NCBI GenBank assembly: GCA_943704425.1
Contig: CALSCP010001856.1
Coordinates: 1 to 64,000 of the forward strand
From: Ministeria vibrans ATCC 50519
Lineage: Eukaryota > Protista > Filasterea
Length of the DNA: 64,000 nucleotides
Direction of reading: 5' to 3'
A program made the position numbers and the translations under genes. The notes under the pieces were generated by a model. The model made no database searches. It had not been told where the DNA came from and worked only from the letters and a program-made list of their open reading frames with translations. Positions 1-64,000 of the stretch are shown piece by piece. The number at the start of each line of letters is the position of its first letter. Position 1 is the stretch's first letter.

Positions 1-110
1 CAATGGTCTATTTTGAGTCCAAACAGTCCTTCCCGAACGGTTCTGCCACTACCGAACGCCCGGCAATCCACACAGGAGTTTGCTGGGGAAGGAAGAAATG
101 AATAAAACTG

Positions 111-166
111 AACCCTAACCCTAACCCTAACCCTAACCCTAACCCTAACCCTAACCCTAACCCTAA
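111..166 (+). repeat. Telomeric (CCCTAA)n tract, about 9 units, with unique sequence on both sides
   Basis: Perfect AACCCT repeats 111-166; degenerate copies at about 450-477 and 640-648; opposite orientation GGGTTAGGGTTAG at about 2931-2944. Confidence 0.9.
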
Positions 167-530
167 GAACGGAAATGTTGCCACGCAACCACCGATTGCA
201 GCACATTCCGACGGAAGACCTGCCCATTCTGTTCTGGAGCCATCTGGTGCGCTAGAAGTCGTTACCCACGCGGTCTGGACTGTAGACGCCCGCTCTCGTC
301 GTCAACATACCAACCAATGTGGTGTATGTCCACCAACCGGCTCGGCTTGGACGAGCGTATCACTTCATCTTCACCAGTCACCACCACAGGACTGAGATCC
401 ACTTGAAGAACCTTGGCAATTGCCCTCTGTGCCACCTTACTGTACCAAACCTTAACCCTAACGGGACCCTAACCCTAAGAAGCATATCCAACGGGCGCTT
501 AACTACCAAACCTTCTTTAGCATGGAACGT

Positions 531-640
531 CTAACCGAAACATGAACTTTACGATTGTATTCAGACGCTAAACACATACTCAAGCAGCTTATGGGGCCCA
601 CTCGGAATACATCGCGATCTTTAACACACGCATCAAACAC
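531..640 (+). repeat. Left copy of an approximately 110 bp inverted repeat (partner at 3035-3143)
   Basis: ctaaccgaaacatgaactttacgattgtattcagacgctaaacacatactcaagcagcttatggggcccactcgg... matches the reverse complement of 3035-3143 with scattered substitutions. Confidence 0.85.
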
Positions 641-776
641 CTAACCCTTTAGCCAAACTGATGATGTTGCCACTGACTGTATGTATGCATGTGTGTTTGT
701 GTGTGTACTTGTATGCGTTGAATTTCGTTCACATTTTTCGGATAGAATTCGTGTTTATTAGATTTATTAATGTGGG

Positions 777-2257
777 TTACGGCGGCCTCTTGTGAGCGAC
801 TGCATCGGATGAGTCGGGATTAATACCAAACAGCTGTAAAAGCAACTTAGGATTGAGAAAGTCCCAGTGGAAAGGAGTGAGGGAGGCAGAAAGAGACGCC
901 AAGAGAGAGCCAGCCGGTGATGAATACCCATCACACATGTTAAAAAATGCGCTAACCATTTCGACGTCTTGAGACAAGAAATAATTGACGACAGCGTCAG
1001 TTTGCTTGAGCTTGATTCCTTTTTCGAAGAGGGAAGGGATAGAGTAGGGGAGCGCTTCAATCTCGGGGGGGTTGTAGTGTTCACTTTGAGGTTGACGATT
1101 GCGAATCTGCTTTAGCGTTGAAGCAATCTGTTGATGCGTCTCAAACGGGTCTGTCCTGCTGTTGTCGGTCTGGTAAAACCGCTCTGTAAAACGAAAGGAG
1201 CGAGCGAGTGCCTCTGACAATCGAGTCTGCCCAAGGCGTGCAAGCAAAGCCACGGACTCTCGCTTGAACAGTTCTGTGCGCTTTCGATTGTTCCCGTACC
1301 CCTGCTCAAAGTCGCTATGCTCTTCATACTCGTCGCAGAGCTACAAAAAAAACAGGTTTACAGCTGTGGGCACACGGCATCTATGAATTATCACCTACCT
1401 TGACAAAGAGGGCGTGTTGCTGGAGAGAGGTGAGCCTGCCGCGTTCAAGAAGATTCTTGTAGATCAAGATGGCTGCCTCCACAAAGCGAGTGAGTGGAAA
1501 ATAGGCATCCNNNNNNCCTTGACAAAGAGGGCGTGTTGCTGGAGAGAGGTGAGCCTGCCGCGTTCAAGAAGATTCTTGTAGATCAAGATGGCTGCCTCCA
1601 CAAAGCGAGTGAGTGGAAAATAGGCATCCTGTACGAGGATCGACGCGACTTGACTACCAAAAACTCGTGCGAGTCTCGCTTGTCCCTCACACAAAGTGAC
1701 ATTGCCGCTGTCAATGAGAGTGCCAATGGTACCACGATTGGCAACAGCGTGTAGTAATGATGCCACAACCACATCAAAAAGATCCTCTTGAGTTGTTGAA
1801 TTTGTTACATCGACGTAACGCAACGCACAGTCTGCTGCCCCATAGTGATGAGCAAGATAACGTCGTCCTGACTGGCGCTCTGTTTCGCCCAGTAGTTTGG
1901 GAGCAATCTGTGATAGAGGGTAAAGGAGTAGCATAATCGAAAAACGTTTGTACTTGTTTTTACTTGTGCAACCACAATCAACTTCTTCGCCTGTTCCATA
2001 AACAAACGCCCATTGCTAACGGCGTCGCCCAAGACGCGGTAGAACGCCACTGGGGTCTGTGCAAGACCTTCAAGAGGAAACCCGTCGGTTGTGGCGTGCA
2101 GACTGCGAGGAGGAACGTGCCGCTCTTGCAATTGGAGCGTCATCGGTGTTCCAGCTGGCTGCTCCATTTGGTGTCGATGTCTTAGTACATCTTGGAGGAA
2201 GAGGTATGAAGCGACAAGAAGTGTTGCGATGAGGGTGAGTCGGAAGACAGACGGCAT
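777..2257 (-). CDS. Hypothetical protein with N-terminal signal/anchor, about 3 exons
   Basis: ORFs 1805-2257 (hydrophobic N-terminus MPSVFRLTLIATLLVASYLF), 1464-1934 and 777-1253 can be joined by GT..AG introns (about 1913-1963 and 1341-1397); no family recognised; spans an N-gap with a duplicated contig end. Confidence 0.55.
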
Positions 2258-3034
2258 GAAGAGGTCATGAAATAGTTTGATGACATAATTTATGAGTTAT
2301 GACGTAAAATATTTTAGGTTAAGGTTGGAAGTTGGGACGTTGGGTTCTTACAAAAACAACAAATCAAATCACTGCTTGTTACCCCCTTTTTTTCCCAAGT
2401 GTGCGCACAAAACAAAAATGGAGATGGTAGTGACGACTGACGAGGGGGCGAGGGAGACGAGGAGACGATGACGACGACGACGAGAACGACGACACCGATA
2501 TCATTCTTTGGATGCAACGTCTGCCACGACAAATCACCTGCCGCCGCCGCCGCCACCACCACCACCACTACCATAGCGACTACAGTGGCCACAACCGAGT
2601 AAACCGACAGGAGTGATGAAGGCAAGAAGAGCGACGACGAGAGGCCCGCCGTCAAACTGAAACGACAGAATACGAACAGAATACTTCCATCAGTCCGTTC
2701 TCGTCGTCTACACTCTCACGAGACGCTTTCACTTGTGAATGCATCTCTCTGGTCCACTCTCCAGCCTTCTCCTCCCCACTCTCACCTCTCGTTGCTCGTT
2801 CCGTTGACCAATACACCACCAGTTTTGGTATGATCGACAGCACACAAAGATCCCTTGCAAGGACCTTTTTAGAGACGTGGTAATTTGTTTGTTTTTTCTA
2901 ATGTTAATATATTATGTTATTACATATAAGTGGGTTAGGGTTAGCTCCAGGTTATGTTTAGTTTTTGATATTGTGTGTGTCGTCTTGGAATTTGTTCTTT
3001 TGGTGTTGCTTGTAGTATCCTCTTTTGTGTGTTT

Positions 3035-3143
3035 GTGTTTGATGTGTGTTTTGGGATCGCGATGTTTTCCGAGTGGGCCCCATAAGCTCCTTGAGTATGT
3101 ATTAAACGTCTGAATACAATTGTAAAGTTCATGTCTCGATTAG
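3035..3143 (-). repeat. Right copy of the approximately 110 bp inverted repeat (partner at 531-640)
   Basis: The reverse complement reads ctaatcgagacatgaactttacaattgtattcagacgtttaatacatactcaaggagcttatggggcccactcgg... Confidence 0.85.
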
Positions 3144-3786
3144 CTCCAGGTAGAGTGATGCCGAGGGGCGAGGGTTTGTAAGTTTGTATTAGATGGATTG
3201 AGAGCAGCGAATACAAACATGGTCTGTGCGATAAGCATTACCTCGTCGAAATCAAAAGTGACCCACAATCATTCAGATCTCGTATTTGAATAATTTTTTA
3301 ATTACCATGGCCCAAGTGTCTGCCCGTGTCTCCTTTTGTTGATATCCCCGACTATCTGATTTAATGCTGTTATTAATGTTGATCATTATCCCGTGCTAAA
3401 CGGTGAAAATTCAAAGTTGATAAACCCAGAACTGAACTAATGATCATTATTAATAATATTTTTTTTATTATTATTATTAATTTTTCTCTTTTTTCCTAGC
3501 TAGCTAGTCAAAATCAACGACGCTGCAATAATTATATAGAATGGATTATTTTGGCTTCAGTTGGTTTCTCATGATTGAAAAAATTTGACTTGAAATGCAG
3601 GATTAATAATGTTTCGAGCGATGAAAGGTGAGTGAGAAATGACATTGATAAATTTGACCTGGCTGCATTAAAGAAGACATTTCGTTGGTATTAAGAATCG
3701 ACAGCGCATGCTAACTCTTCATGTCACTTTGATTCTTGGTTTTTAGATTGCATTTTGCATTAAATTTGATACACTCAAACTGGTGA

Positions 3787-4532
3787 CTAATCCTTGATGA
3801 CAAGCTTGTCGTTGGCACACACCTCATCGGCAGTACTGACCTCAGCGTCCACCTCCTCGAGGAATAGGGCAAACGTCGTCTTCTCGCCGATGTCGAACTT
3901 CTCGCGGATCAACGCGAGGAAGTCGTTCCAATTGGTCAACATGACAATCTTGCCACCACCTTCAGCTCCACTGCGGCCATCGCGCACAACAACACGCTTG
4001 GCGGTACTTGACGTTGCAGGCTCAGCCGAGTACGGCGGCGGTGCGCTGGCGCTGGCGCTGGAATGTGCTGCAGCTCCAAACGCTGAACGTCCGGCGCCAG
4101 GCTGCAAGGCGGCTCCAAAGCCAAAATCTGGGTCCGGCATGTGAGTGCCTTGGGCCGCGTGGAACGCCTCAGCGGCCGACATGATCGCACGTGCAACCTC
4201 CTCTGCGTTGACCATTCCGCGCATGTAAATACCGCCCATGCGACGAATCATCATTCCAGCTGCGGTCACACCTCCAATGCGACCCGTGTTGCCCATCGAC
4301 GCAACCGCACCGGCCGCGAGTTGTTTGACGTAGACGGCCGGAAGTGCCCCGATGATGGCACTGTCGCAATCCACGCAGCATTTGCACGTTGCATTGTGTG
4401 AGTCAGTGCTGCGAGGTGATCAAAAACATTCGCAAATTAATAATAATAAAAATTTTAAATAATAACAACAATAATAATAACAACAATAATAATAACAACA
4501 ATAATAATAACAATAATAATAATACTCATTAC

Positions 4533-4575
<43 letters not shown>

Positions 4576-5532
4576 ATTATTATTGAGTACAGCTCTCGAT
4601 TTTCTATTAATAAAACAATAAAAATCAAATCTTACTTGCTCATGGATGACTGACGAACGGATGTGTTGATCGTCTCAATACCGTACTCGTTTCGCTTGAG
4701 ACGTGTGAAACCTACGTCCATGACCTTGGCAAGCGACACTTGGTACACTTCAACACCGCGCGGGGAACATGAGCACTATGCAGAGAGAAGGAACAATAAT
4801 AATTCACCCTGTGGTTCTTTCAATGGGGGAGCGTCGTGCAGTGTCGTACCGGTGATGGCTTGTACGAACGCGCGATGTGGAAAACGGAAGTTTTGGTGAC
4901 CACTATAGCGAACAAGAAGGATGCAAGTGTAAGGCTGTGCGTCAACACCACCAATAGCAAACGGGTGGTACCAATGAATTCGCTTCGAAGTGCAATGGCT
5001 TCGTACTTGCGATGCAGCTTCCAGCCACAGCAAGCAAAGCAGTAGCCACAAACGAGGGGGATGCACGCAATTCCGTAGATGGTGAAGCACAAGATGCCAG
5101 AGCACTTCATCACGTCACCCTGCGCACGTTGCGTATTATTAATGCATCTCTAGGGCAGTGGAAGAAGCGGAGAGGTACCAAGTATTTCTGGCACGTAAGG
5201 GTGTCGTCCACCAGCTTTGCGTTGGCGGAGCTGAAGCAACAGATTTCCGCATTCTAAGTAAGGAGCGACAAAAGAAGGAGCGTGAGTGCGAGTTCAAACC
5301 CCGGAAAGGCGGCTGGGTGTCGCGCGTCGTTGCTCTCCTGCAAGGATGGAACCCCACCAAGACAGACCAGGTGCTGACGCGTGCTGGGCGAGCCAAACGG
5401 CGCGGGTGACAAAAAAAGACGCTTTGCGAATGGATGCCATCGTACGGGCTCTCTCTCATGAACGAGGGCAAGGATATCGTCGGGAATGTCAGCAACTGTG
5501 GGGGGCGAAGAACCCTCGAGCAATTGGGCCAT
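3787..5532 (-). CDS. Multi-exon membrane protein with a Cys-rich TM segment and a C-terminal KHA (ubiquitin-like, KCTD9/plant K-channel type) domain
   Basis: C-terminus KRVVVRDG..GKIVML-NWNDFLALIREKF..DAEVSTADEVCANDKLVI fits the KHA pattern; TM segment ILCFTIYGIACIPLVCGYCFACC; exon boundaries approximate. Confidence 0.55.
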
Positions 5533-5609
5533 CCCGTTGTGGTTTGCAAAGGAGAAGAACAAAAAAAATAAAATATAATTAATTATTATTATTAATTTTT
5601 TTATTATTA

Positions 5610-5775
5610 TTGTTGTAGATCTGGTGACTGTAATGAATAAATGGGTTGTATTCTTCTTCTTCTTATTATTATTGCGATTACCTCACTGGATAGCGATTGC
5701 ACTTGTGCTTTTGTTGTAGATCTGGTGACTGTAATGAATAAATGGGTTGTATTCTTCTTCTTATTATTATTATAT
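5610..5775. promoter_or_regulatory. Direct repeat (about 50-60 bp, 101 bp period) upstream of the gene starting at 5532; core shared with 49158-49196
   Basis: ttgttgtagatctggtgactgtaatgaataaatgggttgtattcttcttc at about 5610 and 5711. Confidence 0.6.
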
Positions 5776-6060
5776 TATTATTCTTATACCAACAGTATGT
5801 TCTTCGCATTGTAACTCCAGTCTCCAATGTGACAATTGCTCTCTCCGACTCTCTAATAAATCGCACACGAGTCTCATTTTCTCACTACTGTCACAGTACT
5901 CAGTACTGTGAGTGCTGTGATTTATGTACGCCTGTGAACTGTCAGAGTGTCACTGGACAGTGAGCACCATGTTCTGTAGGTTGTGTCCATGATCACTTTA
6001 GTAAAGAAATCCTCGGACCTCGGTTATTTTGTATTTTTTTAGTATTGTTACAGCATGTCA

Positions 6061-7631
6061 CTAACACCGTCTCGCTGTGCCATAGCGCTCTTTGAGCTCT
6101 CTTTTAAACTCGCGATATCGCTCACGATTGCGATCGTTTTCAGCGTCTTTCTCATCATGAAATCCGCCCTGCTCGACTCGCTTGAAACCTGCGTGCGCGA
6201 CAAACCCAAGCGAGAGCACCTCAAAGTCAAAGCCGGCGAGCCACATCTCGCACACCTGACTGATGCGATTAAAGCCATACTGGCGAAAGCGCTCGTCGTA
6301 CAATGGCGCACTACTTAGCGTAATGAAAAAGGGTTCCCAGGGGTCTATAACACACAAATACGCTCACATCAACATCCTGCGACTGTGCCATTACACGGTA
6401 CCTTTCCATCCATTGACGCGATATGTGGCAGGATGACCCCCATGCGTCAGCCACCGCACGTAGTGAGTGGGGCGTTGGCACTTCAAACACGCCTCCTCGT
6501 AGAATACTCTAGTATGTACCATAATATTAATGTATTATTATTATTATTATATTATTATTATTAATTATTCTGTTCTTTTTTTTTTTCTTATTCTTCTTCT
6601 TCATATATTATGATTATAATATTTAGTTTAGTATTGGTATTGTTCTTGTACCTGACGTGGCCCGCCGAGTAGTACTTGAGCAGACTCTCCTTGTCGTCCG
6701 TGGCGTCCGCCAGCAGCCGATCTCCCCCTGCCCGCCCTTCCGTGTCCACCTCAAAGGCTGGTACCACAAACGCAATGCGCGGCAACGAGTGTCCATTTTC
6801 ATCGAGGGCTCGACCAAATTGCTGTGCGAGCGACCGACTCGGCACCATGTCAATGTCCATTACAAATGTATAGGGCGTCTGCACCGCACTGCGTGCCACA
6901 TTGCGCAGCATGTTGTTCGGGTACTCCACCGTGCTACCGTCCGCGTAGTTTGACGCATGGCCTAGCAATTCAAACTGAAGTGCAACCTTGGGATTCCACG
7001 CGAGGGTGTCTCGCACCAATTCGGCGGGGCACTCGGCCAGCGTGTGTGCCTCAAGCACACGCTGTTGCGCCAACAACGTAGCCTGTGGGATCGCATACGA
7101 AAGGCCCGCCACCATCACTATGTGCGCCGTAACCCACTGACGCACATGGCGATAGCAACGTCGAAGACTCGCCAGTGCATACATCACACTTGTCACATTC
7201 CCAGTCGCAAATATCGCTACACCCCAATAAACGTTAATTTTTCAATCTCTGTTCCATTTTACGGATGTTTCTTGTATAAATGTACCGACTGAGACTGGGC
7301 CTGCCCAGCGCTGTGCAATGCGGGGTATGTTGTCTATTCGATTGGCCGATCCCTGTGTGGCAAGCGTCACAAGCGAGAATTCGGGTTTCTCTTTGGTTGT
7401 TTGCTGATCCGCCACAAGAACGTCCGTCCAGATGAGATAGTCGCCCTTCTCGGCCGTTGGCGATATACTAGCCAGTTTGATGGTTTCACGCCGCGACAAA
7501 GCCTCCGTGACAATATCGTGTCTGGTTGACGCCCGTTCGGATCTTCGCCGTGACACGAATGCGACAGTGAGTAGCGCGACGACACTGAGCGACGTCAGCA
7601 TCACCCCATGCCTCACACGGACCACGGGCAT
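6061..7631 (-). CDS. B4GAT1: Beta-1,4-glucuronyltransferase 1-like (GT49, B4GAT1/LARGE C-terminal family), type II membrane protein, 4 exons
   Basis: N-terminal TM; LVTLATQGS, RWAGPVS, YPNNMLRNVAR, DxD (MDIDMVP), AFVVPAFEV, WEPFFI..PLYDERFRQYGFNRISQVCE motifs. Confidence 0.85.
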
Positions 7632-7852
7632 CTACGGTGTCTGATGCACACTATGTCTGTCGTCTTGAGTGGCTACCGTGCACACCAAGCCGATTCGAAA
7701 CAGAAACAACAAAACAATTAATTTGATTTTTGGCAACATTTTTTTTATTATCCAGAAGTGACGCTTGAGCTCGCTGCTGCCCTCGCTTGGCTCCCCCCTC
7801 CCTCCTTCCAGCATCCCCTTTTTGCTTTCTTCTTTGCATTGACGGGTGAGCC

Positions 7853-10365
7853 ATGTCGGACCAACGCATGGCAACCATCACCGAGGCTGAGTTTACCAGA
7901 ATGCAACAGGAACTCATTTCGGAAAAGTCTCGACGATACGAGGCGGAACAGCGCCTGAATCGCTCGTCGGGCGCTCCTTCCACACCGACACCGGCAGCCG
8001 GCTCGTCCGCCACTCCATCGGGGTTTAGCGGGCTCTTTCGCAAAGAGAAGGAGAGCACCGACTCACCCTCGCGCGGCCGGTTCAGCATTGCCGGCATGGG
8101 CGAGCAGCTGGGTAACAAGCTGAGCAGCCTCGGAAGCAACGTCAGTGGCGGTGGTGCTGCCAAAATGCGCGAACTGATCGACGAGAACGAACAGTTGAAA
8201 AAACACTTGGAGCGCTCCTTTGACGATCATCGTGTCCAGAACATGGCCGTCATGGAGAACATGGCTGCCATCGAACGCGTAAGACGTGCACTGTCCACCC
8301 CTCTTGCGCTGCTGCTCTCTGAATCATTATCTCTGTTTGCTTTTTGTGAACCCCATATTTTGTCTTGCAGGATCGCGCTCGACTCGAAGACGAACTTAAA
8401 ACACTGCGCGAATCCAATCAGAACACCTCGAGCACCTCGAACGAACACGAACGACGCATTGGAGATCTTGAAGCCGACCTGAGTGCCACCAAAAGTGAGT
8501 TGGAGTCGTCGCAGGAGCGCTACCGTCGACTGCTTGCCGCAAGCGACAGCACCGTTTTGGGCGACGACACCGACGCTGCCAGCAAACTGCGCGCCGAGTT
8601 GGAGCGCCTCTCACTCTCGCACGACGAGTTGCAGCGCAAGGTTACTACTCTCGCGCCACTTGAGGCGCGCGTCGCCGCCTTTGACGAAGGGCGCGTCGAG
8701 TTGGAGGGCCGTCTGGCTGCGAGTGAGACGCGCGCTCGCGAAGCTAACGAAGCGTGTGATAAAATCAAGGACAAGCTGCGCCGTAAGCAAGAAAGTTATC
8801 AAGCGCTTCAGGAGGAACGCGAGCGAGTGTACACGGAGGCTCGCGAGCACGAGGCAGAGGCAAAGCGATTTCTTCAGCGGCTGCGTGCGCTCGAGCAGGA
8901 CGCCAATCCCGAGGAGACCCAGCGTCTGCGCACCCTTTTGGCCGACACGACCACACAGCGCGATCTGTTCCAGCAACAAATGGGGCACATGCAGCGCAAA
9001 ATGAACGAAATGCACCAAGAGCACGTGGGGCGCATGCGTGATGCCGAACGAAACGGGGCGGCCGCCAAGGAGTGCGCCATGTTGCAGAGTCGTCTGGGTG
9101 AAATCGAACGCGAGCTCGACGAGACGCGACGACAGGCCGAAAAGCGCAAGTTTATGCTCGACGACATGTCCATTCAGAACCAGGAGATGGTCAAGAAGCA
9201 CCAAGAGGAGGCGGCGGCCAGCGAGGTTGCACACTCAGCCGTCGTCGACAATTGGCGTCAGCAGTGCGATCAACTTAAGGCGTCTGTCGACGCCCGTGAC
9301 CGCTCCATTGCCGAACTTACCGCGTCCGTCGACGAACTTCGCCAGACTATTGATCAGCAACACGTCGAAGCACAAGCACATGAGAAATCGGCGCAAGAGC
9401 AACGCGCAGCGGCGGCCGCTGACCTCGCCATGACTGTGACGCAGCTCGACGAGGCAAAGGAGCGGTGCGACAAGTTGGAGAAGGAGATTATCGCTCGTGA
9501 TGCGGCGCAGGAAGACCATGCAGCCGCTTTGGCACAGATGCAGCAGGAAATTGAAGATGCGCGCGAAGAAGGGTTGCTCAAAATGAAGAACACGTCGAAG
9601 CAGCTCAAGGACACGCTCAAACAACTGGCTAAGGTCACGGACGAGCTTGCGCGCGTCAAGGACGAGCTCAATCGCACCACGGACGAACTTTTGAGCTTGC
9701 AATCGGCCAACGAAGAGATGAACAATCGTTCTATTTCCACCGGCTTCTATCCGAGTGGTGGCAATGGCGGCGGCGGCGGCGGCGGTGGTGGTGGTGGCGG
9801 CGGCAGCGGCGGAATGGGCAGTAATCTGCTACAGCTTGGCTCGAGTCTGTTCCAACGCTCATCTGTGTCTCCCTCGCGGACCAGCCTTGACGTACCGCGC
9901 TCGCCCGATTCAAACAAGGACCTTGCCGACGACAATGCTCAGCTCATCGCGCGCGTCACCACACTACAGGCAGACAAGTCCAACTTGGAGGAGCGCGTGC
10001 GCTACCTCGAAGACTCTAATGCTGGTCTGGCTCAGGACCTCACCAAGAAGTCATTCATCATTCATAGCTATGCCGTCACGGGCCGTGGCGATGGGCTTGC
10101 GGGCTCCATGGATGCGAGTCCCTCCTCGCCTGCCCCTTCGACGTCCACTGCTGCGGTAGGCGAGTCGTCCCCGGCGCAGAACTCGTCGCGCAGCATGCTC
10201 TCCATGGCCTCCAACATGCTTACTTCCAACCTTCCCATGTCCTCCCTCCTCCGCAAAGCCCCCAATTCACAAGAGGTCTCCCTGCGCCTTCAAGGCGCCC
10301 TTGAAGAGGCCCTCACCAAAAATGTTCAGTTGCAACAAGACATTGACACGCTCGGTGCGCTTTAA
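7853..10365 (+). CDS. GRIPAP1: GRIP1-associated protein 1 (GRASP-1)-like long coiled-coil protein; intron about 8279-8369
   Basis: N-terminus ITEAEFTRMQQELI resembles LSEEEFQRMQ; C-terminus LEERVRYLEDSNAGLAQDLTKKSFII and LQGALEEALTKNVQLQQDIDTLG; 3' end is next to an N-gap. Confidence 0.75.
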
Positions 10366-10605
10366 GCTCTTACAAAGCGCCTTCGAAGAGTCGGGTTGNN
10401 NNNNNNNNCCCCCCCCTCAACTGCAATACCGTGTATCTATGCATGCATGCTGGCTAGAAACCGTCCTGTGTCTCTGTGTCTCTGTGTTCTATCGGCTCTA
10501 TGTCGTGCAACAATGCTCACCCACGCTTTTTTCCTCTTTCTCGCTCTCCACCTTTCCCGCTGGCTTCTTCATTCTTCTGGGGTGCTTTCAACGAGTAGAC
10601 GCAAC

Positions 10606-11794
10606 ATGGTACGAGAAGAGCCCGCCTGGAGCGTGTCTCAGTAGAGTGTCTCATTTTTCTCTTTTTGTTCACTTAGGCGGTCGGAAAACAGAAGCGCGTT
10701 TCCAAGGGCAAGAAGGGTCAAAAGAAGGCGTAAGTAGTAGCAAACCCCACCCCACTCCATCCGCCCGCTGCTTTTTTTTGATGTTTTTCCTCGTTTTTTT
10801 TTTTTTTTTTTTTTTTTTTTTCTCTCCAATCTGATCTTCTCTGTACAGTGTCGATCCGTTTGTGCGTAAGGAGTGGTACGAGGTCAAGGCACCCACCGTC
10901 TTCAAGAACCGCACTGTGTGCAAGACCCCTGTCACGCGCACCACCGGCACCAGTACGTGAACTCATACACACGTTGGATCCAACGTGTCAACTGACATTT
11001 TTGAATCTTTGTTGTTCCCTTGAACAGAGATTGCCTCGGAGGGACTCAAGGGTCGCGTTTTCGAGGCGTGCCTGGCTGATCTGTCCACCAACGAGGAGGA
11101 CTGCTACCGCAAGATCCGCCTTGTCGCCGAGGACGTTCAGGGCAAGACAGTTCTGTGCAACTTCCACGGCCTCGACATGACCACCGACAAGCTCCGCAGC
11201 CTCGTCCGCAAGTGGCAGCAGCTCATTGAGGTAAAACCACCAAAACAATGGGAAGAACGAAGAAATGCTCACATTTTGCCATAAAATATTATTCTAGTGC
11301 ATGGTTGACGTCAAGACGACGGACGGCTACACTCTGCGCTGCTTCTGCATTGGCTTCACCAAGAAGGCACCCAACCAGGTCCGCAAGGCGTCGTACGCGT
11401 ACGCTTCGCAGGTCAAGCAGATCCGCGACAAGATGATTGAGATCATCCAGCGCGAGGCTGCCGGACAGGTACTGACCAAAACTTTCTTGACGTTTTACTT
11501 CTTTCCAAAGCACTCCTTTTCTCACCCATTTTTTTTCCTTCCTTTTTTTTTGCATTACAGGACCTCAAGGGCCTCTTCTCCAAGATGCTCCCTGAGGTGT
11601 TCGGCCGTGAGATCGAGAAGGCGTGCCACAACATCTACCCGCTCCACAGCGTCTTCATCCGCAAGGTGAAGATCATCAAGAAGCCCAAGTTCGACATTGG
11701 CAAGCTCCTCGAGCTCCACGGCGAGTCCGCCTCGTCGGGTGCCAAGGGTGGTGCCAAGGAGTTCAACGAGCCCGCCGTCCAGGCCGAGGTCTAA
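10606..11794 (+). CDS. RPS3A: 40S ribosomal protein S3a (eS1), 6 exons, first exon ATG only
   Basis: ATG 10606|intron|[17 protein letters not shown]; [15 protein letters not shown]; [11 protein letters not shown]; [13 protein letters not shown]; [21 protein letters not shown]. Confidence 0.97.
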
Positions 11795-12125
11795 CTTGTC
11801 TACACCCCATCCCCAAACCCTGTTCACTCATAAAAAATCAAAAAAAGAATTTTCTATCATACGTTTTGCCCTTTTTTTCATTATTATTTACTTGTACCTA
11901 CCAAGAACCAAGTCTCAACGACTGACAAGTGACAACCAGTCAACCGCCTTCAAATCAACGTCCGAAAGGTGATTTTAAATATTGTATTTTTAGTTGGCTC
12001 CCTTCTGTCCCTCTTGACTATCAAGTCTGAAGTCTCAAGTGGTCAATATTGAATTAATTTAAATAATAAATATCATTCTTTTTTACTTTCACAAAGACTT
12101 GTACCACACGGCTTTCTTTTGCACT

Positions 12126-12617
12126 ATGGCGCACACCATTCTTTTGATTCAGGTACCGATCAACATTGAGAGGGTTTTTTAATACTCGCTATTTTTTCGC
12201 ACTGTTTAGCCGACGGGCGACCTGAAATCAAGGACATACAGTGACTATGAGAGTGTGAACGAGGCAATGGAAGGTACCCAGCACGCGACAAACTTGTTTT
12301 CTGCCCCCACTCCAATGAAACGGCGATTCGTTGTGCGGTTGCCATTTTTGCGTTGTTGAAGAAAAGCGATGAATCGACCATTGAAACTGGCTCTTCCCAC
12401 AGGCGTTCTGCATCTGTACGAGGCGCACTTGCAAGAGGCGTACCCAACGCGCTCGCGCATCACCTACGACTTGGCTGATTTGTACACTCACATTGACGCA
12501 CTGCACGACCTCTCGGCGCTCGTGTACAGCCAAGAGAGCGCCGCGTACATGCCCAAAGACAAGAAATGGATCAAGGAGCGTGTGCATAGGATGCTGAAGC
12601 AACAGCAGCGTCACTGA
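12126..12617 (+). CDS. ERH: Enhancer of rudimentary homolog, 3 exons
   Basis: MAHTILLIQ|PTGDLKSRTYSDYESVNEAME|GVLHLYEAHL..ITYDLADLY..DLSALVY..KKWIKE. Confidence 0.95.
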
Positions 12618-12819
12618 AGCAACCAACGAACCCATTGTGAAATCTTATAACATAAATACACTCAAACAGCTGCCCCCCACTAAAGACTGTGGGGAGACGC
12701 CAAGACTTTTTCTTTTCTTTTTGTTTGATTGTTTCATTCGAAAGAGAGAGATAGAGAGAGAGAGAGAGGTAGGAGAAAGGGAAATGTACAACAAAGCTAC
12801 GTCTTGAGAGTACTACTAC

Positions 12820-14565
12820 CTAGTGGTGATGGCCAAGGGCAAGGACAATGGGAAGGAGAGTGCCGACGACGACGGCGAGGAGAGACGGGCGGGGCATGCG
12901 ATCGGAGCCCTTGGCGGTGAGTTCAGGTAGCACGTGAACGGTCGCCACGTAGACAAAGGTGCCGGCACTAAAGAGAAGCGCGAGACCCGTCATGGACGAC
13001 GCAGACGATGCCAGCGGAGGCTGCACTGCAAGCAGCGCCAGATACGTGAGCACGGCCGTGGCGGGCGCAGACACTGCAAACGCAAGCAAGTAGCGCCGTA
13101 CCCGCGACATCTCCACCCCCTCGTGCAGAAGAAAGGTTGTCAGACCAAACGCAGCTGGTCCCTATCACATGGATAAGCTCAACAAATGTTTTTTTTTTTT
13201 ATACCTTATGTAACATAATGGCAAAGAACACCATCAGCTCTAGCGTCTGCTTCTGACTGGTAACCGCCGCTCCCAATGCGATACCGTCCGCTAACACGCG
13301 AATAAATAATCCAAAGCAATGTATACATATCAAACGTTCTGATTTCGACAAGATGTGTGTGCGTGTGCGTTACCTGCTGCGTGCACAATGAGGCCAATGG
13401 TGGCGTGTAGGGAGCGTCGCTGGGCGGCCATGCGGGCAGCAATGGTGTCACCACCAACGGTAGGTGAGGAGGAAGACGATCCAGAGGCGATCACAGAGGA
13501 AGAGAGGATAGGAGGGGAGGCGACAGCGGAGGAGGAGGACACAGCGGAGGCGGAGGGGCCCGACGAAGGAGCGCCGTCAGATGACAAGTGGTCGCTCTTG
13601 TCGTTGTCGTTGGTGGGTGTAGACACGGGCAACAGTGGTCCGCCGTGCGAGTGGCCTCCTCCTCCCGAGAGTTGGTCAATGAGCATCATCACAATAAACT
13701 AAAAAAATATTATTGGTCCTGCGCACGTTCTTTTTGTTTGCTCTCTCTCACTCTCACTTTGCTCTTACTCCTAATGCAAGAGCAGCCCCAATTTGACCAT
13801 GCGGAGGTTCGCCACAGGGACCACCATGATCGTGATGATGATCATCAAGTAACTGTCGTTCTAACGAATTCAATCGTCGCTCTGGTGACTAAAACAACGA
13901 ACGAGAGAGCAGCAATAATAATATCAGTTCAGCTTGAGGGACGGCACACCGTCAAACGTCAAACAGCCTCCCGACACGCTTGGCTTACAAAGGTGGACGG
14001 AACACCAGCTGCTCGACCCAGCAGAGTGCGTTCACTGGCAGCCTCGGCAGCGGCAAGGGCTGGGGAACAGACAAGCCAAGCCGGTTAGGATCGAGTGCGC
14101 AGGCACACACATACACTCACACACACACACACACACACACACTCACTCACTCAGGCGTGTACACACACACAATTATATATCCATAAACACACATACATAA
14201 ATACGCAACCACTCAACGCAATAAAGGAAGGAGAAGGACAGTATGTCGTGCGGTGGGGGACAACGAAAGAGACAGCAGTGATATGAGAAAAGACCCATAG
14301 AGAAAAAAAAATGACGTTGGGAAATGTGCCAGCAAAGCGAACCTGCCGACATGTAGATGGAATTGACGCCCTCGGGGATAATGACGGCCAGGGCGGTGCC
14401 GACAAGCAGCCCGGCGCCGAGGGCCGTCGTCCAGCGGCGCGTCTCAGCACTCAACCGCATTGCAAGGGGAATCAGCCCAGCCAGGTACGACCCAACCAGC
14501 ATCGCCATTCCCAGCGTCATCAGCGACGTCCATGCCCCAGACCCATCGACGTGCGTCTCTTCCAT
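12820..14565 (-). CDS. SLC39A9: Zinc transporter ZIP9 (SLC39A9/ATX2 family), multi-exon
   Basis: GSYLAGLIPL..LGAGLLVGTALAVIIPEG; His-rich loop; ATIGLIVHAA; LLFSAGTFVYVATVHVLPE; C-terminal HHH. Confidence 0.92.
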
Positions 14566-14677
14566 TGCAAAGAAAAAAGTTTGCTTTATCATTTACTCAT
14601 TATTCAAATGAAAAAATGAAAATCAATCACGTCATTCAAATAAAAGGGTTTGAAAAAAAAGGAATTTTTTTTTTAGG

Positions 14678-15236
14678 ATGATGGATCTCTCTCGGCTGAT
14701 TCTCGTTCGTCGGAGGAACAATGCCCTCCTCTTAGGAACAGGTCTTCTTCTTCTTTTTATTGTATGGTCGCATTCATCGTCGAACGAGACCACCGAAACG
14801 CCCACTCTCGAATTTCTGCCTCTCCCGCCGTACGCCACGCCACAATCCCATGCTCACTTGTACATAGACGACTTACTTTGTCTCTGGTAGGGTTGTGAAG
14901 CGAAGAAAACCACCCACAGACGAGAGCAATGCCGAGCGCGACTCCATTCTGTCAATACCTGTCATAAAAAGCGTCTCTCGCCCACCGTCTCCTCCTCCTC
15001 CCCCTCCTCCGCCGCCACCGCCACCGCCTAAAACACCAAACCCAGAAAGCTTCTTGATTCGTCCTGAACCCCGACGTCTGCTCCAGCCACTCACAGAGGT
15101 GCCTTTGGCCACAGAAAACGCTCTACGTCCTCGGTTCGAACCAATCAACACAATCATGTTTTACCACACACACACACACCACAAAGACATACACGCCACA
15201 CACACCACAAAGACACTCACACACATACACACTAAG

Positions 15237-15267
<31 letters not shown>

Positions 15268-16335
15268 CTGACCGGCCTATCCTTATTCAGCCTTGCCTTG
15301 ATGTTCCTCTCGACGAAATCCACCATGGATACGGATGAGATTTGGCGCACTTGGGTCGAAGAGGGTCCGCGGGATCGCGTCGCGCTTGCTGTTCACACCG
15401 CACCAGGTGTCTCCATGAACCGCGACAGTCTCCTCAGTGGCCACGAAATACCCAATTCTGTCCACACCGACTATGCTGCTCGATCTGTTGTCACGGTAGA
15501 ATAAGCACAAACAAAAATGCTTTTTTGTAGCATCAATTATTTACTGTTGTCTTCTCTCTCACACACAATGTTGGGCAGGCAACACTGAATCTCATAGAAC
15601 ATACACTCCGACTCGAACCGCCCGTCGACTACCTCGCCCTGCTCTCCAGCAGCTGCGTCCCCCTCCGCTCCCTCAAATTCACCCTCGCCTATCTGGCACA
15701 GGCCAATGTCTCCTTCGTTGACTCCTTCCTGCCCTTTTCGTGGGATCCTTACGACCAGACGGATCGCGGTGACTCCTGGACACGCTATCGCTACCGTGGC
15801 GATCCCGGCGGAATCCCAGGTGCCCCGTCCTCTGCCCTGCATTCAAAATGCACTTACACTCACAGACCATCCAACCTTCTTTCTTTATCCAGGTAACGCA
15901 GTGCGCAAGGGCAGTCAGTGGATTATCTTGCACCGTCGTCATGCAGAGTTCCTCTTCAGACCGTCCGCCAGTGCCGATTTTCTAGACTGGCAAAAGAACT
16001 TTCTCTTTCGTCTCTCGCGCTCCAGCAACGAACACTTCTTCCAGAACACCTTTGCCAAATTCAACGCCGCACAGCAGACTGGAACCGCCTTCCAAAACGA
16101 CACCCTCACCTTCGCACAGTGGCACTGGGAAGGACCCACCAAGAACCAGCATCCCATGCCCTTTCAAGGTGGCCCCTCTGCCTTCCAGTCGCTCCAACGA
16201 ACCGCAGATACACACCACCCGTGCACCCGTCCCGCTTGCTACCTCTTCGGCCGCAAGTGGATCGGTTCCTTTGACGGCCCTCTCGACCAACTCTCTCCGC
16301 TCTGGCACTCTGCTTCGCACTTGTACGCCCAATGA
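14678..16335 (+). CDS. Core-2/I-branching (GT14-like, Branch family) glycosyltransferase, type II membrane protein with Pro-rich stem
   Basis: N-terminal TM; ALMFL..WRTW; LLSSSCVPLR; RKGSQWIILHRRHA; SNEHFFQN; LTFAQW; CYLFGRK motifs. Confidence 0.8.
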
Positions 16336-16428
16336 CACAACATACACCCCGCACTGGAGACAGATTTTGAGAGAAAGAGAGAGAGACGAGATTCCTTGTT
16401 TGTTTTGTAAACCAATAAAAAAAAAACG

Positions 16429-16692
16429 TTACAAAAGTCCCATTTCTTTGAGTGCTGCTTCGAGTGCTGCGTAGCTGGCAGCACTGTACTCCTTCTACAC
16501 ACCAAAAGCACAATGAGCACACACGCAAATACGCACACTTACTCACTTACCTGAGGCGCGCGACACGGGCCCAGATCGAGCCCCGTCATTTTCAGCATTG
16601 CCTAATTAATTTTACTGTTAACTCACTCGGAATGCATATATTTGCGCACAAAGACACACATACAAATAAAATAATTATGAATTATTATTAAT

Positions 16693-16759
<67 letters not shown>

Positions 16760-17914
16760 TTACTATTGTCATACAAATTGCAATAATAATTATTATTATT
16801 ATACATACCTTGACGGGAGCGCTTCCCCCTCCAAAGCGGTCCCACAGCGCAACAATGTCGGCAATGATGGCCTGGTGCTTGCGCCCCTCGTCCGTCGCCA
16901 CGCCCGCCGCAACCGCCGCCAGTGCAGCCTTGGCCACAAACCCAATGTTGTATGTGCTACCCACGCACCCGTCCGCTCCCAACGCGTACCCCGCCAGCAT
17001 ACACTCGTCACGGCCAAACAACATGTTGTACTTGCCTATGCATCCGAACACGTCTGCTACACCCTTTCCTCTTATTCATAGAATTGTTAGTAATAGATAA
17101 TACCTCCCTTGAATGAGCAGCATCGGCCAAAGTCATACATGTTGTAGTCGGTAAACTTGATGCCCGTAAACTTGGGAATGACGCCTGTTGAGTCGACCTC
17201 CTCCAGCAACGCGCGCATGCTCAACTAAAACAGTCCACGGGCGTAAGCTCCCACGACGTCCAAACACGACGTCCAAACACGACGCACTGATACCTCAACG
17301 TTGGTCAGGCACGGAATGTGGTAGTAGTAGAAGGGGGTGTTGGGACAGGCAGAGGCAGTGTCGGCCAGACACTCAACAAGGCTCTTCACGTTGCCCGGCT
17401 TGAAGTAGAAAGGAGGCACTGTGCACAAGGACACGGTGAGCAACAACACAAGCATCGCCCTTGCCTCTCTCTTCCTGCTGCCTACCTGACGCAACCGCAT
17501 CCGCTCCAATCGACTCAGCATACGCAGCAAGGTCGCGGGACTCCTCTGCAACACACGAGCCCACGTGCACAATGCACAGAAGCCCAGCAGCGCGGCTCGC
17601 CTGTGCCGACGCGAAATTGGGATGACAAAAAACGAAAACTTCATCTCATTTTACCTCACGCCACTTTTGAGCAACCGCCTTCCGCTCGGACACCGTCAAA
17701 ATAGGTCCCTCGCCAGTGGTGCCCACAGCAAACCTACAATTCACACAGATTAGCTCTCAATGCGCAGTGGCAATCTTATCTTTGTTTACACTCCAATGAC
17801 TCCACTCTCCTTGAGACGCTTTGCTTGCGCGTCAATCGTCTCCAGGCTCAGAGATCCATCTGCATTGAAGGCCTGAGGCGGCGCAGCGATAAATCCTTTG
17901 ACAAGTTTGCTCAT
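16429..17914 (-). CDS. NPL: N-acetylneuraminate lyase (DapA/NanA family), multi-exon
   Basis: GFIAAP; GTTGEG; IVHVG; PPFYFKP; FYYYHIP; GIKFT with catalytic Lys; MLFGRDE; GADGCVGSTYN; GLDLGPCRAP. Confidence 0.9.
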
Positions 17915-18258
17915 GATCGTATAAAGAGTAAAGATGCAAAAAAAAGTTATCAATAGTAATTATAATGCATTTAATAGAGACATGAAAATAAAGATGAAAA
18001 TATCAAAATAATAATACTATTATCAGTGAAAAGTTTGGTCAAGGAAAAAAAAGTATTACAATGCGTCTGCCGTTAGTGCCGTAGAGTAACTACGAAAAAT
18101 GGAGCGCCTATAGACACATAAATAAACTCTCACATACAATTAATGCAAGATAGGCAGACAGTGTGTGGATTCAGAAGTGTATAGTTTCTAGCGCATCTCT
18201 TTCGCAAACCCTGAACAGCGCGCAAAAGTATGCTGATTAACAATAAAAAAGGGATTGT

Positions 18259-21200
18259 TCACTTCTTCCGCGACAACAATCCTCCAGATGACTTCTTCTG
18301 TGGACTCGCCGCGGCCCCTTGCTGCTGCTGGTGCATATGCTGGCGAAACCTCTCAGCCTGTGCAGCCATGGCACGCTTGTGCTCCTCATCGGCAGTCGCA
18401 ATGTGCTCCGTCATCAGCTGAATTTGATCGCCATAGCTGCGCGAAGTGGTCGCCAACTCATCCTACACCCACACCCACACCCACACACACACACACACAC
18501 ACATGTTTAATCACACAGCAAAGGCACCTCCCCGCTCCGCCCTACCCTGAGGCGCGCAACATCACGTCTGTGCTGCTCTGCATCTCTCTCCCATCGCACT
18601 TTCATCTGATCCAGTGCATCACATCGCTTTGCCAGTGCTCGACACTCCAAGTGATGCGCAACCGCCTTTGAATCAGCCACTTGCAACTAAAAAATAAAAT
18701 TTTGTTTCGTTTAGCGCTAATCTCTTCTCTTGCCGCTCCCTTACGTCTTTTGTCAATTGAGAAATGCGACTCGTAAAATGTTCGCGAATCAGATCTTCGC
18801 GATTTGCTTCTTCCGCCGGAAGAGGAACCATCGGAAGCTGAAGATTCATAATGAGGATATTGTCCCCAGCACTTACTTGCGGTTGTTTTGTACCTTTGAT
18901 TTGTGGAGTTCCCCAGTGGAACTCAGAACAGACACCAGTGTGCCTCGTTCGCCCTCACGCACCCGCAGCTCATCACTATCGTTCTCCTGAAGTCCCATTG
19001 AATCACATAAATATATATGATGTGAGCGAAGCACTCGCTCACGTATTAATGTTTTTTAATATTTTACTTTGTCCGGGTTTGAATCCACAGAGGCGCTCGC
19101 ACTTGCCACCACGACTGGAGCCTCTGCGGTAACTGCATTTTCATCACTTGCATCATTGACGTCCGTTCCGTCGTCGGCTTCACCTCCACTACTCAAGACA
19201 ATTCCTGACTGTGCCGCTGTCTCTGTGACAATCTTGCTCTGCTGTTCATCCCTCTGCTTCTGCCGCTGCACCTTCCGCATTGTCTCATCGCACTCCCGTC
19301 GCACCTGCTCCGCCTCCGCCACCGCCTTTTCTTTCTCCCGCTTCCACTTTTCCACCTCCATCTCCAACTCCCGCACTCGCTCACCACCTCGCACTGGCGA
19401 CGCGCCCCGGCCGCCGCCTACACCGCCAGCTCCTTCAGTTCGCAGTCGCTCCTTTGCACTGCGGTTCTGCAGAAGTTGGCACTCTAACATCCACTTTTCT
19501 CGCTCTTGCTCAATCTTCGAGATCTGCTTTCGCATCAGTGCCACCTACCAAACAGTCATAATACAAACCAGAACAAAAGATTCTTGTTAATAAAAGCACA
19601 GTCATAATCAATCAATCAGAAAAACAAAAAACAATAGCAAAAAATTAAAATATAATAATGAATAATAAGACGTGAATAAAAAAAATTGATAGTTATTTTA
19701 ACAATAATGATAATAATGATAATAATAATAATAATAATAATAATTATTATTATTATTATTACCTTCTCCTGAAGTGACTCGGAAGTGGTCACAGACGACT
19801 GGGCAGATGAGCGGTTGGCAATGGCAATTTCATAGGGCACGGTGGGCTGCAGAGGACGTGCACGGAGAGACGCAACAAAGGCAAGAGCACGTCGGGAGAG
19901 ACGCGACACGGACGCATCCGACGACAATGGTGCTGTGGATGTGTCAACGGGCACTGAAGCACCTCCACTTGTGCAGCTCGACGAACTTGTTGAAAGGAAT
20001 AGGATGTGTTCGCGAAGGAATGTTGCTGCTTTGCCAACGCACGCTGTAAGACTGGCGAGCGAGCCAATGACGCGCTCATTGATGGCGCGCAGACTCTGTG
20101 GAGTCGTTGGTAATGTGAGCTCTTGTGACGTCTTGCTTGCAAACTGGGCACTAAAAGTGCGCAGTGATACTTGGAGGCGTTCAATGGCGGTCGCTAAGCG
20201 ACCCAAAACCGCGCGAGCGTTGGCCTGAGTCGCACCTGCACCTGCATCGGCACTGCCCACACTATCGGCGGTGCTTGTGACGCCGTTGCTGACGGCAATA
20301 GCGGCGCGGAAGTAGTCGTGCGCCAGTCGCATGTTCACCTGAGTAGTGCGCATCGACTCGATGAGCAGCACGTTGCGCGCACGAAGAGTCGGTGTACACG
20401 AGGGATTGTCAATTTCGTCCTGCAGCACGAGCAAGTGGTACGGCAGCGAGGTATCTGTGTTGCCAATGAGTCGCGCAAAGGCTGACGCAAACGCCGCGAG
20501 ACACTCGGAAGGCGAGCGAGGCGACGCGGGCTTGTCGCTGCCACTGGTGTCCACCTGTGAGTCGCATGAGTGTCGCACCGCGTCGAGGATGGGCGCCTGC
20601 AGAGTGTCAAGAAGCGATTGGAGCTTGCGTACGGCAAACGAGGGGGTGGCGTTGGGAAACACACTCACGCGCTCTACATAGGCAGTGTGGTAGGCACGGA
20701 GCGAGTCGGAAAACTCGGACACAAGCGCGCGCGCCTGCGTCACCACCAGATTGGTCTTGCGCAATCGTCGACTGTCAAACGAGGGCACATTGAGCGCATT
20801 GAATGCGCCAATTTCGGTGTCATCAAAACGCAGCTTGCGCGACATGGTTGTCTTGGCACGATCCTTGACGCGCGCCAGCTCCTCCTTGCATCGACCAAGT
20901 TGCTCTTGGAGCAACTCGAGTTCGGAGCGCGAAGCACCGGCGTCTGCCTTGGCCGTCTGCAACGCTTGCGTTAGTGCCGCCACTTCGCCCTTGCAGCGCT
21001 CCTCGAGTGTCTGGTGCTTCTCACGCAGTGCCTTGAGATCACTCTCGCGTGACACAAGCAGATGCTTCTGGTTGGCCATCTCGCGCTCAATGTCCGCCAA
21101 CTGGTGCTCTTGTTGACGTTTCTGCTCAAAGATGCGCGAGTGCAGCGCCTCGTTCTCGCGAATTTTCGCCTCGAGTTCTCCCGTGGCCGCTTCAAGTGTC

Positions 21201-21980
21201 TCATTCGCCTTGAGCGTGCTCTGGCGCTTGCTCATCGACGGTGTCTTCTTCTCGCGCTCCTCCTGCAGCAGCTCGACGCGTCGCGACAGTTGTTGGTTGT
21301 GGAACGTCAGCTGGTCGACTTGTTCGATTGCGCTGAGAATCATAACATACAAGAAAAAGCGATGGGAGAGTGTGTGAGGAGGAAGAAAGAAACAAAGTGA
21401 TACAGAGAGAGACAAAGTGATAGAGAAAGAGAGAGAGAGAAGAGGAGGGAGAAAGAAACAAAGAGATACAGAGAGAGAGACAAAGTGATAGAGAAAGAGA
21501 GAGAGAGAAGAGGAGGGAGAAAGAAACAAGGAGAAAGTGAGAGAGACAAAGTGAGAGAGAGAGAGAATCCATCGGGGTTTGCGGAGGAATAAACACGACA
21601 GCACGGTCGTCACCATGCCTAGGTATGCATATAGAGCAGGTGGAAACACCTTGATCGGGGAGAGAGGGGAGTGGGGAGACGAGAGAGAGACAAAACACAC
21701 ATCTTTCTTTTGCACCGACACCAAAAATCACACACAGACAGACAGGGATAGACTTTATTCTTTCGCCGTACGTTCGAGCAGCCTCCTCCTTGAGCTGGAG
21801 AGCCGCCTTGGCCTCGAGATAGTTGTTCTGCTCGTTGACTACGGCCTTTTTCAAGACGCCGTTCTGCTGCTTCACTTTGGCATATTCCTGCGCAAGGCGC
21901 TGATACCGCTGCAGCAACGCCTCCGGTGTAAGCTTGCCTGGATCTACCGGAGCCGGCGAAGACCCAGCAGGAGCGCTCAT
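18259..21980 (-). CDS. PPP1R21: Protein phosphatase 1 regulatory subunit 21 (KLRAQ1, FERRY subunit), multi-exon
   Basis: YQRLAQEYAKVKQQNGVLKKAVVNEQ (KLRAQ motif); DQLTFHNQQLSRRVELLQEE; EREKWMLECQLL; TTSRSYGDQIQLMTEH (TTKRSYEDQ motif). Confidence 0.92.
21385..21560. repeat. Intronic (GA)n-ACAAAGTGATA minisatellite in PPP1R21
   Basis: Repeated acaaagtgatagaga units. Confidence 0.8.
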
Positions 21981-22296
21981 ATCGCAAAAAAGGGTTTTCA
22001 ATATATAAATGGGCTAATACTCACTTTTTTTCGATCATATTTCAATGCACAATTGCACATTGCACAATAAATGGCACATTCACTCTTGCACACGCGGCAC
22101 TTGTCAGCTCAACGGCTTGGATCATACACTACACACACCAATAACACCATGCACGCACCGATCGTCTTTCGTTTCATAGAGATACGAGTCGTGCATTTCT
22201 GTTCAAAAGTTTAAACTGTTGTACTCTCTTCCACACCACTCTTTCAAAAACAAACAACAGCAAGAAAGAGAAAAAAATTAAACTTTAGAGTGTTCC

Positions 22297-25200
22297 TCAC
22301 GCAAGTGGGCAGCTTGTGTGGTACTCGTCAGTCGACACAGGCGACGACAAGTCGAGTTGTTGCGTCTTGAACGCACCACTAATAATGACATTCTCAATGC
22401 ATCCCACAAAGGCGTTTCCACCCCCAGAGGTCTTGCCAATGGTGAAGGGACCCGTAGCCTGAACAGCAACCTATATATCGCAACGAACGCGTGTGTGAGA
22501 AGAAGACGAGCGATGCTGCAAACATCCAAATGTCAATCAATGTTCTACCTGACCGCCCGGAGCCTTGCCCGTCTTGACTTGTCCGTCGACAAAGAGTGCT
22601 CCATTCACACCACTGCGCGTGGCAACAATGCGATGGAACTTGTTGTCAAGCACACTAATGGAAGTCACAGTAATGAGAGCATCCTACAAACGAAAAAGAG
22701 AAATAAACTAAGCCCGCGAAAAAAAAATGGTAATTTGCCCTTACTCCACCGCCATTGTTAAAGGAGAACTCAACAAAGCCACCTGCAGAGATGGAAACCT
22801 TGAGGAAATCCTTGTCAGGGTTGGACTGGGACGAATCCTGGCCCTGGTAAAGAACGACACCACTGGAGAGGGCGCGCGCACGAAACGACAGAGTGCTCTC
22901 GACGCCCGGTTTGAGCGTGGCATACGTTGCGAAGGACTTGGCCGAGCTGAGAGCACCTACCGAGCTACTGGGCTCGCTGTAGTCCACGTTGACAATTGTC
23001 AGTCCAACCGTGTCTACATCATTCGTAAGAACGAGTGAGTACAAATTATACGCCCATTTTCTGCGTCTACATGTAATTTTATCTACTTATACCTTCCGCA
23101 AAGTCAATGAGCATGTCGTCAATGATAAGATTGCGCAGAGAACCAACAAGTCCGTTATTGTTGGTGCCGCCCTACAATACGCGTGGAGAAAGAGAAAAGG
23201 TAAGCGAGGTGCGCACGTACAATTTGAGAGTGCTTCGAATTCGTACGAGTCCACCAACCCACAGAGGTGAATTGTGCACATGAAGACCGACACTGGTGCC
23301 GGGGGTGGTTGTTGAGCCCTGGAGCACACCTAAAAAGCAATAGTCCGTATCAATGAATGTTTTTTTTTTCTTCTTTTTTTCTCCTTTTTTTTGAATCGGG
23401 GTGGGGCTGAGTGACATACCGTCGACGTAGAGAGTGCTGGACTGAAGGCTACGAGCCCAGGCAAACGAGTGAAACTTGCCATTGTTGACCGCAGAAGTGG
23501 ATGAAACGGTCGCCGAGCCACGTCCCAACTGTAGACAGACATGTGCAACATATTGAGTAAAATTGCTATTTAATTGCTATTGGACACGATATTTATTCTT
23601 ATATTATTTTCTTACGTCGTAGGTGACTTGGAGTAAGCCCGCAGCGGAAAGCGTTACTGTCACAAACTTTCCACTGAGCGAGTCTGACTGCGACAGGATA
23701 GTCTGCTCTGTGCCTGACACCTGTGCCAGGAACATTCCCTTGATGGTGTTGGACGTGCGTGGTCGCACACCCTGGCCCTCCGCCTTGATGTAGCCATCGC
23801 CAAACATTGTCACCTCATCATCGAACACTGTTGCAGAAACCATTGTAATTATCATTAATATATTATAGTATTATTAAAATTAAAAACTGGACATCAGGGC
23901 GTCATCAGTATTGTTTTAGATTTTGCTTTTGTGGGGAGAGGTTGTTGTGTTGTTACCTTGGTCACAGTATTGACCTGTGAGACCACTTTCGACATCACAG
24001 ACACACTCAAACCCGGCGGGATCAGAGGAGCTTGCGACACACACGCCACTTGAGCAGGGTGACGCAAGACAGAGGGAGGCAAAGGTCGAGACACATCCAA
24101 AGACAATGTTGATCTCCTGCGCATTGTCGGACAAGTCGAGGGTGGTACCGGCGACGACAACATTACTGATGCAGCCAACGTAGTTCATGCCCAGAATCAG
24201 GTTGCCGTCTGTGTTGATCGCCACAAGCGAGCCCACGCGGTTGACTGTGATCACTTCGCTGTCAACCGTGAGTGTTCCAGTCGCTAGATCAAAAGCAAGG
24301 AAGAGACAAATATATTAGTACTTTGCCAATTCGAGTCGATCCAAACAATAGCAAAGACTTTTAAGAAGGTACCGGCTGCGGAGCTGTAGGTAAAAGAGAG
24401 AGTGTGCGACTCGCCGTCGTTGTAGGCGCCAATGGTGGTGGCAGTGGCGGGACCACCGCCGGCGTTGAAGGTGACGGAAATACGGCGATCCGCAATGGCA
24501 ATGGTGAGTTCGTCGTTGTTGGTGGAGTCCGAGTGGAACATTTGGAAGATCAAAGCGTCAACGGAGGACGTAGTAAATGTGAGTGAGACGGTGCCATCGA
24601 CAATTTTCGTGGCGGGGTTCGTCACGTGGAGGGTGCTCTGGGTGTTCTCAAAGTTGAACGTGGCGGCTGCGTGCGCGCCCGGGAGCAGGTTGCACGTGTT
24701 GACACCGTCGCCAGTGTAGTCGGGGAAGCAAGCACAAGTGAAGTCGTTTGCCTCCCAGCCGGTGGGCGTGCAGATGGCCAGGCGATGGCAGGGGTCGGCG
24801 AGGCACGGACTCACGAGAGCCGTCTCGCACGAGAGACCCGTGTAGCCCGAGGGACAGTCGCACGTCATGGACTTGCCGTCGGCGATGCACGAGCCGCCGT
24901 TTTGGCAGGCAGGGGAGCAAGTGGAGCGACGATGACGCCACTGGTTGACCTTTTCCGCGACTGACTTTTCAAGGCTCTCTGTCTTGGTCGAGATGGAGTT
25001 GAGCAGCTGCGAGAAGGTAGACGACGCCGAATCGAGGTGAAGCATGGCGAGTGCCTTGGCAGCGGTCGCCTTGGCTGTGGACACGTCGTCCGAAAACGCA
25101 CCCGACGTCATGTTGACGAAGGAGGCAGTCGCACCCTCGTTGGTCATGCCAATGGCACGACGGACAATGGCACGGCACACGTCGACGGCCGCCGAGGCTT

Positions 25201-26058
25201 TCCAGCCGGTGGTAGGCACGTCGTAGGCACGGAACTCGACTGTGGAGATGGGTGCAATTGACGAGTCGGGCTTGTTGAGCGGAAGCACATGTTGCAAGTT
25301 GAGCGAGTGGTACTTCCACACCTTGGAGTCGTCGATGCCGACGGACGAGGCAAGGTCGCCCAGATGCGAGACAGAATGACGCTGCTCGGCCGAGTCGAAG
25401 CGATGGAACATCTCGGCCAGTTTGGCGTGGTTTCGCTGATCAGCGGGTGTCTTGTCAAGAGCATTGATGAGATCGGGATGCGTCGCAGCAATGGACTTGG
25501 TGAAAGGATTGGCATCGCCACCGTAGTGGGAGGTGCCGAAGAGACGACGCAGCGCCGGCTCGACGGACTCGTGCAGAAGCACCAGGTTAGCAAGTGCCTG
25601 TTCTCCGGCGGCCAACAAGCACGAAGCATCAATGTGCACGTGCATTCCCGAACGATCACCAGACTCGACCAGTCCCGACGACTGCAGTCGATCGACGAGG
25701 CTCTCCAGCTCGTATTGACTCTCCAAGGGAGGCGACACCACTTCGTAGCCGTCGTAGACGCCATTGTTGTTGACGTACTCGGGTGCAATGGTCCATGTGC
25801 GGTTGAAAGTGTCGGTGTAGCGCGTGGTACGCAGACGACGGGGCGCATAGCGTGCCGGGTCAATGGGGTGGGCGACCACAGTGATTTCGTGCTCGAGCGC
25901 TCCCGTCGATTGTCCATCGATCACACTCATGAGCTTCTCGTAGTTGGCAGCAGGCGCCTCGTTGACGTGCTTGATGCGCATACCACTGGACTCGGTACCT
26001 GCGTACTCAAGCTCAACGCCAAACGTGGGCTTGTCTACGAATGAAAAACAGTGAGGTG

Positions 26059-26093
<35 letters not shown>

Positions 26094-26235
26094 GTCTTTT
26101 GAACTTGTCACGACCGTGTGTGTAGGAAATGAAGTGATGCGGCTGCAAGGACTGCTCAAGGAGACCACTGCCAACACCTAAGTTGAAAATTCTCTTTTTT
26201 TGTGTTTCTTGTTGTGTCTGTCGCTCAATGAACAT
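22297..26235 (-). CDS. Multidomain protein: putative amidoligase (Amidoligase_2-like), RHRR furin-type site, EGF x2, LamG, EGF, LamG, LamG; 5' end uncertain
   Basis: Exon 26034-24373 encodes FGVELEY, YEVVSPPL, GMHVHID, KYHSLNL, TVEFR, then RHRR, two 6-Cys EGF domains and the start of LamG; downstream exons give YVGCISNV, an EGF, a second LamG (LYVDG, LWVGG, GSLRNL) and a third LamG (DFLKVSI, LFVDG, FVGCIENV); stop at 22297; no TM seen. Confidence 0.8.
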
Positions 26236-26409
26236 TCAAATTATGTACAGTTGGAACAATAGAGGACCATTCGTATGGTAGCCAAAGAGATTCTGTTTCA
26301 ACTTGTACGTTCGTGTTCATTTCCTAATTTTTTTTGTTCAATTTTTGACACACGCTTTCTCTCTCTCTCCTCTTGTCTGTCTATCTCTCTCGCATCACTT
26401 TCTCTATAT

Positions 26410-29400
26410 TCACTTGTGCCCTCCCTCAAAGATCATAATGTCCTGTCGGCACAGTAGACTTTTTATGGTCTTGGCGCGCATTGCGTTGGTCTCCAGGTAG
26501 TTCTCAAAGAGGCTCTGCTGTGCTGCCAGTACGTCGGGTGTGCCCTCGCCGTTAAGCAGCGTGTCAAAGAGCTGCTCCCACAAGTCGCGCTGCCAGTAAC
26601 GCTTCCATTTGAGCTGCGGTTGCCAGCGGCCCGTCTCGGGGTTCTTCTCCACCTGCATGTAGGAGCGGTGCAACAGCGTATGCACGGTACCCAGCAACCC
26701 GTACGTGTCGCACTCATAGCGCCATGACTCCCCCGTCTGCATCGGCACACACTTGAATGAGCTTGTTTCGCTTTTCCCCGAAAATCGCTGTCCCTCCGGA
26801 TACTGGCGCAAATCAATGGCGCGTCCAAAATCCACCAGACGCAGTCCACGCAGTCGCCAGCCGCCCTCCCCATCCGCGCGCCACGTTCGCTCCCACTCAT
26901 TGCTCAGTCCACTTCCCAGCGTCACATCGTCGCCTGTGCCATCCATCTCGGGCGCTACATCGCTACGCAACAGCAGGTTGTCTGGCTTTATGTCACCGTG
27001 CAAAATGCCCGCCAAGTGCATTTCGCGGCACATCTTGAGCAGCTCAATTGTGTAGAAGATCACAAGAGTCTCTTCCAGCTCACGGCCCGTCTGACTGTAC
27101 AGATTGAGTGCCTTGAGCAGAGTAGGCTGTTCGTGGTAGTCGAGGAGCAACACGCTCGACTGGCCTTCGTTGTAGACGTAGGTTCCATGCATTTGGACAA
27201 ACCACGTGCGCGTGTTGACACGCTCATGCAAAGCACTCAATGCATAAAACTCCCAAGGACACGCGGGGGTCTCTACCTTGGCGGCCAACAGTGCGGGCAT
27301 GCCTCGGCGGCCCCCTCCCACCCCTTGGTCAACGCCTTCTTCGTCGTCATCGTCATCGTCAACGCGCTCGACAAGGTACACGGACGCAAAAGCGCCCGAA
27401 CCAAGCAGACGGTCAAACCGTACCGAGTGGGTGACGTCGAGGGAGAGCGTGTCGCCGCGCGAAGCCCGTTCAAAGAGGGGACCGGGCGTAGTCACGGTGT
27501 GATACAGACTCGACGCGCCCAGGTGTGAATCGACAAGGGTAAGGGTTTTCTTAATGGTACTTGCCAAAAAGGGGTTGGGCTCATCGTCGGACTGGTCTTC
27601 GTCGCCCGATGCAAGCTCATCTCGACGACTTTGATTGTTGCATGGGATGTCGAGGGTGGTGTCGTCAATGCTGTCGCTGGTGCCATTGTCGACGGCATCG
27701 CTTGCTGACGATACCAAGCTAGTGTTGACGCTGCTTCCAAAGCTGCTGTTGCCGTGGGAGTCTTCAACGCTCGTCTCCATAATTGGACTTAACTGTTGAT
27801 GAGTTGAGGCGGGTGTTGGGGTGGCGACAACAGGTGCGGCGCTCGGCGGTAGCACGACTGCAACCGGCGTAGCCGCAATGAAGGATTGTTGCTCGGCCAG
27901 GGACGGCACGGCATTCTCATCGGAGAAGATTGCAAAGGGAGTCGACTGGGCAAAGGGTGCAGTCACCGATAGATTTGCCGATTGGTCTGTTGTCACGTTG
28001 GTATCTTCAAACACGACAAAGTCGTCGGCGGAAGTGGTAGTAGGCGCTGCCATGACGCTGCCATCGTCGTTGTTGTTGTCGTCGAATTCGTTGTCTTCCT
28101 CTTCCTCTTCCTCTTCCTGCTCGACTGGGAACTCGTCAAGCGACTGAAGGGCTGCACGGGACATGGCAAATGAGTGTGCAAGACGTTCAGGAGAGGGCGA
28201 GCCGGGTGGAGGTGTGTTCTCGTCGTCGGGTACGTGCCTCTGTGATTGCTGCGGGGACGCGTTGTCGGCAATGGTGCGATCGAGTGAGAGACGCAAGTGG
28301 GTCGGTCGCTGAGGTGACGACGACGACGACGAAAACTGTACGTTGCTAGTGGCATTGTCAGCTCCATCGTCTTCGTACACCGAGAAGCAGATTGGCTCAG
28401 CCTGAGCCATCTGCTGTCGAGCCGCCATGATGATCCGGGTCGTCTCGCCGTCATCCTCGTAGTAGTCAGCTTCATCGTCGCAACCGTCGTTGTTGTCGTG
28501 GTCGTCGAGGGGCGCAGTGAACATGGAGTTGATGTCAGCCAGTGCTGCCTTCATGTTAATTGTGGGCGACGCTGGTGCATTGACAGAGGCAGCCTCGGCC
28601 GCAGCACTGACGGCGGCGGCAGCAGCACGAATGGCGCCGCAGGGCACCTCAAGTGTGAGAGTGTCGCCCCCGCCGGGTGTTGACGGATCAAAGTTAATTT
28701 GACGCACGAGCGCATTGACTGGGATGGTTGCCATCGATTCGTCGTCGTCGTCACTCATGCATGACTGCACTGCCTTTTGCAGAGTTGCAGCAGCGCGCGC
28801 GCGGATGGCATCTTCTGCATCGGTGCGCGCAAGTCGAGCCTCTTCCGCCTGTTGCGCTGCCAATTCCTCTTGCTCCAGTTCAAGCACACGCTGCGCCTCT
28901 GCCTCAATCTCGGCTGCCAAAGCCGCTTCGCGCGCTGCCTGCTGTTGGCGTGCGAGCATTTCCATGGCACGCAGCTCCTCAAAGCAATACTCAACGTTGG
29001 ACGAGGGAAAGAGCACTTGAGGGTCGTAGCTGCGCGCCTCGTTGGTGACGGCATGGCGCATGGTCGTCACGCCCGCCTTGACACCCGCCAAAGGGTTGAC
29101 ACGTACCGCGCTTTGGGTTTTGGTCGAGGGAGCGAGTGCCCCTTCCAGGCGATGGCGCACGGATGACGACGACGACCCAGTCGCAGTTGCACTACTGGCA
29201 TTGGCGTCGGGCTCGTCTTCAAAGATCTCAAAAGCGGGTCTGGTAGGCACGGGTGCACAGCGTTCGCTGTTTTGCGGTTGAACAGCCGACACGTCTGTCC
29301 AAGTGGTGGGCAACTGGCGGTTCTCCTTGTGTTGCGTGCGGGGCTGGGGGAAGGGAGCTTGAGCGCTGCCGGCAGGGACCACGTCACGCGATGCCGTAGC

Positions 29401-30548
29401 GGGCGCACCCTGACTGTCCTCGTAGACCGTAAAGGCAGGACGCGATACGTTGGGACGCGCGCTGCGCATAGCTTGCGCCTGCGCAAGAGGGCGGGCACTT
29501 GCGTCAAGCAGGCGGCTGCGCGGTTGCTGGCGTGGCAGCTCGGGCACGGCCTGACCGCGCTCGGCCGGCGTCGGAAGGTCACCTCGCTCTGCATCTTGTC
29601 GAATTTTGTCAGCAAGACGATGTTGAAAATCGGCATAGCGACGACGCAGGCGGTCGAGGGGACGGGCTGCGCGTTTATTAATGCCGGCCTGGTAGACCTT
29701 GTCAGCACGACTGTATTGACCGGCCTCCTCGAGAACAGATGCCCACGCCTCGTAAAGCGCCGCATGAGACGTACACAAGTTGTTGGTGTACAGGTAGGTG
29801 AAGATGGCCTGAGGCTCGAGACACTTGCTGGCGTAGTCGAGCCACACGCGCAAGTAGCGTATGTCGTTGTGCCAGCACTCGTCGTCTTTGAATTCGCGCA
29901 CGCACCGCTCGAGCAATTCGAACAGTCCCGAGCCTTCCTCGTCGCCCACGTAGTTTTGCTTTGTCCAGCTGATGTACTTTTCCCACATTTCCATAGGATC
30001 GTCACTCTCAGTGTCGCGCAGGGCTCGTTCAAATTCGCTACAAGACATGAAAAAATGATGAGCGAGAGATAGAGAGAGAGAGAGACACACACACACACAC
30101 ACATCGCGCTCAAGGGCGCTTGAAACGGCCCCTTTGCTAGCATTTGAATGTGCTGCACGGAGCGTTATGGATGCTACAGCGCTGTGTGGGGCATAAACGA
30201 GGAGTGCAGATTTGAAAAAAAAAAAAGATTGCAAGACATGACAGGAAACGAAGGGCAGAGGACATTTCAAGCTAGTATTCGCCTTGGGACACAATATATG
30301 CTTATGTTCAGATGGCATTACGGCACAGCGGGCACAAGAGGAAGCGAGACGGAAGGGGACAACATTTTTCAAATTTGACTTTTCGTGTGTTTTTATTACC
30401 TGCGCTCGCTGGTGAGCTCTTCAAGGCGCTGCTCCGAGTGAGCTGATTGAGCCAGTGCCGTTGTTAGTGTGGCGACAGTGCGGCCCGTCTTGAGCGGGAT
30501 CACATTCTCCTTCTTCAGCTCCCAGTCGAAGTTCGCCGGCGACGACAT
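26410..30548 (-). CDS. BUB1: Mitotic checkpoint kinase, ancestral MadBub (BUB1/BUBR1), 2 exons
   Basis: Exon 1 DWELKKENVIPLKTGR (KEN1); TPR DDPMEMWEKYISW..NDIRYLRVW; GLEBS EYCFEELRA; CD1 SPTINMK; KARD LSPIMETS; kinase PWEFY, HGDIKPDN, DFGRAIDL. Confidence 0.93.
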
Positions 30549-30842
30549 GATCGATCAAAATAAAGTGAAACTATAATAATAAAAATATTTACTTTTACTA
30601 TTATTTTGATTTTTGATTATTCATTATTCATATTGTAGTGTCTACTGCGAAAGCATTGTGCTGATTTTTGTTTCGTATATAGTCTAAATACAGTAAATAG
30701 TCTTGTTTTGACATTGAGTTATTTGAGTACATCTCTTGATTATCTTATTAATATTAATATTATTATTATTATTATTAAATTTTTATTGTTGTATGTTGTT
30801 GTTGTTGCACAAAATAATATAATTATCACAATAGTATGGCAG

Positions 30843-32227
30843 TCACGTTTTGTCTCCCTTGTCTGGAACGGGAAGCAGCTCGGAACGAATGGAGATGTCG
30901 GTGGGCAGCGGGTGGTCGGCGAGCTCGTCGTCGTCAGCGTAGTGGCGACCGCGGTCGGACAGACTGGCACGGTGGTTGGAGTCGACGGCACACAACACAC
31001 TGTCGCTCGAGAGGGTACTTGGCTCGCGTGTGTTGACAGCAAAGGGCTCGGTCTCGCCGGTTTGCTGGCGGTTGCAAAAGAGACGCCATTCGCGCAGCAG
31101 TGACCGGCTCAAGAGCACTGCAACACACGTCAGAAACCCCATTGAGGGCGCAAGGGCACACTCCATCTTGTGAATGAAGGGAGCAAAAGACGAATGTTAA
31201 ATGAGAAGATGTACATATCACAAACTGCATACCAGTGAGGTGGCAGTGCTGTAGTCCTGCTGAAGCACAGTGAACACCATTCGGTTTAGGAGTGCGGGTC
31301 CTTCGAACAGCGAGAAAACGACAAGCACAAGGAGGGAGCGGCGCACGATGACGAGAAGGCGAGCACGACGCAGTCCCGATTGATACACGCGCAACAACAC
31401 CATGCCATAGAGGGGTAGCAGAGCAATCCAGACGGCAAGGCCAATGGCGTGCTGCGACTGCCGCAGGCCGTCTGTCGTCTCCGTCTGAGTCGGCGGGATC
31501 CAACACCAGATCTGTTGCGTCCGGCCGTACTCGCCGAGAATAACCAGTGCCAGTGTGTGTGCCAATGGAATCGTCCACGCTACGGCGTGTAGCAGGCGAA
31601 GACGACGCATCAAATGATCTTCGGACGCTCCCTCCAGTGCCCTAACACAGAGGAATCAAACACGCGTTTACACCACACACATACACAAACCATATATATA
31701 TATATCAAATAAGTAGCTTACATGTAGAGGACGGCGCCCACATTTCCCACCCAGACGTAGGATGCGATTACGAAATAGTTCAGCGCGATTGCTTGAAGTT
31801 CGCAAAGTTTCATATTGAACGTCGCATCTACAAAGCCAATTAGCCGCCAGAGTCACTTGACTGTCTCTGTCTCTCTCTATCCCTATCTGCCTCACTACTG
31901 TACCGTATCCACCAACAGAAAGAGGAGGCGGCGCCCAGGGAAGGTAAAAGACCGCAGAGGCCAATTCGCAAACCGCCAAAGCCGCAACAACGTGCAATTC
32001 GGCTGTTCTCAGACGCTTAAGCTTGGCAAAGGTCACTAAAATGAACACTAGAAGAAGACGAATGAGAAGGGCCAGACGAGGAGAGAGAGGAGAGGAGAGA
32101 GAGAGACAGAGAGACAAGAAAGAGAGTGCGTACTTGAACCACTGATGGACAACACGGCACTTGTGCACAACAGCCCCATTGCCGCCCCTTTCTCATTGGC
32201 CAGACCAAAATCAGGTTCGTCTGTCAT
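30843..32227 (-). CDS. 7TM GPCR of the cAMP-receptor-like / GPR157-like group, multi-exon
   Basis: SAVLSISGS|VFILVTFAKLKRLR..LAVCEL; HAVAWTIPL; WCWI; LVVFSLFEGPALLNR; APSMGFL. Confidence 0.75.
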
Positions 32228-32398
32228 CTCCAGCTCATACAAGATACTGAGAGGTTTATAAAAATATTATTCTTTTTATTCAATAATCGATAATCATTCA
32301 AAAATTAGGAAGAGTAATTATTATTATTATTGGTATTATTGGCATTATTTTGTTTTGGATTTTGAGCCATTAATTGAAAACATAGAAAATATTGTACA

Positions 32399-33760
<1,362 letters not shown>

Positions 33761-33925
33761 TGAAATAATTTGATTTTTCATTTTTCATTTATCATTATTC
33801 ATTCTTGAGACTTGGAGCATTGTCAATACATTAATAGTCAAGAATGAAGATCTGGTTGATCCAATGTTGCGAAAGGAACTCGATGGTGTTTGTGTATAAG
33901 AGTAGGTTGTATTTGTACTGTTTGG

Positions 33926-34256
33926 TTAGACGTCGGCGATGGTCACGTCAACATCGACACCCGGCTCAATGCTGATCGAGGTGATCTGCTTCACTGTGTC
34001 GGGGCTTGCCGTCAGGTCAATGACACGCTTGAACACACGCATCTCGAATCGGTCCCAGGTCTTGGAACCCTCACCGTTGGGCGTCTTGCGCGTGGTAATG
34101 CGCAGAACCTGCAAAATGAAAAACACACATGAATGAGAAGAGAAACATCTATCATGACTGTAGCAACACAAAGTGTACCTTAGTGGGGATACGCACGGGG
34201 CCACGCACGGGGAGGTCCTTCTCCTTGGATCGCTTGATGAGCTGAGCGCACACTAT

Positions 34257-34297
<41 letters not shown>

Positions 34298-34460
34298 CAA
34301 TACAATACAATGCGTGTCAGGCCCGCTTCCACTCCTTTCGTCGTGTCTCCTTACCGTTCTCGACCTTCTTCATGTTGGCCGACGAAAGCGTAATGCGAAT
34401 GCGGTGCTTCGGCGACTCGTCTTCAAAGCCGGCCTTCTGTGGTTTCTCAGCCAGTGTTGC
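33926..34460 (-). CDS. RPS20: 40S ribosomal protein S20 (uS10); start exon not located
   Basis: HRIRITLSS; GPVRIPTK|[49 protein letters not shown]. Confidence 0.96.
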
Positions 34461-34503
34461 CTGCACGAAGAAAGACCCAAGAGAGACCAAGAGAGTTAGT
34501 TGA

Positions 34504-34537
<34 letters not shown>

Positions 34538-34839
34538 AAAAATGGGACGAAGAAGGAAAGAGTGAGCGATGACACGTTGCATGCCATTGGGGACCGTCCC
34601 ATATCCATCGGCACAGACAAGTCGGTCGACGCCGTGTCTTCACGGCCTCCCTGGCGATCCGTGGCATGCTTCAAATCAATCTCTCGCCGCTACGACCCTC
34701 ACCAGGACCCCCACACCCCAAAGACGCTCCCGTCCCCCCATGCATCGTATAATGCACTCCCTGACACGCAAACGGTACACTCCGGCGCTGGCATGAGCGA
34801 AAAGACAAAAAAAAAAAAAAAAAAAGGGGNNNNNNNNNN

Positions 34840-35343
34840 GAATCAAATGCATCGTCGCAAACGGTTCCCCACTCGCCACAGTACTTGATCTCGAGACGGC
34901 CCTGGTTCGTGCATCACTATTAGTGTCGCACGGTCTCCATGAAGGAAGCCTTTGCACGAGCACACAAGCGCATATACCACCAAGGCAGTGTGCGTACAGT
35001 AGCACAAGGCGCATCCCGTGCTCAGATGAGGACGGGAAGTCCCTTAAACAGCGCAGCAAGGGCCCACGTCTTTTTTTTAAACATTCGTCTTAACGACTCA
35101 AATTGACAGTTGACAGCAAAATATAAATGGGAGTACCAAGCGACAAGGAGGCGCAGAGAGCCGGGGAAGTTGCAAATGGTTGAAAGGAGAAGGAGGAAAG
35201 AGAAGAGCGAGAGCGAAAAAAAAGAAAAAAAAAGAAAAAAAAAAAAGAAAGAGAGAAGGTACAATCGTACCACACTTGGAGGTGACAGGGGCAGCCGAGG
35301 CTATGGCAATAGTGGCCAGAACAAACGTCAGCACAGAGGCCAT
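34840..35343 (-). CDS. 5' fragment of a secreted SRCR (scavenger receptor cysteine-rich) domain protein, truncated by an N-gap
   Basis: Signal peptide MASVLTFVLATIAIASA in exon 35343-35271; exon from 34901 reads GRLEIKYCGEWGTVCDDAFD (SRCR signature); intervening exon structure unclear. Confidence 0.75.
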
Positions 35344-35725
35344 TTCTGAATATATAAAATGAATGATTACGACTGATTCTTTTTGAGAATAATGGCAAAT
35401 TCTCTAACGTACTTCTATACTCAGTAAGGTCTGTCTGTGAGACGATGGCCGGTGGACGTGTCACGAATCACGTGTACTTCCTACTCTGAGTAGTCTCTAG
35501 CTAGCTAGGTGACCTTTAGATTCTATGAGATTTCTCATGGCAGTCTTCAGTCTTCGCACACTCAACTGTCTCACCTTGCGCCCCACATATTTTTTTTAAA
35601 AGATACTAAATTAAATATTGTATGTTGGTAATGTTGCGCTTGGAAGCCGCCCGTACTAGTGCCCAACTTGTCAAAAAGAGAAAGATACAATGATTAGTAA
35701 AAATTTGTACATTAGTTGAGTTCAT

Positions 35726-36981
35726 TTATTCATCATCGAGATCGCTCCAGTCGAGTTCGTCGTTGATGGCCTCACTTGCAGCAATCTCCAATGGTTTCGA
35801 CGTGAGCCAGTCCTCTTCGCGCAGTTTCCGCTCGAGCACCCACGTTGGAAAACGCCCGGTGGGATCAACCCAGTCCAAACCAGAAAAGGTTCGTTCTGTC
35901 TTTCCCTCTGTCTCACAAAAAAAATATATCAGTGAGAAAAAAATAATAACAAAGGATATAAAATTCACTGTGCTTGAATCCTTCCTTGTACCTTTGATGA
36001 GCACAATTGAAGGCATCATCCAGATTTTTAGTCTCTCAACGAGAAAGGGGCTCTTTTCCGCATCGACCACAATAAACTTGGTTTCCCTACGCAGCGCTCA
36101 AGTGTCAGGCGCCATTCTAATACACAAGTCTCAAACAGACATCATGTAACAACACACACACACACACATACATACATACACACACACACACACAAACCGC
36201 ACATGTGATGTTCAGCAATTTTGCGAAGGTGTTCGTTGAGCGTGTCGCAAATAGTGCTGTCTTTGCGTGCAAAGTGCGCCACACACAAACGACTGCGTTT
36301 TGCCACGGCAAAGAACTCTTTCTCATCAGAGACCCACGAGAGCGCGCCGTGTCCGTTGCTTCGCCACTGGTCTTGGTCCGTCTGCTGTTTCTTCAGTTCC
36401 TACAACACACCACACACAAACATAAGTTGAGTTCACAGTGTCACATATAAAAAAGCAACACATATTCACAACACGCGCCACACACACACACGCGCATACT
36501 ACAGAGCCGGCGCAACCGCGTGTGTTCGCCATGTTTTCGCTAGAACGTGTTGTCCGTTGTGCCTGACAACCAGACAAAAAGTGCCTCCCCCCAAGCCCAA
36601 TGCGAGAAACGCGCGTGTGCGGCCCCATTTCAGTGTGCACATCATCAATACGTGGGTCGTTCACGTTGTGTGCAACAAGGAAGAGCACGCCAGTGTGCCA
36701 GGGGGAAGCGGAGCGGGTTGAGAAACAGGCAACGTGAAAAACCGTTGGGAACACACTGGCGTCGCGGGGGTGTTGCGAGGCGCTGCCCACCTTCATTCTG
36801 TTGAGACGAATAGACGCAAGATCGTCGTCTTTGAGGTTGTCCAGCTTCTCCAGCTGCGCGTCCACGGCGGCCTCCATGGTCGCCACAATCTGACAGGCGC
36901 AGACGATGTGTGAGTGTGCACTGGTAAATACTGTGTGCCTTGCTCCCTTACAGTGTGCGCCAGTGCGTCGTTCTGTGCCAT
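35726..36981 (-). CDS. TXNDC9: Thioredoxin domain-containing protein 9 / phosducin-like 3
   Basis: VDAQLEKLDNLKDDDLASIR; WRSNGHG..DEKEFF; ETKFIVVDAEKSPFLVERLKIWMMPSI. Confidence 0.88.
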
Positions 36982-37118
36982 AATGAGAATGGGGGAACGA
37001 AAGAGTTACAAATAAATTTGAACAAAGTTTATCACATTGAAGATGTCAAAATATGTCCAGCTCTGATTCTCTTCTTCTCACAAGTCACAATTCACATTAA
37101 TTTCGTCTCCCGCCTTTC

Positions 37119-39962
<2,844 letters not shown>

Positions 39963-40147
39963 AATTTATATGACTATGGAAACGAAACAACTTGTTCAAT
40001 AAAACAAAGAGAATGGCTTTCAATTTTTTTTTAATTTTTACTAATCTGATAATAATAATATTATTAATTTATTATTATTATAAGTATTAGTATTATTAAT
40101 TACGACGAGTAATAATTATTATTTTATTATTATAATTTTTTATAACA

Positions 40148-40964
40148 CTACAGTAAATAAGCGTCTTCAGGCGAGTCACCCACCAGCATTTGGAGGTCGA
40201 CGGAGCGGTATTTTTCGGGGTCTTCGGTGAGGGCGGTCTGCTGACTGCGTCTGCGGTTGTGCGCGAGGCGCGCAAAGGGGTTGATGAGGCTTGCGCTGCT
40301 ACCCCGCCGCTCCTGCTGGTGCAGCTGGTCGATGCGCTCGCTCGAGAAGGCAACGGCTGCGCTGTCACCCGCTCGTCGACCTGATGCGTCATCCGTCGTG
40401 TCATCTGAGATCCACAGTTGCGATGAGGACTCGAGATGGTCGGCAAACACCGTGCTGGACGGTCGGCGGCCCTTACTCATTCTCGGTGACGATGGGATGA
40501 CAACTGCCCCACCTGACAGCCTCGTGGGACTGCCTGAGCTCTTGGCCAGTGGAATCAGTCGGCCGCCACCTGCTGTGGGCCTCGTCGTGTGGCCAGGCGA
40601 CGAGGTGCGTAGCGACGATGGCGAATGGAGCAGGAGCGATGTGACACGCACCAGTGGCGAAGATGGTGGCGAGGAGACGATGCGCGCCGAGCCAAATGCG
40701 AGTTCGTCCTCTCCGTCAAAATCAATCATGCTCTCGTTGGCGTAGTCCACGGTGATGGAGCCGTCCTCGGGCATTTCAAAAGAATTCATAAGGTTGCTCA
40801 CGTTGTGAAAGTCCGGCCGGTCGTGTAGGTATCCGTAACTGTCCTCCTCTTCATTGTCATCGCAGGGCAAAACGACAAAGTCACCAAGTCCACTCGAGAG
40901 ATTTCGCATGAGAATCTCGGGCTCGCCCGCCAGTCGTTGTGCCGCTGTGCTGCGCTTCGAAGAC

Positions 40965-41031
<67 letters not shown>

Positions 41032-43342
41032 GACGTTGTTGTTGACGTTGTTGTTGACGTTGTTGTTGATGTTGTTGTTGTCGTTTGATGCTGTCTCTAC
41101 GAGGCTCGCGACGTCGCCCGCGTGAAGGGGGGGGAGGAGATGCCATGGGCAGCTGATGTGATTCATCGCGCTGCTCTGCGTCCGTGTGCCACTCGCGATT
41201 GTCGCTTCTCTGCTCGTGAACGTCGGTAAAGGCCGAGCTCCAGAAGGTACCGGATGAGCGAGTTTGCACCGACTGTTGCATTGCTTGCATCATGGCCACG
41301 TCGGTGGGATCCATGAGACTCGTCGTGGTCGAAGCAAGGCGCCGGCGTGCAACATCGGAGACGCATACTGTTGCTCAAGCGGCCGCTGGTACTGTCTGGG
41401 ACGGCTGCCGCGTGGGTCGGAAACCCTGCCATGTGTCTGCCGTTGCCTCTTGGCAAGATGGCGTCGACGCGCACACACAATGAGAAGGGAGGCGATCACA
41501 AGCACAGCAACGATGCCAACGACCGTCAGAGGCACAGCCAGGGGCGTCTGTTGGTGGTCTACGACCGCACCCATGGACGGGTCAAAGAGCACGGCAAAGT
41601 TTGACAGATGGGTACACGAGCAGATGACAGCTACACCAACGCGAGATGTCAGTTTGCATCCGTGCGCGCTCCACTTGCTCGCCGAGAAATCCCACGCGAC
41701 ACACTGGAGTTGCGAGGTGCTTGCGCTTGCGTTGAACAGGGTCAGGGTGAGGTGCACCTGGCTGTCGCCGGGCAATGGACTGGGTAGACTTAGCCGAGAG
41801 AAGGTTGCCGTGGCAACGTTGGACACAACCGACTGTGTTGGAGGCGAGGTCAATTGCGAGAAAAAGACACTGCTTGACATGACGTTGAGCACCAATGGTG
41901 TGCACAAGCCATCCAAAAGCGACGGCGATGACTGAGCCTCGATATACTTTGCAAGAGACGCATCTGTCGCAATGCGGGCGTTTCCCTCGGCAACACCATT
42001 CACAAGCGCTGTTTGATTCACGCGCCGCGCTGTCGCATGGATGGCATTGTTGGTCGAGACAAATGCGACGCGTGTGCTGCACGCAGTATTAGTTGTGGAA
42101 ACAAGGCTTGTAAACGAGAGACGCTCGAGTACCAGAGAAGGTGGCTCGAGCGCATCTCTAGCGGCGCTTAGAGCAGCGGGAGTGTTCGAGGCCGCGAGCG
42201 AGACACTCATGATTTGAACAAGACCATGTGTCGCGGTCGACGACCTTTCGCTCAAGTTGGCGGCACGCTCGACAAACCCAAACACGCTTGTGAGTGTCGC
42301 CTGCGACAGCACCGCCGAGTCGTTGCCATAGACAACAATGACCGACACGAGTGCGTCGATGTTGTGCTCGTTCAAAGGGTGAGCTGCTGCCACTGCAACC
42401 ACAGCGTTGGAGGGCGCGGCCGCCACTGTTCCAACCAGTGTCTGTACCACCTGATTGTCTGAGGCGACTTGCTCGCAGCGTTCGCCATTGTAGCCAAGTT
42501 GACAGAAGCAGGTGTTGTCCACGCAACTGGCGCCATGGAGACACGGACTTGAGGCACAGTGGTCCTGCACAAGCGAAGTCTCGCACACCGAACCCGTATA
42601 GCCGGTCAGGCACATACATTCGAACAGGTTTGCCATTGCCCCTTCGCTGCAGACTCCGCCATTGTTGCACGGCGACGACACACACTCGTCAATATCCATG
42701 GAGCACGTCGCACCAGTGAATCCAGGACGGCATGCACATTCAAACAAGTCTGACGTCGCCCCTTCGCTGCAGACTCCGCCATTGTTGCACGGCGACGACA
42801 CACACTCATCTACGTCGACTTCACAGAGTGTCCCAGTAAATCCTGAAGCACACACACACTGAAACGAGCCGGCGATGGCCCCGGCTACGCAGCTGGCGCT
42901 GTTGGCACACGGTGAAGATTGACACGTCAACTCGGCGTCAATTCCTGCCAAAAAAGAAAAATAGTGGAGAGTCACAAATGAGAAGATTCGCCTCGACACG
43001 CTAGTCTACAGTCGTCAACCAGTGACACTTGCAAACCACATACAGTTGTAACTATTCATATAATTTGAGACACAATAAAAAAAGAACGTCGTGAGCCAAA
43101 TATCGCATAAAATTCCTTCCTCATTCCTTCCGGGACGCTCAACATGTCGTCGCCATGCCCCTTCTCTTTCTCCCACGACTTAAATAGTAGTGTCTGTCCG
43201 TATGCAATACACTACCCGCTCGCACGACGCAATGCTTCAATTCAGAGAACCCGGTATCTGACGTCACGATGAAGTCACGTTGATTACCTCGTAAGAGTGC
43301 AACTGAAAAAAGAATGAAAAGAACGGTTGTTCCTGCAATCAT
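40148..43342 (-). CDS. EGF x4, GAIN/GPS, single-TM receptor; cytoplasmic tail split between two reading frames (polyQ frame 40148-41314)
   Basis: Signal peptide MIAGTTVLFILFSVALL; DVDEC/DIDEC EGF domains; GPS CVAWDF..WSAHGC..CSCTHLSNFAVLF; one TM followed by RRRH; the frame join near 41300-41380 is unresolved. Confidence 0.75.
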
Positions 43343-43716
43343 GCTATACACAGTGACACACACTTGTGTCCCAAGACGAAAGGCTTCTGATCACAGCGCT
43401 GGCAAACAAAAAAAGAGTGAGAGTGAAAGAAGATTTGCGGTTTGCCTACTAAAACGTTTTTAACAAAGTCGCACATAAAATCCAGTCATATATTGTCAGT
43501 GGAGACTGGAGAGTGAGTGAAGTGACTCTGATTTCTGAACTGATTTAATATGATTTTGTACAATATTTATTGTATTGATTTTACACTTTACTCAGAAATA
43601 ATACATTGAAGCGTTAAACAATGCTTCCGCCATAGGTTGAGCGCAAAAGAATAAATGGAAAGATGGAGCACCCATAGACGCCCACAAGTACAAATAATGA
43701 CAGTAACAAATAATAC

Positions 43717-46700
43717 CTAAATTTGGACACAATCAAGAGCATCGCTTGCCTCCTGAAAACTCGGTCGGTCACTCGCAACCTGTTTCCAACACCGTTCAAT
43801 AAGGTTCGCCAGATCAGCAGGTGCTTCGTGGGGAATCAAAGGTCGTTCGCCAAGCTCCACAGCTTCATTTACTTGCCACACAGGCAAGGCCGAAAACGGA
43901 AACTCGCGCGCACAAATCTCCCACATTACAATGGCAAAGGAAAACACATCGGCCGCAAGACCAACCTGTCCACCCACAGTCAGCGCCTCGGGCGCACACC
44001 AACCAGGTGTACCTCGTCGTGACGTCACCTCTCGCGACGACGCCGACACCTTCCCACCATGTTGTCCCTTGCCGGGCACACCAGTCTCAAATCCACGCAG
44101 TGCCGAGATTGCTCGCGACTCGCCAAAGTCTGCAATCTTCAATAAAAGAAGGGACCCGACAGTTCAATAATTACCTTTTATGCACAAACAATTTATGTTT
44201 TTTGATACCTTTGCAATCCAACGGTTGTTCAAAAGCACATTGAGACTCTTGAGGTCGCGGTGGAGCACAGGCGGATCGCGTTGATGCAAAAACTGCATGC
44301 CACGCGCCACATCACTCGCAATGCCCACACGCACATCCCACGCCAGCTCGTCCGGTCCATGCAATAGCTTGTCCAGACTCCCTCGCTCCATGTACTCCAA
44401 CACAAGGAAGGGACATCGCGCCTGCTCCAGTCGTCCCGCCCCAAAAAACAACACAATGTTGCGGTGTCGGATTCCCTTCAGAAATTCAACCTCCCGATTG
44501 AAATCTCGAATCATTTCGTCGTCCGTCTCTGCCACTTCCATCCGCAGCTTCTTCACTGCCACTACACGTCCCAGCCACTCCCCTATCCACACCTAAAAAA
44601 AACAAAAAAAAACACAATGATTATAATTACTCTTGCTAAAAAAAATTTATTTATATCATGTCCAACAATAGAACGACTCTCTCTCTATCACTTTGTTTCT
44701 TTTTCCCTCCTCTCTATCAGTTTGTTTCTTTTTCCCTCCTCTCTATCGCTTTGTTTCTTTTTCCCTCCTCTCTATCACTTTGTTTCTTTTTCCCTCCTCT
44801 CTATCACTTTGTTTCTTTTTCCCTCCGCTCTATCACTTTGTTTCTTTTTCCCTCCTCTCTATCACTTTGTTTCTTTCTCCCTCCCCTCTATCAATTTGTT
44901 TCTTTCTCCCTCCCCTCTATCAATTTGTTTCTTTCTCCCTCCTCTCTCTCTCTCTCTCTCGAATACTTTCTTTTCTTTATCTTTATAGCTTCCTTACCTC
45001 GCCTGAAGCACCGGCAGCCAACTTACGCTCAAAGTGCACGTCACGCTCGGCAACCTGCCAAATTTGATTGACATCGTTCAGAAGGCGCTCGTAGATGCCG
45101 CGAGTCTGGGCGACGGCTCGTCGTCGTCGTCGTCCCGCAACAAGCCACACGGCCAGGATGGCAATGAGCACGGCGACTGTGGCGGACACACCCGCCACCA
45201 CAGGCGTGTTGTTGGCCGCACGAATGCATCCGGCTACGCCACTGGCAGTGCATCCACGTGTGCAAGTGGAGTCGCACGGCTCACACGAGCCCGCCGGTGA
45301 GGTGAAGGTGTCAACAGGACACGTGTGAACGCAGGAAGGAACGTTGGAGATGGCAAGCTGAGCAGCCGTCTGGGGCTGCAAGTTCAACAATCCACCGGCG
45401 CACTCACACGTCAAGTTGTAGGTGTAGCTGAGGCCGCCTGCGCCAAACTCAATCGGCGCATGGGCCACACAGGCGCCTTGACTGCAGATACTGGGCATAC
45501 ACTGATAGGCATAGGCACAGCGAGGACCATGAAAGCCCGGCGGGCAGCAGTCACGCGGTGACGGTGACGAGCACCCACCAATGCCGCCCGGAGTGCACAA
45601 CGTCGAGCAGACACCGTCGCAAAGCGGATAGGTACCGGCAATGTTGGGCGGACATGCCGGTCCCAAAAAGCCCGTGTTGTTCAGGATGTTCAGTAAACCC
45701 CAGGCACGCGTGAAGGGCAGCGTGTCCGTGACAATGGCCGACAACTCATTGTCGCACAGGTCCAGACCACCGAGAGGTGGCACAATAAAGCTGCCTTTCA
45801 AATCGTTGTGACCCACGTTGAAGGTGAGCAGACGCAGACGCGTCTCCGAGTAGAACGAGAAGAGGTACAACAGCGTGTCGGTGGTAAGGTCGTTGCTCTC
45901 CAAGTCAATAAAGGTGAGGTTTGCAAGCGGCACCAACGTGGCCGGGTCCAACGTGCGAATGTGGTTGTCGTTCAAAAAGAGCATTTGAAGCGAGACGGGG
46001 AGACCGGTGGGGACCGAGAGAAGAACGTTCGACTGAAGCGAGAGGGTGTACAGCGAGTCCCAATTGGCAAAGACATCATCCGCACGCGTTAGATCGTTGC
46101 CCGCCAGACTAAACGTGCGCAGATGCGACAGAGCGTCAAGCCAACAGCTGTCTACCGATGCAAGTTGGTTGTCCATAAGGTAGAGCGAATTGAGACGCAC
46201 AGTGTCAAAGAGACCACATGGAATCGACACAATTGAATTGTTTGAGGCGTTCAGGTGGTGCAACGACACGGTCGCGTCAAAAGAGCCCGCAGGCAACGAC
46301 ACGATGCCGTTGGAGGTGATCGACAGAGACACAAGCGAACGAAGCGAGCCAAGTGCAGCGACGGGGTAGTCGGTGAGAAGACACGAGTCAAGAAGCAACG
46401 TTTGAAGTGTGTGCACCGCCGAGAAGAGCGTTGCTGGCAGCTCCGTGATGGGGTTGTTCTGAAGGTGGAGTGTACGCAGGAGGGTGAGCGACGCAAAGGT
46501 ATCGCTGGGCACACTGGTAAGCCGGTTGTTGGAGAGGCTGAGTGTGCTCAGTCGCGACATGCTCTGGATGGCCTGAGGGACGGTATCCAAATAGTTGTCG
46601 TCAAGATACAGCTGCGAGATGGTGCCCGTGATCACAACAATTGGCGGCAGCCGCGTGACGTAGGCACGTCGTGCCGAAAGAGTACGCAGCGCGCTGAGCT

Positions 46701-49041
46701 GCGCCACCGGCTGTGGCAAGCCGTCTACCAGCAAATTGCCGTCGAGGATAAGCTCTTGCAATGAGTAGGCGCCCACGGAAAAGACGGCGTCGGGCAAGTA
46801 AATGAGGTGGTTGTCGGTCAGGTTCAAAGAGAGGAGCGTGGGCATGCTGTAAAAGGCATTCTCGGGAACGGCTGTCATGCCCACGTTGGCAATACTGAGT
46901 TCAACAAGACTGGAGACGCGCGATACGGCCAGAGGAACCGTGCCCAAAGGATTTCCATCGAGGATAAGAGTCGCGAGCGTGTTGGTGGCGTTGAAGAGAT
47001 CATCGGGGAGCAAAGAGAGACCGCAGTTCGCAAGTGAGAGCGTCACAAGATGTACCATCGAGGCAAACGCGTCCGCCGGCAACGTCGTAATGGCCGTGTT
47101 GTCGAGGCGCAATTCGTTGAGGTTGTTAAGAAAGTACTGCGAATGCGAGGCGCGCTGGAGCGCGGCTGGATAAGCTCCCAAAGGATTATTGGACAAGTCG
47201 ATGGTGCTGACAAAGTGAAGAGCGTCAAACGAATTGGGAGCGATTGATTGGGCGGTCAGCTCATTGTCAGCGAGCAGCACAGTGTTGCCGAGAACCTGCA
47301 CGCACGCAAGCGCGCCACTCGGGAGTGCCGTAAGACCCGTTGCAGTAAGATCCAGAATGGCAACAAGGTTAGTGAGCAGAGTGAGCGCCGATGGAACGCT
47401 GCCCAGAGGATTGTGGTCCAGTTTGAGGTGGTGGATGCCTGGGGTCATGTTGAATACACCATGTGCAATGGAGGATGCGGTGAGACGATTGTATGACAGG
47501 TCGAGCAGGGTCCCTCCAGCGGCGGGAAGTGACGCAAGAGCACCCCAAGGAAGCTCGGTGAGACCCACTGCCGAGAGAGTGAGCGTCACAATGGACTTGA
47601 GACCCCGACTGTTCGGGGTGAGGGCCACGGGCCACTTGGCGCCCAGCGGGTTGCGCGACAGGCCAAGCACTTCAAGGTTGGTTGTGCTGTTGAACACGAG
47701 TGCCGGAAGGTTCGACAGCTGATTCTGTTCAAGAATAAGTGATGCAAGACGTGGCATCTGTCGAAAGGCGTGCTCGGGAAGACTGCGTAGGGAGCAGGCG
47801 CGCATCTCCAGCGTCTCCAGCGTTGGCAGAGGGTACTTCAGGAGAGCGCCAGGGAACTCGTCGAGCAACGGATTGTCGTTGAGCTGCAGCTTCGACAGAG
47901 AGGTGGCGCCGGCAAAGACATTGACATCAATAGACTGACTTGTGAGTAAATTGCCATCGAGAAGGAGCCAGTCAATAACGCCGGCACTGGCGCCAAGCGC
48001 GTTTGCCGGGAGCACTTTAAGGTTGGCGTACGAAAGGTCGACGATGCCCAGACCCCCGAGTGACAACAGGGCTGCGGGCCAGGCGTCCAGCGGATTGTTT
48101 GCAAGCGAAATGTCGCTGAGAACGGGTGTTGGTTGGAATACTGCCGCATCCAGAGAGTTGGTGTTCAGCTGGTTGTCGGACAAGTCTAGCTTGCTCATGG
48201 AAGGCATGCCGCTGAAGGAAGTCGCAGGCAGCGAAGAAATAAGGGTATCTGCAAGCGCCAGCGTCTGAAGGTTGGGCAATGGAGCAGCCACAATAGCGGT
48301 GGGCAGATTGCCAAGAGGGTTCCCCGTAAAATTGAGTGACTGCAGAGCAGGAAGTGAGTGAAAGGCGCGCGGGGCAATCGTCGCATTAGAGAGAGCATTG
48401 AAGGCCAGCGAGAGCACATTCAGACTGGGCATGCTTGCAAAGTCGTCGTCTGACACGGAGCGCAAGCCCACGCCGTTGAGACTGAGCACTGCGAGGTTGG
48501 TGAGGCCGGGCGTGTCGAGAAGGCCGTTGGGTATTCTGATGAACGTGTTTCCGTCCAGTGTGAGTTGCTCCAGACTCGTTGCGTTGGCAAAGACACCCGC
48601 TTGCAGCGTGGCATACGTAAGCAAGTTGTGCTGGACGGAGAGCAAGGTCAGACGCGGCATGCGGAGGAGAGAGTTGGCGTAGAGCCCTTGCAGTCCGGTG
48701 TTGTCGAGCGACAGACGAACGAGGCTCGGAAGCGCACCCACCGCAAGCGCCCGGGGGTACAGGCTCAAGGGGTTGTTCGACATGTCTAATTCGACCAAAT
48801 GCAGCATGCCGGCGAAGGCATCGAGCGGAATGGCGTTGGTTGTCAGCGCATTGTCGCTCAAATCCACACTCGTTGCGTTGTGCGGCAGCCGTGGCAGTGC
48901 AGTCAAGCCCTGGCCGCTGCAGTTGACCGAATAGATCGAAGGTTGCTGAAAACACACGCATACTAAGCACGCGTCCGTTTCGCCGCCCACGGGGTGCGTC
49001 GCAAGGCTCAGCGTTAGTGCGATAAACACAACAGCGAACAT
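43717..49041 (-). CDS. LRR receptor kinase: signal peptide, LRRNT, about 40 LRRs, Cys-rich region, TM, TKL-type kinase; 3 exons
   Basis: LxxLxLxxNxL repeats over about 1050 aa; TM VVAGVSATVAVLIAILAVWLV followed by RRRRR; AAGASGEV, VAVKKL, HRDLKSLNVL, DFG, GTPGWCAPE. Confidence 0.92.
44678..44940. repeat. Intronic minisatellite CTCTATCACTTTGTTTCTTTTTCCCTC, about 9 units
   Basis: Same TATCACTTTGTT core as the other intronic repeats, on the opposite strand relative to the host gene. Confidence 0.9.
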
Positions 49042-49291
49042 GTAACAAAATAATAATAATAATTATTATAATAATAATGATTATTAATTTTTTTAATTTA
49101 TTCAATTATTCTAGAGTTTCGGTTGAGTTTGCAAGGTGGTCTGGCTGTGTCTTCGCGTGGTGACTGTACCATTAAAAATAAATGGGTTGTATTCTTTTTC
49201 TTCTTCTCAATTATTGCTGTTGTAGAATAGTATTGGCTGTTATAATGTTTATTGTTGTACAATCTCAAAAGATGCATGTCTCTCATGATCA

Positions 49292-52200
49292 TCAGACCGC
49301 GATTGAGTTCAAATATTCGTCTTCTTGCAACGCCGACAACTCGATTGAAAGACCCTCGACGGGGCGATCTAAACTCCCGCTGCTTTGGCTGCCACCAAAT
49401 GGTCGAACGAGCCGTCCGAACCAGCTCGTACGACGATTTTCAGAGGTAGCACTCGCGATTGGCATGGCATGTGCACCCCGGCCGCCTTCCTCAAACGACT
49501 CATCGTTGTCCGATACCCAATATTGTGCGCGGTCTGGAGTTTCAAAGTCGTAAGTGGACAGTGAACGAGTGCCGCTGACAGGCAAGGCATTGTTGCTGCT
49601 GCGGTTGATGCGTGAGCGCGCCATTGGTGACGTGATGGGTGAGAGGGAATTGAGGGGAGACTGACTGCCGTGAAATACATTGAGGTGACTCGACGTGGGG
49701 CTTCCAAAAGGACTTGGAGTGGACGCGGCCAGAAGCCCGTACGAGCCGGTCTCCGGCGAGTAAGCGAGCGTCTGAAACGATGAGTGTGTCGTGGGCGGAC
49801 TCGACAAGGGCGACGACGGCAACACAGTGAGACCCTGCACTTCGGACGAGCTCGAGGTGGCACGCAGCATCTCTGTGCGCGTTGCCGCGGAGCTTTTGTT
49901 GTCCTTGGACGACGACTCGGACGATTTGCTACGGCTCGCCGACGTCTTGTGGCCTCGTTGCGACTGGCCCGTGCCACCACCTGTCCGCGTTGTGCCTCGG
50001 CTGGTCGCCGAGCGAGTGCGCAGTCGAATGGACGAGAGCAGCTCGAGGAAGCCAGAGCGAGCCTTTTGCGCAAGCACGTAGTTGACAAAGAGAAACAGCC
50101 CCAGGGCACCGTTGCACACCGAGAAGAGGTAGTGCCACACCACAGAGGAGTGCGCAACCACAAAAAAGGCAAAGATCCACGAGGCACCGAGCAGAAACGC
50201 CAACGAAATGGCCACCGACACGCGCGACTGTCGAAGGTGCGCTGGAAGTTGTTTCTGTTGACGTCGCAGCGACAAAACAATGCGAATGCACAGAGCCAGG
50301 TTGATCACGAGCACCGTGGCAATAGGGGCGAACACGACAGCAATAAGACGCTCGCTCGACTCCACAAAACACACACTGCCAATGTTGACGTATGCTGAGC
50401 CAAAAGAAGTGGTTGGGAGTGCAGCCAAGGTGATCACGTAAATAAGCATGATGAGTGCGGGCACACCCACAACGGCAAGGGCCATGGCAACCACAATGCG
50501 TTTGGTGAGAGGGATCGCATCGCGAAGCAGCCGGTGAAAGCCCACGCCGATGCAGAGCACGGCCGTAAACTGCGCCAGAAGACTGTAGTGCAAAAGCATG
50601 CCAAGGGCGAAGCAACCCGAAGTGTTCGAGGGGGGCGCCACGAGTGAGTTGACAAGGAAAAAGAGCTCGGTGCAGAAAATGGCGGCGCTGCAAATCATCA
50701 CAAGAATGATCGGGCGAGTGCGCAGTTTGGGCACGGCCAGGTACACTGCGAGGAGACTGCCGCTGCCAAAGAGCGCCAGGGCGACGCCAATCCACGAGAC
50801 GACAGCGAGTGCCGGCGCGTTGACAGCTGAGTGGAGCGCCGTGTAGCCATTGACGTCAAAGAGTACGGCAAAATTTGTCATGTGCGTGCAGTTGCAGGAG
50901 ACACTTGAGGCTTTGCGCGCCACCACAACGCAGCCAGCGCTCGACCATTCCTGTGTGGCAAAGTCCCAAGCGACACATTGAAGGGATGCGTCGGACGGCA
51001 CGTCGGTGGTAGTCAGTGGCAAACTGAGCGAGACGGAGGTGTTGAGTGGCAGAGGGTTAGGAAGCGAAAGTGACGAGAAGGTGGCCGTGAGCACGGGACT
51101 GACAATGATCTGCGCTGAGGCATTAATATTGGCACGCGGGAAAAACGACTCGTCTGCCATCAAATTAAGTACGAGTGGGACACACGAGGCGCCAGTGGAA
51201 AGCACGCCGGAGGCGGAAGCAAGCGATGCTGCATTAAATGTGGTCAGGGGCACCGTACTCGTGGAGAGTGATGCAAGGCCAAAGCCGTTGCCACTTTGGG
51301 CCTGCCCCGAAAGCGTGAGAGCACCGTCGAGCGTGGAAAAGGAGCGACCGTGCATGGCACAAGAATCGCTGCTATTTTCTGGCAGTTGGAGCATTTGATG
51401 TGCCATAGACTCCATCAGAGGTGCAGGGGACACGCCTGCGGCAACGATTGCCAAGGAGGAGCGCATCAGCGCTCCAAAAACCTCAGCGAGATTCTGCATG
51501 GTCTCATTGGAGGCCGAGTGTAAATTCGTAGAGACCAGGGTGGAATTGACGAAGGAAAGGAGGTCGTTGACTTCGGCGGGGGTGTGCAGCACAACGGGAC
51601 TTGCGGTAAACGAGTGCGCGACCGCCGAGAGTGCAACAAGGCTGTCGTCATTGACAGGACTGCCCGCAAGTGCATGAAGTACGGTTGCCGTTGTGGTGGG
51701 CATTCCAGTGCCCACGAGAGACTGTGCGGTGTCGGCTGACGAGTGATACGTCTCGCAGAGCGTGCCAGTGCGATACAAAGGACACTCACAGGTAAAGCCA
51801 TCGGCCGGGATGGAAAGACACGTGGCCGTTGCGTGACATGGTGACGACACACACCGATCGAGGTCCGTCTCACAGAGTTCGCCATCAAATCCTGCGGGGC
51901 ACACGCAGCTGAAAGAGTCGGCGTGCGCCTCACAGGTGGCATCATTGAGACAGGGGTCGGACGAGCAGAGGGTGTCGGCACACGTGGTACCAAAGAACCC
52001 TTCGGGGCACTGGCAAGTGCCGCTGGTGGAAACAAGACATTCGGCCTGGACACGTACGTGGAAATTGCTCCACTTCGTGTAGCCACTCACGTAACAGGTG
52101 TGCGTGCGCTGGTCGCACTTGGCATCCGATGCAAACGTGCCGTGTGCCAAGTATGGCTTGTTTACAATGGTGCGTTGCAGCAACTCACCAGTGGTCGCGT

Positions 52201-53976
52201 CCACATGTAGTGTGTACGCCTCAAAGACACTGTCAAAGTAGAAGACTCCAGCCATAAAGATCCGGTTGAGACTCATATCCACACTCAGTCCGAAACTGAG
52301 AAAAGAAAAACAAAAAGAAGAAAAAAAAAGGAGGGAAGGATCGAAATACACACAACGTCAGTGGATGAATTAAGAGGCATTAGGAACAACAACAAAAACA
52401 AAATACTTTTCTGCGTCTCCAGCATGCGGGTACGACACAAGCAACGTCTGTGTGAGATTCGCAGTGAGGCGGAGCAGGAAAGGCTGACGTGTGACGTTGG
52501 CGGCGACGGGGCCAGTCAGGTTGCCGTACGACGCACCGGCTGCGTAGACCGTGTCGAGCGAGGGCACGTAGAGTAACGAGCGACTGAATTAAATTAAAGT
52601 GGGGGAAAAAAAAAGTCAGACTGTTGACAAAAGGGAAACATTATGTCTTACATTTCTTCGTTGCCGAGTGTGCCGCCTTGGAAACTGGCTGCGGTTGAGA
52701 GGTCAGTTCCACGCAGTTTCAGAACAAAGTAATCGCGTGCGTCGGTCGAGGAAGGGTTCTCTTGCGTGTACAAGTGCTCGATAGTGTAGCCGGCGACAAA
52801 GACGTGCTCGCCCGTCGCGTCCCACACTGCTGCAAGTGCAGCGTCGTTCCCACCAAACTGGATGCCAATGCGTCGTGTCATTGTGCTCATGTCCACCAGA
52901 GCGACAAAGCAGTTGCCAACACCGGAGCCATAGACAGTACCATACGCCTCTCCGACAATAGCCATTTCATTGCTGACAGGATTATACGCACCGCCACGGC
53001 CGTAAAGAGTTGCACTGGCCTTGCTCTCTCGCCACGATCCAACAACACCACCACTGGTGTTAATCACCAAGATGAATGCATCAGTGAAACCTAATCAAAA
53101 ACCCAAGGAGGAAATAATAATTAGTACCCACACAAAATAAGAGCAACCACAGCCCTTCAGCTACACATAACCCCTCCGCCATCGACCCACGAGTACGCTC
53201 CCGCAGCTAGCGCACACCCCCTCCCCCTTCGTACCAATGTGTGCGCCTTGAATGAAGTTGGTCGCGTCGGTCGCTCCATAGGCGTACAGCGTCGTCTCGT
53301 TGGTTGGCGAGGTGTACGACGAAAGGCCAAAGAGGGTCAAATCCCCCGCGGCCTCAAAGAGGAAGGCGCCAACTTCCGTTCCCGTCTACAAACGACACAT
53401 GGGGGTCCGTCAGCATTACGTCAACAGAGCGTTTCGTGTGGCGCGCGCCGTTAAAACCCCACGCGAATGGGCAAGCGTGGGGACTGACCTGCATGTCAAT
53501 GGACTTCATGTGCAGCCGGAGACTAGCGCCCGGCGGCGGCGACAAGTGCGGGCTCGACTGGCTCAGGACGAGCACTTGGGCGCCAGCAGTGTCGAGCGCA
53601 ATGAAACTCTTTTCTTCGATAAACGAGCGATTTCCCGCCGACATGGCGTATTCCTGATCGTAGGTTGGCGCACACGTGCTCTCAAGCACACATGAACCAT
53701 TTTGGCAGGCTGGCGAGCAAGAAGCAACGCTCCCTATGAGAACAAGTTGTTTGCGTTGCGGGAGCAACCGTCAGAGAGAACCCACAAGAAGGAAAAAGGA
53801 CGCATCGACCGCCATCAACCACCCCAGCCGTCTGTCGAGTATCGATATTGATTAGGAAAAGCGAGCCCACGGCGATCGGGAGCATCGATAGGGCGCGTGG
53901 GTGTGCGAAGAAAGTGGGTTCCTCTCTCACCTTGCAATGAACACAGTACAGAAAACAGCACAACAACGACCCACAT
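49292..53976 (-). CDS. Adhesion GPCR: signal peptide, EGF-like, beta-propeller-like repeats, EGF x3, GAIN/GPS, 7TM (secretin-like), long Ser-rich tail
   Basis: Signal exon MWVVVVLFSVLCSLQ; DAFILVINTSG, VFVAGYT, YVSGYT repeats; GPS CVAWDF..WSSAGC..CNCTHMTNFAVLF; LHYSLLAQF, LLGASWIFAF, YLFSVCNGALGLFLF. Confidence 0.9.
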
Positions 53977-54140
53977 CCCGCTGTAGCCTGTAAGCAGTAA
54001 GCAGTAAGCAGAAGGGCGCTCTGTAAAGTAGAGCGGGTCGAACTGAATTTAATTGTGAATTTGTGTCTTGTGATGTTGAGTGATTGAACTTAGTGTAGAC
54101 TTTTCATGGTAGAAAAATGAATATGAATAATAATTAAATT

Positions 54141-56809
54141 ATGCGTCTTTTGATCATCCTTGCTTGTTTGACGTTGACGTATGCCGATGTGGACCTAGTT
54201 TTCGTGGTGGTGCCTAGCGCGCCTTTAAATCAGACGAGACTCTCTCTCGCTCAACACCAAATTCAACAATCGATCCGTCTCTTAGACGATCCCAGCGTGC
54301 ACTACGCCGTTGTGTGCGTGTGCGAAGACTCTCCACGGCATCGTACGATCCGCGTGGACCAGCCTCTGCGGCTTGTACAGCGCCAATCCGAGGAGGAGGA
54401 GGAGAAGGACTATCAAATTCGCCGTCTGTGCGATATCTGTCGTTCCCCTTCCCCGCAAATAGGACCGATTCCAGCCGACACTGCCTCATGGGAGGAGGCC
54501 CACCACCAGTACACTCTGGACTATCTGGACGCTGTGTTGCGGTCTCTCCGCAACGAGGCTGCTCTCCCCTTTCGACCGCGCACCGATCGCCATTTCGTTG
54601 TGCTCGGCGGACTGGCGGCGCGCTACCGCAGTGCCGAGCAACGACGGGCCGACGCTCGCTCCACCGAGACTGACTTAGAACATCGTGGTAGTGTAGCGAC
54701 GCTCATCAAGGAAATTGTGGACACTGCAACGTTGGCGCCAACGGGACTCACCTTTGTGCATGACACCAAAGTCGTGCCGATGGTCGAGGCAATTTGCGAC
54801 CCAAGAGGGGCCGTCACATATGCCGATGGCTCACATTTCCAGGTGGCCCTGACGCTGTCCAATCTTATTGCTCTTGGCTCTGCCCCCGCCAGCACCCTCC
54901 AAGCGCATCTTCTCAACAAGGTATGACCGAGCGAACCCCCTTGAATACCACACCCCTTCTCTTCATAATTGTCATTATATATGCTCATGTTCTTCTTGTA
55001 TGCGTCGCAAGGGCATTACTGCTTCATGTCTGGATGTCATCGTGGCAATATCCGTGTCGACTGTCAGTAGCAAACGCAATGAGGCATCTCGACGCGCGCC
55101 CCTTGAGCTTGTCTACCCTTGGTCATTGGCACACAGCCACACTCGACGCGATTGCCTCTACGACAATGACTGCCCGCTCGATCAAGTGTGCTGTCCTCTT
55201 CGTGGATGTACTTACGAGCAGCCACACAAAGACAAGTGCGACGACGACCCCGCCGACCGCAATGCTGACAACAACGACAACGACAACGACAACGACTCGG
55301 CCCCGCTGCTTCGTTACATCCCTCGCTCGTCATATTGGAATGAAAAAAGAGACGGCTTCTGGTCTGCTCGTCAACTAGTCAACCAAGAGGGTAAGTCTCG
55401 CTCTCTTTTAAGTGTCATTTGACTCACCTTTGCGCTATGTTGTTTGTTTGTTTGTTTAGTGGATGTGCTCGAGTTGGAGTCGGCACAAGAGGAGTTTGCA
55501 GAACGAGCGGTTGCCGGAAGAGTCCCGCTGATCATTCGCAACTCGGTCACAAGTACATGGCGTGCCCTTAACACCACCAATAGAGGTATATGAATATGAT
55601 AAATATGATTAATGATTGTATTTTTTTGGCAAGTCGGGACTCAACCCGATCGGCCTTGTGACTCTAGAAGACCTTGCGTTGTGGCTACCCGACTCGCTGC
55701 GCCTTAACGACGTCAAAGAGGCGACGAGCAGCAACACCGACGATCTGTTCTACGACACTGACACGCGCTCGGAACTCGCCGTCTCCTTTGCTGCGCCCCT
55801 CCCATACATTGTACACCCGTCCATGTCGGCCCACACAGCCATTGCTCATCTTACAAACGCCTCACTTCCGCTTTTGTACGCCTTTGAACGCGTCCCTCCC
55901 TCTCTTCGCTTTGCCTTCCAGCCCAATGCCAAGCTTTTTCTCTCGCCCGACGACGAGCAGCTCTACAAACAGTTTGTATGGCTTTCCAGTGCCCGAGTGC
56001 GCACTCACACGCACGTTGACCAGGACCACAACTTCTTTGTCCAGCTCTATGGTGTCAAGCGCTTCACTCTCTTTATGCCCGATCAACAGGACAAAATGTG
56101 CTTTTTCCCTCGAACACACCCCATGTGGCACAAGGCATCGGTGGACTTCCGTGCGCCCAACCTATCTCTGTGTCCCGGGTACGCGCACGCCAGGACGATC
56201 ACCGCCACCCTCGCGCCGGGCGATGTGCTCTACGTGCCCCCCTTCACGTTCCACCATGTCGAAACGCTCTCACCGTCCGCCTCGCTCTCCACCTGGTCGC
56301 ACGACATGCGAGTGTATGAGCATATGACAGCACTGTACAAGCATGAGCACAAGTTTGATATGCTTGCGTCGCACGACGGCAAACGCTTTGCCTTGCGCCT
56401 CTTTCTCGATCTGCTGCTCGACAAGCTCTACGGTCGCAATGCTTCGCCCGCCTTCTTTCGCCACCTTCTCCAGACTCGCTTCTTGTCGCTCCCATCGCTC
56501 ATACATCACTATCCGTTCCATCTGGACCGCGACCGCACGCGCCTGTGCGACGCCACGCACATCCCGACGGCCCAGCATGTCATTGGGGACGTCACGCTCG
56601 ACGCAGAGTCCCTCTATGGCCATCTCAGCCGCTTTGTTCCCGAAACACGCGACATTCTCACACGCGACTATGTCGAAGAACTTATTTTGAGTGTCGTCGG
56701 ACTCGACGACTTCCTTCCCTTTATGGTCTTTTGTTTTCTCGATGGACAGACCTATCGGCTGACTGATCCGTCGCTCGACGAACACGCCACCTTGTGGCAG
56801 TACAAGTGA
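54141..56809 (+). CDS. Secreted multidomain JmjC protein: signal peptide, VWA-like region, small Cys-rich (WAP-like) module, Cupin_8 JmjC
   Basis: MRLLIILACLTLTYA-DVDLVFVV; DCLYDNDCPLDQVCCPLRGC; VPLIIRNS; THVDQDHNFFVQLYGVKRF; LAPGDVLYVPPFTFHHV; joining the exons into one gene is inferred. Confidence 0.72.
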
Positions 56810-56954
56810 CACGCGGCAATGAGAAAAAGAAGAGAAAGAGGAAGAGAAGGAGATAAAATAACCGTAGTAAAAGAGAGAGAGAGAGTGTGTGTGTGATTTG
56901 ATTTGTACATTCGTATTTCATTAAGATTGTATTATTTTTGGAGGGGGGGTTTGC

Positions 56955-58131
56955 TTAGTCGTTTCCTTCCGCGCTTGTTTCGTTGCGAGTGAGATGGTAA
57001 ACATCATAGCGATGGTTAAGAGCACGCGTAAGGTGCACGGGTGGGATGGTGGGACAGCCACCAAGGGCCCCCCAGCCAGGCGAGGGCACCTGGAAGAAGA
57101 CACGACGGGCGCGTGCATGCACAAGGGCCATGGCACACATGACGCACGGCTCGTGTGTCAGGACAATGTCCATGCCGCTACACAGGTACTGTACGCGCTC
57201 CAATTCAACTGCAGCGTGTGTGGCAAGGTCGACACCGGCCGCTAGCGCGTCCTGCTCCGCAATACGTAGCTGCAAAGCGCCTAATTCGCGCAGCAGAACC
57301 ATCACCGTGTGGTCGAGCGAATAGTTGCGTCGTCGATCGCTTGTCGCCACGATGACCTCCCCGTCGTTTCCAATGACAGCCGCACCGTGCTCTGGGTGAC
57401 CCTGTGCACGTGCGACAGAGGCAGCAGCCCATGCTGCTTTGAGACCCGCATCGATCCGTTGCAACTCGGTCGGACTCAACGGATTGTCCGACAGCGCTCG
57501 CTCCAAATCGTTGTTTCGATGAAAGACCGAGGGCCAGTAGCCGTTGCAAAAGGAAAATTGAGCGCGTGTGCGCGCGGCGACTTGGGGGACGTCGTAAATC
57601 GCCGCATCGGCAAAGGTGAGTTGACCCGGTAATGATGCAAGATCGACGCTTACACTCGCAAGCAACCTTCTCGCCAGCTCTGGGGCGTCCGGCTGGCCCG
57701 TCCCATCCACCTCAACGACCCCAAGTAATACCTGTCAAAAGGAGGGGGCAAGCGTGTGAGCAGCAGCAGCAGCAGCAGTGAATAGAGAATCGTACTGTAT
57801 TCTGCAATGCTTTTTTACGCTGCCCGTTGGGCGGACTGCTGGCGTCGCTGGCGTCCGCAGCGGCACCCAGGTCATCTGTAGGTGTGTCCGGGGCGCTGGC
57901 CTCGGGGGCGTCGTCGCTATCGCTTCGCCGACGCTTTCTCGTGAGCACTTCGGTGCGGCGAACACGACGCAGATGCACCAGCGAGTCGGGCAGCGGCAGC
58001 ACTGTGTTGAGGCGCGCCAGAAGCGCCCGCGTGTCGCGCGCCTCGTGTACGATCAGGGACACACACGGGCACAGCGGTACGTCTGCACGAGAGTTGGCGT
58101 CCGTCACGATTGCGCGTGCCTTCAACGGCAT
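56955..58131 (-). CDS. ADAT3: tRNA adenosine-34 deaminase regulatory subunit Tad3
   Basis: LVHLRRVRR; YWPSVFH; HTVM (pseudo-catalytic Val); YLCSGMDIVLTHEPCVMCAMALVHAR; LNHRYDVY. Confidence 0.92.
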
Positions 58132-58162
58132 TGCACAAAATCGAACAGAGATACGAGAAACG

Positions 58163-58194
<32 letters not shown>

Positions 58195-58305
58195 AAAAAA
58201 AAATTGATCTGATTTCTGACCGAAGTCCATTAATTATTCGTAAATACCTGCACTGGAGCACTTTCTTGAGTCCAATTGACATCTTCGGTTTTCCTTTGCC
58301 CGGCC

Positions 58306-61300
58306 ATGTCACAGGGCCCGTCGGCAAACAAGAAGAAACAGGCTTCGTTTGCGGCGTCCGTCTCGCCTCCCTTACACACCATCCCTCCAGCGGCGGCGTC
58401 GCCCTCCGCAGGGACCAGCGTCCCATCGCACGGTGGTGCCGGCGCCGCAGGCGCGACAGGGGCTGCAGCCACAGCGGCCAGTGGCAGCAACAGTGCGTCG
58501 TCGTCTTGGACGGGCGCCTCGACGCTCCCTACCCCGCCAGTCGGCTCGGAACAGGCCCCCGCGTCGGGCGCCACCGACTCCGTACCAGTGATTTCCACGA
58601 CGACGACGACGGCAGCCGCCAGCGACGCCGAACACACGAGTGGCGAGTGTGTTTCGTTTGCCGAGTTTTTTGACTCGTCGGCAACCTTTCAGTTTGGGCA
58701 GTCAAGCGCTCTCGGCGGCGTATGGGCGCGTATCGCGGGTAGTCGTCGCGACGCCACGAGCTTTCTTGTGTGTCTCCTGTCAAAGCTGCTTGCGCTCGAT
58801 CTCATTCCAGGTCACAACAGCGACTCGTCGGTGCGACAGATTGTTCGCATGTTGCTCGAGAGCGGCATCGACAACCCCCATTCGCTACTCTCACCGGCGG
58901 CTGCCGCAGCTGCCGCAGCTGCCTCAGAAGAACCCATCTCACGCACCATGCTGCGACAGGCGCTCGTCAGCACCATCCACTTCACCTGGTGCTACATTCC
59001 GTATGACTTTGCGTCGTTCCAGCTGCGCAAGGCGTTTCTCGCTTGGCACGCCGTGCGCGCCGGTGCAAACGCTCCTGGAAAGACATCATTTGAGAGTGAG
59101 GTCATCGATCGACTTGTCAAGACGCGCAACTTTGACTGGGTCGAAAAATGGTCACTCGACTTTGTCGCCCTCTGCTTGCGCACTTGCACTGTCCTCGCGC
59201 AGAACCTCTGTCCTACTTCGACGGGAACGGGCCTTGCAGGCGGGGCCTCGTCGTCGGCCGCCGGCGACCTCAGTCAGCTTATTGGGAGTCTGGCCGCGAG
59301 CAGCGCCTCCCTCGCAGGTGCCTCGGGAAATTTCCTGGGTGATAGTGCCTCGGGCGGTGGCAGCGGTAGCGCTGGCGCTGGCAGTGGAAGTAGTAGCGGT
59401 GGTGGCGGTGGCGGTGGTGGTGGCGGTGGTGGCAGTGGCAGTGGCGGTAGCGGCAACACTGGGGTGAATGCGGTGCCGCACTTTGGCGGCGCCGGTGGTC
59501 AGGCGTCCGCTCTGACTGTGCCCATTGCTCCGCCCAATGCCCTTGATCTGTTTACGCCCCGTCTCCTCGCGCTCTCCCTGCTCCAACCGCTCTTTGAACA
59601 GCGCCTGCTGTCGGCTGACGGCCCCAATGTGCTCGTGCGCGACGTCATTGTTCGTCTGCGTCTCGCCGCCAACGCTCGCTCGCCCGCCGAAGGACGGGCC
59701 GCTGCGCCGCTTTTACTGCAAATGCTCGCGTGCATCATCCGCGTCTTCCCCGGCATGGATCCACCGCTTCTGCGCGAAACATACCAAATCGTCCGTCCCA
59801 TGTTTGTCTTTCCACTTCCCATCGCCAGCGACGTCACCCAGGTGCTCAACATGCTCCTGCGCGAAATGAGCGCGCCCGGCAGCGAGCGACGCCAGGCCGT
59901 GCGTCTTGAGTACGACGCAGTGTTGCGCGACGAGAAACCCAAAGCCATGCCAGACTACTTTGCACACGCATTTGTCGACATGGCATGTCCCTCCGCACAT
60001 CAACTTCATGATGCTCTCAGCAAAAGAGTAAGAAAGAAAGAAGAAGAACAAAAACGGAAAAACAAAAAAAATGACTTTGAAGGTCGCTCTTGTCCTACCC
60101 CCAAAAAAGTTATTAAGCCTTTTTTCGTTCTTTCTTTTTTGTCTCAGGCGTTTATGACGGTTAAGGAGGTGCGCACTGAGTTGTTGTGTCACACGTTTCT
60201 GTCGTATTTTGGAGAGCTGACGGACATGAACAAGTTGCGGAGTCGCATCAAGGGAATGAGTGACAGTGAGTTGAGTGGACATCTAGCGACGGCGGAACTG
60301 GCCGTGGCAGAGTCACTGCGCACCGAGACGGACGAGGAGGCCGAGGTGATCATCAACACCAAACTTGCCGATGTGTACGAGGTGGTTATGACGGCAACGG
60401 CAGCAGCAGACGACGCTGCACCAAGAGAAGCACGTCACCGACTGGGTCGCTCCAACGATGAAGGGTTTGCTGAGAGCAGAGGCAACGGTGAAGATGGAGA
60501 TGAGAACGCAGACGACGACGACGATAACAACAACAACAACAACGATGACGACGACGACGACGACGACGAGAACGACGAAGACGACGAGGACGAGGACGAC
60601 GACGCTACCGGCCGCCATGATGTAATGACAGGCGGAGGTGGGGGCGACGACAACTTGTTCCACCGCATCAAGTATGCCGATGCCAGCACAACCCACTTCC
60701 CCTTGTTACGCTACCAGGTGAACGATTTGCCACGCGATGTGTTGTCGGGCCCCGACGCCGCCTACGGCACGGTGGGACCGACCATTACGGCGCACGGCGA
60801 GACGGTGGAGTTGAACATTCCACACTCAACTATGCTTGTGAGTCATTTGTTTGCGACGCTTCAGGAGCACTGCAGTTCGGGTCGCAGTGGCCCTATGCGC
60901 ATTGTCGTAGCGGGCTGCGACAGTTCACTGAGCTGCATTGTGCGTGCATTGAGCATCATCATGTTCACGCAAACCGACCTGTACCTTCAGACACCCATTC
61001 AGCTGTACATTTTGCCGCTGTCGTCGGGCGAGCAGGCCGGCGAAATGACGCACGTTGGCCACTACCTCGCTCACATGGACGGCTGGTACGCGCACCGTGT
61101 GCTTCGTTCGTCGCACGCACTGCTCCAACTGCGCTTTCACTCGGCCGAATCCATGTGGTGCGACCTTGACCCGGCCTACCTGCTGCGCTCCAACATTGAC
61201 GACTACGTCCGCAACGCCTGGAACCTACTCCCGTTGCGCGTCCACGAAGCGACCCTCTCCGTCACCGACGGACAGCAGCTCAAGCGCACCACCATTCCCT

Positions 61301-62154
61301 TTGTCAGTCGTGTCACCATTGTGCGTTCCTCATCCGCCAACCTTGAACTCAACCTCACGTAAGATTTGTTTTACTTTTTATTTATGGTTGTTTGTGTTTT
61401 TTTTCGTTTGTTGTTTGTTTGTCCTTTATTGTCATTATTATTTTATATAACGAACAGAAGCTGAAATTGTACAATATTATTTTCCTTGTTGTAGGTACTC
61501 TTCTTGCTCTGCAAGTGGCAAAGTGCATCCGCCAACTGCAATTTTGTCAAGACAATACTCAAGCGCAGTATTCTCCGCCATTGCTCAGGTACGTTTCACA
61601 CGGTGTAGACGCCTCTCCCTCTATCACTTTGTTTCTTTCTTTCTCCTCTCTCTCTCTTATCACTTTATTTCTTTGTTCCTGTCTCTCGTTTTCTTTTTCT
61701 TTCTCTCTCCCGTTCTCTGGATCTTTCTCTTCTTGTGTCTCTGGTGCTGATATATGCTGTGCTTATATTATAGTATGGTGATGTGGAGCCTTTGGCACAT
61801 CCAGGGGTACCAGGCCTATCCATGTATTTGTGTGTTGCTGACCCGAAGAAGAAGGACAAGAAGAGAGAAGAGGTATCGACGAGAGATGCACTTCTTTTTG
61901 CATTCACTATTTTACCTTGTTTCCTTTTTCTTAAGATTGCAATGACAGTCCTTCGGGTATTGGTGCGCAGTCGGACGGACATGACGCTGGAAATTGATGG
62001 CCAAGAAGTGCACGGAGTACGTGAATTGGCGTTGGCAGAGCTGCTTCTGCCGCCACAAACACCGCTTGAGGGAGGCAAGAAGAAGCCGGGGAAGCCGGTG
62101 GAGCTGCAACTTGTGACTTTTATGCCCTGCACGAACGAGGATGGGTGTGCGTAA
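58306..62154 (+). CDS. PI3K class IB regulatory subunit (p101/p87, PIK3R5/6)-like protein with PACS-like C-terminal region
   Basis: FPLPIASDVTQVLNMLLREMSAPGSERRQAVRLE resembles p101 [71 protein letters not shown]; C-terminal LQLVTF; acidic central loop (compared from memory). Confidence 0.7.
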
Positions 62155-62178
62155 GCACAGATACACACAGAGAGTGAG

Positions 62179-62270
<92 letters not shown>

Positions 62271-62352
62271 GAGGGCACAGTGATAGAGCGGGAGAGAGAG
62301 AGAGCAAACCTATTTTTTCTGCAATAATTTTTTGACAATTTTTCATTACATT

Positions 62353-64000
<1,648 letters not shown>

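Follow-up and report, generated by a model that had tools for sequence, protein, structure and literature searches.

Known enzymes of the glutamine synthetase (GS)/glutamate-cysteine ligase (GCL) fold are ligases that work in the cytosol and are driven by ATP. The members of Amidoligase_2 described so far, from phages, bacteria, and fungi, are as far as is known cytosolic and standalone, and their genes often lie beside one for a GATase-like peptidase or Aig2; we know of no biochemical activity for any member of this family. Amidoligase_2 (PF12224) was reportedly treated by Iyer, Abhiman, Burroughs and Aravind in 2009 as a family of glutamine-synthetase-like COOH-NH2 ligases. A passage of PMC2938197 cites Iyer et al. 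2009 (Mol Biosyst 5:1636) for GS-like COOH-NH2 ligases. In the stretch of 64,000 nucleotides from the filasterean Ministeria vibrans that was analyzed here (the window), a minus-strand gene codes for a domain that shares with Amidoligase_2 the fold and the ExE, E, H, and ExR signature, but this domain belongs to a clade whose members carry a signal peptide and are usually fused to long extracellular repeats. The original prediction had regarded a fusion of such a ligase to EGF and LamG modules as undescribed, and searches of the literature, both for this architecture and for secreted amidoligases, returned no relevant description. A preprint on Klebsiella CfmP was set aside as a match; CfmP is an ATP-grasp enzyme and has another fold.

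Assignment of the N-terminal domain to Amidoligase_2, as originally proposed, holds in profile as well as in fold searches. In hmmscan, exon-2 residues 3-290 match model positions 4-245 of 245 with 50 bits (cut-off 22), a six-frame search gives 51.7 bits, and in an atlas feature search the domain scores 0.96 to Amidoligase_2 clusters. A fold search assigns it the catalytic fold of glutamine synthetase and glutamate-cysteine ligase, and searches of PDB sequences, with the single protein or with a profile, gave no meaningful match. The signature GxExE; DGxExxxPP; SxxH; ExR is present, and the conserved residues are, in exon-2 numbering, E7, E9, E85, E97, H131, E155, E266, and R268. Seven of them (E7, E9, E97, H131, E155, E266, and R268) vary little or not at all, occur in the window protein and both of its paralogs, and are taken to be metal- or ATP-binding by analogy with GCL and GS; the residues invariant in the family are present in all six eukaryotic sequences of the alignment.

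The gene consists of ten exons (Table 1) with a coding sequence of 3123 nt, i.e., 1040 amino acids plus stop, and it ends in a TGA at 22299-22297. The reading frame of exon 2, which starts at 26032, stays open for 553 codons and includes the motifs FGVELEY, YEVVSPPL, GMHVHID, KYHSLNL, and TVEFR; RNA contigs cover this exon from 24373 to 26035. As predicted, the ligase is followed in the same reading frame by two EGF domains and a LamG domain, although exon 2 carries only the N-terminal half of LamG1. All eight downstream introns (61-129 nt) are of the GT..AG type, and each of the eight junctions is supported by spliced RNA contigs from at most four runs of two studies, so that ligase and EGF-LamG parts are joined in a single transcript. 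The phase-compatible exons that had been proposed to add one EGF and two more LamG domains are borne out by these junctions and by colinearity with a homolog, P0001; there is no transmembrane helix in the window protein. The start of the gene had been placed wrongly, with an implied upper boundary of 26235. RNA joins exon 2 at 26035 to 35272 and beyond, and the segment 26036-26235 is ruled out as part of the gene, as RNA shows that a gene on the plus strand has its last exon and 3' UTR there.

Table 1. Features of the ligase-EGF-LamG gene, as positions in the window, and its bacterial relatives.
Feature	Position or accession	Strand	Remarks
Exon 1	35271..35343	-	ATG 35343-35341; 24 codons + 1 base; encodes MASVLTFVLATIAIASAAPVTSKC, predicted signal peptide
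Apparent intron 1	26035..35270	-	9236 nt as assembled
Exon 2	24373..26034	-	Ligase domain, linker, EGF1, EGF2, N-terminal half of LamG1
Amidoligase_2 / carboxylate-amine ligase (GS-GCL fold) catalytic domain	25163..26026	-	
RHRR, furin/kexin-type basic site	24926..24937	-	Exon-2 residues 366-369, just N-terminal of the first EGF cysteine
EGF1 + EGF2	24701..24919	-	Pfam EGF 42 bits, two stretches, residues 372-444
Exon 3	23957..24283	-	C-terminal half of LamG1, then EGF3; joints 24283/24373 and 23827/23957 in RNA
Exons 4-7 (LamG2)	23827-23616, 23528-23420, 23329-23247, 23171-23093	-	Joints in RNA contigs
Exons 8-10 (LamG3 and C-terminus)	23013-22745, 22683-22549, 22470-22297	-	Joints in RNA contigs
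Planctomycetota relatives	RMG07446.1, MBL4848115.1		'helix-hairpin-helix domain-containing protein'

The first exon, recovered from RNA, was missed in the original prediction, and the signal peptide that it seems to encode supports the proposed extracellular nature of the protein. RNA contig X1 (record 4) links 26035 to 56 nt that map uniquely to 35272-35327; support for this junction consists of one contig from one run. Exon 1 ends at a GT donor (35270-35269) in phase 1, and an in-frame stop (35406-35404) lies 5' of its ATG. A mini-exon for a signal peptide followed by a phase-1 intron occurs at the equivalent position in the paralog C894 and in the homolog L014. The signal peptide was called by eye from sequence pattern and homologs, together with a hydrophobicity heuristic, and by the same heuristic a signal-peptide-like N-terminus is found in 56 of the 64 library matches that retain the N-terminal GxExE. 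The protein of 1040 amino acids is therefore predicted to be secreted, since its mini-exon encodes a signal peptide.

As assembled, intron 1 encloses other genes and an N gap at 34830-34839, while in L014 the homologous intron spans about 75 nt and in C894 about 275 nt. The 9.2-kb length is probably inflated by an error in the block order of the scaffold, which may be a swap of the blocks 10409-26062 and 26092-34829; truly interleaved genes would be the alternative. As a cause of the long-range splices, we rejected a simple inversion of the middle contig, because it would place the last exon of the plus-strand gene on the wrong strand. When the 565-aa ORF was searched against the contigs of other assemblies, no other assembly encoding it was found.

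Besides the ligase, only EGF and LamG domains were detected by hmmscan on any exon. Laminin_G_2 matches exon-2 residues 486-550 with 24.6 bits (cut-off 22.9). LamG2 and LamG3 are spread over small exons and stay below threshold exon by exon, with weak Laminin_G matches on the pieces of LamG2; the LamG exons find their counterparts in the same order along P0001, whose three LamG domains give 139 bits. Exon 3 aligns to P0001 residues 734-829, exons 4-6 are colinear with residues 850-973, which form the second LamG of P0001, and exons 8-10 with residues 1024-1193. A basic RxRR site precedes the first EGF in five of the six eukaryotic members and is absent from P0001: at the position of RHRR in the window protein the paralogs have RLRR and RDRR, and the corresponding linker of the Pigoraptor homologs contains RKRR and RKKR. 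Genes for P-domain convertases are present in the M. vibrans genome. Conservation of this site suggests that the ligase may be cut from the adhesion module.

The ligase-EGF fusion is recurrent and not isolated to the window gene. In the genome of M. vibrans there are two further fusions, one of a ligase with 16 EGF domains and another of a ligase with an EGF array of 2980 amino acids. At least three other eukaryotes have homologs, every one with a ligase followed by EGF. P0001, a homolog of 1195 amino acids, has the same domain order with three clear LamG domains in one uninterrupted ORF; it is 44-46% identical to the window protein, comes from a host with 67% GC, and does not belong to the M. 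vibrans genome. The homologs from two Pigoraptor species consist of signal peptide, ligase, EGF, and transmembrane helix. EGF, not LamG, is thus the constant partner of the ligase in eukaryotes. A homolog search with P0001 residues 1-330 returned only P0001 itself, which reflects a word-index limit and is no sign that relatives are absent.

Phylogenetic analysis of the ligase domain, proposed together with the original prediction, groups the eukaryotic domains with giant, signal-peptide-bearing proteins from metagenome-assembled genomes of Planctomycetota, the nearest relatives of the ligase domain with 36-42% identity. The eukaryotic sequences form a single clan (support 100/99), and together with the planctomycete-type sequences they form a clan at 100/100 versus 33 other bacterial sequences. 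The closest kin are not cytosolic or standalone phage or fungal enzymes, as originally supposed, but bacterial proteins with signal peptides that are often giant and multidomain. As these nearest relatives bear signal peptides, export of the ligase seems to be older than the eukaryotic fusion. The secreted ligase was probably acquired from bacteria, because its nearest relatives are the Planctomycetota giants, and the animal-type modules were probably added afterwards, the direction of transfer being read from the breadth of distribution and not from a rooted test. Short bacterial members of the clade (355-430 aa) consist of signal peptide and domain, and several members of the exported clade score under the Pfam threshold for Amidoligase_2. 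The neighborhoods of two bacterial homologs revealed no conserved partner and no hint to function, and neither a GATase-like thiol peptidase nor an Aig2 cyclotransferase is encoded around these two.

With a confidence somewhat above even, we favor the reading that this secreted ligase-EGF-LamG protein is of bacterial origin and forms amide bonds in the secretory lumen, at the cell surface, or in the matrix. Its domain order is signal peptide, ligase, RHRR linker, and EGF-EGF-LamG-EGF-LamG-LamG, with no membrane anchor; the ligase would have been transferred horizontally from a bacterial lineage that already exported the domain, and the animal-type adhesion modules would have been gained later. 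Employing ATP and Mg, the enzyme would convert a carboxylate to an acyl-phosphate, which would then be handed to an amine, giving rise to an amide or isopeptide bond; the likeliest carboxylates would be those of Glu/Asp-type side chains or of a C-terminus. The reaction may occur in the ATP-supplied secretory lumen, or at the cell surface or in the matrix; the EGF/LamG part would set the location, and a cut at the furin-like RxRR site may release or activate the ligase. ATP is scarce extracellularly and absent from the bacterial periplasm. As the whole clade is exported to such places, an ATP-dependent ligase fits poorly with this export. Dop is a depupylase/deamidase of the same fold as Amidoligase_2, and a Dop-like hydrolase that uses the nucleotide as cofactor and cleaves or deamidates gamma-glutamyl or isopeptide bonds, for example in matrix or prey, would not need a steady extracellular supply of ATP; we consider such an activity rather unlikely. 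The scarcity of extracellular ATP, together with the lack of a known activity in the family, would also agree with a catalytically silent binding or structural module, as lengsin is among GS-fold proteins. However, among 49 bacterial and eukaryotic homologs, at least 80% agree at about 25 positions, to which all residues presumed to bind metal or phosphate belong, and all three paralogs keep these positions as well. Selection on an active site typically leaves such a pattern, which weakens the case for a silent module; we regard this reading as quite improbable.

The secretory lumen does contain ATP, as used for example by Golgi kinases, and a ligase acting only in the ER or Golgi might modify its own EGF or cargo, after which removal at the RxRR site would leave a mature EGF-LamG adhesion protein. 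In line with this proposal, EGF is the one domain that accompanies the ligase in every eukaryotic member, five of the six have the RxRR site between the two, M. vibrans has convertase genes, and the lumen has a supply of ATP. In contrast, P0001 has no RxRR site, the bacterial relatives possess neither EGF nor such a pathway, and no fitting modification is known; we assign this proposal a low probability. The scaffold is probably misordered at this locus, and one might suspect that the fusion is only apparent and stems from two neighboring genes, from contamination with bacterial DNA, or from a chimeric assembly. This explanation, which retains a vanishingly small probability, is already refuted: the uninterrupted exon 2 holds the ligase together with two EGF domains and one half of a LamG, spliced RNA contigs connect this exon with the remainder of a gene containing nine GT-AG introns, and the fusion recurs both in the two paralogs and outside M. 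vibrans, as in P0001.

The favored reading of an exported amide-bond former has a far-reaching form, to which we give little credence, namely that these proteins are ATP-dependent protein ligases acting outside the cell, the first of this kind in eukaryotes, and a bacterial capture that writes gamma-glutamyl or isopeptide links or tags on surface, matrix, or prey. If true, unicellular relatives of animals would possess a chemistry for modifying the matrix that has no relation to transglutaminase or lysyl oxidase, and the mostly bacterial clade of "secreted amidoligases" would represent an unrecognized class of exported ligases. In contrast to the cytosolic enzymes of this fold, a whole clade is exported here, and a few holozoan protists join such a ligase to EGF and LamG, domain types of animal matrix and adhesion proteins. 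If active, the ligase would constitute a new cell-surface enzyme chemistry in the lineage leading to animals and a clean example of a bacterial enzyme wired into a pre-metazoan adhesion architecture. How an ATP-dependent fold might work in ATP-poor compartments is a question for which the short bacterial members are tractable. For the locus itself, the gene model is corrected by the signal-peptide exon, and a probable scaffold error is flagged.

Among known enzymes of related fold, glutamate-cysteine ligase, YbdK, and glutamine synthetase show 9-14% identity to the window domain, with no sequence-level match in the PDB, and they are cytosolic and act on small-molecule substrates. The Pup ligase PafA and the depupylase Dop are cytosolic and actinobacterial and have no detectable sequence relation to the window domain; a Pup-like partner of the window ligase was not seen. 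Transglutaminases, to which the original prediction drew an analogy, would likewise make extracellular gamma-glutamyl isopeptide links, but they are ATP-independent transamidases with a papain-like thiol mechanism, unrelated to the ligase in fold and chemistry. The window protein has also been called agrin/perlecan-like. In so far as EGF and LamG score over thresholds and alternate after a signal peptide, as in agrin, perlecan, and neurexin, this description stands; orthology does not, as the other defining domains of those proteins were not found by hmmscan, the enzyme is N-terminal, and the host is not an animal. The likeness is one of module type only. Like the window protein, the Planctomycetota giants start with a signal peptide and an N-terminal ligase and continue in a long repeat region, whereas the tails encoded by these bacterial, intronless genes carry HHH_3 (ComEA-like) repeats instead of EGF and LamG.

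The ligase, EGF, and laminin G modules already meet on one exon (exon 2, 553 open codons), in which the ligase motifs listed in the original prediction are present. In hmmscan searches, run exon by exon for the whole gene, exon 2 scores 50 bits against Amidoligase_2 (cut-off 22, residues 3-290) and contains two EGF domains (residues 372-444) and the N-terminal half of a Laminin G domain (24.6 bits, cut-off 22.9). Since all three families are found on a single exon, the ligase-EGF-LamG fusion is independent of any splice prediction. The proposed Amidoligase_2 identity of the N-terminal domain holds, as does its in-frame continuation into two EGF domains and LamG. RNA contigs from four public runs of two studies, mapped on 21900-26700, connect the ligase exon with those further downstream and show each of the eight introns from exon 2 to exon 10 (61-129 nt) as a clean joint with GT..AG ends, which places the ligase and EGF-LamG exons in one transcript, as had been claimed. 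The coding sequence of 3123 nt specifies 1040 amino acids plus stop, and inspection of the C-terminal sequence revealed no hydrophobic anchor, in agreement with the expected end without a transmembrane segment. These structural statements about the protein are solid.

The 5' end differs from the original prediction, which implied a gene start at 26235. The ATG at this position is rejected as the start, as 26126-26256 (plus strand) belongs to a coiled-coil gene, of which it forms the last exon and 3' UTR; the mRNA of this gene is spliced from 10354, with its coding sequence ending at TAA 26181-26183 and a poly-A site near 26249-26256. RNA contig X1 (depth 13; one contig) instead runs from 26035 into 56 nt that are absent nearby and map uniquely to 35272-35327, thereby joining exon 2 to the 5' exon that had been sought via RNA. 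Judged by its sequence, the exon 1 product is a typical signal peptide, from which export of the protein is predicted. The paralog on contig C894 likewise possesses a signal-peptide mini-exon (MTHVLVLLATLLSCS), separated from the ligase domain only by a phase-1 intron, and so does the homolog P0001 at its locus L014. There, the true start lies in a signal-peptide exon (MGRRNV...RFRC) upstream of a roughly 75-nt intron (L014:167-349), and the gene caller began P0001 at a Met inside FGMELEY; the database entry is therefore N-terminally truncated.

Features of the ligase gene, its paralogs, and their basic sites
Feature	Location	Strand	Remarks
Exon 1	ATG at 35343	-	24 codons, MASVLTFVLATIAIASAAPVTSKC, then GT donor in phase 1, exact fit to exon 2
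Exon 2	26034-24373	-	553 open codons
Exon 3	24283-23957	-	RNA joints
Exon 4	23827-23616	-	RNA joints
Exon 5	23528-23420	-	RNA joints
Exon 6	23329-23247	-	RNA joints
Exon 7	23171-23093	-	RNA joints
Exon 8	23013-22745	-	RNA joints
Exon 9	22683-22549	-	RNA joints
Exon 10	22470-22297	-	RNA joints; stop at 22299-22297
Paralog C932	G000:C932:48761-51805 (L010:4761-7805)	-	ligase + 16 EGF, 1014-aa ORF
Paralog C894	G000:C894:38459-47401 (L012:2460 onward)	+	ligase + dozens of EGF, 2980-aa open frame
Basic site, ligase gene	24926-24937	-	furin/kexin-type, RHRR
Basic sites, paralogs	L010 and L012 equivalents		RLRR, RDRR
Basic sites, Pigoraptor	P0002 residues 447-451, P0003 residues 453-457		RKRR, RKKR

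As assembled, intron 1 extends over 9236 nt and holds the last exon of the coiled-coil gene, a MadBub gene, at least one RPS20-like exon, and other genes, and exons 2-10 of the ligase gene lie within a 15.8-kb intron of the coiled-coil gene. A 29-nt poly-T tract (26063-26091) marks the point where the RNA-supported splices 10354->26126 (plus) and 35271->26034 (minus) cross, and N runs (10399-10408 and 34830-34839) lie beside each distant exon. Swapping the blocks 10409-~26062 and ~26092-34829 would reduce both long introns to a few hundred bases at most, and we consider it quite probable that these blocks are indeed swapped in the scaffold. Alternatively, the assembly might be right and the genes genuinely interleaved, with introns of 9 and 16 kb, but introns are otherwise about 60-130 nt in this genome. 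Under either order, the mRNA carries the signal peptide. The coiled-coil gene is tail to tail with the minus-strand MadBub-like gene, whose poly-A site at 26291 is some 35 nt away, and the exon with an RPS20-like N-terminal segment (HRIRITLSS..., 34352-34470, minus strand) adjoins poly-A tracts and an N gap.

An AlphaFold model of the ligase domain, built from an alignment with the two paralogs, L014, and 23 library proteins, has a mean pLDDT of 91.7. Sequence searches of the PDB gave no match to the domain; Foldseek matches it at probability 1.0 to YbdK, bifunctional GshF, gamma-glutamylcysteine synthetase, and glutamine synthetase, i.e., the GS/GCL-type fold that had been expected. Some 25 positions, among them E85, E97, H131, E155, E266, and R268, show at least 80% conservation across 49 homologs and occur in every eukaryotic member; for E7 and E9, conservation across 27 aligned sequences is at least 90%. 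The residues of the active site are intact, and we take them to bind metal and nucleotide by analogy with GCL and GS. Cys 24 of exon 1 (35272-35274), just before the first strand, and a Cys after the His-bearing strand (exon-2 residue ~138, 'DASC') also occur in C932, L014, and Pigoraptor P0010; C894 has Gln at the latter position and bacterial relatives have neither. The pair may form a disulfide that is specific to eukaryotes and suits the secretory pathway.

A HMMER search over 1.84 billion representatives returned no more than 71 proteins, with 45% identity for the best match. P0001, encoded in another organism on a contig of 67% GC, is colinear with the ligase gene in one ORF (ligase, six EGF, LamG, EGF, two more LamG). 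In proteins of Pigoraptor vietnamica and P. chileana, a signal peptide and the ligase are followed by EGF, a low-complexity region, and a transmembrane helix. The Ministeria genome itself has exactly three such ligase genes; the C932 ORF has an N gap on either side, and myosin-motor-like exons lie immediately past the upstream one. EGF follows the ligase in every eukaryotic member, and five of six have RxRR or RK(K/R)R between ligase and first EGF; the ligase-EGF linker of P0001 is without a basic site. Kexin/furin-type P-domain convertase genes are present in the genome (G000:C257:30365-30625 and C2383:3443-3700).

The library proteins P0004-P0071 form a mostly bacterial amidoligase clade with signal-peptide-like N-termini, many of 800-2400 aa, and Planctomycetota-named members have HHH_3 (ComEA-like) repeats. 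Bacterial matches include 1300-2400-aa proteins with such repeats, several named for Planctomycetota metagenome-assembled genomes, and an Oligoflexia 'amidoligase family protein'. Of the 64 matches that retain the N-terminal GxExE motif, 56 carry a signal-peptide-like segment a short way ahead of it, as judged by a simple hydrophobicity heuristic; an exported ATP-dependent fold in bacteria is a puzzle of its own. In an unrooted IQ-TREE phylogeny, the six eukaryotic rows form one clan (support 100/99), and together with nine planctomycete-type rows a clan (100/100) that stands apart from the other 33 bacterial rows. This is most simply read as a single transfer, into the protists' ancestor, of a bacterial ligase that was already exported, with duplication and EGF/LamG fusion afterwards; the direction is assigned because the family is broad in bacteria, the tree having no outgroup root.

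If the domain acts as a ligase, a carboxylate would be activated by ATP/Mg and an amide then formed in the secretory lumen or at the cell surface. In this case EGF/LamG would determine where the enzyme sits, and cleavage by a convertase might free it. The weak point is the supply of ATP outside the cell, even more so for the bacterial members, and three rivals are therefore retained: hydrolysis in the manner of Dop, an EGF-directed role confined to the lumen, and a domain that is catalytically silent.

In the literature searched, we found no description of an exported amidoligase clade, of an amidoligase-EGF/LamG fusion in holozoan protists, or of a conserved convertase site in ligase-EGF proteins, in line with the claim that the architecture is undescribed. 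Several members fall below detection by the Pfam model, so that architecture look-ups would miss such proteins. Taken singly, neither the enzyme family nor the adhesion modules are new.
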